Virus record (IMG/VR): IMGVR_UViG_3300020049_013266
Coordinates: 10,815-74,814 of that record
Strand: one strand, 5' to 3'
Length of the DNA: 64,000 nucleotides
Source: a virus
Taxonomy: Duplodnaviria; Heunggongvirae; Uroviricota; Caudoviricetes
Shown here: piece by piece, positions 1 to 64,000 of the stretch
How the letters are laid out: each line of letters starts with the position of its first letter
Numbering within the stretch: position 1 is the stretch's first letter
The notes under the pieces: model-generated
What the model was told of the DNA's origin: nothing
What the model saw: the letters and a program-made list of their open reading frames with translations, nothing else
Database searches by the model: none
Program-made: the position numbers and the translations under genes

Positions 1-9094: not shown

Positions 9095-9181
9095 CGGAAG
9101 ATGTAGGACTCGAACCTACACGCCATTACGACTAACTGTTTTCAAGACAGCATCCCTTAGACCAACTTGGATTAATCTTCC
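9095..9181 (-). tRNA. tRNA-Ser (anticodon UGA), type II
   Basis: Acceptor GGAAGAU/AUCUUCC, anticodon stem GCUGU/ACAGU with loop CUUGAAA, long variable arm, T-arm GUAGG-UUCGAGU-CCUAC; 86 nt. Confidence 0.7.
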
Positions 9182-9186
9182 TTTTG

Positions 9187-9260
9187 TAGAAGCGGTGGGA
9201 TTTGAACCCACAGCGGAACAGATTTTAAGTCTGATGCGTTTACCCTTTCGCCACGCTCCT
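9187..9260 (-). tRNA. tRNA with anticodon UAA (Leu-type anticodon on a short-variable-loop body)
   Basis: Acceptor AGGAGCG/CGCUUCU (one G-U pair), D-stem GCG/CGC, anticodon stem (U)CAGA/UCUG(U) with loop CUUAAAA, 5-6 nt variable loop, T-arm GUGGG-UUCAAAU-CCCAC; 74 nt. Confidence 0.6.
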
Positions 9261-9266
9261 TTTTAG

Positions 9267-9349
9267 TGGGAGTAGATGGGCTCGAACCACCTACCTATGC
9301 CGGTTACCAGATTTACAGTCTGGCGCTTATCCTGTTTAGCATTACTCCC
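9267..9349 (-). tRNA. tRNA-Tyr (anticodon GUA), type II
   Basis: Acceptor GGGAGUA/UACUCCC, D-stem GCU/AGC, anticodon stem CCAGA/UCUGG with loop CUGUAAA, long variable arm, T-arm GGUGG-UUCGAGC-CCAUC; 83 nt. Confidence 0.75.
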
Positions 9350-9354
9350 AAAAT

Positions 9355-9392
9355 AAAAAATCCCTAAACTTTCGAATAGGGATTAAGTATAA
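9355..9392 (-). terminator. hairpin AATCCCTA-(AACTTTCGAA)-TAGGGATT with T-run on the minus strand, immediately 5' of the tRNA array
   Basis: 8-bp palindromic stem; on the minus strand it is followed by TTTTTTTATTTT. It may be an insulating terminator or an RNA-processing structure. Confidence 0.35.
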
Positions 9393-9533
9393 TTATATGT
9401 TATTTATATCATACGCCAATCCCTCCGCTTAAAAGCGAATAACTTAACGATAAATATAGTTTTGTTGTTTTCATACGGCAAATATATAATATATTTTTTA
9501 CATACAAGCTATTGTTTCAAATATTAATCGACC

Positions 9534-9567
9534 ACAAACATTTGTTGTCGTTTATTTTTTATCTTTG
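9534..9567 (+). promoter_or_regulatory. variant promoter element (CGACCACAAACATTTGTTGTCG plus TAtcTTTG -7 box)
   Basis: Degenerate palindromic version of the CAAACGTTTG element followed by TATCTTTG, 17 nt before the ATG at 9584. Confidence 0.5.
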
Positions 9568-9583
9568 TTTAAAATAATTTGAG

Positions 9584-10318
9584 ATGATATCTATAAATAA
9601 ATGCAGAAACGTTGTATTGTTCTTACTATCGAAAAACAACAAAGGGTTTATTTCTCCTATGGAGTTCGATTCATTCTGCGACTTGGCTCAAATTGAGATA
9701 TTTGAAAACTTATTTTATCAATACAATAAGTGGTTAATAAACGAATCCAGACATCTTTCAAATAATGATTTTGCGGATATCCCAAAAAACATTAAAGAGC
9801 AAATAGATAATTTTACTGAGTATTCCACTTCTGGTAATTTTACTTATGATGCCGGTGATGATTTGTGGAGTTTTAGTGGTTCTGATATGTACAGGACAGA
9901 GGCTTTATCCTTGGTTAATGCGTCTGGTAAAAAAGTAGATATTGAAGAAGTTCCGAAAGGCCCTATCTGGAACAACATGATAAATTCAACAATAAACGGA
10001 CCAACAGTAATGTTTCCTGTTTATACAAAAATTCAAAACGGATATCGAGTTGCTCCAAAAGCTCCTTCCGGTTATTCTGTTGAACTTTTTTATATCAGAA
10101 GACCAAAAACTCCTAAATGGAGTTATGTGACAGATGCGGACGGGAATCCAGTATTTAATGCCGGAGCCAGCGATAGACAAGACGTGGAGTTAGACGACTC
10201 CTTGTTCTATCCATTCATAATGAAAGTAATGTCGTTTTGCGGACTTTCATTGAAAGAACCAGAAGTAATAGTAGCAGCAAATAATGCTGAATTGGCGGTA
10301 GATCAAAAACAATCATAG
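9584..10318 (+). CDS. hypothetical virion structural protein
   Basis: 244-aa ORF, the first of a contiguous plus-strand run of structural-size genes behind the conserved promoter. Confidence 0.55.
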   Translation: MISINKCRNVVLFLLSKNNKGFISPMEFDSFCDLAQIEIFENLFYQYNKWLINESRHLSNNDFADIPKNIKEQIDNFTEYSTSGNFTYDAGDDLWSFSGSDMYRTEALSLVNASGKKVDIEEVPKGPIWNNMINSTINGPTVMFPVYTKIQNGYRVAPKAPSGYSVELFYIRRPKTPKWSYVTDADGNPVFNAGASDRQDVELDDSLFYPFIMKVMSFCGLSLKEPEVIVAANNAELAVDQKQS

Positions 10319-10320
10319 TT

Positions 10321-11220
10321 ATGAGTTCAATGAATCCTCAGATTTATTACGAAGATGAAGATAATAACGGAAGTTATGTCTATGTATCGTTAGAAGAAAT
10401 GGTGCTTAATTTCACAGCCAATTACACTGGCAATGGAAAAATATTAAACAAAGTGCCTCGTTCAAGAATAATCTACCAACTAAAGCAAGGAATAAAGAAA
10501 TTCAGCATGAACGCTTTGAGAGAAAAAAAATGCGTAGAATTAGAACTTGGCGATACGTTAGACATTATTCTGCCTCCAGATTTCGTCAACTATACTAGGA
10601 TATCTTATGTGAATCCGGAAACGGGAGAGTTGATGGGTTTGTCAAGAAATAATAATATTGCAATGGGTACTGCTTATTTGCAAGACGATGAAGCCAATAT
10701 ACTGTTCGATGATGATGGATTTATTTTGGAAGGAACAACATTCTTTGAGGAAGTAAATGATCAGGTAAATAAAAGAGAATTCTTAGGGTATTTAGATTTA
10801 GGGTGTATCGGAGCGTATCCTTATCCTTATACAAACGGATACGGAATTATAAGGCAGACTAATTTTTTACTTGACCCATCTCAAAACGCAAATGGATATT
10901 TCAACATAGATACAAGACAAGGTAAGATACATTTTAGCTCTGATAATGCAAGTAGAGTTATAATGCTTGAATACATATCAGACGGATTGGAATATAGTAA
11001 TGAAAGTGATATTAAAGTGAGTAAATTGGCCGAAGAAGCTTTGTATAATTTCGTTAATTACGAATTAATGAAAACTATGTTCGGAGTTCCGATGTATGAA
11101 AAAAATGAAGCTAAAAAAATGTGGTTTGCTGCATATAAAAACGCAAAAATAGCTATGATGGACATTAAGATTGATGACGTCATGTTATTTTTAAATAAAA
11201 AACGCCAATGGATACGATAA
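10321..11220 (+). CDS. hypothetical virion structural protein
   Basis: 299-aa ORF, spaced 3 nt after the previous gene. Confidence 0.55.
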   Translation: MSSMNPQIYYEDEDNNGSYVYVSLEEMVLNFTANYTGNGKILNKVPRSRIIYQLKQGIKKFSMNALREKKCVELELGDTLDIILPPDFVNYTRISYVNPETGELMGLSRNNNIAMGTAYLQDDEANILFDDDGFILEGTTFFEEVNDQVNKREFLGYLDLGCIGAYPYPYTNGYGIIRQTNFLLDPSQNANGYFNIDTRQGKIHFSSDNASRVIMLEYISDGLEYSNESDIKVSKLAEEALYNFVNYELMKTMFGVPMYEKNEAKKMWFAAYKNAKIAMMDIKIDDVMLFLNKKRQWIR

Positions 11221-11332
11221 AACCAATAAAAGGCAATTTTGTTTGGGAAAACGGAATTCCTGATAGTAAGGTGATTTTTAAAAAAAGTAAAAAAGGAAGA
11301 TTCTTAGTAGCATTTATACCTTCAAATAAAAA

Positions 11333-14300
11333 ATGAAATTACAAAACACATTTTCTCTAGGAACCGTAAACAAAGATTCTGATTCTCGATTCGTGAGTCC
11401 TAATGAATTGGTGGATGCGGAGAACTTCTTTGTAACTACTGTTGATTCGTCCGACTTGGGAGTTGGTAAAAATGCGCTTGGAAATGCACTAAAAACAGCT
11501 TACAATATTCCTGGAGGCAAAACCATAGGCGTGGGAACCAATAATTCTATTGGGAAAATATACAATCTTATTAAAGGCACTAGCTTTGATTATGTAATCG
11601 AATATGATACCGAAACATCTGTATCCGAGATTATTTTACAATCAACAACCGGAGGTGTTCTAAACTTCAAAGAAGGTGAAATGATCAACAAGGTTGATGT
11701 TTTCATTGATTCTGTTTCCAGAGATGTTATTATTTTTTGGAGCGGAGACACAAATCCTCCAAGATGCGTAAATATTAATACGGCTAAGACTTGGGCTATT
11801 GATGGATTTTCAAATGATGAAATTTCAGTGATGAAGCCATCTCCTATTTTTGCTCCATCTATCAACCTAACTACAAGTATTGATGGAGTTGAAAACAATT
11901 TTATAGAAGACAAAATGTTGTGTTTTGCAACACGATACAAATACAGAGACGGTTATTATTCTGCTTATAGTTCATGGAGCAGAATAGCTTTTACACCAAA
12001 GAAATTTGATTTAGACTATCAAACATACGAAAACAATTCTATGCTCAACCTGTCTAATGCGGTTGATATAAGTTTTAATGTTGGTCCAAGAGACGTTGTT
12101 CAGGTAGATTTGTTATTCAGAGAAAGCGACAACAATAAAGTATATGTAATTGAAGAATTTGTGAAGCAAGATGAAGGATGGTCCGATAATTCGATCCACT
12201 CTTTTCAATTCAGTAAGTCTAAAATTTATACAACGCTTCCAGAAGAACAATATTTCAGAAACTTTGATAACGTCCCGTTGGAATCTGTTTGCCAAACAAT
12301 AATAGGTAATAGAATCGCTTATGCTAATTTTGTTGAAGGAAGGGATATAGACGAAAAAGTCGATTTTGAAGTATCGTTAATGTCCACGGAACCTTTCTCT
12401 AGCGAGGTAGAGGGGGCTGTGTCTGATTATGTAAGTGTTGATAATTATTCTAATCTAGTTGATTTTGAAGAAGGAATAGAAGATGGCGGTAGTTCTCCTA
12501 CTGATCAAATGAACTACGCTACTAATACAATTCAGATGGTCTTAGGCTCTGCTGATAGAGCTGATTTTATTATAGACGTTGCTCCAGAAGGAGGATATTC
12601 AACAATACCGTATAATATTATAGTAAAAGAAGGATCTACAGTTCTTCAACAATGGACATCATTGACAGGTAGTCAATCAAGAACATATATAACTCTTACT
12701 AATAAAAACGTACAGATTTATATAACTTCTGATTTAGGATTAATTTATGGGTTAAAATTAAACTATAACACATCTCTTATTGGTGTTATTGGTGCAGCTA
12801 TTTCCAGATATGATTATTATTCGTATTTCCAACTATCTTTTCCAAAAAACGGAGGTTATACTTCTGATTTGACCGGAAACACTGTTATAGATACAGTGAC
12901 CACATTTGACATGACTGGTTATTCCTTTTTGTCTGGAAATCAAATAAGAATTAATTTAGAATTAAAATCTTCTTTGGTTGGTAATTTTGAGCCATCTGTA
13001 ACGTTTTTTTATAACATAAGTGAAAACTATGCTGATTTAACTGATTTTATAACAAACTCAGGCTTTGTATATCAATTAGAAACTGTTTTTTCTTTAACCT
13101 TTAAAAACAATTTTATAAGCAATGAAGGCGCGTTTGTTTCTATGGTGGATTTTGATGTTTCTCAATCAGGAAATTCTCTAATACTTAAGACTCCATTAAT
13201 TGTTTATTCAGTAACGGAGCCATCTTCTGTTGTGGAGAATAAAAATGAATTTTACTTAATAAAAGACGCTAATCTACAGACAGTAGAGCAAAGCGCTTTT
13301 ACTTCTCTTCATTCAAATAGAGATAATGAGGTGGGATTAATTTACATGGATGAACAGGGCCGAAAAACAACTATTCTTAATTCTCCTTTAAATACCATAT
13401 TTATACCTGCTATAAATAGTGATTTAGTAAACAAACTTGTTGTTACAATAAATAGCAACCCTCCTTCGTGGGCTAAATATTACAAGTTCGCTATAAAAAA
13501 ACCAAAAAAAGGCTATGAAATTATCTACGGTAATGAGGTTTTTAAAGATGGTATTTATAGATGGATTAGATTGGTTGGTGAAAATAAAAACAAAATAGAA
13601 GAAGGAAGTTTGCTTACTGTTAAATCAGATTACTCAGGACCATTGGACGTCCTTAGGAAGGCGAAGGTTTTAGAAATAAAACAACAAGAAGCTAATTTTT
13701 TATCTGGAAATACTTATGAAAATGGAGATGAAATCATAGAGCAGCCAGGATTATATTTTAAAATAAAACAAGGGGATTTTGATGTAGACATAACACAAGA
13801 TACTTATAAGTCATATATAGGAAGAGGTAAAAGAAGATATGCTTCTAGGTCTTTTGTGACAACTGACCCATTGTTCGGTTTTTATGATGAAACTAACACT
13901 TGGATTCCAGACAGCGTTTTAGCGGGAACAATACTTAGTTTCAAAATATCCATAAAAGCTTATGGAAGTATAGAGTTTGACCATGAATTAAATATTGAAA
14001 AAGTAGCGCAAGACAATTACGCAAATATAAAAGAATGGTTTGATGCAGAAATTGCCGATGATAACTCTTTTACATCTTATGCGGATGATTATTTAAACGA
14101 CTGGGAATTCACAACTCCTGATGGACAAAGTTTTAGAATAAAGCCGTGGCGAGACGGAACTGCTTCAAGAGATATTATAACAACCGTTGAATTTAATGTG
14201 AATTTTGCTGGGGGTACACTCGTTTTTGAAACAGAACCTATTGAAGATTTAGAAACTTTATTTTTTGAAACACCAGAAACATATGTAATAACTGACGGGA

Positions 14301-15691
14301 GTCATGAGTTTACTACACACATACTAACAGATGCTTTTGATTGTTTTTGCTTTGGAAATGGAGTCGAAAGCTATAAAATAAGAGATTCTTTTACTGGAAA
14401 ATCTTTTTCTATTGACAGCAACCCTACTGGAATAGATAAAGAAGGTTATAAACGAATGAATAGATTCGCAGATATTACATATTCTGAAATATATAATTCC
14501 AATACCAATACAAATAGATTAAATGAGTTTAATTTATCAAACGCTAATTACAAAGATAACATTGAAAAGTCTTATGGGCCTATTTATGAAATTAAAGGAA
14601 AAGACACTAATTTAGACGTATTCCAAGAAGATAAAGTAAGTATTGTTTATTATGGAAAAGACTTATTGTTTAATGCGGATGGAGTGACAAATTTAACGAG
14701 TATTCCAGAAGTTTTAGGGCAGCAAAACACTTACGCTTCTGAAAACGGAATATCTGTACACCCATCTAGTTATGATGACTACGCTACAAATGATTATCTT
14801 ACAGACGTAAAGAGAGGAGTTGTTTTGAAGAAAAATGAATCTAACGGATTGTATGAGATTTCAGGTCAAAAAATGAAAAGTTATTTCAAAAAGTTGTTCC
14901 GAGATAACGTCATTAATCAAGTTATAGGCAAGTATGATCAATACCATGACGTATATGTATTGAATATCAAATATAACGATACTGAATATGTTACGTGGGT
15001 GTATTCGGATTTCAACAATGGATGGCTAGGAAGAATTACTTTTAATCCAGAAAATATGTGCCGGGTAAACAGTAAATTTTTCTCTTTTAAAAATGGAGAA
15101 ATATATGAACACAATCAGCCAACGGGAAGAAATACATTTTACGGCATCGAATACCCAAGTAAATTTGTTGTTAATTTTTCACAACTTCCAAGCGAACGAA
15201 AAGTATATAAAAACGGAGAAATAGAAGGAACAGATCCTTGGGAACTAGAATTAAAAACAGATTTAGAAGAAGGCTACATAAAGGCGACTGATTTCGTAAA
15301 GCAAGAGGGTGTTTTTAGAGCATACACAAGAACGTCTAACGATGTAGTTGATAATTCAGTGCTATCGACTCAAGGAATAGGAGATTGCGCTATAGTTGGC
15401 TTGGAATTAAGATTTTCGTTTCCGTTAGAGAGCGAAATATCTATTGGAGACAAAATAGTAAACTTGTCAAATCAACTTGTGGGTACAATACAAAACAAAT
15501 CAGAAAAAAGCTTAACTTTGGATGCGGTAGCAAACATCTCTTCTGGAGATTATGTAATGTGTTCAAAATCTAAAAGCTCAGAGTCAATGGGTATAAGAGG
15601 TTATCACATGCAAGTGAGCGGTTCCTTAATGAAAAACACCAAAACTGAAATTTACGCTGTTAATTCAGAAGTAGTCAAAAGTTATACTTAA
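11333..15691 (+). CDS. large virion structural protein (tail/nozzle/baseplate-like), 1452 aa
   Basis: Very long uninterrupted ORF rich in N/S/T/G/Y, typical of tail or adsorption-apparatus proteins; the antisense ORFs inside it are short. Confidence 0.6.
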   Translation: MKLQNTFSLGTVNKDSDSRFVSPNELVDAENFFVTTVDSSDLGVGKNALGNALKTAYNIPGGKTIGVGTNNSIGKIYNLIKGTSFDYVIEYDTETSVSEIILQSTTGGVLNFKEGEMINKVDVFIDSVSRDVIIFWSGDTNPPRCVNINTAKTWAIDGFSNDEISVMKPSPIFAPSINLTTSIDGVENNFIEDKMLCFATRYKYRDGYYSAYSSWSRIAFTPKKFDLDYQTYENNSMLNLSNAVDISFNVGPRDVVQVDLLFRESDNNKVYVIEEFVKQDEGWSDNSIHSFQFSKSKIYTTLPEEQYFRNFDNVPLESVCQTIIGNRIAYANFVEGRDIDEKVDFEVSLMSTEPFSSEVEGAVSDYVSVDNYSNLVDFEEGIEDGGSSPTDQMNYATNTIQMVLGSADRADFIIDVAPEGGYSTIPYNIIVKEGSTVLQQWTSLTGSQSRTYITLTNKNVQIYITSDLGLIYGLKLNYNTSLIGVIGAAISRYDYYSYFQLSFPKNGGYTSDLTGNTVIDTVTTFDMTGYSFLSGNQIRINLELKSSLVGNFEPSVTFFYNISENYADLTDFITNSGFVYQLETVFSLTFKNNFISNEGAFVSMVDFDVSQSGNSLILKTPLIVYSVTEPSSVVENKNEFYLIKDANLQTVEQSAFTSLHSNRDNEVGLIYMDEQGRKTTILNSPLNTIFIPAINSDLVNKLVVTINSNPPSWAKYYKFAIKKPKKGYEIIYGNEVFKDGIYRWIRLVGENKNKIEEGSLLTVKSDYSGPLDVLRKAKVLEIKQQEANFLSGNTYENGDEIIEQPGLYFKIKQGDFDVDITQDTYKSYIGRGKRRYASRSFVTTDPLFGFYDETNTWIPDSVLAGTILSFKISIKAYGSIEFDHELNIEKVAQDNYANIKEWFDAEIADDNSFTSYADDYLNDWEFTTPDGQSFRIKPWRDGTASRDIITTVEFNVNFAGGTLVFETEPIEDLETLFFETPETYVITDGSHEFTTHILTDAFDCFCFGNGVESYKIRDSFTGKSFSIDSNPTGIDKEGYKRMNRFADITYSEIYNSNTNTNRLNEFNLSNANYKDNIEKSYGPIYEIKGKDTNLDVFQEDKVSIVYYGKDLLFNADGVTNLTSIPEVLGQQNTYASENGISVHPSSYDDYATNDYLTDVKRGVVLKKNESNGLYEISGQKMKSYFKKLFRDNVINQVIGKYDQYHDVYVLNIKYNDTEYVTWVYSDFNNGWLGRITFNPENMCRVNSKFFSFKNGEIYEHNQPTGRNTFYGIEYPSKFVVNFSQLPSERKVYKNGEIEGTDPWELELKTDLEEGYIKATDFVKQEGVFRAYTRTSNDVVDNSVLSTQGIGDCAIVGLELRFSFPLESEISIGDKIVNLSNQLVGTIQNKSEKSLTLDAVANISSGDYVMCSKSKSSESMGIRGYHMQVSGSLMKNTKTEIYAVNSEVVKSYT

Positions 15692-15703
15692 AATAATAAA
15701 AAA

Positions 15704-16168
15704 ATGAATCAAGAAATTTCAGAAAAAATATTAAACCATAGTATAGATGAATTGGAATTCGCTATGCTTGATAACTTCGACCCAGTTATATGTGACGTAA
15801 ATCATAGATTCACAGAAGGAATGTATGTTCGCGAAACAACTATGCCTACAGGGGCATTGATAACGTCTAAAATCCATAAAACGCAACACCAATATTTCAT
15901 AATGAAAGGCAAAGCGATAGTATGGGTCGATGGAGTAGAAAATATTTTAGAAGCACCGTATATTGGAATAACGGAACCGGGAACGAGAAGGGTTTTATAT
16001 ATTTTAGAAAAATGCACTTGGGCTACTTCACACCCTAATCCAGATAACGAAACTCTTGAACAATTAGAAGAAAGAATTATTCAAAAAAACGATAATCCTT
16101 ATTTAACAGAAGATATGAAAAACAAGATTTATAAACTGCAAAACACTGATAATCAATGTCTTGGGTAG
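15704..16168 (+). CDS. hypothetical protein (possible cupin-like fold), structural module
   Basis: 154-aa ORF lying between the two giant structural genes. Confidence 0.45.
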   Translation: MNQEISEKILNHSIDELEFAMLDNFDPVICDVNHRFTEGMYVRETTMPTGALITSKIHKTQHQYFIMKGKAIVWVDGVENILEAPYIGITEPGTRRVLYILEKCTWATSHPNPDNETLEQLEERIIQKNDNPYLTEDMKNKIYKLQNTDNQCLG

Positions 16169-16701
16169 CTGTCGGGGTGGGAGCGGCCACCGCTATCGCA
16201 GGTGGAATACAGGCAAGTAAGGCTGCTAAAGACAAAAAAAGAGCAGCTAGAGCAGCGGCTAAAATGAAAGAAGTCCCATTAACTAATATTGCGGAAGAGT
16301 TAAAGGTATCTACTATTGGAGCAAAAAATAGACAAGAAGGACAATCAGCGCTTGAAGCAACACAAGTTGCTGCTCTTTCTGATGCCGGTACAAGAGGTAT
16401 TATTGGAGGATTTGGAAAAGTTACTGCAGGAAGTCAAAATCTAAATAGAGAGATTGCAGCGGATTTAGATCAACAACAAAAGAACATTGACCTGATAAAA
16501 GCGGAGGACAGTGTTAGAATTAGACAAACTAAAGAAGAACGTCAAAAAGCAAAACTTGCTGCGCTTTCCAGTCAGTATAATGCAGCTAATAATGCTCAAC
16601 AACAAGGATATGGCAACATGATACAAGGTGTTGGTATGGCCGGAACTGCTGCCTCAGCTAAATGGGGAGGCAGTGGTGATAGCACAACATCTAAACAATA
16701 A
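16156..16701 (+). CDS. hypothetical internal virion protein with N-terminal hydrophobic Gly/Ala segment
   Basis: N-terminus MSWVAVGVGAATAIAGGIQA is a transmembrane-like stretch, then an A/Q/K-rich region; overlaps the preceding gene by 13 nt. Confidence 0.5.
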   Translation: MSWVAVGVGAATAIAGGIQASKAAKDKKRAARAAAKMKEVPLTNIAEELKVSTIGAKNRQEGQSALEATQVAALSDAGTRGIIGGFGKVTAGSQNLNREIAADLDQQQKNIDLIKAEDSVRIRQTKEERQKAKLAALSSQYNAANNAQQQGYGNMIQGVGMAGTAASAKWGGSGDSTTSKQ

Positions 16702-16776
16702 TGCTAAATTCAGTGGCACTGGAACGGAAGTACCTCAAACAATAGGCTGGGATTCTAAATATAAATATTAATAATT

Positions 16777-18393
16777 ATGGCAGGAGCAATAGGTGGATCG
16801 GCTGGATACTTAACCATCGATCCTACACAAAATTATATAGGGCAAGCGGTACAGGGTGTAGAAAATAGCCTTACAAGGTTTCGTGCCGAAAAACTAGAAA
16901 AAGAAAGACAAAAAATAGAAGATGAAAGGTATCAGCAAGAACAGAGAAGACGAGATTTTAATGATGCATCTGAATTCAATGAAAAATACAAATTCATAAG
17001 TACTGGAACAGGACTTGATTCTTCCAATAGACAATCTGTTGAAAATGCCAAAAACGCTTACGCTGAGGCACAGGACTTATATCAAAAAACTGGAGATAAG
17101 AAATATTTGGCTATTGCCGGAAATGCCATGAATAGCATAAACAACGTCAATGAAATGCCAAAAGCATTGAATCTAAAAGCACAAGAGCTTCAAACAAATC
17201 AAGACGCATACAATCCTATAAGTTTCAACAAAGTAAAAGATGTATTGGCTAAAATGACAGCCGGAAATATAATGCAAAGTAATGATTCAAATGGAAATGC
17301 CAGATACACATTGATTGACAAAGATGACAATGGAAATGTAACTAAAGTTCTTTACAAGGATTTGAACAAGAAGCAACTTATGGATTTATTGACTCCAGTT
17401 GAAAAATTCAATATTTCTGGAGACAAAGGCCTTATTGACCAGTTTCAAAAAAGTGTTGGAAAAGAGAGAGAGGTTAAGAGGTTAGTCGGTAACAAAGAAA
17501 TAACCGAAAAATATACTCCAGGAGCAGAAGAAGTTGCCAAGACTATGGCGCAAGAAGCTATTGCTGATAAATCTGCCATGTATTATGCACTGGATAAACT
17601 TGGTTTAGATCCAGAAAATTTAGATAATTATACTGATCCGAAAATTAAACAACAAGCTTCTGAATACTTTGAAGAAGTTTTAAAAAGCACTGCTCCATCA
17701 ACCAAGTCGGAAGAAGCAGATTATAAAAAAGCTAATTATGATTTGGCTGTTGAGAAGGAAAGAAACGATCAGGCCCAAAGAGCTAGAGATAATGCAAGGA
17801 AAGATCGTGAAGAAAAACGTAAGGAAAAAGAAGCTCGTTCAAAAGAAGCCAGAATAGGAAGTTATAAGGTTGTAGCTAAAGAAGGTTATACTGACAATGG
17901 AGTTAAGGTTCAAAAAGAGGATAAAATAATCCCTGTATCAGATAAAGGAACTAAAGACGAAACTGGATTTAAAAACGCATTGAAAGAAGTTGTTGTTCAT
18001 AAGGATGGTACGCTAACTTATTCTTTCGAGCAAGATAATCCAGAAGATTGGGTATTGACTGCAGAAGGAAAAGCTAAAGTTAATGCTGACCCAAAATATA
18101 AGCCGACAACAAACGATTATATCCCTCAAAAACCTCGTAAAGCAAATTACAAAACAAGTGGGAAAGGGGCTAAGGCTAATGAGGTTGAAGCCGGAATACT
18201 TACAATAACAAATCCTGAAACAGGAGAATTATTTGAAAGCACAATTGAGGCAGATGACTTCTTTAGAAGAAAGGCTGGAGTAGAAAAAGTAACTACTGTA
18301 AAAAAAATACAAAAACATCAAACAAGACCCAAACAAGTGATTCAAAACGGAGTTACTTATACATGGAACGAAGCAAAACAATCTTACGAATAA
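16777..18393 (+). CDS. hypothetical K/E-rich coiled-coil virion protein
   Basis: 538-aa ORF directly upstream of the 1990-aa gene. Confidence 0.55.
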   Translation: MAGAIGGSAGYLTIDPTQNYIGQAVQGVENSLTRFRAEKLEKERQKIEDERYQQEQRRRDFNDASEFNEKYKFISTGTGLDSSNRQSVENAKNAYAEAQDLYQKTGDKKYLAIAGNAMNSINNVNEMPKALNLKAQELQTNQDAYNPISFNKVKDVLAKMTAGNIMQSNDSNGNARYTLIDKDDNGNVTKVLYKDLNKKQLMDLLTPVEKFNISGDKGLIDQFQKSVGKEREVKRLVGNKEITEKYTPGAEEVAKTMAQEAIADKSAMYYALDKLGLDPENLDNYTDPKIKQQASEYFEEVLKSTAPSTKSEEADYKKANYDLAVEKERNDQAQRARDNARKDREEKRKEKEARSKEARIGSYKVVAKEGYTDNGVKVQKEDKIIPVSDKGTKDETGFKNALKEVVVHKDGTLTYSFEQDNPEDWVLTAEGKAKVNADPKYKPTTNDYIPQKPRKANYKTSGKGAKANEVEAGILTITNPETGELFESTIEADDFFRRKAGVEKVTTVKKIQKHQTRPKQVIQNGVTYTWNEAKQSYE

Positions 18394-18397
18394 ACTA

Positions 18398-21300
18398 ATG
18401 GAGCAACCTAAAAAGCCTAAATTCGACCCAACAAAAGCTTATGAAGAAGTAACGTCAGAAAAACCTAAGTTTAATCCTGATTTGCCTTTTGATGAAGTAA
18501 AAAAAAAAGACCCTTCTACATCTATCATTCAAAAGAAAGAGTTGGTTTTGGAACCGAAGACTGGTTCTTCGGGTGGTCGAGATATTGAAATGAAAACTTT
18601 TACGGGGTTGTCTGCGGAAGATTTGAAAACATTCAAATCTTCCGGAACTCCTATGCCCAAAATAAACAAGGAATTAAAAATTTCTTTGGATACGAACAAG
18701 GCTAACCTGAAACGAAAATCTGCTCTTGAAAAAGAACTTAAATCTGTTGTTGTTACTCCTGAAAACCAAGATGAAATATCTGCTAAAACAGATGAACTGT
18801 CGGCTATACAAAAACAGCAACAGGAATTCAAAGAGGCATCTGAGGCAAGGAGAATTGAGAAACAAAATTATAGTAAAATAAGTTCTCTTACCAATAAATT
18901 AGCTACGGGTAGTTCTCAACTTGGAGTAAATTTTGCAGCTATACCGGAACTTGCATATGATGTATTTGCTGCTCCTCAAAATGCCATTGCAGATGTATTC
19001 GATTTACCTAGTTTTAGAACAGATTCAGAAAAATTCAAGAAAACCATAGGTGTAAATAATGTTGTAAAAGATTATTATAAAAATGAAGTATCCCAACTTA
19101 GGGAAGAGGCGCAGAAAACAGATTTAAAATATCAAGGAGGGGTTTACGATTCGTTCGTTAACGGAGATTATCTCGGAGGATTCGATCAATTAACAAATAG
19201 TTTTACAGAATCGCTACCAGCTACAATGTCTATAATGGTTGGTGGAGCATACACTAAAGCACCTCAATTAATGGCGGCATCTTCCATGATGTTTGGAGCC
19301 GAAAAAGCCGAAAAATTAAAAGACGAAGACCCAGAAATGAATAACAATGTTCGTGTTGCAAACGCATTAGCAACAGGATTTATTCAAGGAGCTACCGAGA
19401 CTTTAAGTTCTGGAAGTATTGGCGCGGCAGCAAGAGGATTGGTTGAGAGGGAGGGAGCTAAAAAAGCAACTACAATTTTAAAAGACGGTCTTGTCGATTA
19501 CTACAAAACTGCATTGCAAAAGAATCCAATATTAGCATCGATGTCTGGGGAAGGATTAGAAGAAGCATTTCAAGGAGTTGCCGAAAATGCGGTTGATGTT
19601 GCGACTGGAGTTAAGCCGTCTGATTATAATATATACCAAACTGCAGTAGATGATTTCATTGGAGGGGCTTTTGGTGGAGCTGTTTTTGGAGGTGGGCTAA
19701 AAGGTCTTCAACAAATAACTAATTACCAAGACAAAAACCAGATAAAATCAAATACAAAAAAAGTATTCAATCTTCAAAATGAACTTCAAAATCCAGAATT
19801 GTCTCCGGAATCAAAAATTGAAATAAACAAAACTATTGACTCTCTGGTTAAGACCAATCAACAACTGGTTCAAAAGAATGTTGATCATGTAGAATCTTTG
19901 TCTCCAAAAGTCAAAGAAGAACTTCTTAAGGCTATTGATATTTCTGAATCGACTAAAGATAAAGCAAATCAGATTAAAAGCGACCCAAACACGTCTAAAG
20001 AGACAAAACAAATACTATTAGATAATCTTTCAAAAAAGTATAAAGTCGCGAATGAGCGTAAAACTAAAATTCTTGAAGGTTCTGTATCGGAAGTTGATGT
20101 TTTGCCTTTAAAAGAGCAAGACAAGCTAAAAAGAGAAGCATTAGAAGAGTTGACGGACGAACTTAACCCAGATGGTAAAAAAAACATAACAATCAGTAAT
20201 GAACAAATAACAAAAAGGGCTAATAAGATATACGACAGAACAAAAGATGTTAATTCCTTGACATTTGAAACCGTTGAACCAAAAACAAATACTGGTAGTC
20301 TATTTTTTGAAATAATTGCAAAATCAAAAGACGGGACTGATATAGGATCTATAGGCGTTTTTAAAAAAGGAGAAAATTTAGAGATAAGCGAGTCGGAACT
20401 TTACAATGACTCCTACAAAGGGAAGGGAGTTGGTTACGAAATGTATAAATCTATGGTAGCCGAGGCTAATAAAAAAGGCATAGAAGTTTTTAGTAGTTCT
20501 ACGGAATTCTCTAAAGACGCTCAAAAAGTATGGGAAAGATTAGAAAAAGAAGGACTAGCTATTAAAGTAGGAGATTTAAAAGGTGATCCTGATTATATAT
20601 CAAGAGAAGAGTTTCCACAATTTAAAACAATACTAAAAAATGAAATTAAATCAGAAACAACCTCTACTGGAACAACCGAAACCGAATCACAAACCGAAGT
20701 ACAAGAACCAACAAATGAAACAAAAGAGAAGGAAGTAGGAGAAAAAGGAGCTACAGTTGTATTAGAAGTAAAACCTGCTGAAAAAGTTGAAATCATAAAT
20801 GAAAGCCTACCGAAAACAGATACTGCTTCTGATGGAGATAATGGACTTGGAGTTAAGCCAGTGGATGAAGTACGAACTCCCAAGCAAGAAGATATTGTCG
20901 AAGAATCAGTTTCAGAAACCATTGACACTAAACCAAGTGAAAGAAAAGTTGAAGTAAAAAAAGAATTCAAAAGAGAGCCAGGAAAAAGAACTTTACTTAA
21001 TAGGCTTATTGAAGGAGGTAATGGAAAAGAAATTACTGAAAGCTTAAATGAATTACGAAACGACTACGATGTTAGAAATCAAAAAGAAGCAGATTCTTTT
21101 GCTAATAAGTTTATTGAAACAGTCGGACTTCCAGAAGCGCTTAGGGCGGCTAAAGATGGTTTAATAGAAAATAATGATATTAAGTTTTTAGTTTATTCAG
21201 AAGGATTGAATCAGTTAAAAAATGAAATTGATAGTGAATCCAATCTCGATGAAAGAGAATCTTTGATAAAGGAGTTTCAATCGCTTTCTGATTCATTTGA

Positions 21301-24300
21301 TAATGACGTTAGGAACTCTGGGCAAGGAATATCTATTTTAAATTACATCTACAATAAAGATCAGTCATTAAAATACAATCTATCAAAGTTGATTAGTGAT
21401 TATAAGGCAAATGATATTAATGGAGAAATTCCGGCAGAAGTAAAAGCTGAATTCGAGAAATTAACCAATCAGTTAAAGGATGTTGAGAAAAGAATAAAAG
21501 AAGCCGAAAAACGTGCTATAAAAGCCGAAGAAGAGCTTGCTATTAAAAATATTCAAGAAGATATTTCCAGGAAAAAAGAAATTTCCTCCAAAAACAAATC
21601 TGGCCTTACGGAAAAAGAACAAGTTCGTAAAAAAGAACTTAGAAACAAGTTTTTTGGAAGATTGAATGATGTTACAAGTATTGCTACAATGTTAGCTGAT
21701 AGTGAGTTTAGAGAATATTTGGGATTGACATTTAAGGCCGCCAAGGGAGATTTATCAAATTTTTCCAAACAAATTTTGAAAGAAATAGGAGATGGAGCTA
21801 AAAAACACATGCCTAATTTATTCAAAGAAGCGGAAGCTATATTTAATGAAGTTTCTAAAAAGGAACAACCAAAGGTAACTATAGACGAAAATGGGAAAAT
21901 AAAAATTCCAAATCAATTGTTCAGAGATTATGTAGAGGCCGGAGAAACAGACATTGATGTTATTTCTCAAAAAATAAAAGAAGATATATCAGAAGAATAT
22001 CCGGATGTTGATGTACGCGATATTCGTGATGCATTAACCGGTTATGGAAAACAAATAAATCCAAATAAGGATGAAATAACCGGAAAAATAAATCGTTTAA
22101 AAGAGTACGGGAGACTTCTATCTGCTTATGAAGATGTCTTGGGAGGAGATATGCCTAAGAAAACTGGAATCAAACGAGAAAAACCAGAGCAAAAGTCGAG
22201 AGAATTAAGAAGAGAGGTGAATCGTTTAGCAAAAGAATTAGGTCTTGAATCCGTCAACTTAGAAGAGCAATGGGCTACAGCTATTGATAAGATAAAATCA
22301 GGACTTAGAAACCAAATAGAAGATTTAGATAAGCAAATTTCAAAAGGAGAAAAAAGAAAAGTTGAAAGAATAGAAACCAGACTTGATTCTGAGGCAGAAG
22401 CATTGAAGTCTATTCGAGATGAAAAGAAAAAAATACTTGATGAATTAGTCGGCAAGCCTGAATTAACAGAAGAGCAAAGAATATCCAGAGCCGAAAACAC
22501 TTTGGAAAAATCTATTGCTAAGTTACAAGAAGAAATCGATACGCAAAATATTGCTTACAAAGAAAAACCAAGCCCGCTGAATTCTGCTAAACTTGAAAAT
22601 TTACGAACTCAAAAGAAAGGCTTAGTTGCAGCAAAAGAACTTTTGCGTGAAGAAGCAGGGCTTGTGGAAGAAAAACGCTTAAAAACGGCAAAAACGAGGG
22701 TTAAAAAGCAAATATCTGATTTAGAAGAAAGGATAGCTAACAAAGATTTTGCTAAAAAAGAAGTAAAACCTATTCTGGCAGATGATGAATTAAATAATCT
22801 GCGCGCAGAAAAAGAAGAAATTTATGAGCATTTTGAAAAACTTAAATATATCCAAGAATTAAAAAACAGAACTAAAGCCAGAAAGTTTTTGGACGCAGCT
22901 CTTGAATCACTAGGATTACTTCGTGCTGTAAAAGCTTCTTTGGATTTAGGTCTTATAGGTATTCAGCTAAGAGGCTTTACCTACTCAGAATTATTAAGAA
23001 GTCCGAAAGAATTAGGTAAAAAGTTTTTGAAGTTATTTGGGTCGATCGGTTCTCAAAAGAAAAGTGAAAAAGCTATGGCTCAATTAATTGGGCATCCTTT
23101 GTATGGATTAGCAAAAAAACTGGATATTGGGATCACACAGCCGGACCTTAGAAATGAAGTTCGTGAAGAGATGGCTTCTGGCAATTTGTTGAGGTTTATT
23201 TGGAACTCACCTATGATAGCTACGAAACTATTAGGAGGAAAAGAATTTACAGATGCAAAAAGAAAATCTATTGGAGACACTATGATTGATATCTTTAAAA
23301 AGCAATACAACAAAGTAGCCAAGGATAAATTAGAAATCACTGAAAAAGATAAGATTTCGCGTTCTCAACAATGGAAAAATATAAATGCATTTGAAGCCAT
23401 CGAAAGAGGTCTTTCAGCTTACGGGAACCAGTTGAGATTCGAAGAGTTTGTTCGTGGAGTAGATAAGCTAAAAGCGGAAGGAAAAGATCCTGTAAATAAT
23501 CCCGAAGATTATGAATCTTTAGCAAGTTATATTAGAACTTTTTCAGGTAGAGCAAAACCAAAAGCGTTAGTTACAAATCAAAAACTATTAAATGTTTTTT
23601 TCTTTTCTTTTAAGAACGCTGTGTCTGTTTTTCAACAATTAAATCCATGGTATATGGTTTATGAGCTTAATAAGGCTAATTTTAAAAATGGGAAATTTAA
23701 ACAAACAACTGCAGGTAAAATGGCTATGGCAACTATGTTTAAATCTGTGGCTTCAACAACAGCTACTATTTTGTTTATCATGGCAGCATATAATGCTTTC
23801 AAAGATGATGACGATGAAGAAATGACAATAGAAACCGATCCAAACAGTTCTGATTTCGGAAAAATACGTAAAGGAAATTTTAGATATGATCCTTGGGGTG
23901 GTTACGTTCCTTTGATTACGCTATATTTCAGACTATTTACTGAGGAAGTGAAAAAGGCTGACGGAACCAAATATAAATTTGGTGAAGACAGGTTTGGTAT
24001 AGAAAGCAGAGGAGATGCAGCATCTCGTTTTCTATTCAATAAAGAATCTCCAGGATTTCAAGCATTTCATCATTACATGACCTCAAAAGAAGAAGTTGAT
24101 GAAACTACTGGAGAAACAGTGAGAGTGAATAAGTTTGGCGAAAAACTTTCGGAGGATGAAGCTTTCTCATTGTATCCAATATTTATTGGTTCTATTAAAA
24201 AAAATATGGAAGAAGATCCGGATGCCGTGAAAGACTTTTTGACTTATTGGTCAGTACTTGGATTAGGTAACGTTCAGAATTATGAATCGAAATCCAAATC

Positions 24301-24370
24301 AGGAGGTAAAAAAGGAAAAGGTTCTGGTCCGAATCCTCCTTCGCCACCAAAACCTCCAACTCCAAATTAA
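18398..24370 (+). CDS. giant virion protein (tape-measure or internal ejection protein-like), 1990 aa, with embedded GNAT-like motif
   Basis: 6-kb ORF with long coiled-coil K/E regions, Gly-rich hydrophobic stretches (GGAFGGAVFGGGLKG), a C-terminal transmembrane-like segment and a PPSPPKPP tail; residues around 640-720 carry a YKGKGVGYEMYKSMVAEA motif-A-like signature. Confidence 0.6.
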   Translation: MEQPKKPKFDPTKAYEEVTSEKPKFNPDLPFDEVKKKDPSTSIIQKKELVLEPKTGSSGGRDIEMKTFTGLSAEDLKTFKSSGTPMPKINKELKISLDTNKANLKRKSALEKELKSVVVTPENQDEISAKTDELSAIQKQQQEFKEASEARRIEKQNYSKISSLTNKLATGSSQLGVNFAAIPELAYDVFAAPQNAIADVFDLPSFRTDSEKFKKTIGVNNVVKDYYKNEVSQLREEAQKTDLKYQGGVYDSFVNGDYLGGFDQLTNSFTESLPATMSIMVGGAYTKAPQLMAASSMMFGAEKAEKLKDEDPEMNNNVRVANALATGFIQGATETLSSGSIGAAARGLVEREGAKKATTILKDGLVDYYKTALQKNPILASMSGEGLEEAFQGVAENAVDVATGVKPSDYNIYQTAVDDFIGGAFGGAVFGGGLKGLQQITNYQDKNQIKSNTKKVFNLQNELQNPELSPESKIEINKTIDSLVKTNQQLVQKNVDHVESLSPKVKEELLKAIDISESTKDKANQIKSDPNTSKETKQILLDNLSKKYKVANERKTKILEGSVSEVDVLPLKEQDKLKREALEELTDELNPDGKKNITISNEQITKRANKIYDRTKDVNSLTFETVEPKTNTGSLFFEIIAKSKDGTDIGSIGVFKKGENLEISESELYNDSYKGKGVGYEMYKSMVAEANKKGIEVFSSSTEFSKDAQKVWERLEKEGLAIKVGDLKGDPDYISREEFPQFKTILKNEIKSETTSTGTTETESQTEVQEPTNETKEKEVGEKGATVVLEVKPAEKVEIINESLPKTDTASDGDNGLGVKPVDEVRTPKQEDIVEESVSETIDTKPSERKVEVKKEFKREPGKRTLLNRLIEGGNGKEITESLNELRNDYDVRNQKEADSFANKFIETVGLPEALRAAKDGLIENNDIKFLVYSEGLNQLKNEIDSESNLDERESLIKEFQSLSDSFDNDVRNSGQGISILNYIYNKDQSLKYNLSKLISDYKANDINGEIPAEVKAEFEKLTNQLKDVEKRIKEAEKRAIKAEEELAIKNIQEDISRKKEISSKNKSGLTEKEQVRKKELRNKFFGRLNDVTSIATMLADSEFREYLGLTFKAAKGDLSNFSKQILKEIGDGAKKHMPNLFKEAEAIFNEVSKKEQPKVTIDENGKIKIPNQLFRDYVEAGETDIDVISQKIKEDISEEYPDVDVRDIRDALTGYGKQINPNKDEITGKINRLKEYGRLLSAYEDVLGGDMPKKTGIKREKPEQKSRELRREVNRLAKELGLESVNLEEQWATAIDKIKSGLRNQIEDLDKQISKGEKRKVERIETRLDSEAEALKSIRDEKKKILDELVGKPELTEEQRISRAENTLEKSIAKLQEEIDTQNIAYKEKPSPLNSAKLENLRTQKKGLVAAKELLREEAGLVEEKRLKTAKTRVKKQISDLEERIANKDFAKKEVKPILADDELNNLRAEKEEIYEHFEKLKYIQELKNRTKARKFLDAALESLGLLRAVKASLDLGLIGIQLRGFTYSELLRSPKELGKKFLKLFGSIGSQKKSEKAMAQLIGHPLYGLAKKLDIGITQPDLRNEVREEMASGNLLRFIWNSPMIATKLLGGKEFTDAKRKSIGDTMIDIFKKQYNKVAKDKLEITEKDKISRSQQWKNINAFEAIERGLSAYGNQLRFEEFVRGVDKLKAEGKDPVNNPEDYESLASYIRTFSGRAKPKALVTNQKLLNVFFFSFKNAVSVFQQLNPWYMVYELNKANFKNGKFKQTTAGKMAMATMFKSVASTTATILFIMAAYNAFKDDDDEEMTIETDPNSSDFGKIRKGNFRYDPWGGYVPLITLYFRLFTEEVKKADGTKYKFGEDRFGIESRGDAASRFLFNKESPGFQAFHHYMTSKEEVDETTGETVRVNKFGEKLSEDEAFSLYPIFIGSIKKNMEEDPDAVKDFLTYWSVLGLGNVQNYESKSKSGGKKGKGSGPNPPSPPKPPTPN

Positions 24371-24415
24371 TAAATAACTCCTAACTAAATGTTAGGAGTT
24401 ATTGCTTTTAAGTAT
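24371..24415. terminator. bidirectional terminator: 13-bp stem AATAACTCCTAAC / GTTAGGAGTTATT
   Basis: Perfect 13-bp inverted repeat with a 5-nt loop, followed by GCTTTT; it separates the convergent 18398..24370 (+) and 24385..25146 (-) genes. Confidence 0.65.
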
Positions 24416-25146
24416 TCTTCAAAATTATTAAACAATGGAATTCCCATTATGTCTTGTCTTGATGCTTCAAAAGCACTTTGCAAATCTTCTTTAGCGTATC
24501 TATGATTTGCTAAATATTCGTATTGTTTCATATTAATCGTTCCGAAATATACTGGTTTATCAGATGCCTTGGTGACAATTGATGAACTATCTGTGAATTT
24601 GAATTCTGTACCGTTTATAATCCAAAGGTGCTTGCCCTTTAGTTGTTCTTTCGATAAAAATTCTGGGGTACAAGATTTTGTATCAACAAGATAATTATCA
24701 ATATTGGAGTTTGATTGTCTAATTTGATCTATCTCTTCTTTTGATAAGTATTCCGCAATAGGAATAAAACGTGAATTGCTTTCGTTTGATGATTCCGGAG
24801 GAGTGAATTTCTTTAATCCATTATCTTCAATGAATTTATCAAACTTTTCTCTGGACAAAAAAGTTGTTGTAGTAGAGCTTCCGTCTAAGTCAATTCTGCT
24901 TCCTTCTTTTGGCTCGTCAGGATCAATGTATTCGATATTAGACTTTCGCTTGTTTGCCATAATAGATAATGCGGTAGCTATTAACCTATCAGAACCATAA
25001 TTTTCTTTATGTAAATTGTCTTTTTCAATAGCAATTGCTAATTCACATTGTTGCAAGAAGCAATTCAGCAAAAATTCTTGTTTGGCCTCTGGAGCATCTA
25101 ATCCATTTATATAAGCTATTTGCTCGTTGTTTAGTTTTAAGTTCAT
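24385..25146 (-). CDS. hypothetical protein
   Basis: 253-aa ORF; the last gene of the long minus-strand block. Confidence 0.5.
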   Translation of the reverse strand: MNLKLNNEQIAYINGLDAPEAKQEFLLNCFLQQCELAIAIEKDNLHKENYGSDRLIATALSIMANKRKSNIEYIDPDEPKEGSRIDLDGSSTTTTFLSREKFDKFIEDNGLKKFTPPESSNESNSRFIPIAEYLSKEEIDQIRQSNSNIDNYLVDTKSCTPEFLSKEQLKGKHLWIINGTEFKFTDSSSIVTKASDKPVYFGTINMKQYEYLANHRYAKEDLQSAFEASRQDIMGIPLFNNFEEYLKAITPNI

Positions 25147-25300
25147 TGTTTTGAGTTCTAAGGGTTTGTTAAATATTCTTCAACTTCTTCAATTGTCATT
25201 TCCCAAGTAATAGGAAACTCTACGGTTTTAACATCATTGTACATGTCTCGATATTCGAAAACATCGTATTTGTTATTAGAAGATATTTTATTCACGCAGG

Positions 25301-25609
25301 TTATTTCGTTTGTTGGCATGGCTCATGAGTTAAATTATTCAGGTATTCGGAAATTACATCTCCATGGCAAGCATGAGGTTTGCAAAAGCATCCAAGCTTT
25401 TTGTCTTTTAATTCCAAAACCCTGCTTTTGAATTCGGAATCATTTTCTAATCTTTCTAAAAACCATTTTTTGTATTTCTCTAACGTAGAACCTCTATCTT
25501 CTCCTTTTTCAAGCTTAAACGGGTTTCCAAAATAACCACTTTTACCTTTGCCTTCACGTCCGATATAAACATCATAAGGCTCTTTGTATAAATTAACTGC
25601 AGTTGTCAT
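25301..25609 (-). CDS. DUF4326-like protein
   Basis: YDVYIGREGKGKSGYFGNPF...CFCKPHACHGDV matches the DUF4326 signature (YxGR...G.PFGNP...C.C.P..CH.D). Confidence 0.5.
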   Translation of the reverse strand: MTTAVNLYKEPYDVYIGREGKGKSGYFGNPFKLEKGEDRGSTLEKYKKWFLERLENDSEFKSRVLELKDKKLGCFCKPHACHGDVISEYLNNLTHEPCQQTK

Positions 25610-25612
25610 AAA

Positions 25613-25819
25613 TTATTTTTTAGTTTCGTGTTGATAACATATTCTTAAAAACTCTTCGGCTGCATCCTCCGGAATTGTCCCTACGTTGACTTGAAAGCCA
25701 ATCGGTTTTATTTCTTTCCATTCAATTTTAGGTTGGCTCCGGAGAAAAGCGCGCATGTCTTTTTGCTGTTTCATAAGCTCAGGTGTTATCTGAACCTTGT
25801 CCATTGCTTTACGAGGCAT
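25613..25819 (-). CDS. hypothetical protein
   Basis: 68-aa ORF packed between the clamp and DUF4326 genes. Confidence 0.4.
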   Translation of the reverse strand: MPRKAMDKVQITPELMKQQKDMRAFLRSQPKIEWKEIKPIGFQVNVGTIPEDAAEEFLRICYQHETKK

Positions 25820-25821
25820 GA

Positions 25822-26904
25822 CTAAGTCGCTTTCATTGGGGAGAACAATATTCTCGTATTATCTTCCACTAACAATGTTGGAAAATTTGAAGCGCTGAAA
25901 TACATACTCACATCTTGCTCCAGAGTAGATAAAACAGTTTTGAATTTATTAATATTCAACCCCATTCTTATGTCAATTCCTTCGTAAACAAAATCTGTTA
26001 TAGATTCTTTGGCAGTGTGTTTAAGGAAGTCGTTTTCATAGGAAAGATTTAATTTATCCTTCGATACTTCCATGATTAAAAATTTGCTATCCTTGTCTGC
26101 AATAGCGGAAAATCTTTTCACACAAGCCAAGAACAATTCTCTGTTTATTTTCAAGCAATTGTCTTTTTTAAGTGAGTCCAAAACTTTGCCGTAATCCGGT
26201 GGCTTAACTGCTAATTGAAGTGTTTCAATTGAAACATTATCAAAATACGCACAGAAATACCCTGAATTATACCTTATTGATAAGTCGGCATCTGGGTTGA
26301 TTGTTTGACTGATGAATTTCGCAGATTCCGTTGTCAATAAAATATCTACATCATCCCCATTGTAATCGAATTTCTTCTCATAGAAACAAATATTACTAAT
26401 GCCAGCAATATTCAATTGATTATCTTTTGACTTTATCAAAACTCTATTAAGGTTCTCTGTCAAGGTATCAACAAAAGGAATTGATTTCCTAAGTCCGTCC
26501 AAGAATAATTCAGAATCCACTTTGAAAAAACTAAGATCACCTAAGTTAGGGCTTTCCGGAAACAATCTAAAATCTTCTGTAGGCAAACTGTATGATCCTA
26601 AATCAGAAGAAATATCAAGCATTACTTTATTTAATTCCAGAGACAGCTCAATACTTGGCAGACTTGCTAATATATTGCATAGGAGAGATTTCTGAACGCA
26701 AAAAGCAAACTTTTCATCGCTCTCAATCTTCATTGTGATGCTGGCACGAGTTTCCTGGTTGTACGATGTTATCTTTAATTCATTGTCCAGAACACTGATC
26801 AATAAATTACTTAATATCGGAAGAGTGGTCCGATCCTTCACAACCGGAGCCACTACATTGATTGATTTTAGTAAATCAACGCTGTTTACGATTATCGTAC
26901 TCAT
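25822..26904 (-). CDS. DNA polymerase sliding clamp (DnaN/beta-clamp-like)
   Basis: 360 aa; the N-terminal RTTLPILSNLLISVLDNELKITSYNQETRASITM parallels bacterial DnaN RPTLPILGNLLLQV...LSLTGTDLE...; the length matches a beta clamp. Confidence 0.6.
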   Translation of the reverse strand: MSTIIVNSVDLLKSINVVAPVVKDRTTLPILSNLLISVLDNELKITSYNQETRASITMKIESDEKFAFCVQKSLLCNILASLPSIELSLELNKVMLDISSDLGSYSLPTEDFRLFPESPNLGDLSFFKVDSELFLDGLRKSIPFVDTLTENLNRVLIKSKDNQLNIAGISNICFYEKKFDYNGDDVDILLTTESAKFISQTINPDADLSIRYNSGYFCAYFDNVSIETLQLAVKPPDYGKVLDSLKKDNCLKINRELFLACVKRFSAIADKDSKFLIMEVSKDKLNLSYENDFLKHTAKESITDFVYEGIDIRMGLNINKFKTVLSTLEQDVSMYFSASNFPTLLVEDNTRILFSPMKAT

Positions 26905-27194
26905 TATACAGCGTATTTATTTACGAAGTCTTCTAAATCGGAAGCAGGAATTCTTGATAAATTTTCAAATAGCTTTTCCAGTGCCAAGTCTGTAACTATA
27001 TTGCTTTGAAAGTTTTTAGGGAGTTCATAAGAACTATTGTCCTTTTCTTCAATAGCCTCCTCTAAAACAGCAACCTCTTCTTTTAGATCATTTATTTTTT
27101 TTACATGATCACTTATTTCCTGATCTTGTTTCTCAATAAATGTTCCTACTATTCCAGTAATTTTACTGATTTGTTCTAATACTTCTGATTTCAT
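26904..27194 (-). CDS. hypothetical coiled-coil protein
   Basis: 96-aa ORF; its start is coupled to the clamp gene. Confidence 0.45.
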   Translation of the reverse strand: MKSEVLEQISKITGIVGTFIEKQDQEISDHVKKINDLKEEVAVLEEAIEEKDNSSYELPKNFQSNIVTDLALEKLFENLSRIPASDLEDFVNKYAV

Positions 27195-27204
27195 TTTATT
27201 TGAT

Positions 27205-27495
27205 TTAAGTGTTTCTACTAATTAATTTTGAATATAATTCAATTGCATATTCTTTTTGTTCTTCTGGCAACTTGTGTAATGCATACCAATACGAATTCCC
27301 AAATTTATTGTAATCTGATTTTATCTCTTTGTCCAGTTCTAACTTATGAGTCAAAGATAACTCAGAAACCCTAGTGCGAAATCCTGATAAATATGGGAAT
27401 GAGAATATAGAAACTTCTCCATTTAAAATTAGCTCTAATAAAATTTCCTGAGTATTGGTTTTTGGATTTGGATATCCATGTATTGTGTTTTTCAT
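27205..27495 (-). CDS. hypothetical protein
   Basis: 96-aa ORF. Confidence 0.45.
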   Translation of the reverse strand: MKNTIHGYPNPKTNTQEILLELILNGEVSIFSFPYLSGFRTRVSELSLTHKLELDKEIKSDYNKFGNSYWYALHKLPEEQKEYAIELYSKLISRNT

Positions 27496-28256
27496 TTTAA
27501 CGGTTTTTTAAATTCATATTTTTCTATTAATTCTAAAATATCGTCCGCTTGTAAATCAAACCACTCTCCACGTATTCTTTTTTCTCTGAACTTTTTGTGT
27601 AGATTTGTCTCTATGTTATTTTCGCAAACTAAAACCAATTCTATAGTTGGCTTTTCAGAGGCAAGAGTTTTTTCTCTTTCTATAGCATTTTTTGACTTCC
27701 CTATTTTATAGAAACCCGTGTTATGATCAATCATTACATACGTTTTTTGTAAAAGTATTTTTTCTGATTTATTGTTTGAATTCTCTTTCATTTCTTTTTC
27801 GAAATCTTCTTCATTCTTAACCACTCTAAAATAATCAATAGATAAAAATGTCTCATTGTTAAACTCAACCATAGAGCTGCAATGTCCTGAAACACACCAA
27901 GAGGATAATAATATATATGTATTTAATGGAAGAATATCTGTAAGTTTTACGTAAGGCTCTGAATCAAATAAATATGTTCTAGCATTATCTTTAAGCGTTT
28001 TTCCATTGGTTATTAAATAAATACGCAAACTTTGTTCAAAACTTCGTATTTTGCAAATACGCATAGATTCTTCATTAGAATATACTTCTTTTACTTCTAT
28101 TTTATTAGAAATCAACCATTCGTCAGATAATCCTAAGCACATAATATGTCTGCTAGAAGCTTTAGTATGATTGATTCCAGAATCAACTTCATCTAATATT
28201 TTTCTCAATTCTGCAATATCAGTTTTTATCTCTAGCCTATTTTTTAAAGTTATCAT
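27492..28256 (-). CDS. T5orf172/GIY-YIG-like domain protein
   Basis: C-terminal YVMIDHNTGFYKIGKSKNAIEREKTL...NLHKKFREKRIRGEWFDL matches the T5orf172 (MUG113) pattern; the N-terminal domain is unknown. Confidence 0.55.
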   Translation of the reverse strand: MITLKNRLEIKTDIAELRKILDEVDSGINHTKASSRHIMCLGLSDEWLISNKIEVKEVYSNEESMRICKIRSFEQSLRIYLITNGKTLKDNARTYLFDSEPYVKLTDILPLNTYILLSSWCVSGHCSSMVEFNNETFLSIDYFRVVKNEEDFEKEMKENSNNKSEKILLQKTYVMIDHNTGFYKIGKSKNAIEREKTLASEKPTIELVLVCENNIETNLHKKFREKRIRGEWFDLQADDILELIEKYEFKKPLK

Positions 28257-28259
28257 ATT

Positions 28260-28751
28260 TTAATAAGTTATGGTTAATTCTATTCTTGCATCGAACAATT
28301 CTTTTATTTCTACAAAACGGCAGGTCTTTTCTTTTATAAACGCAACAGTATCCTGTTTTATTACATTATCCAAAACTAAAGTGTCATTTCCTATTTTAGT
28401 CCACAAATCCGCTAGATTATCTAAATCCCATGAAGGGGAATAATCTTTTTTTGGTAGGTTCCACGATATTCCGGTTTTCAGTCTTCTTACATCCCCGTGA
28501 TTTAAAACGGTATGAAATTCATATAGCAGCGAAATGTTATTTGAGCAAATATTTAATCCTTTGAATTCGGGATCAATATTATCTGAAAAATGCTCATGTA
28601 GGTAATTCACAACTATTGCCCTGGAAAAATGATTCAAACTCCCATTATAAATAGCCTGGTTGTTTATCTTCATATATTTGTCGGCTTTAATTTTGTTGTT
28701 GGTTTTACGAACATGGGTTAGTAATGGAATTGTTAGTTTTATTTCATTCAT
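28260..28751 (-). CDS. hypothetical protein
   Basis: 163-aa ORF. Confidence 0.5.
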   Translation of the reverse strand: MNEIKLTIPLLTHVRKTNNKIKADKYMKINNQAIYNGSLNHFSRAIVVNYLHEHFSDNIDPEFKGLNICSNNISLLYEFHTVLNHGDVRRLKTGISWNLPKKDYSPSWDLDNLADLWTKIGNDTLVLDNVIKQDTVAFIKEKTCRFVEIKELFDARIELTITY

Positions 28752-29151
28752 TTGATAGTCTGTTTAGAGAATAGCCATTGCTTTTGGCCCATTCAGGATT
28801 TTCTTCGACATATTTGTGGCCTTCACGAGATAATGCAATCCAATATCTTTGATCTAAAAGCAAGGTTCCAATTCTTCCGCGTTTATGGTGGATGTCCGTG
28901 GTTGGTTTTTTGGTGATTGGACAAATTTTATTTTCCGGCTTACCAAGAAAAACAATTCGGTCAGCGGAGTACTGCAGGTTTTCTACAGATCGCTTATCAG
29001 AAACTTTTTTAATTGGTTTCTGCGTTTTCTTTACACCAGATATTTTATTTGCCTGATATTCCTGTTTTGAATCATTGCAGTCTGGAGAATCACAATGCTT
29101 TTGAAGAAAATATTTTGGAGTAAATTTTTGATTACAATTAATACATCTCAT
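28744..29151 (-). CDS. zinc-finger HNH-like nuclease (NinG/Rap-like candidate)
   Basis: CINC...C.SPDC zinc knuckle, then DIHHKRGR...YWIALSREGH resembling an HNH core. Confidence 0.35.
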   Translation of the reverse strand: MRCINCNQKFTPKYFLQKHCDSPDCNDSKQEYQANKISGVKKTQKPIKKVSDKRSVENLQYSADRIVFLGKPENKICPITKKPTTDIHHKRGRIGTLLLDQRYWIALSREGHKYVEENPEWAKSNGYSLNRLSNE

Positions 29152-29450
29152 AATAACGCTTTATTAATTGCTTCTCTAGCTACTTTTACGCACGACCATG
29201 ATTCTGCTTTTTCCGGATCTCCGTATTCATCATCGGCATGTTGGCGATTCATTTCTACTATTTTTTCAAGGGCAGATAATAGCTTTGAAGCAGAAATGGC
29301 TAATTTGGCATTTGCATCCGCTACTTCCTTTCCAACATCATCGTAGTCCAGAATATTCTTCCCTTCATAAAACGGTGAATCTTTTAAAATTATTGTGCCG
29401 GCAAACTCTATAGCGTGCCAATTGTTTTTTGTTCCTTTAAATTCACTCAT
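29148..29450 (-). CDS. hypothetical protein
   Basis: 100-aa ORF. Confidence 0.45.
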   Translation of the reverse strand: MSEFKGTKNNWHAIEFAGTIILKDSPFYEGKNILDYDDVGKEVADANAKLAISASKLLSALEKIVEMNRQHADDEYGDPEKAESWSCVKVAREAINKALL

Positions 29451-29462
29451 AGTTATTTTTTT

Positions 29463-29672
29463 TTAATTCCATATTGTTTTCCAAAACACTGTTTTCCCAG
29501 ATAATATCCAATAAATCCAATCTAAAATAAATAGTAAAAAACAAAAATAACACGCTATCATAGCGCAAACTATTATAATTATAATTGAAGATATCAATAA
29601 GTATAAAAACTGACATATTCTTTCTTTAAAATTTTGAGGGTCTGTGTATTCTAAATTCTTTATCCAATTCAT
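29463..29672 (-). CDS. small membrane protein
   Basis: 69 aa with a long hydrophobic core (LLISSIIIIIVCAMIACYFCFLLFIL). Confidence 0.4.
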   Translation of the reverse strand: MNWIKNLEYTDPQNFKERICQFLYLLISSIIIIIVCAMIACYFCFLLFILDWIYWILSGKTVFWKTIWN

Positions 29673-29855
29673 GGCTCTACATTTATTCCGTTAATACTAA
29701 TTAGTTTTATTCCGAATACCCACTTCCTAATTTCTTTTACTTGAAGATAGGCTGCCGATTCTGTTTCGTCTTCAATTTCAACTCGATCAAAATCCTGTTG
29801 ATCCAGAGCGTATCTGTAAAAATATTCAAATTCGTATGTATTCATAATTTTTTTA

Positions 29856-30080
29856 TTAAAAAGGTATTTTTTCTGTTTTTATTCTCTCTAAATGCTTCTT
29901 TAGAAAAGTAAGCGATTTGAATTTTCCATCAATAGTATAACCAATGCAATTGCTGTTGTAAACTTGTTTTATAATTCGATTAGTTTTTAAATTAACACAC
30001 AAACCGCATTTCGTAAACACATAATTTGGAGAAAACGAAACACAGTATTTACAAGTGTATTGTATTGTTATTATTAGCAT
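29856..30080 (-). CDS. hypothetical Cys-containing small protein
   Basis: 74-aa ORF. Confidence 0.35.
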   Translation of the reverse strand: MLIITIQYTCKYCVSFSPNYVFTKCGLCVNLKTNRIIKQVYNSNCIGYTIDGKFKSLTFLKKHLERIKTEKIPF

Positions 30081-30119
30081 GTGGCTTGTGTTTTTATGCT
30101 CTTAGCGAATAGTTACCGC

Positions 30120-30821
30120 TTATTGCACAACTTCTTCGGTAACGAGAACTTTTCCCGCCCATTGTTGCGCCATAGCTTTGGCAATATTTGGGAAAGTTTT
30201 ACTGCTTTCTATTTGGCTTATATTCTTGAACTGATATTTCTGATCTCTTTTTTTTCCACCAGTATTGCTCGGTAAATAAGGCACGTAGTTTTTTTTAATA
30301 TCAGTTGGTTTCAATTCAGGTAGGTTTTTAAGCCATAATAACGTTCTTTTTGAAAATTCGTGTCCAAATTGATAAGGTTGTATAGTTTGCGTTTCTTTTG
30401 GCAGTCCTACAACTTTTAATGGTAGTGGGTTTTCTAATGAAATTTTATCAATTGGTGCGTTTTTTAATTTCAAGAAGAAATCTTTTGCATCCATCGCTTT
30501 TTTTAATCTTTCAGGACACAAATTACCCGCAGTTGGGTACATCCATCTTGCCCCTGCTCGGCTCATAAATGTGCAAGGCGGGAAAAATATCCCCATATCA
30601 TATTTACCGCTATAAGCTTCTTTCAACACATCGCCTTGAATATGCCATTCGGGGTGTCCGCCTGAACACGGCATTAAATCACAACTATACGCTTCGTGTC
30701 CTAATTTTCTTAATTCAATTGTAACTGCCTGTGATTCCTCGCAACCGACCAGAACAACAAGCGGTAACACGTGATTGTAGCTATTGCCAGATTGGTCTTG
30801 AATTTGATTATTGTTTTGCAT
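30120..30821 (-). CDS. TRD-less C5-cytosine methyltransferase-like protein (paralog 1)
   Basis: Motif I-like LVGCEESQAV, motif II GHEAYSCDL, catalytic motif IV FFPPCTFMSRAG (PCQ.FS.AG-type), motif VI ENPLPL, motif VIII-like QFGHEFSKRTLLWL, motif X-like FPNIAKAMAQQW; only 233 aa, so there is no room for a target-recognition domain. Confidence 0.6.
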   Translation of the reverse strand: MQNNNQIQDQSGNSYNHVLPLVVLVGCEESQAVTIELRKLGHEAYSCDLMPCSGGHPEWHIQGDVLKEAYSGKYDMGIFFPPCTFMSRAGARWMYPTAGNLCPERLKKAMDAKDFFLKLKNAPIDKISLENPLPLKVVGLPKETQTIQPYQFGHEFSKRTLLWLKNLPELKPTDIKKNYVPYLPSNTGGKKRDQKYQFKNISQIESSKTFPNIAKAMAQQWAGKVLVTEEVVQ

Positions 30822-31084
30822 CTTAATTATTGTTTTTTAATTTAATGAATCGGTTTGTTTTTTGGCAACAGCGACAATCACCATACGTTAGGCGATATTT
30901 CACCCGACATTTGGTTTTAATGTTCTGTCTAAATTTCCACAAAGGATACATTTTGAACCTTTGCATTTTCCACGTTTCCAATAAAAATTATAGATATGCG
31001 CACAAGAAGAAACATCGCCTAACAGTGGTTTGGTTTCAGCTTTTTCATTGGTTTTTAATTTATCCATTGTCTTGTATTTGTTGA

Positions 31085-31160
31085 GATTATTATTTATCCG
31101 AAAATTAGTCTTGTATCAGCACCAAGCCGAAACCCAAGCCACGAAACGTTAGCCGTCAGT
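31085..31160 (+). repeat. intergenic repeat element A (TTATCCGAAAAT...GTCTTGTATC...CCAAGCCGAAA...ACGTTAGC)
   Basis: Shares ordered sub-blocks with elements at 32140-32290 and 33400-33552. Confidence 0.6.
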
Positions 31161-31215
31161 TTGAAGAAAAGAAACTGGAAGCGATTAAAATTTAACACAT
31201 TTAAACAAATAAATA

Positions 31216-31616
31216 TGGAATTAAAACTGAAAGCTTATTCTGCATCTAATAATAATATTTGTTTTGAATATGGAACCTTAATTTTAAAAAAAAATATCCT
31301 TTTAGAATTTATCGAGAGCGAAAATGTAAACTTTCTAAAAAGCCAACACGGAGAACATTTTTTCCCAATAAAACCAAATACATACGATGTCGTTTTTTTA
31401 GATGAAACTGATGAACAATACGGAGGTTTCAATGCTAAAATTAATATCAATAATAGTTTACCTATTTATTTTTACATTAAGCTTACTCCTCCCGAAAAGC
31501 AACAACTAAAATGGATGAATAAACAAAAGTGGATTCAAAAAGGAAACAATGTGTGGTATGTTGTAACTGCTATTTTAACGATAGTAGGATTATACATAGC
31601 ATACAAAGCATTGTAA
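31216..31616 (+). CDS. hypothetical protein with C-terminal transmembrane anchor
   Basis: The listed ORF starts at TTG 31161 inside repeat A; the first ATG (MELKLK) at 31216 is preferred. C-terminal WYVVTAILTIVGLYIAY transmembrane helix. Confidence 0.45.
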
Positions 31617-31717
31617 AAATCCAAAACTTTATAAAATCATTAAACTTTTTATCTGACATAATTTCAACTTTTAGGATTTTAAAGTGGCAGAATGATTAAC
31701 CACATAATTTTATATAA

Positions 31718-32140
31718 ATGGAATACTTTTATATTTTTAAAAACATAGATTTTAATTTAATATTTAAAACTGTTTTACAATTTACATTTTTTTATATACT
31801 ATTAATTTATTGTAAACTTTTATATTACCCACAGCTTATACAGTTTAACGAGTTTGAAAAAGGAAAAATTAAAAATAAATTTATATTCTTTATTTTGAGT
31901 TTTTTATATACTTCATTAAGTTTACTAGTTATTCCATTTTTAGTTCTTTTAGCAAATTCATTTGAAAATCCCAATTTTACTGCAACTAAATATGCATTTG
32001 TATCATTTGTTATTATTCTATTATATTGTTTAAAAAAAACTTTTTTATATGCATATCTAAATGGCGAAATTATACCATCTACTATAAGTGAAATGGTAAA
32101 TAAAAATAAACAGAAACTAAATAAAAAACCGAACGGCTAA
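31718..32140 (+). CDS. polytopic small membrane protein
   Basis: 140 aa with 3-4 hydrophobic helices; very AT-rich, so the coding call is tentative. It forms a two-gene plus-strand island inside a minus-strand region. Confidence 0.4.
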   Translation: MEYFYIFKNIDFNLIFKTVLQFTFFYILLIYCKLLYYPQLIQFNEFEKGKIKNKFIFFILSFLYTSLSLLVIPFLVLLANSFENPNFTATKYAFVSFVIILLYCLKKTFLYAYLNGEIIPSTISEMVNKNKQKLNKKPNG

Positions 32141-32290
32141 CACACGCTACAAGCAATTTGGGCATTTGGCTGAATTTAAAGTTGGTCTTGTATCTGATAA
32201 ATTTGTGTTTATCCGAAGATTTGGCTTCCTTAATCCCAAACTGCTTGTAGCGCGGGAACGTTAGGGATAACCGCCTATATTGTGGGTAGT
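32140..32290 (+). repeat. intergenic repeat element B with 10-bp inverted repeat CGCTACAAGC / GCTTGTAGCG and ACGTTAGGGATAACCGCC core
   Basis: Arms at 32145-32154 and 32242-32251; core at 32259-32276. Located between convergent gene ends. Confidence 0.6.
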
Positions 32291-32649
32291 ATTTCCGAAA
32301 CCCATTTTTTAAAGTTTTCAGATTCATTTATTATTCCTTTAAAAGTTTCTAAGTGCCTTTTATCAAATGAATTTAATTCAATTCCTTTTTCTAAGAATAA
32401 TTTCGTGTATCTTTCATAAATATCCCCATCAATACTATCGTCTTTGTATTTTTCAAAAAGTTTTTCAATAATATCTTCTTGCTTATAAGTCATATTTACA
32501 CCTATATTTTCTTTGAATCCATTATAACGAATAAAGTTACTTGCGTTATAATTTAAGATACTTTGCATTAAACTTTTTTCAAAATCATTTGACAATCTTG
32601 ATTTTGAAATTTGTTCTTTTAATTTTAAAAAATCTAGTGAATTTATCAT
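32275..32649 (-). CDS. hypothetical protein
   Basis: 124-aa ORF. Confidence 0.5.
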   Translation of the reverse strand: MINSLDFLKLKEQISKSRLSNDFEKSLMQSILNYNASNFIRYNGFKENIGVNMTYKQEDIIEKLFEKYKDDSIDGDIYERYTKLFLEKGIELNSFDKRHLETFKGIINESENFKKWVSEILPTI

Positions 32650-32777
32650 TATTTATAATTTTAGTTTCGTTCGTGGTATATCCCTAACATATGCTACAAG
32701 CTATATGCAGGCGTTTTGTGCATTGATTCAAGTTTTATCTTGGCATCCGGCGTGTAGCATCCGCCGTTATGCGTGAT
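32650..32777 (+). repeat. repeat element B' (inverted orientation: TATCCCTAACAT, inverted repeat ATGCTACA/TGTAGCAT, GCCGTTATGCG)
   Basis: Contains the core in reverse orientation and a TGTAGC-type inverted repeat like B and D. Confidence 0.5.
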
Positions 32778-33041
32778 TTATGCACGACATAGCCAATAGA
32801 TATTCCAAGACTCTTTTTCTTTAGTATCTACAACACCATCATTATCTATTTTTAAAAAAGTCATTGATTTTTCCATTTCGTAACCCATAACTTTTGCTTT
32901 CCAATTCAATTTTATTTTATCTCCGTTTTTAAAATTGCATTTTGGATTGTACCACATCCTTTCCCAATCAACATACTTGAAAAGTAAACCACGCATAACA
33001 ACGTGTATAGTAAATGGCTTTTTTAGGTTTAATTTAAACAT
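32778..33041 (-). CDS. hypothetical protein
   Basis: 87-aa ORF. Confidence 0.45.
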   Translation of the reverse strand: MFKLNLKKPFTIHVVMRGLLFKYVDWERMWYNPKCNFKNGDKIKLNWKAKVMGYEMEKSMTFLKIDNDGVVDTKEKESWNIYWLCRA

Positions 33042-33100
33042 AGTTTTGTACTTTTAAGATTTAGGTTCATTCACCACAACGACGACAAAGCCGCAGGACG
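33042..33100 (+). repeat. repeat element C (GGACGTTAGTGGCAATTATC core)
   Basis: ACGTTAG core at 33089-33095 between two minus-strand genes. Confidence 0.45.
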
Positions 33101-33379
33101 TTAGTGGCAATTATCATAAACCCACATTTTCAAAAGAACGAATGCACTTGTAATGGCTTCATATTTACCTTTTTCGGTTCTGTCTTTTATTTTTTCTGAA
33201 TGCTGATATGTTCTATCAATTCTATTTTGAATTTCTTTTTCTACTTTATCAAACTTTGATTCTTGTTCTTTAGTTTGCATAATGTCTTTGATAATAGTTT
33301 CTCCTTTTTCGTCAACTAATTCGTAATGCGAAAAATCTCCATTGTCTGCGTATTTCTCAACTGAAATAAATTTTTTCAT
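33101..33379 (-). CDS. hypothetical protein
   Basis: 92-aa ORF. Confidence 0.45.
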   Translation of the reverse strand: MKKFISVEKYADNGDFSHYELVDEKGETIIKDIMQTKEQESKFDKVEKEIQNRIDRTYQHSEKIKDRTEKGKYEAITSAFVLLKMWVYDNCH

Positions 33380-33399
33380 AATATGTTTACTGTTTAAAT

Positions 33400-33552
33400 A
33401 ACTGCCACTAACAATCGCTACATTTCAGCTTTTGCATTGGGCATAAGGTTAATATTGTTTTGTATTTGTAATTATTTCGCTTATCCGAAATACTTGGCTT
33501 ATTTACTCCAAGCCGAAAGTGTAGCGATGGACGTTAATGATAACCGCCCAGT
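33400..33552 (+). repeat. repeat element D (TTATCCGAAATACTTGGCTT...CCAAGCCGAAAGTGTAGCGATGGACGTTAATGATAACCGCCC) with long-range inverted repeat ATCGCTACA/TGTAGCGAT
   Basis: Arms at 33414-33422 and 33520-33528; collinear with elements A and B. Confidence 0.6.
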
Positions 33553-33627
33553 AATTGTCTATTTATGATACTTTGATTTTGGTTTGTCGTATAAAATATA
33601 ATCCTTTACTGTCATGGCTGTTTAGGT

Positions 33628-34521
33628 TTATCTACGGAAGCTTTTTCCTTTGAATTCTATAATGTTGAACATTTTAAAAATTCTATCATACAATCGGCTG
33701 CCGTATTTTTCTTCAAATTCATCAAGTCCGGCTTGAATATCATTATCAAATCCATCTTTAAAATTACAGGTGATGTGAGTCATTAAATTATTCTTTTCGC
33801 GAACTTCCAGAATATCTTTCATTAAATTCATCTTTCCAAAATTAGATGCGTGGCGTTCGGTCTTAACATCATCGAAATACCTTTTTCCAGTATTCATCAT
33901 TTTATCAAACTCAGATCTCGTGATTAATTGCTCATTTGACGCAGGATTAATCTTTTCGAATAGGTTAACAACCTCGTTTGTAGAATATCCTTTGAATGAT
34001 TTCGATTTAATGCCTTTAAATATTTTTTCGAATGTGGCCATGACCGCTGTTTTTCCATTTCCAAAATTTCCAATAATCAAAAGTCCTTTATCAAAACTTG
34101 GCTGAGAAATATCCGACAGGTTTTTACAGAAGAAGAAATTATCATCCTTCAAGAAATAATACATGATAGGCTTTATGTTTTCCAGAATTTCATTGCTGTA
34201 AATAAACTCTTTACCGTGCAGCTCTTTGAATGTTTTCAAAAATAAATTCCAAAGTTCTTTTTTAGTAAACTTCTTTTCAACTTCAACAACTGACTCTCTC
34301 ACTTTTTGCCAATGCTTTGCTTGGTTCTCTTTTTGCTCCTCCGACTGAAAATGAATATCTTCAAACCTTTTCATCTGTTCTACTTCGTATTCCGTTAAAT
34401 CTTCTGGGGCTAAAGTTTTTAGAAAGTTGTATTTATTAAAACCGAAATCAGACTTGATTTTATTTATGGATAGGCTATCGGTTTCTTGTTCTGGTTGTGG
34501 TGGTTGCTGTTGATGATCCAT
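33628..34521 (-). CDS. DnaC/IstB-like AAA+ ATPase (putative helicase loader)
   Basis: Walker A GNFGNGKT, Walker B-like RYFDDV, sensor-like THITCNF; sits next to a replication-protein-like gene. Confidence 0.5.
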   Translation of the reverse strand: MDHQQQPPQPEQETDSLSINKIKSDFGFNKYNFLKTLAPEDLTEYEVEQMKRFEDIHFQSEEQKENQAKHWQKVRESVVEVEKKFTKKELWNLFLKTFKELHGKEFIYSNEILENIKPIMYYFLKDDNFFFCKNLSDISQPSFDKGLLIIGNFGNGKTAVMATFEKIFKGIKSKSFKGYSTNEVVNLFEKINPASNEQLITRSEFDKMMNTGKRYFDDVKTERHASNFGKMNLMKDILEVREKNNLMTHITCNFKDGFDNDIQAGLDEFEEKYGSRLYDRIFKMFNIIEFKGKSFRR

Positions 34522-35392
34522 TTGGCGTATTTTTTTTGATTAAAATTTGAGATATTTTTTCACGAAGTTTTGGCGCTGATAAAACATTTGACTTCCAGAA
34601 CTCTTGCTCTTTGCTGTTTCCGCTAAGAAAAGTATATGCGTCTCTAAGATTTTCTATGGTTACATTTTCTTTTTCAAACATTATCCGAATTGACGGAATA
34701 TAATTTTTATAAGTAGCATTTTTTTGAGCAGTACAAGGAGATTCTTTTTCTTGTAAATTTTTTATGAATAATAATTGGAACTTTCTGGCGATCTCGAAAT
34801 AAGATATAGCTTTTTCGTCAGCATCAATTTTATAATTATTAACCAAGAAAAATAATTTGTCGTCAGAAATTTTAATTTCGGACAAAAGAGAATTATTTAA
34901 TACAGTATTAAGTTTCTTGTTCTTTGTCTTATCTATATCTACTTCTTTATCTATATCTGCGATGTTTTGCGATGCTTCTGCGATCGGGGTGCGATCGGGG
35001 TGCGATGGGTACGCGATAGATAAAGCCTGATCTAAAGTGATTTCTCTTTTCATGTATCTCTCGTGAATCAAGGGATGCCAACGTTTTAAGTTACCAATTT
35101 CTCCAGACCTACTTTTGTCGTTACTGTCATTTTGAATATCATCTAATTGTTCGTTTAAAAAATCTATCACTATAAAATCATTAAAACATTTTATAATTCG
35201 TTTTGATATTAAACAATCCAAATGTTCTTTGTCTATTTCAATTTCGGCATCATTGTATGAAAGAACACATTTTTTGTTCCAGTAAATACAATTCAACCTC
35301 ATGAATCTTGCTTGTGTGATTTCTGGACATTTTTGAATTTTGCCCATCATCCAATCTTTAGGAGTGAATTTAAACCAAGGTAATTGTTCCAT
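34475..35392 (-). CDS. replication protein with DUF1376-like N-terminus
   Basis: N-terminal LPWFKFTPKDWMMGKI...ARFMRLNCIYW resembles the DUF1376 signature (W/YF.FY..DWL...L...GAY..L); it overlaps the start of the DnaC-like gene. An 11-bp tandem repeat lies at about 34970-35000. Confidence 0.45.
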   Translation of the reverse strand: MEQLPWFKFTPKDWMMGKIQKCPEITQARFMRLNCIYWNKKCVLSYNDAEIEIDKEHLDCLISKRIIKCFNDFIVIDFLNEQLDDIQNDSNDKSRSGEIGNLKRWHPLIHERYMKREITLDQALSIAYPSHPDRTPIAEASQNIADIDKEVDIDKTKNKKLNTVLNNSLLSEIKISDDKLFFLVNNYKIDADEKAISYFEIARKFQLLFIKNLQEKESPCTAQKNATYKNYIPSIRIMFEKENVTIENLRDAYTFLSGNSKEQEFWKSNVLSAPKLREKISQILIKKNTPNGSSTATTTTRTRNR

Positions 35393-35395
35393 ACA

Positions 35396-35614
35396 CTATT
35401 CGTTATTAATTTTATTAATTTCTGTACGGAGTGTTTTAGCGAACTTTATTGCTGTTGATTTATCTAATGATATTGGATACAATACTCCATCTTGTTTTAT
35501 TTGGATACTAATCCAATGCTCATTAAATTCGGAATCAACTTGTTCTGATTTTTCTACTTTTATAGTATCTCCAGAGCCAAAACAACAAAGGAATTTTAGG
35601 TCAAATTTAGCCAT
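35396..35614 (-). CDS. hypothetical protein
   Basis: 72-aa ORF. Confidence 0.4.
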   Translation of the reverse strand: MAKFDLKFLCCFGSGDTIKVEKSEQVDSEFNEHWISIQIKQDGVLYPISLDKSTAIKFAKTLRTEINKINNE

Positions 35615-35825
35615 GATAACTAAAGGTTTTAAGTTCCAGTAAACTATTGGTTGTTAGAATCGAAAAGTCCAATCAATTCGGCTAAAGTGAGACGCCTCCT
35701 TGATTGGACCTGTGTAATATTTTTGGGATATGTATGCTTTTGTTTTTTGATATTGTGTCTCACTCCAAAATCAGTTACAAATATATGTGAATATTATGTA
35801 ATAATAAAATGAAATTATGAAAGTT

Positions 35826-36005
35826 TTATCGAGTAATTTTTGTTAGCTCGTTTTTCAGGTCCATTGCGCCACGTTTTAATGAAGCAGTTTCTTTGCAACC
35901 TCGTAACGCCCATTCATCTTCTGCAATTCTTTTCTTGGCAGCTGCCAGCTTCTTTGAAAATCGAACAATTTCGTACTCCACATCAAGGATGTCTTCTAGT
36001 GTCAT
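35826..36005 (-). CDS. small hypothetical protein (59 aa, below the ORF-track cutoff)
   Basis: Hand translation MTLEDILDVEYEIVRFSKKLAAAKKRIAEDEWALRGCKETASLKRGAMDLKNELTKITR; its start overlaps the stop of the 36002..36217 gene (ATGA). Confidence 0.3.
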   Translation of the reverse strand: MTLEDILDVEYEIVRFSKKLAAAKKRIAEDEWALRGCKETASLKRGAMDLKNELTKITR

Positions 36006-36217
36006 GGTTTTAGTTTTATGGTTACTTTAAATCTTTCAGCGTATTCTTTTGCTTTTTTTATTCTGTGCTCTTCACTCATGAAGTCATCGTAACATTGTTC
36101 ACTACACACAGGCGGTTCAGTTGGTAAACCCATGCATCCGCATTCGTGACCGTTACAACACATTGTAACCTCAATTTCTGTGTTACACATTTCGCAAAAT
36201 CCTTTTTGTTTGCTCAT
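36002..36217 (-). CDS. Cys-rich small protein (zinc-binding candidate)
   Basis: 71 aa with C.MC...CCNGHECGCMG...C..QC. Confidence 0.4.
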   Translation of the reverse strand: MSKQKGFCEMCNTEIEVTMCCNGHECGCMGLPTEPPVCSEQCYDDFMSEEHRIKKAKEYAERFKVTIKLKP

Positions 36218-36266
36218 GAATTTTAGTTTTAATTCCTGCCTATATTACAAGGAAGGAAGGGTTAAA

Positions 36267-37160
36267 TTATTTGTTTATTTCTTCAATTGCTAAAATAACT
36301 CTTGACGTAAGATAATCTTTATCGATTTGTGGCACCTCGAATCGGATAATGTTTACGTTTTCGATTCCGGTTTCTCGGTCTATATAAGGAAGTTCTCCAT
36401 CTTTAGCACGCGCTACCAACCAATAAGGTTCTGCAAGTTGGCTGTTGTATAGCTGAATATCTTCCAATTCTTCGTAATAAGGCATGAAAACAATAAGCTC
36501 GGCATATTTAGCGCCCATGATACAAGCGTTACTCACAAGCTGCCAATAATATTTCTCTCCTTCTTTAGAATCCTTTCTGATTTGTTGGATAATTTCGTTT
36601 CCGTCAATATTTGTTTTTTTAATAGCCATTATTCCATCTACGAAATCATAAAGTCTGCGGATAAGATTGTAATGGCCTTTTCTTGAAAGAGGACATTTAA
36701 TATCTGTAACAGTATCAATATTTGATTTCGGAGAACCATCATCGTTTAGTTCGATATAGGAAGCATCCGGATCAATAACGACTGTAGTAATTAGTTTTGT
36801 ACCATCTGGAGTTCCGCGCCATTCTGGATATAACGGGTGTATTTCAGTTTCCTCAGAATGTAGAATATATTCGTTAGGAAGAAGATTGTGAACAATTGGC
36901 TCGCAAAGCTTTCCCCACGCCATTGCTTTTACTTCAACATCATTTTCTAATGAATGCTTATAAAAACGTTCAATGATACATTCTTCAACATAAGTGTAGA
37001 AGGGTGCGCCAGGAGAATCAATAGTTGTTCTGCGACCGGAAGGGTTTTCTAACTTATATTGTTTCTGTTCTTCTTCCGTCATTGTTCGAGTGCCATTTGT
37101 AGTCAGCGCCACAATTTCACTAGAAGTAATCATCCCTGTTCTTTTATTTGATAATGCCAT
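36267..37160 (-). CDS. YqaJ/lambda-exonuclease-like PD-(D/E)XK recombination exonuclease
   Basis: GTPDG...TDIKCPLSRKGHY matches G.PD.......E.KCP......H of YqaJ-like exonucleases; 297 aa. Confidence 0.5.
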   Translation of the reverse strand: MALSNKRTGMITSSEIVALTTNGTRTMTEEEQKQYKLENPSGRRTTIDSPGAPFYTYVEECIIERFYKHSLENDVEVKAMAWGKLCEPIVHNLLPNEYILHSEETEIHPLYPEWRGTPDGTKLITTVVIDPDASYIELNDDGSPKSNIDTVTDIKCPLSRKGHYNLIRRLYDFVDGIMAIKKTNIDGNEIIQQIRKDSKEGEKYYWQLVSNACIMGAKYAELIVFMPYYEELEDIQLYNSQLAEPYWLVARAKDGELPYIDRETGIENVNIIRFEVPQIDKDYLTSRVILAIEEINK

Positions 37161-37869
37161 CTTTCCACTTTTTTAAGTCCCTAAGTATTTTATCGTAACT
37201 GTTTTTTTCCTGTTTGTCAATGATTCTTTTTACATTATCAAATTCGTCTGCGGGAATAAAATCTTCTATTTCTTCGAAAAGCTCCAAAATTTCTAAATAT
37301 TTAGAATCTGAATCGTTGCTTGTGTCAACTTTTATTTCCCTGAAATCATCTTTATTATAAATGTCAGCAGCAATACCAATTTCTGCGGCACATTTTTTTA
37401 AACAATCAGTAGCAGCGGATTTAAAGTCGTTACCGATTGAAAGAGGTTGTTGGCTTGGTCTGGTTTCCTGCACTTGTTTTCCGTACTTTTCTACCATTTT
37501 AGGAGTTCCATCAGGATTGAAAACTTTTTCAGTCTTGTAGATTATTTCCTTGTTTCCGTATTGGGTTTTTACAATTTTCTTCCCATTGCTTCGACATGTT
37601 AATCTTCCTTTTACAATCACTTCTCCAAACGATACTTGATCGTCTATGATTTCGAAATCCCAGTCCCATCCAAACATAAGGTTTAGACATTTTTTAATAT
37701 ATCCTCCTGATACATAATCCCAAGTTCCTCCACCTTTGGCTGTACGTTGCTTAACATACTGCTTTGGAGTTTTTTTAAGAATTAAGGCTAATTGTTTTTC
37801 GTTTAAACTATTAGTATCAACTAAGCTTAAATCTTCTGCGCTAACTAAAGCTAAATCATTTTCTGCCAT
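37144..37869 (-). CDS. candidate single-strand annealing protein (recombinase partner of the exonuclease)
   Basis: 241-aa protein translationally coupled upstream of the YqaJ-like exonuclease; assignment is by gene context only. Confidence 0.3.
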   Translation of the reverse strand: MAENDLALVSAEDLSLVDTNSLNEKQLALILKKTPKQYVKQRTAKGGGTWDYVSGGYIKKCLNLMFGWDWDFEIIDDQVSFGEVIVKGRLTCRSNGKKIVKTQYGNKEIIYKTEKVFNPDGTPKMVEKYGKQVQETRPSQQPLSIGNDFKSAATDCLKKCAAEIGIAADIYNKDDFREIKVDTSNDSDSKYLEILELFEEIEDFIPADEFDNVKRIIDKQEKNSYDKILRDLKKWKDGIIK

Positions 37870-37875
37870 GATTGT

Positions 37876-38097
37876 TTATTTAATTCTGGTTACAAATCCT
37901 CTGATTGTTCTAAATTCCTTTTCCGGGAATAATTTTTTAGCATGAGTAAAAAGAACCGAAAACGAACGATCCATATAAAAATCATAATCTCCACGATGCT
38001 CTTTTATAAAATCTTTTTTGCTAAATTTTTCCTCGACTTCCATAGAAGCCAACTTATCAGAGACTTTTCCCTGATAAGTGTGTTTATGCTTTCCCAT
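37876..38097 (-). CDS. hypothetical protein
   Basis: 73-aa ORF. Confidence 0.4.
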   Translation of the reverse strand: MGKHKHTYQGKVSDKLASMEVEEKFSKKDFIKEHRGDYDFYMDRSFSVLFTHAKKLFPEKEFRTIRGFVTRIK

Positions 38098-38100
38098 GAT

Positions 38101-39054
38101 TTACTTTATATTTAAAAATGCTCCTGAATTGTTTCCTAAAACCGTGCTTGGAACTCTTGGAACATCAGGATTAACATCAACCCATTTCAAATATTCTACA
38201 TAAATCGGAGTCAGTTCTGATTTTTTAAGTTTCATAGCTTGTGCTACTGACGCTGCTTCAATTACAACTACTGCGCTATCTCCTTTCGCTAAGGCAACTT
38301 TTCTTTGAGCATCAGCTGTAGCTGCTTTTGCTTGGGATTCAGAAGTAATTGCATCCTGAACAGCTTTCGCTTTTGCGTTTATGGAAGCCGAAATACTTGG
38401 AGGCGGTTGTATGTTGGTTCTTAGCTGAGAAATTGTAAACCATTTTCCAACACGTTTATTCGTTTCTACTACAATAGCTGATTCAAAACCAGCTCTATTA
38501 TTAAAAATATCATCAATAACCCAAGTATTGGCAACATCTGTTACAGAACCTAATATTGCGGTTTCAAGCCATCCTTGTTCAACACCTTCTAGCCCACCAC
38601 TTCTATATGAAGTTCTTAGATTAGTAAACATGTCAGCAGTTGTAGCTCTTTTAACAGAATAATTAAAACTTGGATATATATCACAAGTAAATCCTCCTTT
38701 TGCTACAACTACTTGTTTTCCATATTTAACAGTTCTTTGGTCTAGCGGTATTTCTTGAAGTTCTTCCGTATAATTATTATAAAATACGAACCCTGAAACG
38801 TCTTTAATATTTGATGCCCCTCTATTATCGCCTACTAAATTAACTAATAATCCTTGATGTCCAGCATCAATCTTACCTAAGGAATAGGGTTGAAAAAAAA
38901 TAAAAAGAAGTGCAATTATTGAAAATACAATCGGTTTGTATTTAATTCCATCAAAGCGCCCATATTCGTCTTTTGTAATGAAGGAAAATCTTTTTTGAGC
39001 TATCATTGTTCCTACTATAATAGCGAATACGATTAATAAAATAATTGTTATCAT
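38101..39054 (-). CDS. SPFH/band-7 (HflK/HflC/stomatin-like) membrane protein
   Basis: N-terminal transmembrane helix, SPFH-core-like region, and an Ala/Lys/Gln-rich HflK/C-type C-terminus (AKAKAVQDAITSESQAKAATADAQRKVALAKG). Confidence 0.55.
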   Translation of the reverse strand: MITIILLIVFAIIVGTMIAQKRFSFITKDEYGRFDGIKYKPIVFSIIALLFIFFQPYSLGKIDAGHQGLLVNLVGDNRGASNIKDVSGFVFYNNYTEELQEIPLDQRTVKYGKQVVVAKGGFTCDIYPSFNYSVKRATTADMFTNLRTSYRSGGLEGVEQGWLETAILGSVTDVANTWVIDDIFNNRAGFESAIVVETNKRVGKWFTISQLRTNIQPPPSISASINAKAKAVQDAITSESQAKAATADAQRKVALAKGDSAVVVIEAASVAQAMKLKKSELTPIYVEYLKWVDVNPDVPRVPSTVLGNNSGAFLNIK

Positions 39055-39068
39055 AATGTTTGTGTTTT

Positions 39069-40283
39069 TTAATTGATTTTAGTTGGTACGTTATAATTTG
39101 TTTTTAGCCACGCAGACAATGATTTTTCTCCGGATAATTTGAAGTCATTGAATATGTTGTCCCATGAAGCTTCTTTTTGCATTTCTTTTAAATCTGCAAG
39201 GTTTTGTTTATCTTCAATAGGGATTAGTTTTTCTACCAAAGATTCGTTTACCGGCTCAGTAACTACTTCAATGTTTTTTACATCTACGACTTCTGGAATA
39301 ACTTCTTCAACCGGAGTAGAAATTTTAGTTTCTATTTTAGAAATTAGTTTTACCCATTTTTCATCATCGTAAGTTTTAATATCCAGAACAGCGACAAAGA
39401 AATCATGACCAACAAAAGTATCTTGGAAGTCGAATTTAAGTCCTAATTCAACAAGTTGCTGAATTCTACCATCTACTTTTAATTGGTGTTCGCTTTTCTT
39501 TTGCTCTTTCTGTTTTTCTAATTCGAAATTGGCTTTTTCTTTGGCGAATTTATCTCTTTCTGATTGTGCAACTGCTTCGGATTTACGGATAGCTTCTTGC
39601 TTCGCTTCTATTTCAGCATTTTTCCTGGCTAATTCTTCCGCTTCGTTAGCAAGTCTGATTTTTTCCAAACGAGTGTTTTCGGATTCTGTAAGCGAATTAG
39701 TTTTTAAATTCAAAACCTCGGTAAGTTCTTCAACTTTCTTTGGAAACAACGGCTCAAACTCTTTTAGAACGGTAGCATCAAAATTAGTGTAAGATTCATA
39801 GAATTCCGAGGAAACAGTTTCGATATCAGCGAATACCAAATTGGTAAATTTCCCTTTCCATTCATCTGAATAGTCAGAAAGAATCTTTTTGATTCCGTCA
39901 ACACGCTCTTGCTCCAAACGAATTTTTTCCAATCTCCTTTTTTCGATTTCGGCTTCCCAAACATCTACAGAATCCTGGCGAAGAGTTTCTTGAATTTTTA
40001 CATCAGAAACAAGCGTGGAATACTCATTGTCCACTACGTCAAGAATTTTTTCTTTGATTTTACGCTTAACATCTGCTTTTTCTTTCTCCAAAGAAGTTCG
40101 GAGAGTTTTTACAGTAGTACGGCTTTTTTTGGCAGCCTCATAAGTTTCGGTGTCTGTAATGACAATAATTGGATTTGCTTCAATTACAGCTTTTATTTCT
40201 TCTTTTTTACCTTGAAGCTCTGATAGCTGTGTGACTGAAAATTTCTCTAAATTCAGCAATTCTGTTTTTCCTTTAGGTGGCAT
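39069..40283 (-). CDS. hypothetical coiled-coil protein (E/K-rich, 404 aa)
   Basis: Long ORF next to the recombination genes. Confidence 0.5.
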   Translation of the reverse strand: MPPKGKTELLNLEKFSVTQLSELQGKKEEIKAVIEANPIIVITDTETYEAAKKSRTTVKTLRTSLEKEKADVKRKIKEKILDVVDNEYSTLVSDVKIQETLRQDSVDVWEAEIEKRRLEKIRLEQERVDGIKKILSDYSDEWKGKFTNLVFADIETVSSEFYESYTNFDATVLKEFEPLFPKKVEELTEVLNLKTNSLTESENTRLEKIRLANEAEELARKNAEIEAKQEAIRKSEAVAQSERDKFAKEKANFELEKQKEQKKSEHQLKVDGRIQQLVELGLKFDFQDTFVGHDFFVAVLDIKTYDDEKWVKLISKIETKISTPVEEVIPEVVDVKNIEVVTEPVNESLVEKLIPIEDKQNLADLKEMQKEASWDNIFNDFKLSGEKSLSAWLKTNYNVPTKIN

Positions 40284-40302
40284 ATTATTTATTTAAAAGT
40301 TA

Positions 40303-40593
40303 TTAATTAAATTTTGGTTTGTAAGCGGTGATTACTGGTTCTCTGTTGTATGTGTACTGCTTTGTTCCGCAAATAGCACATTCTCTGCTCCATCGAGCTT
40401 TTTCGACATCCCTGTATCCGGCAAAACTCCAGTGAGGATCTGATCCCGCTCCATCCTGAACACTTCCGTATCCTTCTTTGACAGTTTCAGGATCATAAAT
40501 AGCTGCTTTGAATGAGTGGGTACAATTTTTTATTTTGTTTTTCTCCGACTCAATCTGTCTTTGTAATTCGTTTATTTTATCATTAGGATTCAT
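40303..40593 (-). CDS. hypothetical protein
   Basis: 96-aa ORF downstream of the integrase gene; 11-nt overlap. Confidence 0.4.
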   Translation of the reverse strand: MNPNDKINELQRQIESEKNKIKNCTHSFKAAIYDPETVKEGYGSVQDGAGSDPHWSFAGYRDVEKARWSRECAICGTKQYTYNREPVITAYKPKFN

Positions 40594-41836
40594 TACTGTT
40601 CCATTTGTTATGCATTATTTCAGCATATTCTTGTTTGCTTTTTTTGTTATAATGATTTAACATATTGCTGTTTTTGCTCCATCCCATAATGGCTGACAAA
40701 GTTTCGTTGTCAACTTTTCCATAGAAGTTGGACGCGAATGATTTGCGACAAACGTGCGAGGAAATAAGTTGCCACTTCCTGTAATAGCCAAAAACCTTAC
40801 GCTTACGTTTTTTATCAAACAACTTCCCGTACATCTGCTTATCTATTTCACAGATTTGGCAAATTGTTTTAATGTGAATATTGAAATCGGTTTTACTTAT
40901 TTTTGGTGGCAGATTACCGAAGTTTGATTCAATTACTTTTTTTAATACCGGATGAATGGGAACCACGATTCTTTTGCCTGTTTTCTGCGTTTTAATTTTG
41001 AATACACCATCTGAAATATTAGAAGTGTCTAATTTAGAGAAATCCCCAAATCTCATTCCTGAAAACACGCCAACCAAGAAGTTTTGCTTTGTAATATCCA
41101 ATTCGTAATTATCTGAAAAATCGTGATCAATAATGCTTTGTATTTCGGCTTCATTCAAATAAACTCCCTCAGCATCTTCGTCTTTATCGAAATAGATTCT
41201 TTGTTTAAACGAATTACTTACTTCGATATTGTGTTCGAGTGCGCGATTAAGGAAAAATCGGAACCGGCCAACGTGTCTTTCAATTGTGGAAACCTGGTAA
41301 AACTCAGTTTCTAAATAATCCGCAAATGATTTCAGGTCCGAAACGCGAATATTTCTCAACTGCAGTCGCTCTCCGATTACTGATTCATATTCCGAAACAA
41401 TGGAGACGAATTTTTTGTACTGGTTATGCAACGGCAATCCCATTTTTTTCTTACTTGATACATTCCAATCGTCAGCATGATTTTCCAGCCACCACAGCGC
41501 AAAATCTACTAAATATATAGTATGTGCCGGATTAATCATTTTTAACTCTTCTTTAGGGCGATTAAAGCTGTTTTTTATGGCAGATGCAACCCAGAATTTA
41601 TCAACTATAATTCCCCTGCTAAAATCGTTATTGTACTGTTTTAGAAGATCTGTTTTTAATTGTTGCAGCGAAATGTTCAATCCCGGATTATTAATAACGC
41701 TCTGATTATCTAAATCCCATTCAGCATCTTTCAACATGATATTTGTTGAACATGAAATATCCAATTTAGAATATCTCATTCTAACAAGGAGTTTCTTAAC
41801 CTCCTTTCTTCCTTGTAATGAAAATGTAATGTTCAT
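40583..41836 (-). CDS. int: tyrosine-type site-specific integrase
   Basis: 417 aa with a catalytic-domain signature: GMRFGD (Arg I), HVCRKSFASN (H..R box II), MGWSKNSNMLNHY (H/W...Y catalytic Tyr); N-terminal arm/SAM-like region. Confidence 0.7.
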   Translation of the reverse strand: MNITFSLQGRKEVKKLLVRMRYSKLDISCSTNIMLKDAEWDLDNQSVINNPGLNISLQQLKTDLLKQYNNDFSRGIIVDKFWVASAIKNSFNRPKEELKMINPAHTIYLVDFALWWLENHADDWNVSSKKKMGLPLHNQYKKFVSIVSEYESVIGERLQLRNIRVSDLKSFADYLETEFYQVSTIERHVGRFRFFLNRALEHNIEVSNSFKQRIYFDKDEDAEGVYLNEAEIQSIIDHDFSDNYELDITKQNFLVGVFSGMRFGDFSKLDTSNISDGVFKIKTQKTGKRIVVPIHPVLKKVIESNFGNLPPKISKTDFNIHIKTICQICEIDKQMYGKLFDKKRKRKVFGYYRKWQLISSHVCRKSFASNFYGKVDNETLSAIMGWSKNSNMLNHYNKKSKQEYAEIMHNKWNSNES

Positions 41837-42084
41837 GATTTCCTTTTTTTAAATTACCAATCTAATCCGTGAAGAATTTTTATACTCGTAACTGTAACAG
41901 AATACTCTTCTCCTAATATCTGTATCATTTCTTTTGATAAAATATCAAATCTTTCTCTGTCCAGTTTCTTAGCGGAAACATGAAGTTCTTTACTGAATTC
42001 TTTTTGTAAACTAACTTTCCTATCGTTGAAATTTTTAAGAGCTGTTCTATACGTGTAGTATTTTTGTTTTTATTTTACTCATGA

Positions 42085-42294
42085 CTATTTCTCTTTTTCA
42101 ATTAAATCATTCAATACTCTTAAATTATTCCCTGCTATAGAACCAGGAATAACACCAGTAGACCTGAAAGAAATCAATCCTTGGCTTATTGTCCGTCTGT
42201 TCGATAATTTCAGCAACATATTCTGAAACATTTTCTCTACTTTTTTAAAGGTTTTTGTTCCTTCAATTTCTTCGTTTGATACAATGAATTCCAT
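42085..42294 (-). CDS. hypothetical protein
   Basis: 69-aa ORF downstream of the HTH gene. Confidence 0.4.
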   Translation of the reverse strand: MEFIVSNEEIEGTKTFKKVEKMFQNMLLKLSNRRTISQGLISFRSTGVIPGSIAGNNLRVLNDLIEKEK

Positions 42295-42298
42295 AAGG

Positions 42299-42538
42299 TT
42301 ATTTTGTATTAGTGTTGGTTATTAATTCGATTAAATCTATTCCAAGAGCCATGAAAATTGTGTGTATTTTATCAAAAGGAACTCCCTTGTGAGCGCCATT
42401 TTCAATACGGGAAATCAACGTGTGCTGATCTGTGTTTCCAGACATTATAACAGACAAATCTTTCTGAGTAAGCTTTTTACTCTTTCGTTTAGATTTTATT
42501 ACAACGCCTATCTGAATTGCAGTATTTTCTTTTGCCAT
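42299..42538 (-). CDS. XRE-family helix-turn-helix transcriptional regulator (Cro/CI-like)
   Basis: LTQKDLSVIMSGNTDQHTLISRIENG is a canonical HTH_3 motif; located near the integrase. Confidence 0.6.
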   Translation of the reverse strand: MAKENTAIQIGVVIKSKRKSKKLTQKDLSVIMSGNTDQHTLISRIENGAHKGVPFDKIHTIFMALGIDLIELITNTNTK

Positions 42539-42554
42539 GGTTTGTTTTTAATTA

Positions 42555-42746
42555 TTAAAAAGGGCAATCTGATTTTTTTGCTTTAGGGATTAGATATTCA
42601 TAATCCCTTCTAATTTTCTCCTGAATCGCTTTTCTTATAAAATCAGCGACATTTACCTGATAACTATCTAACTTTTTCAAAGTATTATGCTGAATTTCTG
42701 TAATCTTAATTACTTTGACTTTCGTATATTTTATAGACTTCCCCAT
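42555..42746 (-). CDS. hypothetical small DNA-binding-like protein
   Basis: 63-aa ORF. Confidence 0.35.
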   Translation of the reverse strand: MGKSIKYTKVKVIKITEIQHNTLKKLDSYQVNVADFIRKAIQEKIRRDYEYLIPKAKKSDCPF

Positions 42747-42829
42747 GAATAAGTAATACTTTTATAGCTGTTAGCGAATAGTTATATTCCAGCTTCGAGC
42801 AACTTTCTGGCGAAAGCTACTCTGGCTGT

Positions 42830-43027
42830 TTATTTGTTGCATTTTCTTTCTAATTGTCTTTTACACCATTCTTCGGCTTCTTCGACTGTTTTAGCAGGTT
42901 GTGCTTTAAAAAAATCATCCAAAGTTGGTTTTACTTCGTCATACTTTTTCGATTTGTCCCAATCCTCTAAAATCTTTTCTTCTGTATTATTCTTAAAATA
43001 TGCTTTAAGTTCTTCAAGTAAGTTCAT
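42830..43027 (-). CDS. hypothetical protein
   Basis: 65-aa ORF. Confidence 0.4.
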   Translation of the reverse strand: MNLLEELKAYFKNNTEEKILEDWDKSKKYDEVKPTLDDFFKAQPAKTVEEAEEWCKRQLERKCNK

Positions 43028-43119
43028 ATCAGTAATTTTTAAATTAATAATTGTCGTAAAAAAGCCGAGAATATAACAGCTACTACAATCAATAGCTTCA
43101 TTTGGCTTTGGTTATTATT

Positions 43120-43200
43120 GTTTTGTGCTTGCATTGTTCGGGCAAACTCCGATAATTTGGCAACTCAGCACGCTACTGTTTGTAGTAGCAAAACGTTATG
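43120..43200 (+). repeat. repeat element E (hairpin GCTACT-GTTTGT-AGTAGC, AAACGTTATGCG core)
   Basis: Core at 43193-43200, overlapping the stop of the 43196..43537 gene. Confidence 0.5.
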
Positions 43201-43537
43201 CGTTATTGTAGCGAGCCTTGAATAAATCATAGGCTTTATCCATTTCGCCACCTTCTGAATTTAATAAATTAATAAGGTCGTTATCTTTATCAAGCACTTT
43301 CCAGAAATCTAAATCACAACATTCACGTTTTGTATTTCTATCAAAGTCAGGAATATCTTCTTCTGTTTCTTGGTCAGTATCGAAGTATTTTGAGCAGGTC
43401 GCTTCTTCTGCATAAATACCTCCATAATCACTATCCCCAACTTCCTCGTGCTGAAAATGTTGGCAAAAAGAACAACAACGCATAACACTTGCTAAACAAG
43501 ATTCGGGTTTGGTTTTTGTATTTAAAGTCTGTTTCAT
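43196..43537 (-). CDS. Cys-rich acidic hypothetical protein
   Basis: 113-aa ORF. Confidence 0.45.
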   Translation of the reverse strand: MKQTLNTKTKPESCLASVMRCCSFCQHFQHEEVGDSDYGGIYAEEATCSKYFDTDQETEEDIPDFDRNTKRECCDLDFWKVLDKDNDLINLLNSEGGEMDKAYDLFKARYNNA

Positions 43538-43544
43538 TTTTGTA

Positions 43545-43620
43545 ATTATTAGTTATTAATCGAAAATCTGTTTTTTATTTTGTCCCGAACCTCGCTTAGC
43601 AAGAGACCGTTAGCAAACAG
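43545..43620 (+). repeat. repeat element F (GACCGTTAGCAAACAG core)
   Basis: Core at 43606-43614. Confidence 0.45.
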
Positions 43621-43905
43621 CTACACAATACCGTCCAAAGAATAAGCGGTTAATATCGATTCCTCTTCAATTGGACATAATACATATCTTTCTGGAGAAT
43701 GATAATATCTCGATTCTGCTTTAACGTAAGCTTGTTTTAATGCTTCCTCAACGTGCATTTTTGCAAATTCAATCATACAATCAATAATATCAGATTCGTC
43801 TAAATTATCTATTATGAGCCTAAAATCACATCCTTCGTTTCCTTCTTTTATGAAATCTATTGCTTTTCTCATTTTTTTGTAAATATTTAGCCGATTTGCT
43901 AACAC
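43621..43905 (-). CDS. hypothetical protein
   Basis: 94-aa ORF. Confidence 0.45.
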   Translation of the reverse strand: MLANRLNIYKKMRKAIDFIKEGNEGCDFRLIIDNLDESDIIDCMIEFAKMHVEEALKQAYVKAESRYYHSPERYVLCPIEEESILTAYSLDGIV

Positions 43906-44035
43906 TGCATAACAGTAATTTAGGCATCAGGCTTGATTTATAATTTGTTTTGTACTTGCGAACTTGGTCTTTAACCTCGATAGATTAGGTTTACTTTTCC
44001 TAAACTACTGTTATGCTTTAACGTTAGCAGTTATA
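43906..44035 (+). repeat. repeat element G (inverted repeat GCATAACAGTA 43907-43917 / TACTGTTATGC 44006-44016; TAACGTTAGCAG core 44021-44030)
   Basis: 11-bp arms about 90 nt apart, followed directly by the ACGTTAGC core. Confidence 0.55.
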
Positions 44036-44395
44036 CTACCGTAGACCATCATCTTCACGTTCACAAGGAATACTATCATTAAAATAATATCCTTTTTCCA
44101 TACAATGATAAGTTTGTTCATTAACATAAAAATCTTCTGTAATTGTATCTTTTCCTTTAATAGCAGTAACAGTTAATATAAAATCCTCATCATCAAATCC
44201 CGTATGTGGCATCATAATAAAAGACTTTCCGCATGGCATTGAAGTAAAATATGTATAAGTTCTTGGTTCTTCATAAGTTTTTGATACAATTTTTCCGCTG
44301 TGAATTTCGTGACCACAACCAATAAAAAGTACAACTACTAACAGCACATAAGCAAAAGCAATTAATTGGGTCTTAAATTTAAAGTTTGTTTTCAT
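44036..44395 (-). CDS. putative lipoprotein
   Basis: N-terminal signal-like MKTNFKFKTQLIAFAYVLLVVVLFIGCG with a lipobox-like LFIGC. Confidence 0.45.
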   Translation of the reverse strand: MKTNFKFKTQLIAFAYVLLVVVLFIGCGHEIHSGKIVSKTYEEPRTYTYFTSMPCGKSFIMMPHTGFDDEDFILTVTAIKGKDTITEDFYVNEQTYHCMEKGYYFNDSIPCEREDDGLR

Positions 44396-44477
44396 TTTTT
44401 AATTATTTATGATTAATTTAAAGTTTAGTTATTATCGGCAATTGCCTTCGATTATCTGCAAAGCGTTAGCGATAATG
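44396..44477 (+). repeat. repeat element H (GGCAATTGCC palindrome, AAGCGTTAGCGATAATGCTAAG core)
   Basis: Core at 44462-44470. Confidence 0.5.
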
Positions 44478-44915
44478 CTAAGAAACTGCATCTAACAAAT
44501 CTTGTTTTGTAATAATGAATTTGTCTTTATAATTTTCATAGTAAAGTTCAGGGAATAAAGCATTAATCTTATCAAAATCTATATTTCCAGATAATACTTT
44601 CATTATTTTTTCAACCTCGTTTTCGTTGTTGTTTTCAGAAAATCTATCATCGTCTATTCTTTCGGCTATCCAGTCGGCAGATAATGATAATATCGGCTCT
44701 AATTTTGAACCTTTGCAATTAAAAGTCGCATCATCTTCTAAGTCTTCTATTTGTTCTTTTTCTCCGTCAAAAACTCTATCGATAAAGTCTTCTAAATCGG
44801 TGTAAAAATCACCGTCTTTAAAGAAGTTCTCCATAAAACGAGAAGCACTATCGCTAACAGCCGATAAGCAAGATTGGTCATTAGTTTTTTCTGAATTATT
44901 GTCTTGTGTTTGCAT
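44478..44915 (-). CDS. acidic hypothetical protein
   Basis: 145-aa D/E-rich ORF. Confidence 0.45.
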   Translation of the reverse strand: MQTQDNNSEKTNDQSCLSAVSDSASRFMENFFKDGDFYTDLEDFIDRVFDGEKEQIEDLEDDATFNCKGSKLEPILSLSADWIAERIDDDRFSENNNENEVEKIMKVLSGNIDFDKINALFPELYYENYKDKFIITKQDLLDAVS

Positions 44916-44989
44916 AAATTTGTTTTTAATTTAATTATTAGTTTTTATTTTTACCAACCTCGCCTATCGCCAGAACGTTAGCAGTAATG
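44916..44989 (+). repeat. repeat element I (GAACGTTAGCAGTAATGCTAAGG core)
   Basis: Core at 44975-44982; nearly identical to the cores of H and G. Confidence 0.5.
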
Positions 44990-45253
44990 CTAAGGAATAG
45001 CGGAGAAAATCAAATCTTCTTCATAAGTGTATTTATTGTCGTTTTCAGATATCAAATAAATTGTAAAACACAAGGTATTTGATATTATTTGTTTATGAAT
45101 CATTACGGTTTTTACTTTGAACTTTGTGTAGCATTTTGTTATATTGCTTTTATAAAACAATTCAACCCCTGTTAAATCATTGTAAATAGAAGCACTACTG
45201 CTAACAACGGCTTGACTTTCAGCTTTACATTGGGTCTTTAATTTATTGCTCAT
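44990..45253 (-). CDS. hypothetical protein
   Basis: 87-aa ORF. Confidence 0.4.
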   Translation of the reverse strand: MSNKLKTQCKAESQAVVSSSASIYNDLTGVELFYKSNITKCYTKFKVKTVMIHKQIISNTLCFTIYLISENDNKYTYEEDLIFSAIP

Positions 45254-45340
45254 TTTTTATTATTTTTTATGGTTTTTAATCCGTTACATTCTTTTGTGTT
45301 TGCACAGCCGAAAATCAAGCCGCAACCGTTATCAGGAATA
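45254..45340 (+). repeat. repeat element J (CCGAAAATCAAGCCG...AACCGTTATCAGG)
   Basis: Shares CCGAAAAT and AAGCCG blocks with element A plus a degenerate core. Confidence 0.4.
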
Positions 45341-45622
45341 CTATCTAAATGATTTAAGTTCATTAGGAGCGAAAGACTTTCCTTTGCTTAAAAAATTGGT
45401 TACTGAATCGTAAAAGCGTTCGAATAATGTTTTCATGTTAATGATTTTTAGTTTGTATGAAATTAAAAGGGATCCAAATATAATCATAGCGATAATAAAC
45501 ACTGAGCTATTAATAGATACCGATGGTTTACAATGAGGATTGTTTTGCCTTCCTGCAACCGCACACCAACAGGGTGAAAATATCTCACAGTCTCCTGAAA
45601 AAGGTGGAGGTGGTGGATTCAT
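45341..45622 (-). CDS. hypothetical membrane-anchored protein
   Basis: 93-aa ORF with a hydrophobic segment. Confidence 0.4.
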   Translation of the reverse strand: MNPPPPPFSGDCEIFSPCWCAVAGRQNNPHCKPSVSINSSVFIIAMIIFGSLLISYKLKIINMKTLFERFYDSVTNFLSKGKSFAPNELKSFR

Positions 45623-45900
45623 GACATTTGTTTATTATCGTGTAATTGATGTATTATTTTTTCTGGCTCTGGCGAATACGTTTCATCAATTTTTAAAATT
45701 AAAGCCGCATATTCTTTTTTCTTTGCTAAAAAGAAGTTTTGCAATTTGTCTTGTAAAGCATTATTTACTTCCAGAGTATGCAAAGGCGATGATTTGTAAA
45801 TCATGTAATTAAAAAGGCTCTCTGCTTCTGATTCTGCAGTTAGTTTGCTATTTGTAAAATGATTGATACACTTTACGAAGTACATAAGTAATTTTTTCAT
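45619..45900 (-). CDS. hypothetical protein
   Basis: 93-aa ORF; ATGA coupling to the next gene. Confidence 0.4.
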   Translation of the reverse strand: MKKLLMYFVKCINHFTNSKLTAESEAESLFNYMIYKSSPLHTLEVNNALQDKLQNFFLAKKKEYAALILKIDETYSPEPEKIIHQLHDNKQMS

Positions 45901-46014
45901 GATAATATACGTTTTAATAAAAGTCCTAAAATTAATATGATTAATATGGTGGCAGGGTATTTGTATTCAGCCTCTTTTTCGTAGTCGGGTTCCTGGTTTT
46001 TCATAAAAATATTT

Positions 46015-46197
46015 TTAAACTGATTCAGTCACGTAATCTTCAAACATTTTGCAAGATAAACTCCCTATCCTTTTTCTGGTTTTAGGAGAATATATCTGGT
46101 ACATTTCACGCACTTGTTCAGCGTAAATTTCATCTTTTTCAACCAACAAAACTTTTTCTAATAAAGAAAACGGTTTTACAACTATGTATTTTTTCAT
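46015..46197 (-). CDS. hypothetical protein
   Basis: 60-aa ORF. Confidence 0.35.
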   Translation of the reverse strand: MKKYIVVKPFSLLEKVLLVEKDEIYAEQVREMYQIYSPKTRKRIGSLSCKMFEDYVTESV

Positions 46198-46224
46198 GAT
46201 TTTAATTTATTTTTTACGTTTTTA

Positions 46225-46623
46225 TTATTCCACATTTTTACAAAATCCACACAGGCAGTATTTACTAACTCGCTTCGTTAAATTATAAGCGTCTGCCGAA
46301 ATATCAATTGAGGCGTTTACTTCACCGCAAAGCCATTCACCGCTTAACACATCATTTAATACTGTTTGTGCCTGTTCTTCGCTACATTCGTACTTACTTT
46401 TAACATCGTGAACGCTCCAAAGGTTGTCAACGAAATACCCGTTATCCTTTAAAAATTGCTTTGCTGATTCTATAGTATAAATAGAGTCGGATTTTAAAGA
46501 ATGGTTTTCCGTTCCTTTAACAGGGTAAAATATTCCGTTAACTTTTTCCCACATCCACAAATCAGGGTTTTCTATTCCGCTTGAATCGTGAACATAATTT
46601 TTTGCTTCGTTATATGGTATCAT
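46225..46623 (-). CDS. hypothetical protein
   Basis: 132-aa ORF. Confidence 0.45.
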   Translation of the reverse strand: MIPYNEAKNYVHDSSGIENPDLWMWEKVNGIFYPVKGTENHSLKSDSIYTIESAKQFLKDNGYFVDNLWSVHDVKSKYECSEEQAQTVLNDVLSGEWLCGEVNASIDISADAYNLTKRVSKYCLCGFCKNVE

Positions 46624-46658
46624 TTTTTTGTTTTAAGGTTGTTGTTTTAATTTATTGA

Positions 46659-46970
46659 TTAGTAATAGCTTTCTATTTTACTAATACACCAATCTTCAAA
46701 TGATTGGTTGTTATTATTTCTCGTTCTGTTTTGCGCCCCTTCTTCGTATTTTTCACGCCACAAATAACTCATGTCTATAGAAACAGAATCGTGTTCAATT
46801 GCGCTCTCTAAATCTTCTTTATCTTCAATCAGTCCCTCGGCATCTTCACGAACGTAATAAAGTTCCACGTTGCCTTTTTCGTATAAATCTCTTGCCGTTT
46901 CTTCATCCAGACCAATCCAATTGTATTGGTTTCCTTCTTGGTCTCTTTGTTCTATAATGTGCGTTTTCAT
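46659..46970 (-). CDS. hypothetical acidic protein
   Basis: 103-aa ORF. Confidence 0.45.
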   Translation of the reverse strand: MKTHIIEQRDQEGNQYNWIGLDEETARDLYEKGNVELYYVREDAEGLIEDKEDLESAIEHDSVSIDMSYLWREKYEEGAQNRTRNNNNQSFEDWCISKIESYY

Positions 46971-47159
46971 AATGATTTAATTTAAAATTGCTGTTAATAT
47001 CCCAACTATAGAAAAGAACGCCCAAATTAAAGGAATCATTCTTTGTACTTCGCTCTGACTTCTTGGCTTGGTTCTCATGATTTTAATCTTCAAAATAATT
47101 ACGGATAATTAATATAATTACAAAGCATGCAATAAAGCCAAATATAAAATTTATCATAT

Positions 47160-47447
47160 TTATAAGTTTTTAAGTAAAATGTCATTTATTTCTTTTGGAG
47201 ATAATCCAAATAAAGGAATGCTAATTGATTTGCCATTTTTTCCATCTTCATAGGCTCTTATCTCTATCACAGTTCTATTTCCAGACAAAAAAGGCTTTAT
47301 CTTTGTATTTTCTAAAGTCTTAATTACCCATTCTTTGACCTTCTCTTGTGTAGTATCACAAAGGGTTATAAATTCTGTTTCTTCTCCAATTTTTTTAACA
47401 TTTATTCTAATTAAAAAGGGTGTTTTAGGTTGTGTGTATAATTTCAT
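47160..47447 (-). CDS. hypothetical protein
   Basis: 95-aa ORF. Confidence 0.4.
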   Translation of the reverse strand: MKLYTQPKTPFLIRINVKKIGEETEFITLCDTTQEKVKEWVIKTLENTKIKPFLSGNRTVIEIRAYEDGKNGKSISIPLFGLSPKEINDILLKNL

Positions 47448-47583
47448 AATTTTTAATTTTGTTGAATTTGTAAATCAATTTTACCTAAATAGGATATTAA
47501 ACTCGAAGCACTCAAAAAATGTGTTTCGTACAATCCGAAATTAAGAGTATAAAACCCTTTGTTAAATGTTAGTTTCATGGTTT

Positions 47584-47817
47584 TTAAAGTTGAGGTTCGC
47601 CAAATATCAATTTTTCAACATCTGCATTAGTGTAGCAGTCTACATTTTCCGGCAATTGCTTTGCTCGGTTGAGTATTTCTTTTTCGGGGCTTATCCTTCC
47701 TAAATTATAACAAACAAGGCATCCGAATGCCCCTAAAAAGACAACACATATAAACATTGCTGCCTGTATTTTAAGAGATCTTTTAAGATCTTCTAATTGT
47801 GTGTGTAAATTTTTCAT
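47584..47817 (-). CDS. small membrane protein
   Basis: 77 aa with one transmembrane helix (AAMFICVVFLGAFGCLVCYNL). Confidence 0.4.
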   Translation of the reverse strand: MKNLHTQLEDLKRSLKIQAAMFICVVFLGAFGCLVCYNLGRISPEKEILNRAKQLPENVDCYTNADVEKLIFGEPQL

Positions 47818-47930
47818 ATTGATATTTTTTTTAAGATTAATTTTTTAGTTAATTATTCCCCACCGAAGCAGGGAGTTAGGTATGTACCTACGGCTTATAG
47901 CCTTATTACGAAAAGAATTTCAATCCGCAA

Positions 47931-48161
47931 CTACTCATTAAAATTATTCATTTTTGCTATTAAATAGTATCTTTGCATACTTCCAGACCAAATAAAAATA
48001 CCTCCTAATTCTTCATCGTATCTAATCCCGAAAGTTGAAATTATATTTTTAGGAGTTTCCTGGATTTGAACAAAATTAGATTTTTGGCTTAATTGCTCAT
48101 AAGTTTCTAAAGAAATCAATTTTGTACGTTGCTCTAATTGATAGGTTGTTAAATGCGCCAT
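47931..48161 (-). CDS. hypothetical protein
   Basis: 76-aa ORF. Confidence 0.4.
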   Translation of the reverse strand: MAHLTTYQLEQRTKLISLETYEQLSQKSNFVQIQETPKNIISTFGIRYDEELGGIFIWSGSMQRYYLIAKMNNFNE

Positions 48162-48264
48162 GATAAGAAATAGCTGTTTTATCCTGTTGCTTCTTCAGTT
48201 TTGTGTTACCGCCCCCGAAGGGACACGCTTTGAGCCTAAAACCTTTTTATTGTCGCTCAAACGA

Positions 48265-48942
48265 CTATTTTATTCTTGAAACGTTGTAAATATCAAACAT
48301 TTTTCCACCTGCAACACTTTGCCATTTTAAACCAATAGCCTTAAATATTGAAGGATAACAACTAACACCAACTCCACCTTCGAAATAAGGTAAAACGCCA
48401 TACCCTGAACCATACCCAAAAATATCTCTATTTGATTTGTTTTTGTTTGCAGATTTATAAAGATTTGCTTTTAATACATCACTTTGGTTTAAAGCCTCAG
48501 CTATTGCAGTGCTTAATTTATCATAACCACAACCAGAAACATAACGACTTTTAAAATACTCACAATCGGTATTGCCTTTAGCATCTTTAAAAGAAACCCA
48601 TACTTCAGCAGTAGGATTTAATCCCCACATTTTAGACTTTGCCCACTCAACCGTTATTTTGATTTCAGTTATTTTAAATAACTTATTTTCAACACTTTTA
48701 ACTTCTTTTATCTTTTCAGAAAGTCTCAAGGCACTTTTTTCTTTTATTTTAGAAACAAGAACTTTTTTAAATTTACTAAAAGTCATTTCTTCAATTCCTT
48801 TAATCTCTTTTTTAGAAAATAAACCTCTATAGTAAGCATAATCCAAAAATGATTTTACATCTTTTTTTTCTTCATTAAAAGACAAGCTTTTTTTAAGTTC
48901 TACTTTTGATTCTCTATTTAATTTTGCTATAAGTGTTTTCAT
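48265..48942 (-). CDS. hypothetical protein (225 aa)
   Basis: Longest ORF in the small-gene region; Gly-rich C-terminal half. Confidence 0.5.
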   Translation of the reverse strand: MKTLIAKLNRESKVELKKSLSFNEEKKDVKSFLDYAYYRGLFSKKEIKGIEEMTFSKFKKVLVSKIKEKSALRLSEKIKEVKSVENKLFKITEIKITVEWAKSKMWGLNPTAEVWVSFKDAKGNTDCEYFKSRYVSGCGYDKLSTAIAEALNQSDVLKANLYKSANKNKSNRDIFGYGSGYGVLPYFEGGVGVSCYPSIFKAIGLKWQSVAGGKMFDIYNVSRIK

Positions 48943-48975
48943 GATGTTGTATTTTAAAGGTTGATGTTTGTTTGA

Positions 48976-49203
48976 TTATTTTTTAATTTGTTCAAATTTT
49001 GTAATATCCAGATTTAAATATTCAGCGTGGTACTTTATCTCAAATGGCCCGCAATACTCAATAATATCGTCTTTAATCAGCGTTATTTGGTTGAATTGAT
49101 TAAAAGAATCAATATAGTAGGAAATAACTATTTCGGTAAACTCACAGGGAACATCTTTTCTAAGGTCGATAAATCCGTTGCCTATCTTTTTATTTGCACT
49201 CAT
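48976..49203 (-). CDS. hypothetical protein
   Basis: 75-aa ORF. Confidence 0.4.
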   Translation of the reverse strand: MSANKKIGNGFIDLRKDVPCEFTEIVISYYIDSFNQFNQITLIKDDIIEYCGPFEIKYHAEYLNLDITKFEQIKK

Positions 49204-49435
49204 GACATTTGATTTTAAGTAAGATTTTAATTATTTTACCCGAACAATAATTTGTATTGTTTATTGGTACATTCCGAAAGAACAACGTTAACGCTTTCAA
49301 CATCTTCCAATTCAAGTATTTTAGCAATCAAATTAGATTCGCTTAATTTTAAAGGATTTGGATATTGAAAACCATCTTCTTTCGTTACTGTGACAAATAA
49401 ATATTTTTTCATGATGCTAATTATTTAAGTTAATG

Positions 49436-49678
49436 TTAATTTTTAGTGTGACTATTTATTTCGTAATATATAATACAAACCTCATTATCTCCCTTTTCGT
49501 AATCATCCCAACAACCACAAGTACAACTATAATCATCTTCCCAACTTACTAGTTTATTGTTTTGATCTTTAAAAACGTGATTATCATTATGTCCACACTC
49601 TTTAATACACCCGTTTTCATCTTTATGACCTGACAAATAATTAGGTGCTAAAATTCTGCAAATGCTTTTCTCTTTCAT
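49436..49678 (-). CDS. Cys-rich small protein
   Basis: 80 aa with C...C.H...H...C.CGC pattern. Confidence 0.4.
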   Translation of the reverse strand: MKEKSICRILAPNYLSGHKDENGCIKECGHNDNHVFKDQNNKLVSWEDDYSCTCGCWDDYEKGDNEVCIIYYEINSHTKN

Positions 49679-50010
49679 AATATCAAACCTTGGTTAAATC
49701 ATTAAATACTACAATTGCCTGACGCAACGAGAAATGTTCGCCAATGCAATCAAAACCGTTTTCCAGAATAACATATCTGTTTTTGTCCGTGTCCGCATAA
49801 TGATACGGGGCAATCTCAAAATCACCTATTTTCTTGCTGTAAATTTTCATGATAATAAGTATTAGTATTAATGTTTAGGCAGTTTGTCCGCTTCGCTTTT
49901 TGCATCGTCCCAATACTTAAAACTTTTTTGTATTAGTAATTTTCCCGTTGTTTTATCCTGAACGTAAAAATAACCGCTATGGCTTACAATTTTGTACATA
50001 ATAATATGAT

Positions 50011-50292
50011 TTAATGATTAATATAATTTGGGTTGTCGGTCGGTATTGCAAAACCGTTGTTACTATCAACGATTTTCATTGCTTCATGTTCGGATATATT
50101 ACCCTCTTTTCTCCAACGTGTTGAACTCATAGAATAATCTGAATTTGCGCCAAAAGAATAAACAATACTTGTAAAATCTCCAACGCCTACAGACACATAT
50201 CCATTTCTAAATGATTTGCGGTAACATTTGTATTTTAAATCTTTGTTACCATCCCAATCAATTAAAGTCCAGTTTTTATACGTGGTTTTCAT
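50011..50292 (-). CDS. hypothetical protein
   Basis: 93-aa ORF. Confidence 0.4.
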   Translation of the reverse strand: MKTTYKNWTLIDWDGNKDLKYKCYRKSFRNGYVSVGVGDFTSIVYSFGANSDYSMSSTRWRKEGNISEHEAMKIVDSNNGFAIPTDNPNYINH

Positions 50293-50311
50293 AATAAGTA
50301 TATTTAAAAGA

Positions 50312-50560
50312 TTAGTTTAATGTATTGTTGTTAAATGCTTCATAACATATACTTCTAATAGTAGAATCTAACATTGTTTTAGAATAGTATATTTTATTTG
50401 TTTCAAGTAATGCGTAAAGAGTTTTGATGTCCGCATTTTCAATTAATAATTCAAAAGTATTTTTCATGATGATAGTATTAAAATTAGTTCCTCGATTCCG
50501 TTTCAAACGTAGCCTTATAGACAAATCGAGGATTGTTCTTTTACTGCATTTCGCCAACAT
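50312..50560 (-). CDS. hypothetical protein (first gene of the long minus-strand block)
   Basis: 82-aa ORF facing the large noncoding region. Confidence 0.4.
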   Translation of the reverse strand: MLAKCSKRTILDLSIRLRLKRNRGTNFNTIIMKNTFELLIENADIKTLYALLETNKIYYSKTMLDSTIRSICYEAFNNNTLN

Positions 50561-51953
50561 AAAAGAGTATTATATAAATAAAGTCTCTAATAAATAGAGT
50601 AAATATAATCTATGTATTAAGCGTGTACCTTTGTTCGCACCCTGCAATCACTGTCTAAATAAATAGTAGCTTTATATGATACTTGTAACACCGCTTTTCA
50701 ATATGTCAAATAACTTGTAATGATAAACATGTAAGAGTTAAATACTGTTATTGTCTCTCTAACACATGGCAATATTACGTCATTAATTTGTTACCTGCAA
50801 CAAATTATATAATTATTTTTAACATTTATTCGATGTTAAACGTTTGTTGTCGGCTACGAAATACAAAACCTCAGCAAATACAAGGGTTTGAAGCAAATCA
50901 TTAAAAAGGCCTAAAACGACAAATAAACAATAGCAAAGTATCACATAACACAAAATAGGTTTATAATTATCCTATAAGGCCACAATTAAAACAATCCTCA
51001 CGCATAGAATAACACCAAACAAAAACATCCTGAAACACCACAATAAAACATCTACATAACAACAAAGCAAATACACTTAATATAAGACCATAAAACCAAA
51101 ACCACGTACAAAACCATCATATAGGAAAAACAAGCCAAATACCGCTCACAAAAACACCTTAAACACATCTTATTAATATACTCTATATACAGAGAGACAA
51201 ACACACGCTATTTTATAACGATTCCATAACCTAAAGTTATAGTAACCATAATCACAGGCTATAGGACAGCTTACAGTCTCTACCAACGTAGTAATAGCAA
51301 GGGTTTACGCCAAATGAGAATCGTATTTAGTTGCTGATTCTGTACATTGGTTTACAAAGTCGGAGTAATCGAGAACGCTAAACGCATAAAGCATTGTATT
51401 ATAAGGGTTTAATATTGGTTTATGCTAATCATACTAAGATTAACTATTTAATGAATAGGATAGGTTTAAGCCTGATTTGTAGATTGGTTTGTGATGTGAA
51501 CCCAACCACAGCAAGGCAAGCCGATTTGAAACGAATTAGAAAAGCAAAACCAAAAATAGACCCCGCCCCTGTTTTAAATTACGTTTTCGGATACGCAAAC
51601 CAGGGCGTCAGATGAGAGGTAGCCTCAACCCTCTACCTTACTCTACAGTTTACAAAGCCCCGTAGATACTCAGGTTGGGCGAAGATTGGCTGCGGTCGCT
51701 TGTAGGTCCTACGTAGCGTATCGCTGTCGATTATGGTTCCGGATGACGCTTAGTACGCCTGAGGGAGTTTTGATAGCTTAAACAGCTTTGTTTTGATCCG
51801 GCTGTTGAAGAATGCTGATACGCTGCAAAGCCCAGTAAATAGGCTTTGGTCAATACGTAAACAGTGAGGAGACAAAAAAAGGTACTCCGTGATAGTGTTT
51901 TATTGAATAATATATTGTACGTTTGTCAAATATTAATCTAATTAAATCGAAAA
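50561..51953. other. 1.4-kb noncoding regulatory hub / possible origin region
   Basis: No credible ORF. Contains the operator-like motif GGCAATATTACGTCA (50768-50782) and the palindrome AATTTGTT-N6-AACAAATT (50785-50806). It also holds the element TAAACGTTTGTTGTCG in reverse orientation (50837-50852). An A+C-rich, G/T-poor tract runs about 50990-51175, and a GC-rich (about 50%) structured segment about 51590-51880. A TAcgTTTG -7 box lies at 51918-51925, ahead of the plus-strand block. Confidence 0.6.
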
Positions 51954-52439
51954 ATGGGTAAAAAGGTGATTCTGCATTTATGCGCTGATCTGGGAAGCGA
52001 TAGTTTGTTTTATCAATTATCAGACGATTACGAAGTAATAATGATTGGTGAGGAGATTGGAGTTGAGAACTATAATCCTCCGGCAAACGTTCACGGGATT
52101 ATTGCCAATCCGGTTTGTACTGAGTTATCTACTGCTAATGGATTTCATAAAGAAAATGATTTAAAGAAAGGGATGTTTCTGGTTGATCACTGTTTCAGGA
52201 TTATAGAAGTTGCAAAACCTGTTTGGTGGGCTATGGAAAATCCTGCTAATGGCAGATTGAAGGAATTGATCTATACACGTCCCGGGAGGCCTAAACCGGC
52301 TCTGGCTTTTCTTCATAAAAGTGCTGTGAATTTGATACCGGAATTTCAATGGGCGAAGGACATGATAAAATGCGATGCTGATATTCGTTCAATGTGTTCT
52401 CAGGGTTTTGCAAAAGCTTTTTTTGAATCTAATGAATAG
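51954..52439 (+). CDS. divergent C5-methyltransferase-like protein (paralog 2, possibly degenerate)
   Basis: 161 aa; IANPVCTELSTANG (PC motif IV-like), ENPANG (motif VI-like), C-terminal GFAKAFF (motif X-like); the motif I Gly-loop is degenerate (HLCADLGS). Confidence 0.45.
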   Translation: MGKKVILHLCADLGSDSLFYQLSDDYEVIMIGEEIGVENYNPPANVHGIIANPVCTELSTANGFHKENDLKKGMFLVDHCFRIIEVAKPVWWAMENPANGRLKELIYTRPGRPKPALAFLHKSAVNLIPEFQWAKDMIKCDADIRSMCSQGFAKAFFESNE

Positions 52440-52685
52440 CATCCCTATAGTAGGTTTGCAGATATAAACTTAAATAATCAACAAAAATGAAAACAGAAGA
52501 ACAACTACAAAACGACCAGCACTATTTTGATTTAGGAAAACGGTATCAAAAAAACAAGGATAAGAACAGAGTCAATTTTTCACATTGCTTATTGTTTTTC
52601 CTTCTTGGCGGGTCGTTGGCGATATGTTTGAGAAATGCAGGATTAATCTAACACGCACTGGATGGCGTTTATTAAATAAAAAAAT

Positions 52686-52919
52686 ATGAAAGCACAAGAA
52701 GCAAGACAAATAGCGGAAGAAACAAAGTCTGCAGGAGATAGCGTTGCTATTAAAGAAATACAAGAGTATATTAAAGTTGAAGCCATAAAAGGAAATCTTT
52801 CGATTAATTGTTACATCCCTATAAATAATGAGATTAAAATTCATTTTGAAAATTTAGGATATACTGTTCATTTAGTTAATAGTGGACCAAACGAACAATG
52901 CTATAAAATTAGCTGGTAA
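52686..52919 (+). CDS. hypothetical protein
   Basis: 77-aa ORF between the two MTase-like genes. Confidence 0.4.
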   Translation: MKAQEARQIAEETKSAGDSVAIKEIQEYIKVEAIKGNLSINCYIPINNEIKIHFENLGYTVHLVNSGPNEQCYKISW

Positions 52920-52934
52920 TATTAAATAAAAGCT

Positions 52935-53585
52935 ATGGAAAAACTAATATTAATTGGTTGCGAGGAAAGCGGAACCGTTCGTGATGCTTTTTCTAAAATG
53001 GGACACGAAGCTGCAAGTTTGGATTTATTGCCGACTCTTTCTCCAGGAACACACATTCAAGAAGATATTATCGAATATTTGGAATCTATGCCGGACAATC
53101 ATTTCGATTTAATTGGCCTTCATCCAGAGTGTACGAAATTGTGTGTTTCCGGAAATCATGTTTATGCTGCCGGAAAGCCAAAACATCAAATGAGGCTCGA
53201 TCAGGTAAAATGGGTTGAGAAACTCTGGGATTTAATGAAGCGAAAAGGAAAAAGCGGTTATTTGGAAAATCCGGTTGGTGTTCTCCCAAGCCTTTCGAAT
53301 TTACCGAAACCTCAATATATTCAGCCTTTCGAATTTGGCGAGGATGCAAGCAAGAAAACAGCACTTTTTCTGCATAATTTGCCAAAACTCGTCTCTTCAA
53401 ATAGATTTCAGGGGCGAATTGTTGAATTCCCGAAAGGAAGCGGAAAAATGGTCGAGCGCTGGAGTAACCAAACAGATTCCGGACAAAATAAATTAGGTCC
53501 ATCAGAAGACCGATGGAAAGTCCGCTCGAAGACCTATGATGGAATTGCAAATGCTTTTGCTGATCAGTGGCTAAACAATAATTAA
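52935..53585 (+). CDS. TRD-less C5-cytosine methyltransferase-like protein (paralog 3)
   Basis: 216 aa, collinear with the 30120..30821 protein: LIGCEESGTV (I), GHEAASLDL (II), GLHPECTKLCVSG (IV), LENPVGVL (VI), FEFGEDASKKTALFL (VIII-like), YDGIANAFADQW (X-like). Confidence 0.6.
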   Translation: MEKLILIGCEESGTVRDAFSKMGHEAASLDLLPTLSPGTHIQEDIIEYLESMPDNHFDLIGLHPECTKLCVSGNHVYAAGKPKHQMRLDQVKWVEKLWDLMKRKGKSGYLENPVGVLPSLSNLPKPQYIQPFEFGEDASKKTALFLHNLPKLVSSNRFQGRIVEFPKGSGKMVERWSNQTDSGQNKLGPSEDRWKVRSKTYDGIANAFADQWLNNN

Positions 53586-53594
53586 AAAAATAAA

Positions 53595-53855
53595 ATGGAA
53601 AACAAACATAAGATACACTACCATGAATGGAAAGCTTTTAAAAAGTATTTCGGACTCCATAATGCTTCAATCGGGGCCATTTTAGGAATAAATCCTAGAT
53701 CCGTTCAAAATAGTACAGCCCCATCATATCAAGGGTCTTTTCCTATATGGGCAAAACTGGCTATTTGGGTGTGGAAAAAATCGCTGGAGAAGGAAGTCCT
53801 GGCAAAAGCAGAGCTTATCAGAGAAATTAATGAGTTAAAGAAAAAAACATCATGA
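53595..53855 (+). CDS. hypothetical protein (possible HTH)
   Basis: 86 aa; the segment ASIGAILGINPRSVQN looks like a helix-turn-helix. Confidence 0.4.
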   Translation: MENKHKIHYHEWKAFKKYFGLHNASIGAILGINPRSVQNSTAPSYQGSFPIWAKLAIWVWKKSLEKEVLAKAELIREINELKKKTS

Positions 53856-54394
53856 ACCAAGTAAAAGATTTTTTAGAATATATTTTCAATGCTTTTAAAA
53901 TTTTCATAATAGTTCAGCCTTGGCAAAATGCATTAATTGTTAGGAACGGAAAAATTAAAAAAGAAGTATCTGGAGGAATTTATTTTAAATTACCGTATTT
54001 CGATAGTGTATTTGTTCAGGAAAATAGATTAAGAGTTGTGATGTTCTCGATTCAGACAGTAACAACAAAAGATGGACACGCCATAACAGTATCTACTTCT
54101 TTGGGATATTCAATAAAATCTATACAAAAATTGTACAAAACCCTATATCATCCTGAAACAACGCTTGGAAATATAGCAATGGGTTTTTTAGCAGATTACA
54201 TATACAAAAATGAGCTAAATACTATATCTCCTCTTGGTATAGAAACACTAATTCTTAATGAATTGAAAAAAGAAGATTACGGATTAGATTTTAAATATGT
54301 TAAAATAACAAACTTCGCAGCGGTTAGAACAATTCGATTGATACAGGATCAGAGCTGGGGATTTGAAGGGCTTTCAATGAATGATAAAAAATAA
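53852..54394 (+). CDS. second SPFH/band-7 domain protein (short, single N-terminal transmembrane helix)
   Basis: QPWQNALIVRNGKIKKEVSGGIYFKLPYFDSVFVQENRLRVVMFSIQTVTTKDGHAITVSTSLGYSI follows the SPFH core pattern (..NG......G..F..P....V......Q.V.TKD......V.Y.I). Confidence 0.5.
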   Translation: MNQVKDFLEYIFNAFKIFIIVQPWQNALIVRNGKIKKEVSGGIYFKLPYFDSVFVQENRLRVVMFSIQTVTTKDGHAITVSTSLGYSIKSIQKLYKTLYHPETTLGNIAMGFLADYIYKNELNTISPLGIETLILNELKKEDYGLDFKYVKITNFAAVRTIRLIQDQSWGFEGLSMNDKK

Positions 54395-54423
54395 TTGATG
54401 TTTTTCTTGTGAAATCAAAATAT

Positions 54424-54439
54424 ATGACGTAATATTGTC
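54424..54439 (-). promoter_or_regulatory. operator-like motif TGACGTAATATTGTCA (reverse complement of the 7645 site)
   Basis: Third copy of the 16-bp site. Confidence 0.45.
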
Positions 54440-54471
54440 ACATCAAAATGATTTTTGGGGAATCGTTTTGG

Positions 54472-54557
54472 TTAAGTGTTGGCTGAGTGGTTGAAAGCAA
54501 CGGGCGACCATACCCGTGGGAGGTAATTACCCCGAAGGTTCGAATCCTTCACACTTA
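54472..54557 (+). tRNA. tRNA-like gene (type II, Ser-like body) with non-canonical anticodon loop CGACCAU
   Basis: Acceptor UAAGUGU/ACACUUA, D-arm GCU-GAGUGGUUGAA-AGC (Ser-like), anticodon stem ACGGG/CCCGU with a loop lacking U33, long variable arm, T-arm GAAGG-UUCGAAU-CCUUC; no encoded CCA. Confidence 0.45.
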
Positions 54558-54737
54558 TCTTAGCAAGGTATAAACATTAAGGAAAATTCGTCACAGGTTT
54601 ATATTAAGTTGCAGACGGACCTACATGCTACAGGTTAAAAAGGCTTACTCATAAAGTCTAGCAAGCACAAACTAACGAGGAAAGCCGGATGCGATAACAT
54701 CAATTCCGGTTTAATTTAACCAAAAACCAAAATAACC

Positions 54738-54947
54738 ATGAGTAAAAAAGCGTATTACAAGTGTGAAGGATGCGAATTGACTTTCTCGTCTGAATTGTTA
54801 CAAATGAACGACGAACTTGAATTGACTTGTGAGGAATGTCTTGAAGAGGCGAAACGCAATAGGCAATCGTACAAATTTCTTATTCTTGGATGCGCTTTTA
54901 TGGCTTCTGGAATTATTTTCTTAATAATAAAATTCTGCTCACGATGA
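54738..54947 (+). CDS. small zinc-ribbon plus transmembrane protein
   Basis: CEGC...CEEC pairs, then a C-terminal hydrophobic helix. Confidence 0.4.
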   Translation: MSKKAYYKCEGCELTFSSELLQMNDELELTCEECLEEAKRNRQSYKFLILGCAFMASGIIFLIIKFCSR

Positions 54948-55093
54948 AAAACTATAAAGAGTTCGCTTATGGAGCCGGAATACTTATTCTTCATATTTTG
55001 TTCGGAATCGTATCGCATCAAATTGTGATATTTTCTATTTCAGGTTTTATTCTGGCAGTTTTAACCACTTATGTACTTTGTAAATTAAAATAA
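54946..55093 (+). CDS. small two-helix membrane protein (49 aa)
   Basis: ATGA-coupled start at 54946 (MKNYKEF...); the listed ORF 54890..55093 overlaps the previous gene and is probably over-extended. Confidence 0.35.
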
Positions 55094-55095
55094 AA

Positions 55096-55467
55096 ATGGA
55101 AATAGTAGGGAAAATTAAACGCATAGGTCCAGATCAACAAGTATCTGCCTCGTTTACCAAAAGAGAATTGGTTATTACCACCGACGAGCAATATCCGCAA
55201 CACATTTTGACTGAATTCACACAAGATAAATGTGATTTGCTTGACCCATATAAAATTGGCGAATCAGTAAAGGTTTATATAAATTTACGGGGGAGAGAAT
55301 GGGTTAATCCACAAGGCGAGACAAGATATTTTAACTCGATTCAAGGCTGGAGGATAGAAAGATTACAAGTACAAGGGCCGGTATCACCATCTCCGGAAGC
55401 GAGCACCCAAAATTTTAATCCGGAAACAAATACAAACGAAGACGAGCCGGACGATCTTCCGTTTTAA
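55096..55467 (+). CDS. DUF3127-family protein
   Basis: MEIVGKIKRIGPDQQVSASFTKRELVITTDEQYPQHILTEF...VKVYINLRGREW...RYFNSIQGWRIE matches the Bacteroidetes DUF3127 pattern. Confidence 0.55.
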   Translation: MEIVGKIKRIGPDQQVSASFTKRELVITTDEQYPQHILTEFTQDKCDLLDPYKIGESVKVYINLRGREWVNPQGETRYFNSIQGWRIERLQVQGPVSPSPEASTQNFNPETNTNEDEPDDLPF

Positions 55468-55478
55468 TTAAAAAAAAT

Positions 55479-55679
55479 ATGGACACAAAAAAACTAATAA
55501 GTTTTAGACATGTTTCAGAGGTATTGACAGGAAATAAAGAAACTATTAGAGGAGACAGACCGAATGTAAGATATTCTGGTCCTTTGAACGAACTATTTGA
55601 TTTTTTGGAGGATTGGTCTTCCAGGAACTCAAAATCCAAAGAAGTAAATATTACTGTAAAAACCAAAAAATCTCAATAG
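55479..55679 (+). CDS. hypothetical protein
   Basis: 66-aa ORF. Confidence 0.4.
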   Translation: MDTKKLISFRHVSEVLTGNKETIRGDRPNVRYSGPLNELFDFLEDWSSRNSKSKEVNITVKTKKSQ

Positions 55680-55687
55680 CAAAGTCT

Positions 55688-55897
55688 ATGGGTAGAAATA
55701 AGTCTAAACAAGTATTAAGACAGGAATCTAAGGACCGGAAGATTACAATCGAGTATTGTAGGCAGTTTTCCGTTTTAGAAATAGTTTCTGTTCTCCGGAA
55801 CCACAATGAAAGCAACTTGTGGACCAAGACTAAATTCGAATGGACTCTGAAAGATTGGGAAGACTATTTTTCTCTAAAAAAATTAAATCAAATATAA
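55688..55897 (+). CDS. hypothetical protein (start moved to the internal MGRNKSK ATG)
   Basis: The listed ORF 55613..55897 overlaps the previous gene by 67 nt; the internal ATG at 55688 avoids the overlap. Confidence 0.35.
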   Translation: MGRNKSKQVLRQESKDRKITIEYCRQFSVLEIVSVLRNHNESNLWTKTKFEWTLKDWEDYFSLKKLNQI

Positions 55898-56446
55898 ATG
55901 AACAACAGCCCTAAAATATACTTTATAAAAAACATCGATGGTAAATTTTACAATGCCAGAGAAGATGAATGGTATTCTAATTTTATTCATGCCAATTACG
56001 AACGAGATATTAAAGTAATAAAATCATATCTGGGATTGGCTAAATTTTCTGACTGCGAAATGCACACCATTACAGAGAATGATTTCCAAGAGGCTTTGGC
56101 CGGAAAAACTACAAATGTAGTATTGTGTGGATCGTATTTTGCTGAACAATTAAAAGAGTTAATGTTTAAGCTTCCGACAATCTCCCAAGTAAATAAAACC
56201 ATGTATTTGAAGTGTAAAAATGCATTAGAAGCATTGGAGCCTTTTACAAAAATGCACATGTCGTTTATAGAAAGAAAGGAAAATGATACTGATGAAGTTC
56301 GCGGACACTACGAAGAATACATCCATGAGGTTGGGAAAATTGAAATGTACCAAACCGGAGAGGTCGCATCAATACTAAAAGCCTATCACTTAGACAGAAG
56401 CTCTATGCTTGGCATCGCGAGTAAGGTAATTAAACACAGTAAGTAA
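55898..56446 (+). CDS. hypothetical protein
   Basis: 182-aa ORF; adjacent genes are spaced 0-3 nt. Confidence 0.45.
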   Translation: MNNSPKIYFIKNIDGKFYNAREDEWYSNFIHANYERDIKVIKSYLGLAKFSDCEMHTITENDFQEALAGKTTNVVLCGSYFAEQLKELMFKLPTISQVNKTMYLKCKNALEALEPFTKMHMSFIERKENDTDEVRGHYEEYIHEVGKIEMYQTGEVASILKAYHLDRSSMLGIASKVIKHSK

Positions 56447-56448
56447 TC

Positions 56449-56745
56449 ATGCTAAACAAGAAAACTTTCTGCGAAATAATAGAACTGCTAAGGCAGCAAA
56501 TATTATTTGATAACGAATCCGCTGAAAATATACAGAGAATGTTTGGAGTGGTCCAGAAGTGCCGGTACAAAAACCAATACGCTATAAAGGCCCTGATGAA
56601 ACTACTTAATTTGCACTTCCCAAAAGACGAAGAAGGATTTTGCAGAATTGAACACTATTGTTTTTATTTGGAATTCGGAAAAATGGAAGATGGAATAATT
56701 ACTCCGGAAGAACTGTATGATTCACTAACTAAACCTAAAGTATAA
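56449..56745 (+). CDS. hypothetical protein
   Basis: 98-aa ORF. Confidence 0.4.
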   Translation: MLNKKTFCEIIELLRQQILFDNESAENIQRMFGVVQKCRYKNQYAIKALMKLLNLHFPKDEEGFCRIEHYCFYLEFGKMEDGIITPEELYDSLTKPKV

Positions 56746-56999
56746 TGGAAATCACATTAAATGTTTTTATATTCAGAACAAAGGAGCAACTAGAACAAAC
56801 TGAAATAGGAATAGAAGTTCCTCTTTCTGAATGCGATTTGGAAGAAAGAACCTTTTACAATATCAATTACATTGCGCCTGATTCTAATGGAACCCAATAT
56901 TGTTGTGTAGCGAGTAATGGAGATGAATTCACCGTTAACAAATCGTACCAAGAAGTAAAGGAGCTGATAAATAATGCACGCCTATCGAAATTCAATTAG
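56745..56999 (+). CDS. hypothetical protein
   Basis: 84-aa ORF; its ATG overlaps the upstream stop. Confidence 0.4.
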   Translation: MEITLNVFIFRTKEQLEQTEIGIEVPLSECDLEERTFYNINYIAPDSNGTQYCCVASNGDEFTVNKSYQEVKELINNARLSKFN

Positions 57000-57002
57000 A
57001 TT

Positions 57003-57797
57003 ATGGAAGGAGATAAACCAAAGAAAAGGAGGTTGTCCGGGATGAAAAAAAATCCTTACGCCAAGAAAAAGAAGCAAAAAAGAACCTACAAAGCTAAAGT
57101 TTACAAGGGCAGAATAATAATGGGGGTGAACCAAACCCAAAGAGAAAGACTGAATGAATTCTTGAAGGTTCGGGAAGGCGAAACGTTAGAGCAGTGGAAG
57201 AAACGAACTACAATGAATCGTGTTTCAGATGTTGACGAAGCGGAAGAATTAAGACTCACCAAGAAACTTCTTGTTTATCACCATAAAAAGGATAAGGCAA
57301 AATACGAACAGGACAACAAATATATTCGGGTCCAGAAAATACCAATATATTTTGATTTTATGCGTTATTACGGAGTGGTAGTGAATTATTTCTCAGTTAA
57401 GTATGGCGTTAGAATTGAGGATTACCAGATGGGATTTTATTTCTACTCCAACATACCGTTCACAAGAGAAAGATTTGAAAACGCTGCAGTTCTTCATTTC
57501 GGAACCAAAAGAGGAAAATTGAGTCATTTCATAAGTAACGGCTACCTGGAGGAAATAATCAAAAGAGTAAAAAGGTACAAAGAAGAAGATGAATACGAAA
57601 GAACAAGCCTGTATCGACTAACAAGCACTTTTACTCGAAAACTAACTGAAATATATGGTGTTCTTGGAAAAATGAACACAATCAGGACAGATCAACATCC
57701 ATTTATAAACCTTAGTCCGGAAATCCAACAAATACTAACGGATTTAAATGACGAAATTACAGATATTCAAACCGGCAGAAAGCCACAGTCAAGCTAA
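57003..57797 (+). CDS. hypothetical protein with strongly basic N-terminus
   Basis: 264 aa; KKRR/KKKKQKR-rich first 40 residues. Confidence 0.45.
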   Translation: MEGDKPKKRRLSGMKKNPYAKKKKQKRTYKAKVYKGRIIMGVNQTQRERLNEFLKVREGETLEQWKKRTTMNRVSDVDEAEELRLTKKLLVYHHKKDKAKYEQDNKYIRVQKIPIYFDFMRYYGVVVNYFSVKYGVRIEDYQMGFYFYSNIPFTRERFENAAVLHFGTKRGKLSHFISNGYLEEIIKRVKRYKEEDEYERTSLYRLTSTFTRKLTEIYGVLGKMNTIRTDQHPFINLSPEIQQILTDLNDEITDIQTGRKPQSS

Positions 57798-57811
57798 TAA
57801 ATTAAACAACT

Positions 57812-58087
57812 ATGAGTATAGAGAACAGAAAAGGAATGGTTTCCATAAGTAAAGATGTATTGGTTGATAATCCTAAAATAAGTTACCTAAAAAGTGTATT
57901 CTCTAATTTTTTCCCAGTAGGTTCAGAGTCCGAAATGAATCATCAGTTTTATGAAGGTGTTAGATTCTACGGATACAGCCCTTTTTTTAGAGAACTTGAA
58001 AAGGGAGAAAAAATTCCCCGCTATGAAATGAATTTTAGAATGGACGGAGAGGAAGTCATTTTTACAGGAGTAAAAGAAATATTATAA
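57812..58087 (+). CDS. hypothetical protein
   Basis: 91-aa ORF. Confidence 0.4.
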   Translation: MSIENRKGMVSISKDVLVDNPKISYLKSVFSNFFPVGSESEMNHQFYEGVRFYGYSPFFRELEKGEKIPRYEMNFRMDGEEVIFTGVKEIL

Positions 58088-58095
58088 AAACCCGA

Positions 58096-58821
58096 TTGCA
58101 AGGAAGTGCTACAAAAATTATGAATAAAGAACAATTAATTGCCAAAGGAATTAAGCATAAATTTAACGGAAAAGAAACATTGTTTCAAGTAGAAAGCTTG
58201 AATAAACATTTTGATGGACTGGTGATCCATGAATCTGACATCTTAACAGATGAATTTGAAGACCAATACGATGAATACGTAAAGGCCGGTGATGTGAATT
58301 TTGATTCAGCTACTCCAAATAAAGTGGATCCAGAAGAAGAAAGGGAATTTGAAGAAGAACCTATTTCCATTAAAGCAGAAACTATTCATGGAAATCAAAT
58401 AGTTATAGCTGATTTTAAACCTACAGGGATGACTTTTGAAGAAGCAGAAGAACTTCTTTCTAAAGGAAAATTAGTTTCTTTGCCAGAATGGGAAGGTTTT
58501 TGGTTTAAAAACATCAAGAAAGACGAATTACTTGTGTTTACAAAAGATGGTGAAATTTTAGACACGCCTTTCGATGAATACAAATTAAGAAACGACTGGG
58601 TTAAAGCAGAGCCTACTCCGGAGCAAAAAGAAAAACTTAACCAGTACTTCGAAAATTTAGAAATAAATGGATTAAAGGTAGTTGACCCGGTAATCGAAAG
58701 TAACAAGGTAGAAAATTTGGAGCCAGTTATTCCTCCAGCAGCTGCAAAAGAAGGAGTTTTAAAAACCGAAGATATTGGACTTCCAAAGCCAAAAGAAAAG
58801 AAAGCTGCTAATAAAAAGTAA
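58096..58821 (+). CDS. hypothetical acidic protein
   Basis: 241 aa; the last gene of the plus-strand block before a terminator. Confidence 0.45.
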   Translation: MQGSATKIMNKEQLIAKGIKHKFNGKETLFQVESLNKHFDGLVIHESDILTDEFEDQYDEYVKAGDVNFDSATPNKVDPEEEREFEEEPISIKAETIHGNQIVIADFKPTGMTFEEAEELLSKGKLVSLPEWEGFWFKNIKKDELLVFTKDGEILDTPFDEYKLRNDWVKAEPTPEQKEKLNQYFENLEINGLKVVDPVIESNKVENLEPVIPPAAAKEGVLKTEDIGLPKPKEKKAANKK

Positions 58822-58837
58822 TTTCAATAAATAAAAA

Positions 58838-58880
58838 AAAATCCCGATCTCTGCATTTTATAGCGAGTCGGGATTTTTAC
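58838..58880. terminator. bidirectional terminator (stem AATCCCGA / TCGGGATT, flanked by A-run and T-run)
   Basis: Lies between the convergent 58096..58821 (+) and groES-like (-) genes. Confidence 0.55.
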
Positions 58881-58894
58881 TATTAACAAAAAAC

Positions 58895-59194
58895 CTAAAA
58901 TACTAAAACGATGTCTGGGTAAAAAACCAGTATGTATGGATTTCCATCTTGTGTGAATGGAGTTGTTTTGTATTTGTCAAACACAACTTCTGCTCCCTCG
59001 GTTAATACGTAACTCCCATCATCATATCTTGGGGTTCCTTGCCCAACGGAAACTACACGACCTCTTTTCTGTTTTTCGTTAGCATCAACTATTCCAGTGA
59101 TATCTATTCCTCCTGCAGTTTTGTTTTCATTGAAAATCTCCTCCACAACTACAATCATGTTTAATGCCTGTCCTTTGAATTTATTTGGTGTCAT
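58895..59194 (-). CDS. groES: co-chaperonin GroES (cpn10)-like
   Basis: 99 aa; ...EEIFNENKTAGGIDITG...RGRVVSVGQG...VVFDKY...ILVF... follows the GroES pattern (mobile loop, AGGI, VG.G, roof hairpin). Confidence 0.65.
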   Translation of the reverse strand: MTPNKFKGQALNMIVVVEEIFNENKTAGGIDITGIVDANEKQKRGRVVSVGQGTPRYDDGSYVLTEGAEVVFDKYKTTPFTQDGNPYILVFYPDIVLVF

Positions 59195-60743
59195 GTGCGA
59201 ATCTTTTTAAAGTGATAACGTTATCAGTTCTTAATAAATTATTTGAAGCAGAAGCAGATGTAATTAAAGCTGTCTTAATACCTTTTGCGGTATCGATTAT
59301 TCCTGCTTCAAACATATCTACATTTTCGTATTTCTTTACGTCATATCCAATAGGGTATTTAGGATATTTTTCTCCTGTAGATTTTACGCCAGCATTTTCC
59401 ATTATTTTCATAAACGGAGCTTTTATGGACCAAGCTGTAACATCATCAATAAGAGTATTTTCGTTTTCAAAAATACTTAGTAATGCAATTCCTCCTCCAG
59501 CAACAACTCCACCGTCCTTAGAAGATCTTACAGCGCAAATAGCGTCATCAATACGTGCTACTTTTTCTTCCACTTCACTAGGGGTAATTCCTCCTACGAA
59601 TACAGTAGAAATTCCTCCAGAAATTTTAGAAATTCTTTCACGGATATAATTCTTTTCTGATTCGTTTGTCTGTAGTTTTATTTGAGCGGCCAAGTCTAAA
59701 ATTTTGCCTTCAATTTTTTCTTTGTCAATATTTTTGTCGGCAGTAATTACTGTATCTTTTTTTCCAATTTCAATACGCTCACATGATCCAAGATAAACCG
59801 GCTCCTTTCCATCATAATTTGTTCTTGAAATACCTTCCAAAACTTCACACCCAAGAATTAAAGCCAAATCTTTCATCGTTTCTCTTCCTTTTTTACCTTG
59901 ATAAGGAGGGCGAATAATGCAGAATGGATAATTGTGCTTGATTCTGTTTTCCAAAATCATATTGGAAATATCATGGGTCATATTTGAAATAATAACAAGA
60001 GGTCTTCCCTGACCGGCAGAATAATCCAGAAACGGAATAACTTCATTTGCGGTTTGGAAATTTATTGATGAGCAAAGAACCAATGGATTATCAAAAACAA
60101 CTGACTGAGTTTCGTTTACATTGATGAATCCTTCGTGTAGGTAGCCGGAATCAATCGGATTTCCTTCAATATGCTCCACATACGTTTCATCTGTAAAACT
60201 TCTTTTGTGTGATACAATTCCATGTTCTCCGGCTTTAATGAAGGCTTCTTGTACAATTTTTGCAATTTCTTCATCTCCGTGAGCAGATGTTTTTGCAATG
60301 TCAAACATTAATTCATCTGTAACCGGAATAGCTATGGAGTCAATGTATTCTAAAACTTTTAAAACCGATTCGTCAATTTTGTTTTTTATTTCGATAGAAG
60401 AAGTGCCTTTTTTTAATTCTTCAAGAGAGTTTTTGAAGAAAGCTTGTGTAAGCACGCACACCAAGGTGGTGTTGTCTCCTACGAGTTCAAATTGCTTTTT
60501 CGTGGCCTCTTTCAATATTTCACAGGCTATATGTTCCATGGCATCTTCGAAATAAAGCTGTTCCAAACTATCAAAACCATCTGCGGTTATATTAGGAAGT
60601 CCTCCGGCTGTCTCAAACAAAACATTAGAACCTCGATATCCCATAGTACTTCCAATGATGTCGCAACTCTTGTTAAGACCGCTTAATAATTTCTCCTTTG
60701 CCTCATCTCCAGAGACAACTTCTCTTAAAATAGTATTACTCAT
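59181..60743 (-). CDS. groEL: chaperonin GroEL (cpn60)-like
   Basis: 520 aa. N-terminal region collinear with GroEL (GYRGSNVLFE..GGLPNITADGFDSLEQLYFED..EHIACEILKE, and GDNTTLVCVLTQA corresponding to GDGTTTATVLAQA). Equatorial C-terminal region GIIDTAKGIKTAL matches GILDPTKVTRSAL. No GGM tail. Confidence 0.75.
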   Translation of the reverse strand: MSNTILREVVSGDEAKEKLLSGLNKSCDIIGSTMGYRGSNVLFETAGGLPNITADGFDSLEQLYFEDAMEHIACEILKEATKKQFELVGDNTTLVCVLTQAFFKNSLEELKKGTSSIEIKNKIDESVLKVLEYIDSIAIPVTDELMFDIAKTSAHGDEEIAKIVQEAFIKAGEHGIVSHKRSFTDETYVEHIEGNPIDSGYLHEGFINVNETQSVVFDNPLVLCSSINFQTANEVIPFLDYSAGQGRPLVIISNMTHDISNMILENRIKHNYPFCIIRPPYQGKKGRETMKDLALILGCEVLEGISRTNYDGKEPVYLGSCERIEIGKKDTVITADKNIDKEKIEGKILDLAAQIKLQTNESEKNYIRERISKISGGISTVFVGGITPSEVEEKVARIDDAICAVRSSKDGGVVAGGGIALLSIFENENTLIDDVTAWSIKAPFMKIMENAGVKSTGEKYPKYPIGYDVKKYENVDMFEAGIIDTAKGIKTALITSASASNNLLRTDNVITLKRFAHDTK

Positions 60744-60761
60744 TTTTTTATTTATTTAGAT

Positions 60762-61265
60762 TTATATGTGATCCCATACTTGATTTAATTTTATTCTGCT
60801 AATGTGAGCGCAACTAACATTGAATATTTTAGACAAAGCTACTCCAGTTAATACACTAGTTCTTATTTCTAACACATCTTTTTCTGTAAGTTTTGAGAAC
60901 CCATTTTTTTCGCCTCTCAATGCAGAATTTAATCCGTTTACCCATGCATGATCCACGTTTTCTTTAGTCGTACTCCATTCTAAATTCCAATCATTATTGT
61001 TGGTTTTATCCCCGTCCTTGTGATTTACTTCGGGTTTGTTTTCAGGATTTGGAATAAATGCCATCGCAACTAATCGATGAACTTGGAAATGCTTTCTTTT
61101 TAATCCATATAAAGTCACTCTAAAATATCCTTTGGTTGTTGTTGACAATGTTAGATTTTTAATTTTTTTTACTTTGGTGGATCCGTTGAATTTTAAATTT
61201 CTAACATTTCCAGAATTACTAACCTGATAATTCTCATAATCAATAATGTTTGCCCATTTTTCCAT
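60762..61265 (-). CDS. HNH homing endonuclease (paralog of 4369..5040)
   Basis: VHRLVAMAFIPNPENKPEVNHKDGDKTNN, the classic HNH_3 motif; N-terminal NUMOD4-like YENYQVSNSGNVRN; C-terminal HTH-like region. Confidence 0.75.
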   Translation of the reverse strand: MEKWANIIDYENYQVSNSGNVRNLKFNGSTKVKKIKNLTLSTTTKGYFRVTLYGLKRKHFQVHRLVAMAFIPNPENKPEVNHKDGDKTNNNDWNLEWSTTKENVDHAWVNGLNSALRGEKNGFSKLTEKDVLEIRTSVLTGVALSKIFNVSCAHISRIKLNQVWDHI

Positions 61266-61389
61266 AACAATTTAATAAAAAAGCCCAAAAGAGAGCTATC
61301 ACACTTCCCTTTCGAGCTTAGTTTTTTAGATTTCTCTAAATATCTTAAAGCAAGTGATAGATTGCGATACAAATATACAATTTTAAAAA

Positions 61390-61428
61390 CGACAACAAAC
61401 GTTTGCTGTCATTAAATTAATATCTTTG
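61390..61428 (+). promoter_or_regulatory. conserved promoter element (CGACAACAAACGTTTG plus TAtcTTTG -7 box)
   Basis: Fourth same-orientation copy; 28 nt before the ATG at 61456. Confidence 0.55.
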
Positions 61429-61455
61429 TTTCACATATAAAAACTGCGATATTTT

Positions 61456-63861
61456 ATGACTAAGATAAAAAAATACCCAATAAAAAATCCTGTGTCAAGC
61501 GACAAATTTGTTGGGTCTGACTCTGAAAACAGCGACAAAACTGTAAATTTTAGTTTTGATGGGGTTTTATCGTTGTTGAATTCATTGAATGAATCTGAGG
61601 CAATAAGCTATGTTTTTAGCACAGAATCTTCGGGTGAATTAGACGAAAACGGAATCGGATATTTTATTTCTGAAAACGATATTATTAACCCAGGAGATTT
61701 GACGAAAATAATTGTTAGTAAAAGCATTGTTTCCGGCATAGATTTAAGCGAATTGTTTATGTACATGGGTGTAAATAAAGCTAATTTTGTTCTTAAACTA
61801 AGAAATGTTTCAGATCCAAACAACTTTATTTATTTAAACATAGTTTCTGTGACAGAAGAAGAGTTTTCTTTTTCTTTTTCGGTTTCAGTAAACGGAACAG
61901 GTGGGTTTCTAGGAGAATTAGTAGATACTAAAATGTATTCTTTTTTATTTGAAACCGTATCTTCTACTGATACAGATGTAATTCACAAAACACTAGACGA
62001 AACTAAAATCGGGACTTTAACCGTAAATAAAACACAGACATCAGGAGGTGTGGCTTTGGTTGGTCAATCCACCACTAAAGCTAACGGAGAGCAATTTTAC
62101 GCGCAATCTGGGGAATCTATTTTAGGCGTATCCGCTCCAGTGATAGAAAGTCAAAGCGGTGGAATTGGTACGGATTTCACCCCATCCAATACCGTAGTGG
62201 CTTTAAAGTTTAACACAACTGCTTCGGCTTCATTCATACAGGGGATAAGATTAAGAATAAAAAAGACTGGAGCTTTGACTGATTTAAGTACCGTTGTAGT
62301 ACGAATGTACACAGATAATTTAGGAGTACCAGGAACAGCTTTTGGTGGAGGGGGTACTATATTTGCTAATAATATATCTAGCACTTATACAGACGTTGAC
62401 GCTATAATTCAGAATGTAACAATACCAATATCTACGAGCACTCCTTATTGGGTGGTTATAACAAGAACAGAATCAGGAGGTTCTTTCGTTTTTGATTCAT
62501 CCATAGGTACAGGAACTACGTATCAAGGAGCAACGACCGAAACTGCAAATGTTGATACAGGCAGACAGATATTTAATACAATATACGCTAGAAGTGCTTA
62601 TGGAGGCCATTTTGTAGCTGAACATAGTCACGGAGCATGGGGAACAAGTATAACAGGTGCAGGCATCAGAGGCGATAGTAAGAGTCATTTTGGTGGATTT
62701 TTTAAAAGTCGAGACGATTGGGGATCTCAAAGCGAATCTACTAACAGCGGGGGTTCTATAGGCATTTCGGTAAACGGTGTAGGGTCAGCTGCTAGGACGA
62801 GTAGCACAAATGTTAATACGCCAGCTTTTAGAGCTGAACATACCAGTGGCATAACTGGGTTAGGAAGCATAGTCTCAGGAAGAAGTTATCTACTTGGGAG
62901 AACAGTTATAGGTGCAGGAGTAGACTATAATGCAACTTTGGAAGTAGTTGGTGGCATAAGTAGATTTTCGGGAAAAGTGTTGCTTAACGCTACCGGGGTA
63001 GACGTATCAACGCAAGACAAAGGATTCACACTAGACGTGAATGGCTCTATTTTAAAGCGAGCTTTTGGAGTCACTACACCATACACGTCAGTAGGAAATG
63101 GCGAGTTGTCAATCGGGGGAAGGGCAGGAGGAACAGTCCCAGCTATAACAACGAGAACTAATTCAACTACTCTTACAGGAATGTTAATAACGGCTATTCA
63201 GAATGCTAACACAACCAGAACTGGAGATGCTGATATAATCCTAAAAACAGGATTCGAAAATGGTTCGGATGCGATTCAAACACTTACAACCGCAGGTGCA
63301 GCCTTGCAAGTTTTAAATAATACGACACCATTACTAAATGTTTACAGAAACGGAAATGTGTCTATAGGTAGTCCACCAGACGCAGGGTATAAATTAGATG
63401 TAGACGGGACTGCGATAATTAGAAGTATATTAACGCTTAGCGCAACCCCGACAACAAGCGTTGGAACTTACGAAATAGTAACTAGAAATAGTGCTACGGG
63501 AGTCGTAGAGAAAATTACAAGCTCTACATTGCCTAATTTAGGTGTTAAAACTTACACCGCATTAATAAATCAAACCGGAACAAGTGCGCCAACAGTAACA
63601 GTGTTGGGTAGCAATACTGTTGGAACGATAGTTTGGACAAGAAGTACAAGCGGATTTTACTTTGGAACTTTAAGCGGGGCATTCCCAGCAGGAAAAACTT
63701 TTTTCACTATAACGCCATCGAGTAGTAGCGCAAGTTATGCAATGTTCAGGAATACCGACAATCAGATCGTTATTAGGACACAGGACAACAGCACAGTTCC
63801 TTTTACAGATTCAGACGACAAATTATTTAGTAATTCAATAAGAATAGAAGTTTACCCTTAA
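61456..63861 (+). CDS. putative tail fibre / receptor-binding protein (801 aa)
   Basis: Large G/T/S/N-rich protein with repetitive beta-rich composition, behind a conserved late-type promoter and followed by a holin-like ORF. Confidence 0.5.
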   Translation: MTKIKKYPIKNPVSSDKFVGSDSENSDKTVNFSFDGVLSLLNSLNESEAISYVFSTESSGELDENGIGYFISENDIINPGDLTKIIVSKSIVSGIDLSELFMYMGVNKANFVLKLRNVSDPNNFIYLNIVSVTEEEFSFSFSVSVNGTGGFLGELVDTKMYSFLFETVSSTDTDVIHKTLDETKIGTLTVNKTQTSGGVALVGQSTTKANGEQFYAQSGESILGVSAPVIESQSGGIGTDFTPSNTVVALKFNTTASASFIQGIRLRIKKTGALTDLSTVVVRMYTDNLGVPGTAFGGGGTIFANNISSTYTDVDAIIQNVTIPISTSTPYWVVITRTESGGSFVFDSSIGTGTTYQGATTETANVDTGRQIFNTIYARSAYGGHFVAEHSHGAWGTSITGAGIRGDSKSHFGGFFKSRDDWGSQSESTNSGGSIGISVNGVGSAARTSSTNVNTPAFRAEHTSGITGLGSIVSGRSYLLGRTVIGAGVDYNATLEVVGGISRFSGKVLLNATGVDVSTQDKGFTLDVNGSILKRAFGVTTPYTSVGNGELSIGGRAGGTVPAITTRTNSTTLTGMLITAIQNANTTRTGDADIILKTGFENGSDAIQTLTTAGAALQVLNNTTPLLNVYRNGNVSIGSPPDAGYKLDVDGTAIIRSILTLSATPTTSVGTYEIVTRNSATGVVEKITSSTLPNLGVKTYTALINQTGTSAPTVTVLGSNTVGTIVWTRSTSGFYFGTLSGAFPAGKTFFTITPSSSSASYAMFRNTDNQIVIRTQDNSTVPFTDSDDKLFSNSIRIEVYP

Positions 63862-63880
63862 TTTAAAATAAATATAAAAA

Positions 63881-64000
63881 ATGGAAAAATACTTAATTTA
63901 CTTGTTAGCGGGATTACTAGGAGTAATTGCGCATTGTCTTTTTAAAGCAAAAGATTTAATTACAGATGCAGAAAAATTGAATGTTAAATTCACTTTTAAA
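63881..64000 (+). CDS. start of a small membrane protein (holin-like), 3' partial at window end
   Basis: MEKYLIYLLAGLLGVIAHCLFKAKDLITDAEK...: a transmembrane helix directly at the N-terminus. Confidence 0.3.
   Translation, partial: MEKYLIYLLAGLLGVIAHCLFKAKDLITDAEKLNVKFTFK

What the first reader, a model, noticed from the sequence alone, without database searches (positions are those of the whole stretch)
58895..61265. Phage-encoded GroEL plus GroES pair in inverted order, with an HNH homing endonuclease immediately upstream
A complete chaperonin system (520-aa GroEL-like and 99-aa GroES-like) is encoded on the minus strand. The order is groEL then groES, with a 14-bp overlap; bacterial operons are groES then groEL. 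The GroEL copy has a diverged ATP-site motif (GDNTTLVCVL versus GDGTTTATVL) and lacks the GGM tail. Phage GroEL homologs are rare; Pseudomonas phage EL encodes one, but without a co-chaperonin. A matched GroES is unusual and suggests a dedicated folding machine for a phage substrate such as a capsid or giant virion protein. The adjacent HNH endonuclease (60762..61265) is a paralog of the one beside the capsid gene (4369..5040), suggesting homing-mediated spread.
Basis: partly seen in the sequence, partly recalled or inferred. Interest (0 to 1): 0.65.

Follow-up and report, generated by a model that had tools for sequence, protein, structure and literature searches.

The report
Phage GroEL–GroES operon with inserted HNH
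This phage of Bacteroidota carries its own, apparently working GroEL-GroES protein-folding machine in the reversed gene order, an arrangement already described for marine viruses and cultured Flavobacterium phages; the only local peculiarity is a mobile HNH nuclease gene inserted into the operon's leader.

Summary
GroEL (59181-60743, 520 aa), GroES (58895-59194, 99 aa, 14-nt overlap) and an HNH/NUMOD4 endonuclease (60762-61265) lie on the minus strand. Pfam, PHROG, PDB and fold matches are all strong. The ATPase residues are invariant in 74 viral relatives. dN/dS is about 0.06 for GroEL and 0.035 for GroES against close relatives. GDNTT is the clade consensus, not decay.

The claim of rarity is wrong. 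251 of 50,697 phage records encode a GroEL. Marine et al. 2017 described the GroEL>GroES order (70 of 133 viral contigs carrying both genes). Cultured Elemovirus phages, the nearest relatives by capsid and GroEL, are annotated with the same order. Of 88 related loci examined, 67 are GroEL>GroES, including every informative locus with GroEL at least 33% identical. GroEL and GroES identities co-vary (r = 0.91).

The HNH is a roughly 605-nt insertion just after the conserved promoter-like box. It is absent from 8 metagenomic relatives and from Elemovirus. It is present at the same site in one relative, with a conserved hairpin leader. Family members occur sporadically at other sites, which fits free-standing homing endonucleases.

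Verdict: a new member of a known kind, of modest interest. No viral GroEL+GroES pair has been characterised biochemically in the papers read.

The parts
61370..61399 (-). Promoter-like site TTTG-N18-TATATTTG upstream of the operon. It resembles the Bacteroidetes -33/-7 type (TTTG / TAnnTTTG). A second TAtcTTTG box faces the divergent 801-aa gene.
   Evidence: The sequence is conserved at the same place in the window and in 4 HNH-less relatives (alignment A3) and in L018. The pattern match is, but the pattern is not enriched in the window as a whole (3 found, 4.5 expected). The assignment therefore rests on conservation, position and my own knowledge of the Bacteroidetes consensus. It is inferred, not shown.
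60765..61369 (-). Inserted cassette of about 605 nt (leader plus HNH gene). It lies between the -7-like box and the last ~20 nt before the groEL ATG.
   Evidence: blastn homology with HNH-less relatives (L003, L004, L010, L017, L019) ends at window 61369-61370 and resumes at 60764-60766. Relatives have only about 36 nt there.
61281..61319 (-). Hairpin (16 pairs) followed by a U-run (61275-61280), inside the cassette leader and about 10 nt before the HNH ATG. It looks like a terminator or attenuator.
   Evidence: RNA fold: -22.4 kcal/mol for the 87-nt leader, z = -2.7. The simple terminator scan also flags it. The ~100-nt leader belongs to a 163-nt stretch that is 88% identical to L018. The two HNH ORFs there give no blastn match and are only 42% identical as proteins. 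One stem pair changes G-C to C-G. Function is not shown.
60762..61265 (-). Free-standing HNH endonuclease gene (NUMOD4 + HNH_3 domains, 167 aa). It lacks the ~22-residue N-terminal 'YYKNLSLEDLFY' segment that its relatives have.
   Evidence: Pfam. PHROG 59 'HNH endonuclease' 3.1e-48. Absent at this site in 8 metagenomic relatives and in Elemovirus. Present at the same site in L018.
59181..60743 (-). groEL: group I chaperonin large subunit, 520 aa, no GGM tail.
   Evidence: Pfam 133 bits. PDB 1e-75 to an ancestral FCB-group GroEL and 1e-65 to E. coli GroEL. AF2 model pLDDT 88.7, with TM 0.76-0.81 to GroES-bound GroEL chains. Catalytic residues invariant. dN/dS 0.06-0.07.
58895..59194 (-). groES: co-chaperonin, 99 aa. 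The mobile loop reads G-I-D-I instead of G-I-V-L. The roof hairpin is 4 residues shorter than in E. coli.
   Evidence: Pfam Cpn10 51.9 bits. AF2 model pLDDT 88.3; the 30 best PDB fold matches are all Cpn10/GroES or Cpn20 co-chaperonin chains. The N-terminal residues F6, G8, A10, L11 and N12 are invariant in 41 relatives, which supports the upstream ATG. dN/dS 0.035 against L004.
58830..58884 (.). Hairpin flanked by an A-run and a T-run, between the convergent groES and the 241-aa gene. Probably a bidirectional intrinsic terminator.
   Evidence: RNA fold -20.9 kcal/mol, z = -4.0. Sequence. The simple scan missed it because the stem carries a bulge.
4369..5040 (-). Second HNH-family gene (paralog), convergent with and directly after the major capsid gene (2969-4309).
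   Evidence: 42% identity to the groEL-adjacent copy. NUMOD4 49.4 bits; HNH_3 is not reported, and the HNH motif carries a 7-residue insert. A homolog is present at the same place in 3 relatives' capsid loci (L096-L098). It is absent in 6 (L095, L099-L101, L103, L104).

Best explanation
The window comes from a roughly 70-77-kb tailed phage of Bacteroidota, distantly related to Flavobacterium Elemovirus and to Cellulophaga podophages. It carries the lineage's own group I chaperonin operon in the order groEL then groES.

The operon is a self-contained transcription unit. A conserved promoter-like site is shared with a divergent tail-fibre-like gene. The two genes are translationally coupled by a 14-nt overlap. 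A hairpin terminator separates them from the convergent early genes.

The inferred working: GroEL assembles into heptameric rings that bind and hydrolyse ATP, and the phage GroES caps them. Together they fold phage proteins during infection. The 446-aa major capsid protein is the most likely client, by analogy with T4 gp31/gp23, lambda and HK97. The pair has been inherited together for a long time within this viral clade; it is not a recent capture from the host.

In this genome a free-standing HNH homing-endonuclease gene, with a ~100-nt hairpin-containing leader, has been inserted between the promoter and groEL. It is therefore probably co-transcribed with the chaperonin genes. It belongs to a family that comes and goes at several intergenic sites in these phages.

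Shown: gene identity, gene order, conservation, purifying selection, the insertion boundaries, and the sporadic distribution of the HNH.
Inferred: promoter use, ring assembly, the client protein, and homing activity.
For: Identity:
- Pfam and PHROG hits; PDB sequence hits.
- AF2 models and Foldseek matches for both proteins.

Functionality:
- T30, G35, D52, G53, D87, T89, D398, G414-416 and D495 (E. coli numbering) are invariant in 74 viral sequences.
- dN/dS is 0.06-0.07 for GroEL and 0.035 for GroES.

Lineage:
- The capsid protein's best cultured matches are Elemovirus (36%); Cellulophaga phages also match. GroEL is 38.8% identical to Elemovirus.
- A portal, virion proteins, a DNA polymerase processivity factor and an integrase are present.
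- There are 340 metagenomic GroEL relatives, with contigs of 66-77 kb.

Gene order as a clade trait:
- Elemovirus is annotated GroEL then GroES.
- All 8 relatives' loci have this order.
- 67 of 88 loci are GroEL>GroES, including every informative one with GroEL at least 33% identical.
- Marine et al. 2017 describe the same arrangement.

Co-inheritance: GroEL and GroES pairwise identities correlate at r = 0.91, and no Mantel permutation of 999 reached that value.

Insertion: alignment A3 and the blastn breakpoints.

HNH sporadic distribution.

Terminator and leader hairpins.
Against: - No expression, assembly or client data exist for this or any other viral GroEL+GroES pair in the papers read. 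The characterised viral chaperonins (EL, OBP, AR9) all work without a co-chaperonin.
- The promoter pattern is not enriched in the window.
- If the leader hairpin is an efficient terminator, it would also cut off groEL/groES expression from the conserved promoter. No alternative promoter was identified.
- The residues of the R197-E386 salt bridge and of the inter-ring contacts of E. coli GroEL are not conserved, and the segments around E. coli residues 427-437 and 462-470 are shortened. The allostery and the ring number may therefore differ from the textbook cycle.
- The central residue of the GroES mobile loop is Asp, not a hydrophobic residue.
Confidence: 0.85

Rival explanations
1. The pair is a recently captured host groESL operon (an auxiliary gene picked up from a Bacteroidota host) rather than an old viral lineage gene.
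For: The best PDB sequence match is a reconstructed ancestral Fibrobacteres-Chlorobi-Bacteroidetes chaperonin. This fits an ultimate origin in the host phylum. One close relative is labelled 'MAG: Bacteroidota bacterium' by its source (P0005).
Against: - The gene order is the reverse of the bacterial operon, and there is no CIRCE operator.
- GroEL is only 28% identical to E. coli GroEL and about 30% to the FCB ancestor, far below what I know of identities among bacterial GroELs.
- The pair is conserved in the same genomic slot across phage contigs that share 47-89% GroEL identity, and the two genes diverge together.
- The 'MAG' contig is a 72-kb phage-like contig with the same synteny.
- Marine et al. 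also found viral GroELs deeply divergent from bacterial ones.
Confidence: 0.04
2. The GroEL is a pseudo-chaperonin: an ATPase-dead or decaying copy, as the G88N change, the lost GGM tail and the lost salt bridges might suggest.
For: GDGTT reads GDNTT, LGPKG reads MGYRG, and there is no GGM tail. R197 and E386 are replaced (by S and P). The inter-ring contact residues are not conserved.
Against: - All catalytic and nucleotide-contacting Asp, Thr and Gly residues are invariant in 74 sequences.
- The deviations are clade-wide consensus states (Asn in 50 of 74, Tyr in 55 of 74), not private lesions.
- dN/dS is 0.06-0.07.
- The ORF is full length and gives a confident three-domain model.
Confidence: 0.04
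3. The chaperonin pair acts mainly on host proteins, or as a stress or cold-adaptation aid that keeps the infected cell productive, rather than as a dedicated capsid-folding machine.
For: Marine et al. raise the possibility that viral chaperonins alter host as well as viral proteins (abstract as I recall it; paper read). The operon sits next to the early and anti-defence gene block, not inside the structural module. The only clients shown for viral chaperonins are endolysins.
Against: Nothing here distinguishes between clients. The classical precedents (T4 gp31 with gp23, lambda, HK97; my own knowledge) all concern head proteins. The operon shares a divergent promoter region with a tail-fibre-like gene.
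Confidence: 0.2
4. The HNH gene is an ancestral resident of this site that most relatives have lost, not a recent mobile insertion.
For: L018, whose GroEL is 76% identical, has an HNH at exactly the same site with a highly similar leader (88% over 163 nt). The two HNH proteins have nevertheless diverged to 42% identity. Long residence with fast HNH evolution could explain this.
Against: - Closer relatives (L003 at 89% and L004 at 83% GroEL identity) lack it, with a clean junction of about 36 nt.
- The family also appears at three other sites, on either strand, in other relatives.
- The leader is far better conserved than the ORF. This fits repeated exchange at a constrained site better than simple vertical descent.
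Confidence: 0.2

Closest known systems
Viral 'GroEL>GroES' operons of marine virioplankton (Marine et al. 2017, ISME J, PMC5649160)
   Same: - Reversed gene order.
- Divergence from bacterial GroEL.
- Association with structural genes like those of Cellulophaga podoviruses.
- A non-hydrophobic residue in the GroES mobile-loop tripeptide, reported there for 23% of viral GroES.
- Genomes of about 70 kb.
   Different: The window's GroES keeps a short roof hairpin, whereas the paper's GroEL>GroES clusters mostly lack it. Nothing about an HNH gene at the operon appeared in the passages of the paper I read.
Flavobacterium phages of the genus Elemovirus (e.g. MT497098) and Maribacter phage Panino
   Same: - Elemovirus is the nearest cultured relative by capsid (36%) and GroEL (38.8%).
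- Elemovirus is annotated 'chaperonin GroEL' followed directly by 'co-chaperonin GroES'.
- In Elemovirus the operon is transcribed divergently from the genes upstream of it and convergently with the genes downstream, as here.
- Panino is reported to have both genes.
   Different: Protein identity is only about 40%, and there is no nucleotide similarity. The Elemovirus GroES is 83 aa and has no roof hairpin. There is no HNH at the locus.
Jumbo-phage chaperonins: Pseudomonas phage EL gp146, OBP gp246, Bacillus AR9 gp228
   Same: They are phage-encoded GroEL-like ATPases and are thought to fold phage proteins.
   Different: They work without any co-chaperonin and are single-ring or ring-dissociating. 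They are only 24-25% identical over 77-78% of the length. The PDB entry 6tmt matches at E = 3e-26, against 1e-65 or better for bacterial GroELs.
T4 gp31 / RB49 CocO
   Same: They are phage-encoded GroES-type lids that adapt a chaperonin cage to a phage capsid protein.
   Different: Those phages supply only the lid and use the host GroEL. The gp31 fold match is weak here (rank 34, 14% identity).
Free-standing HNH homing endonucleases of phages (I-HmuI-like, HNH_3 + NUMOD4; T4 mob and seg genes as the behavioural model)
   Same: - The domain make-up.
- Intergenic insertion next to conserved genes.
- Presence or absence between close relatives.
- Several paralogs per genome.
   Different: No cleavage site or homing event has been demonstrated. 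This copy lacks the family's N-terminal segment and shares a conserved hairpin leader with the copy in L018.

Membership tests
Group I chaperonin GroEL / Cpn60 | Sequence match to the Cpn60_TCP1 profile above the curated threshold, closest to GroEL rather than to group II chaperonins | tested here: met
   133.4 bits against a cut-off of 34.3. PDB GroEL and Hsp60 chains score 1e-60 to 1e-75, whereas the group II ancestor scores 8e-22.
Group I chaperonin GroEL / Cpn60 | Equatorial-intermediate-apical three-domain fold | tested here: met
   AF2 model pLDDT 88.7, pTM 0.80. Full-length Foldseek matches to GroEL/Hsp60, with TM up to 0.81.
Group I chaperonin GroEL / Cpn60 | ATP-binding and hydrolysis residues (E. 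coli T30, D52, D87, T89-T90, D398, G414-G416, D495) | tested here: met
   All are present in the window protein. All are invariant in 74 viral relatives except T90, which is Thr or Ser. G88 is Asn, which is the clade consensus.
Group I chaperonin GroEL / Cpn60 | Gly-Gly-Met C-terminal tail and the E. coli inter-ring and R197-E386 contacts (typical of bacterial GroEL but not universal) | tested here: not met
   The tail ends ...LKRFAHDTK. R197 is S and E386 is P. Positions R452, E461, S463 and V464 are variable, and the segments around 427-437 and 462-470 are shortened.
Group I chaperonin GroEL / Cpn60 | Heptameric ring assembly, ATPase activity and refolding activity | not testable with these tools
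   This needs protein biochemistry or cryo-EM.
Co-chaperonin GroES / Cpn10 | Cpn10 profile match and beta-barrel fold | tested here: met
   51.9 bits against a cut-off of 21.1. AF2 model pLDDT 88.3; the top 30 fold matches are all Cpn10/GroES or Cpn20 co-chaperonin chains.
Co-chaperonin GroES / Cpn10 | Mobile loop with a conserved Gly followed by three hydrophobic residues that dock on GroEL helices H and I | tested here: inconclusive
   A loop is present and is the least confident part of the model (pLDDT 70-73). Its Gly is invariant, but the tripeptide reads I-D-I, and the Asp is invariant in 41 clade members. Marine et al. report such polar loops in 23% of viral GroES.
Viral GroEL>GroES operon clade (Marine et al. 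2017) | groEL immediately followed by groES on the same strand, on a viral contig | tested here: met
   14-nt overlap. The same order is found in 67 of 88 related loci.
Viral GroEL>GroES operon clade (Marine et al. 2017) | Structural genes related to Cellulophaga/Flavobacterium podoviruses | tested here: met
   The 85 capsid matches are Flavobacterium (68), Cellulophaga (15), Maribacter (1) and an unclassified Caudoviricetes (1).
Viral GroEL>GroES operon clade (Marine et al. 2017) | Placement inside clade GroEL>GroES-1 or GroEL>GroES-2 of the published tree | not tested
Bacterial groESL heat-shock operon | Order groES then groEL, with a CIRCE or sigma-32 type heat-shock control region | tested here: not met
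   The order is reversed. There is no CIRCE match within 3 mismatches anywhere in the window.
Co-chaperonin-independent jumbo-phage chaperonins (EL gp146 type) | No cognate GroES gene; close sequence relationship to gp146, gp246 or gp228 | tested here: not met
   A GroES gene is fused to the operon. Identity to the EL and AR9 proteins is 24-25% over 77-78% of the length.
Free-standing HNH homing endonuclease (HNH_3 + NUMOD4) | HNH nuclease domain plus NUMOD DNA-binding module | tested here: met
   NUMOD4 40.7 bits, HNH_3 34.1 bits. PHROG 59, 3.1e-48.
Free-standing HNH homing endonuclease (HNH_3 + NUMOD4) | Sporadic presence or absence at an intergenic site between conserved genes in related genomes | tested here: met
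   The HNH is absent in L003-L010 and in Elemovirus, and present in L018 at the same site. Homologs occur after groES in L026/L027, about 1 kb downstream in L015/L016, and after the capsid gene in 3 of 9 loci.
Free-standing HNH homing endonuclease (HNH_3 + NUMOD4) | Cleavage of the HNH-less allele and copying of the gene into it | not testable with these tools
   This needs nuclease assays and co-infection crosses.

The most novel reading that the evidence does not exclude
The chaperonin of this clade may be a private, orthogonal folding machine. Its GroES has an invariant acidic mobile loop (G-[I/F/L]-D-[I/L]). Its GroEL has lost the R197-E386 allosteric salt bridge, the GGM tail and the E. 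coli inter-ring contacts. The pair might therefore work as a single-ring or otherwise non-canonical GroES-dependent chaperonin that does not mix with the host's GroEL/GroES. That would be a type not yet characterised: every viral chaperonin studied so far lacks a co-chaperonin. A smaller novelty is also possible. The conserved hairpin leader that accompanies two very different HNH genes at the same site could be a regulatory or targeting element of the homing cassette.
Probability: 0.25. Interest if true: 0.55.

Novelty: new member of a known kind. Interest (0 to 1): 0.27.

Why it matters
The finding adds one more, fairly divergent, member to a published class of viral GroEL>GroES operons, so it changes little by itself.

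Its value is as a pointer. The clade is large: 340 relatives in public metagenomes. It is under strong purifying selection and has cultured cousins (Elemovirus, Panino). Yet no viral GroEL+GroES pair has been studied biochemically in the papers read. The clade-wide changes could make it a useful natural experiment on how a chaperonin cycle can be rewired. These changes are the acidic GroES loop, the lost allosteric salt bridge, the lost inter-ring contacts and the missing GGM tail.

The HNH insertion shows how homing endonuclease genes settle in the leaders of conserved phage operons.

Tried and rejected
- Megablast of the locus against 50,697 phage records found no match, so no close sequenced relative exists.
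- tblastn of GroES against the phage records found no match at E <= 1e-3. The protein is too short and diverged, so GroES in the relatives was found through synteny and an HMM instead.
- The first IMG/VR scan with the single GroEL sequence found nothing. The scan with alignment A7 gave 80 loci.
- An exact look-up of the window's GroEL found it is not on record. The identical GroES led to L011 and L012, which are fragments of the same population.
- The sigma-70 promoter scan gave counts at chance level and was not used.
- The strict Bacteroidetes-type pattern is not enriched in the window, so the promoter call rests on conservation only.
- Rfam gave only chance-level hits on the locus.
- The leader 18-21-mers occur only in the window, L011 and L018. 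The single metagenome scan returned one unrelated bacterial contig, a chance match.
- There is no CIRCE operator.
- The window's genes next to groES (91, 241 and 264 aa) have no Pfam family, so the anti-defence genes seen in relatives were not found here.
- I looked for a conserved basic residue in GroEL helices H and I that could pair with the GroES loop Asp. None was evident in the alignment, so I make no claim.
Full report
**1. The observation**

- groES at 58895-59194 (99 aa);
- groEL at 59181-60743 (520 aa);
- an HNH gene at 60762-61265 (167 aa).

The groEL stop and the groES start overlap by 14 nt, and 18 nt separate the HNH stop from the groEL ATG.

The family assignments are far above chance:
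- Pfam Cpn60_TCP1 133.4 bits (cut-off 34.3), Cpn10 51.9 bits (cut-off 21.1), NUMOD4 plus HNH_3;
- PHROG 'chaperonin groEL' 7.8e-98 and 'co-chaperonin GroES' 2.2e-11;
- PDB sequence matches of 1e-75 to a reconstructed ancestral Fibrobacteres-Chlorobi-Bacteroidetes GroEL and 1e-65 to E. coli GroEL;
- GroES matches to Cpn10/Cpn20 chains.

AlphaFold models built on clade alignments are confident: GroEL pLDDT 88.7 and GroES pLDDT 88.3. They superpose on GroEL/Hsp60 and on Cpn10 structures respectively.

The motif GDNTTLVCVL and the missing GGM tail are both real. The HNH is 42% identical (E = 8e-36) to the ORF at 4369-5040 beside the capsid gene, and these are the only two copies in the window.

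**2. Is the chaperonin likely to work?**

I aligned the window protein with 72 metagenomic relatives, an Elemovirus GroEL and E. coli GroEL. The nucleotide-site residues T30, G35, D52, G53, D87, T89, D398, G414-G416 and D495 (E. coli numbering) are invariant.

The 'diverged' G88N is the clade consensus (Asn in 50 of 74 viral sequences), and so is MGYRG in place of LGPKG.

Nei-Gojobori dN/dS against close relatives is 0.06-0.07 for GroEL and 0.035 for GroES.

Several clade-wide differences from E. coli are real:
- there is no GGM tail;
- R197 and E386 are replaced;
- the inter-ring contact residues are variable, and the segments carrying them are shortened;
- the GroES mobile loop reads G-I-D-I, and the Asp is invariant in 41 clade members;
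- the roof hairpin is short.

These differences suggest a modified cycle but do not show what it is.

**3. What genome is this?**

The window begins inside a portal gene. It encodes a capsid protein, very large virion proteins, a DNA polymerase processivity factor, a tyrosine integrase and five clustered tRNAs.

It has no nucleotide-level relative among 50,697 phage records. Its capsid protein matches only Flavobacterium (68), Cellulophaga (15), Maribacter (1) and one unclassified phage record, with Elemovirus best at 36%. Its GroEL is also closest to Elemovirus, at 38.8%.

Public metagenomes hold 340 GroEL relatives at E <= 1e-30, with identity up to 89%, many on contigs of 66-77 kb. Contigs L011 and L012 are 99.97-100% identical to the window and come from two JGI samples.

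**4. Is the arrangement unusual? It is not.**

- 251 phage records encode a GroEL homolog.
- Elemovirus MT497098 is annotated 'chaperonin GroEL' directly followed by 'co-chaperonin GroES'. It has the same divergent and convergent neighbours.
- All eight metagenomic relatives I inspected (47-89% GroEL identity) have groEL then groES. The pair overlaps or abuts in five of them, and a small extra ORF lies between the genes in three. In all eight the pair sits about 110-145 nt downstream of a divergent tail-fibre-like gene and runs convergent with early genes.
- In a wider sample of 88 loci, 67 are GroEL>GroES, 8 are GroES>GroEL and 13 have no GroES nearby. Every informative locus with GroEL at least 33% identical to the window is GroEL>GroES.
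- Marine et al. 2017 (PMC5649160) had already reported three relevant things. 40% of viral GroEL contigs carry GroES. 70 of those 133 are GroEL>GroES and form two clades linked to Cellulophaga-like podoviruses. Polar mobile-loop residues and roof-hairpin deletions are common in viral GroES.
- Maribacter phage Panino also has both genes (PMC11590407).

GroEL and GroES pairwise identities across 62 non-redundant pairs correlate at r = 0.91, and none of 999 Mantel permutations reached that value. The pair has therefore been inherited together.

Given 28% identity to E. coli GroEL and no CIRCE element, a recent host capture is unlikely.

**5. Anatomy of the transcription unit**

The intergenic region upstream is conserved in the window and its relatives. 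It contains TTTG-N18-TATATTTG facing groEL and TAtcTTTG facing the divergent gene. Both resemble the Bacteroidetes -33/-7 consensus, which I know from the literature rather than from a tool. The pattern is not enriched genome-wide, so the promoter call is an inference.

Downstream of groES there is a hairpin flanked by an A-run and a T-run (-20.9 kcal/mol, z = -4.0). It probably terminates both convergent units.

**6. The HNH gene**

Homology with HNH-less relatives stops at window 61369-61370, which is the last base of the -7-like box. It resumes at 60764-60766. The relatives have only about 36 nt in between. The HNH and a ~100-nt leader are therefore a ~605-nt insertion into the operon's 5' leader.

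One IMG/VR relative, L018 (GroEL 76% identical), carries an HNH at exactly the same site. The two HNH proteins are only 42% identical and give no blastn match. Yet the promoter-plus-leader stretch is 88% identical over 163 nt. It includes a 16-pair hairpin followed by a U-run just before the HNH ATG, with one G-C to C-G exchange in the stem. I cannot say what this leader does. If it is a terminator, it would also limit groEL expression.

Members of the same HNH family occur at other sites:
- directly after groES on the other strand in L026 and L027;
- about 1 kb downstream of groES in L015 and L016;
- after the capsid gene in the window and in 3 of 9 relatives' capsid loci.

This sporadic, multi-site, intergenic distribution is the signature of free-standing homing endonuclease genes. 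It supports mobility of the HNH. It does not support spread of the chaperonin by homing.

A possible trace of exchange is that L010 is 90-95% identical to the window on both flanks but only 75-78% across groEL-groES.

**7. Mechanism and rivals**

The best-supported reading is a functional, lineage-specific GroEL/GroES system that folds phage proteins. The 446-aa capsid protein is the most likely client, by analogy with T4, lambda and HK97 (my own knowledge).

The alternatives are weighed in the rival section: recent host capture, a dead pseudo-chaperonin, a host-directed role, and an ancestral rather than mobile HNH. The first two are contradicted by the data. The last two remain open.

**8. 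Novelty**

This is a new member of a known kind. In the papers read, the characterised viral chaperonins (EL, OBP, AR9) all lack a co-chaperonin (PMC9598537), and no viral GroEL+GroES pair has been characterised. The clade would be a reasonable experimental target, but this locus is not in itself surprising.

Noticed in passing
L003 8229-8474, L005 8168-8446, L004 7913-8194, L006 7917-8183, L008 7512-7826; also L003 9168-9374 and L004 8896-9105: In several relatives, small genes convergent with groES carry precomputed Pfam hits to anti-defence sponge families. In L003-L006 the gene directly next to groES hits Acb2_Tad1_hairpin or Tad2-like; in L008 the Acb2_Tad1_hairpin gene is the third gene downstream. 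Sequestin hits lie a little further on. The window (genes at 57812-58821) and L010 lack these hits. The slot next to the chaperonin operon therefore looks like a variable anti-defence hot spot.
   Followed up: partly
L003 7571-7816, L005 7547-7804, L010 6553-6795: Three close relatives have an extra 80-85-aa ORF of unknown family between groEL and groES. It starts with the same overlapping ATG and the first residues (MTPNK in L003 and L005) that begin groES in the window. The groES genes of all three carry a 15-residue hydrophobic/basic insert (…NFFSKFKFLNFFF…) in the roof hairpin. Other relatives' GroES proteins have similar inserts of 15-22 residues.
   Followed up: partly
window 61275-61369 (minus strand); L018 3299-3400: The ~100-nt leader of the HNH cassette, with its hairpin and U-run, is far better conserved between the window and L018 than the HNH ORFs that follow it. 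The 163-nt promoter-plus-leader stretch is 88% identical, whereas the HNH proteins are 42% identical. It matches no Rfam family and no other locus.
   Followed up: partly
window 58426-60764 compared with L010: Mosaic identity. L010 is 90-95% identical to the window in the tail-fibre gene and in the early genes on either side, but only 75-78% identical across groEL-groES. The drop begins at the HNH insertion point. This suggests recombinational replacement of the chaperonin cassette.
   Followed up: no
window 8915-9349 and 54473-54559: There is a cluster of five tRNA genes (Leu-TAG, Ser-GCT, Ser-TGA, Leu-TAA, Tyr-GTA) on the minus strand. ARAGORN also calls a separate tRNA-like gene with a four-base anticodon (acca).
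   Followed up: no
window 40583-41836 (minus strand): A tyrosine integrase gene is present (Phage_integrase 40.4 bits; PHROG 1). The related Maribacter phage Panino is reported as virulent despite also having an integrase.
   Followed up: no
window 4369-7571 (minus strand): The whole minus-strand block after the capsid gene (the HNH paralog plus about eight small genes) is missing in relatives L099-L101. In those relatives the capsid gene is followed directly by the homolog of window 7737-8873. A second variable island therefore sits inside the structural module.
   Followed up: partly
window 11333-15691 and 18398-24370: There are two very large ORFs. The 1452-aa one matches PHROG 14478 'virion structural protein'. 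The 1990-aa one matches no PHROG or Pfam family.
   Followed up: no
P0005 / L005 (GCA_040384005.1) and L006 (GCA_040384225.1): Phage contigs of 72-78 kb from this lineage are deposited inside metagenome-assembled genome assemblies at NCBI; the source labels the GroEL of L005 (P0005) 'MAG: ... [Bacteroidota bacterium]'. This is probably a binning artefact, which would at least hint at the host phylum.
   Followed up: no
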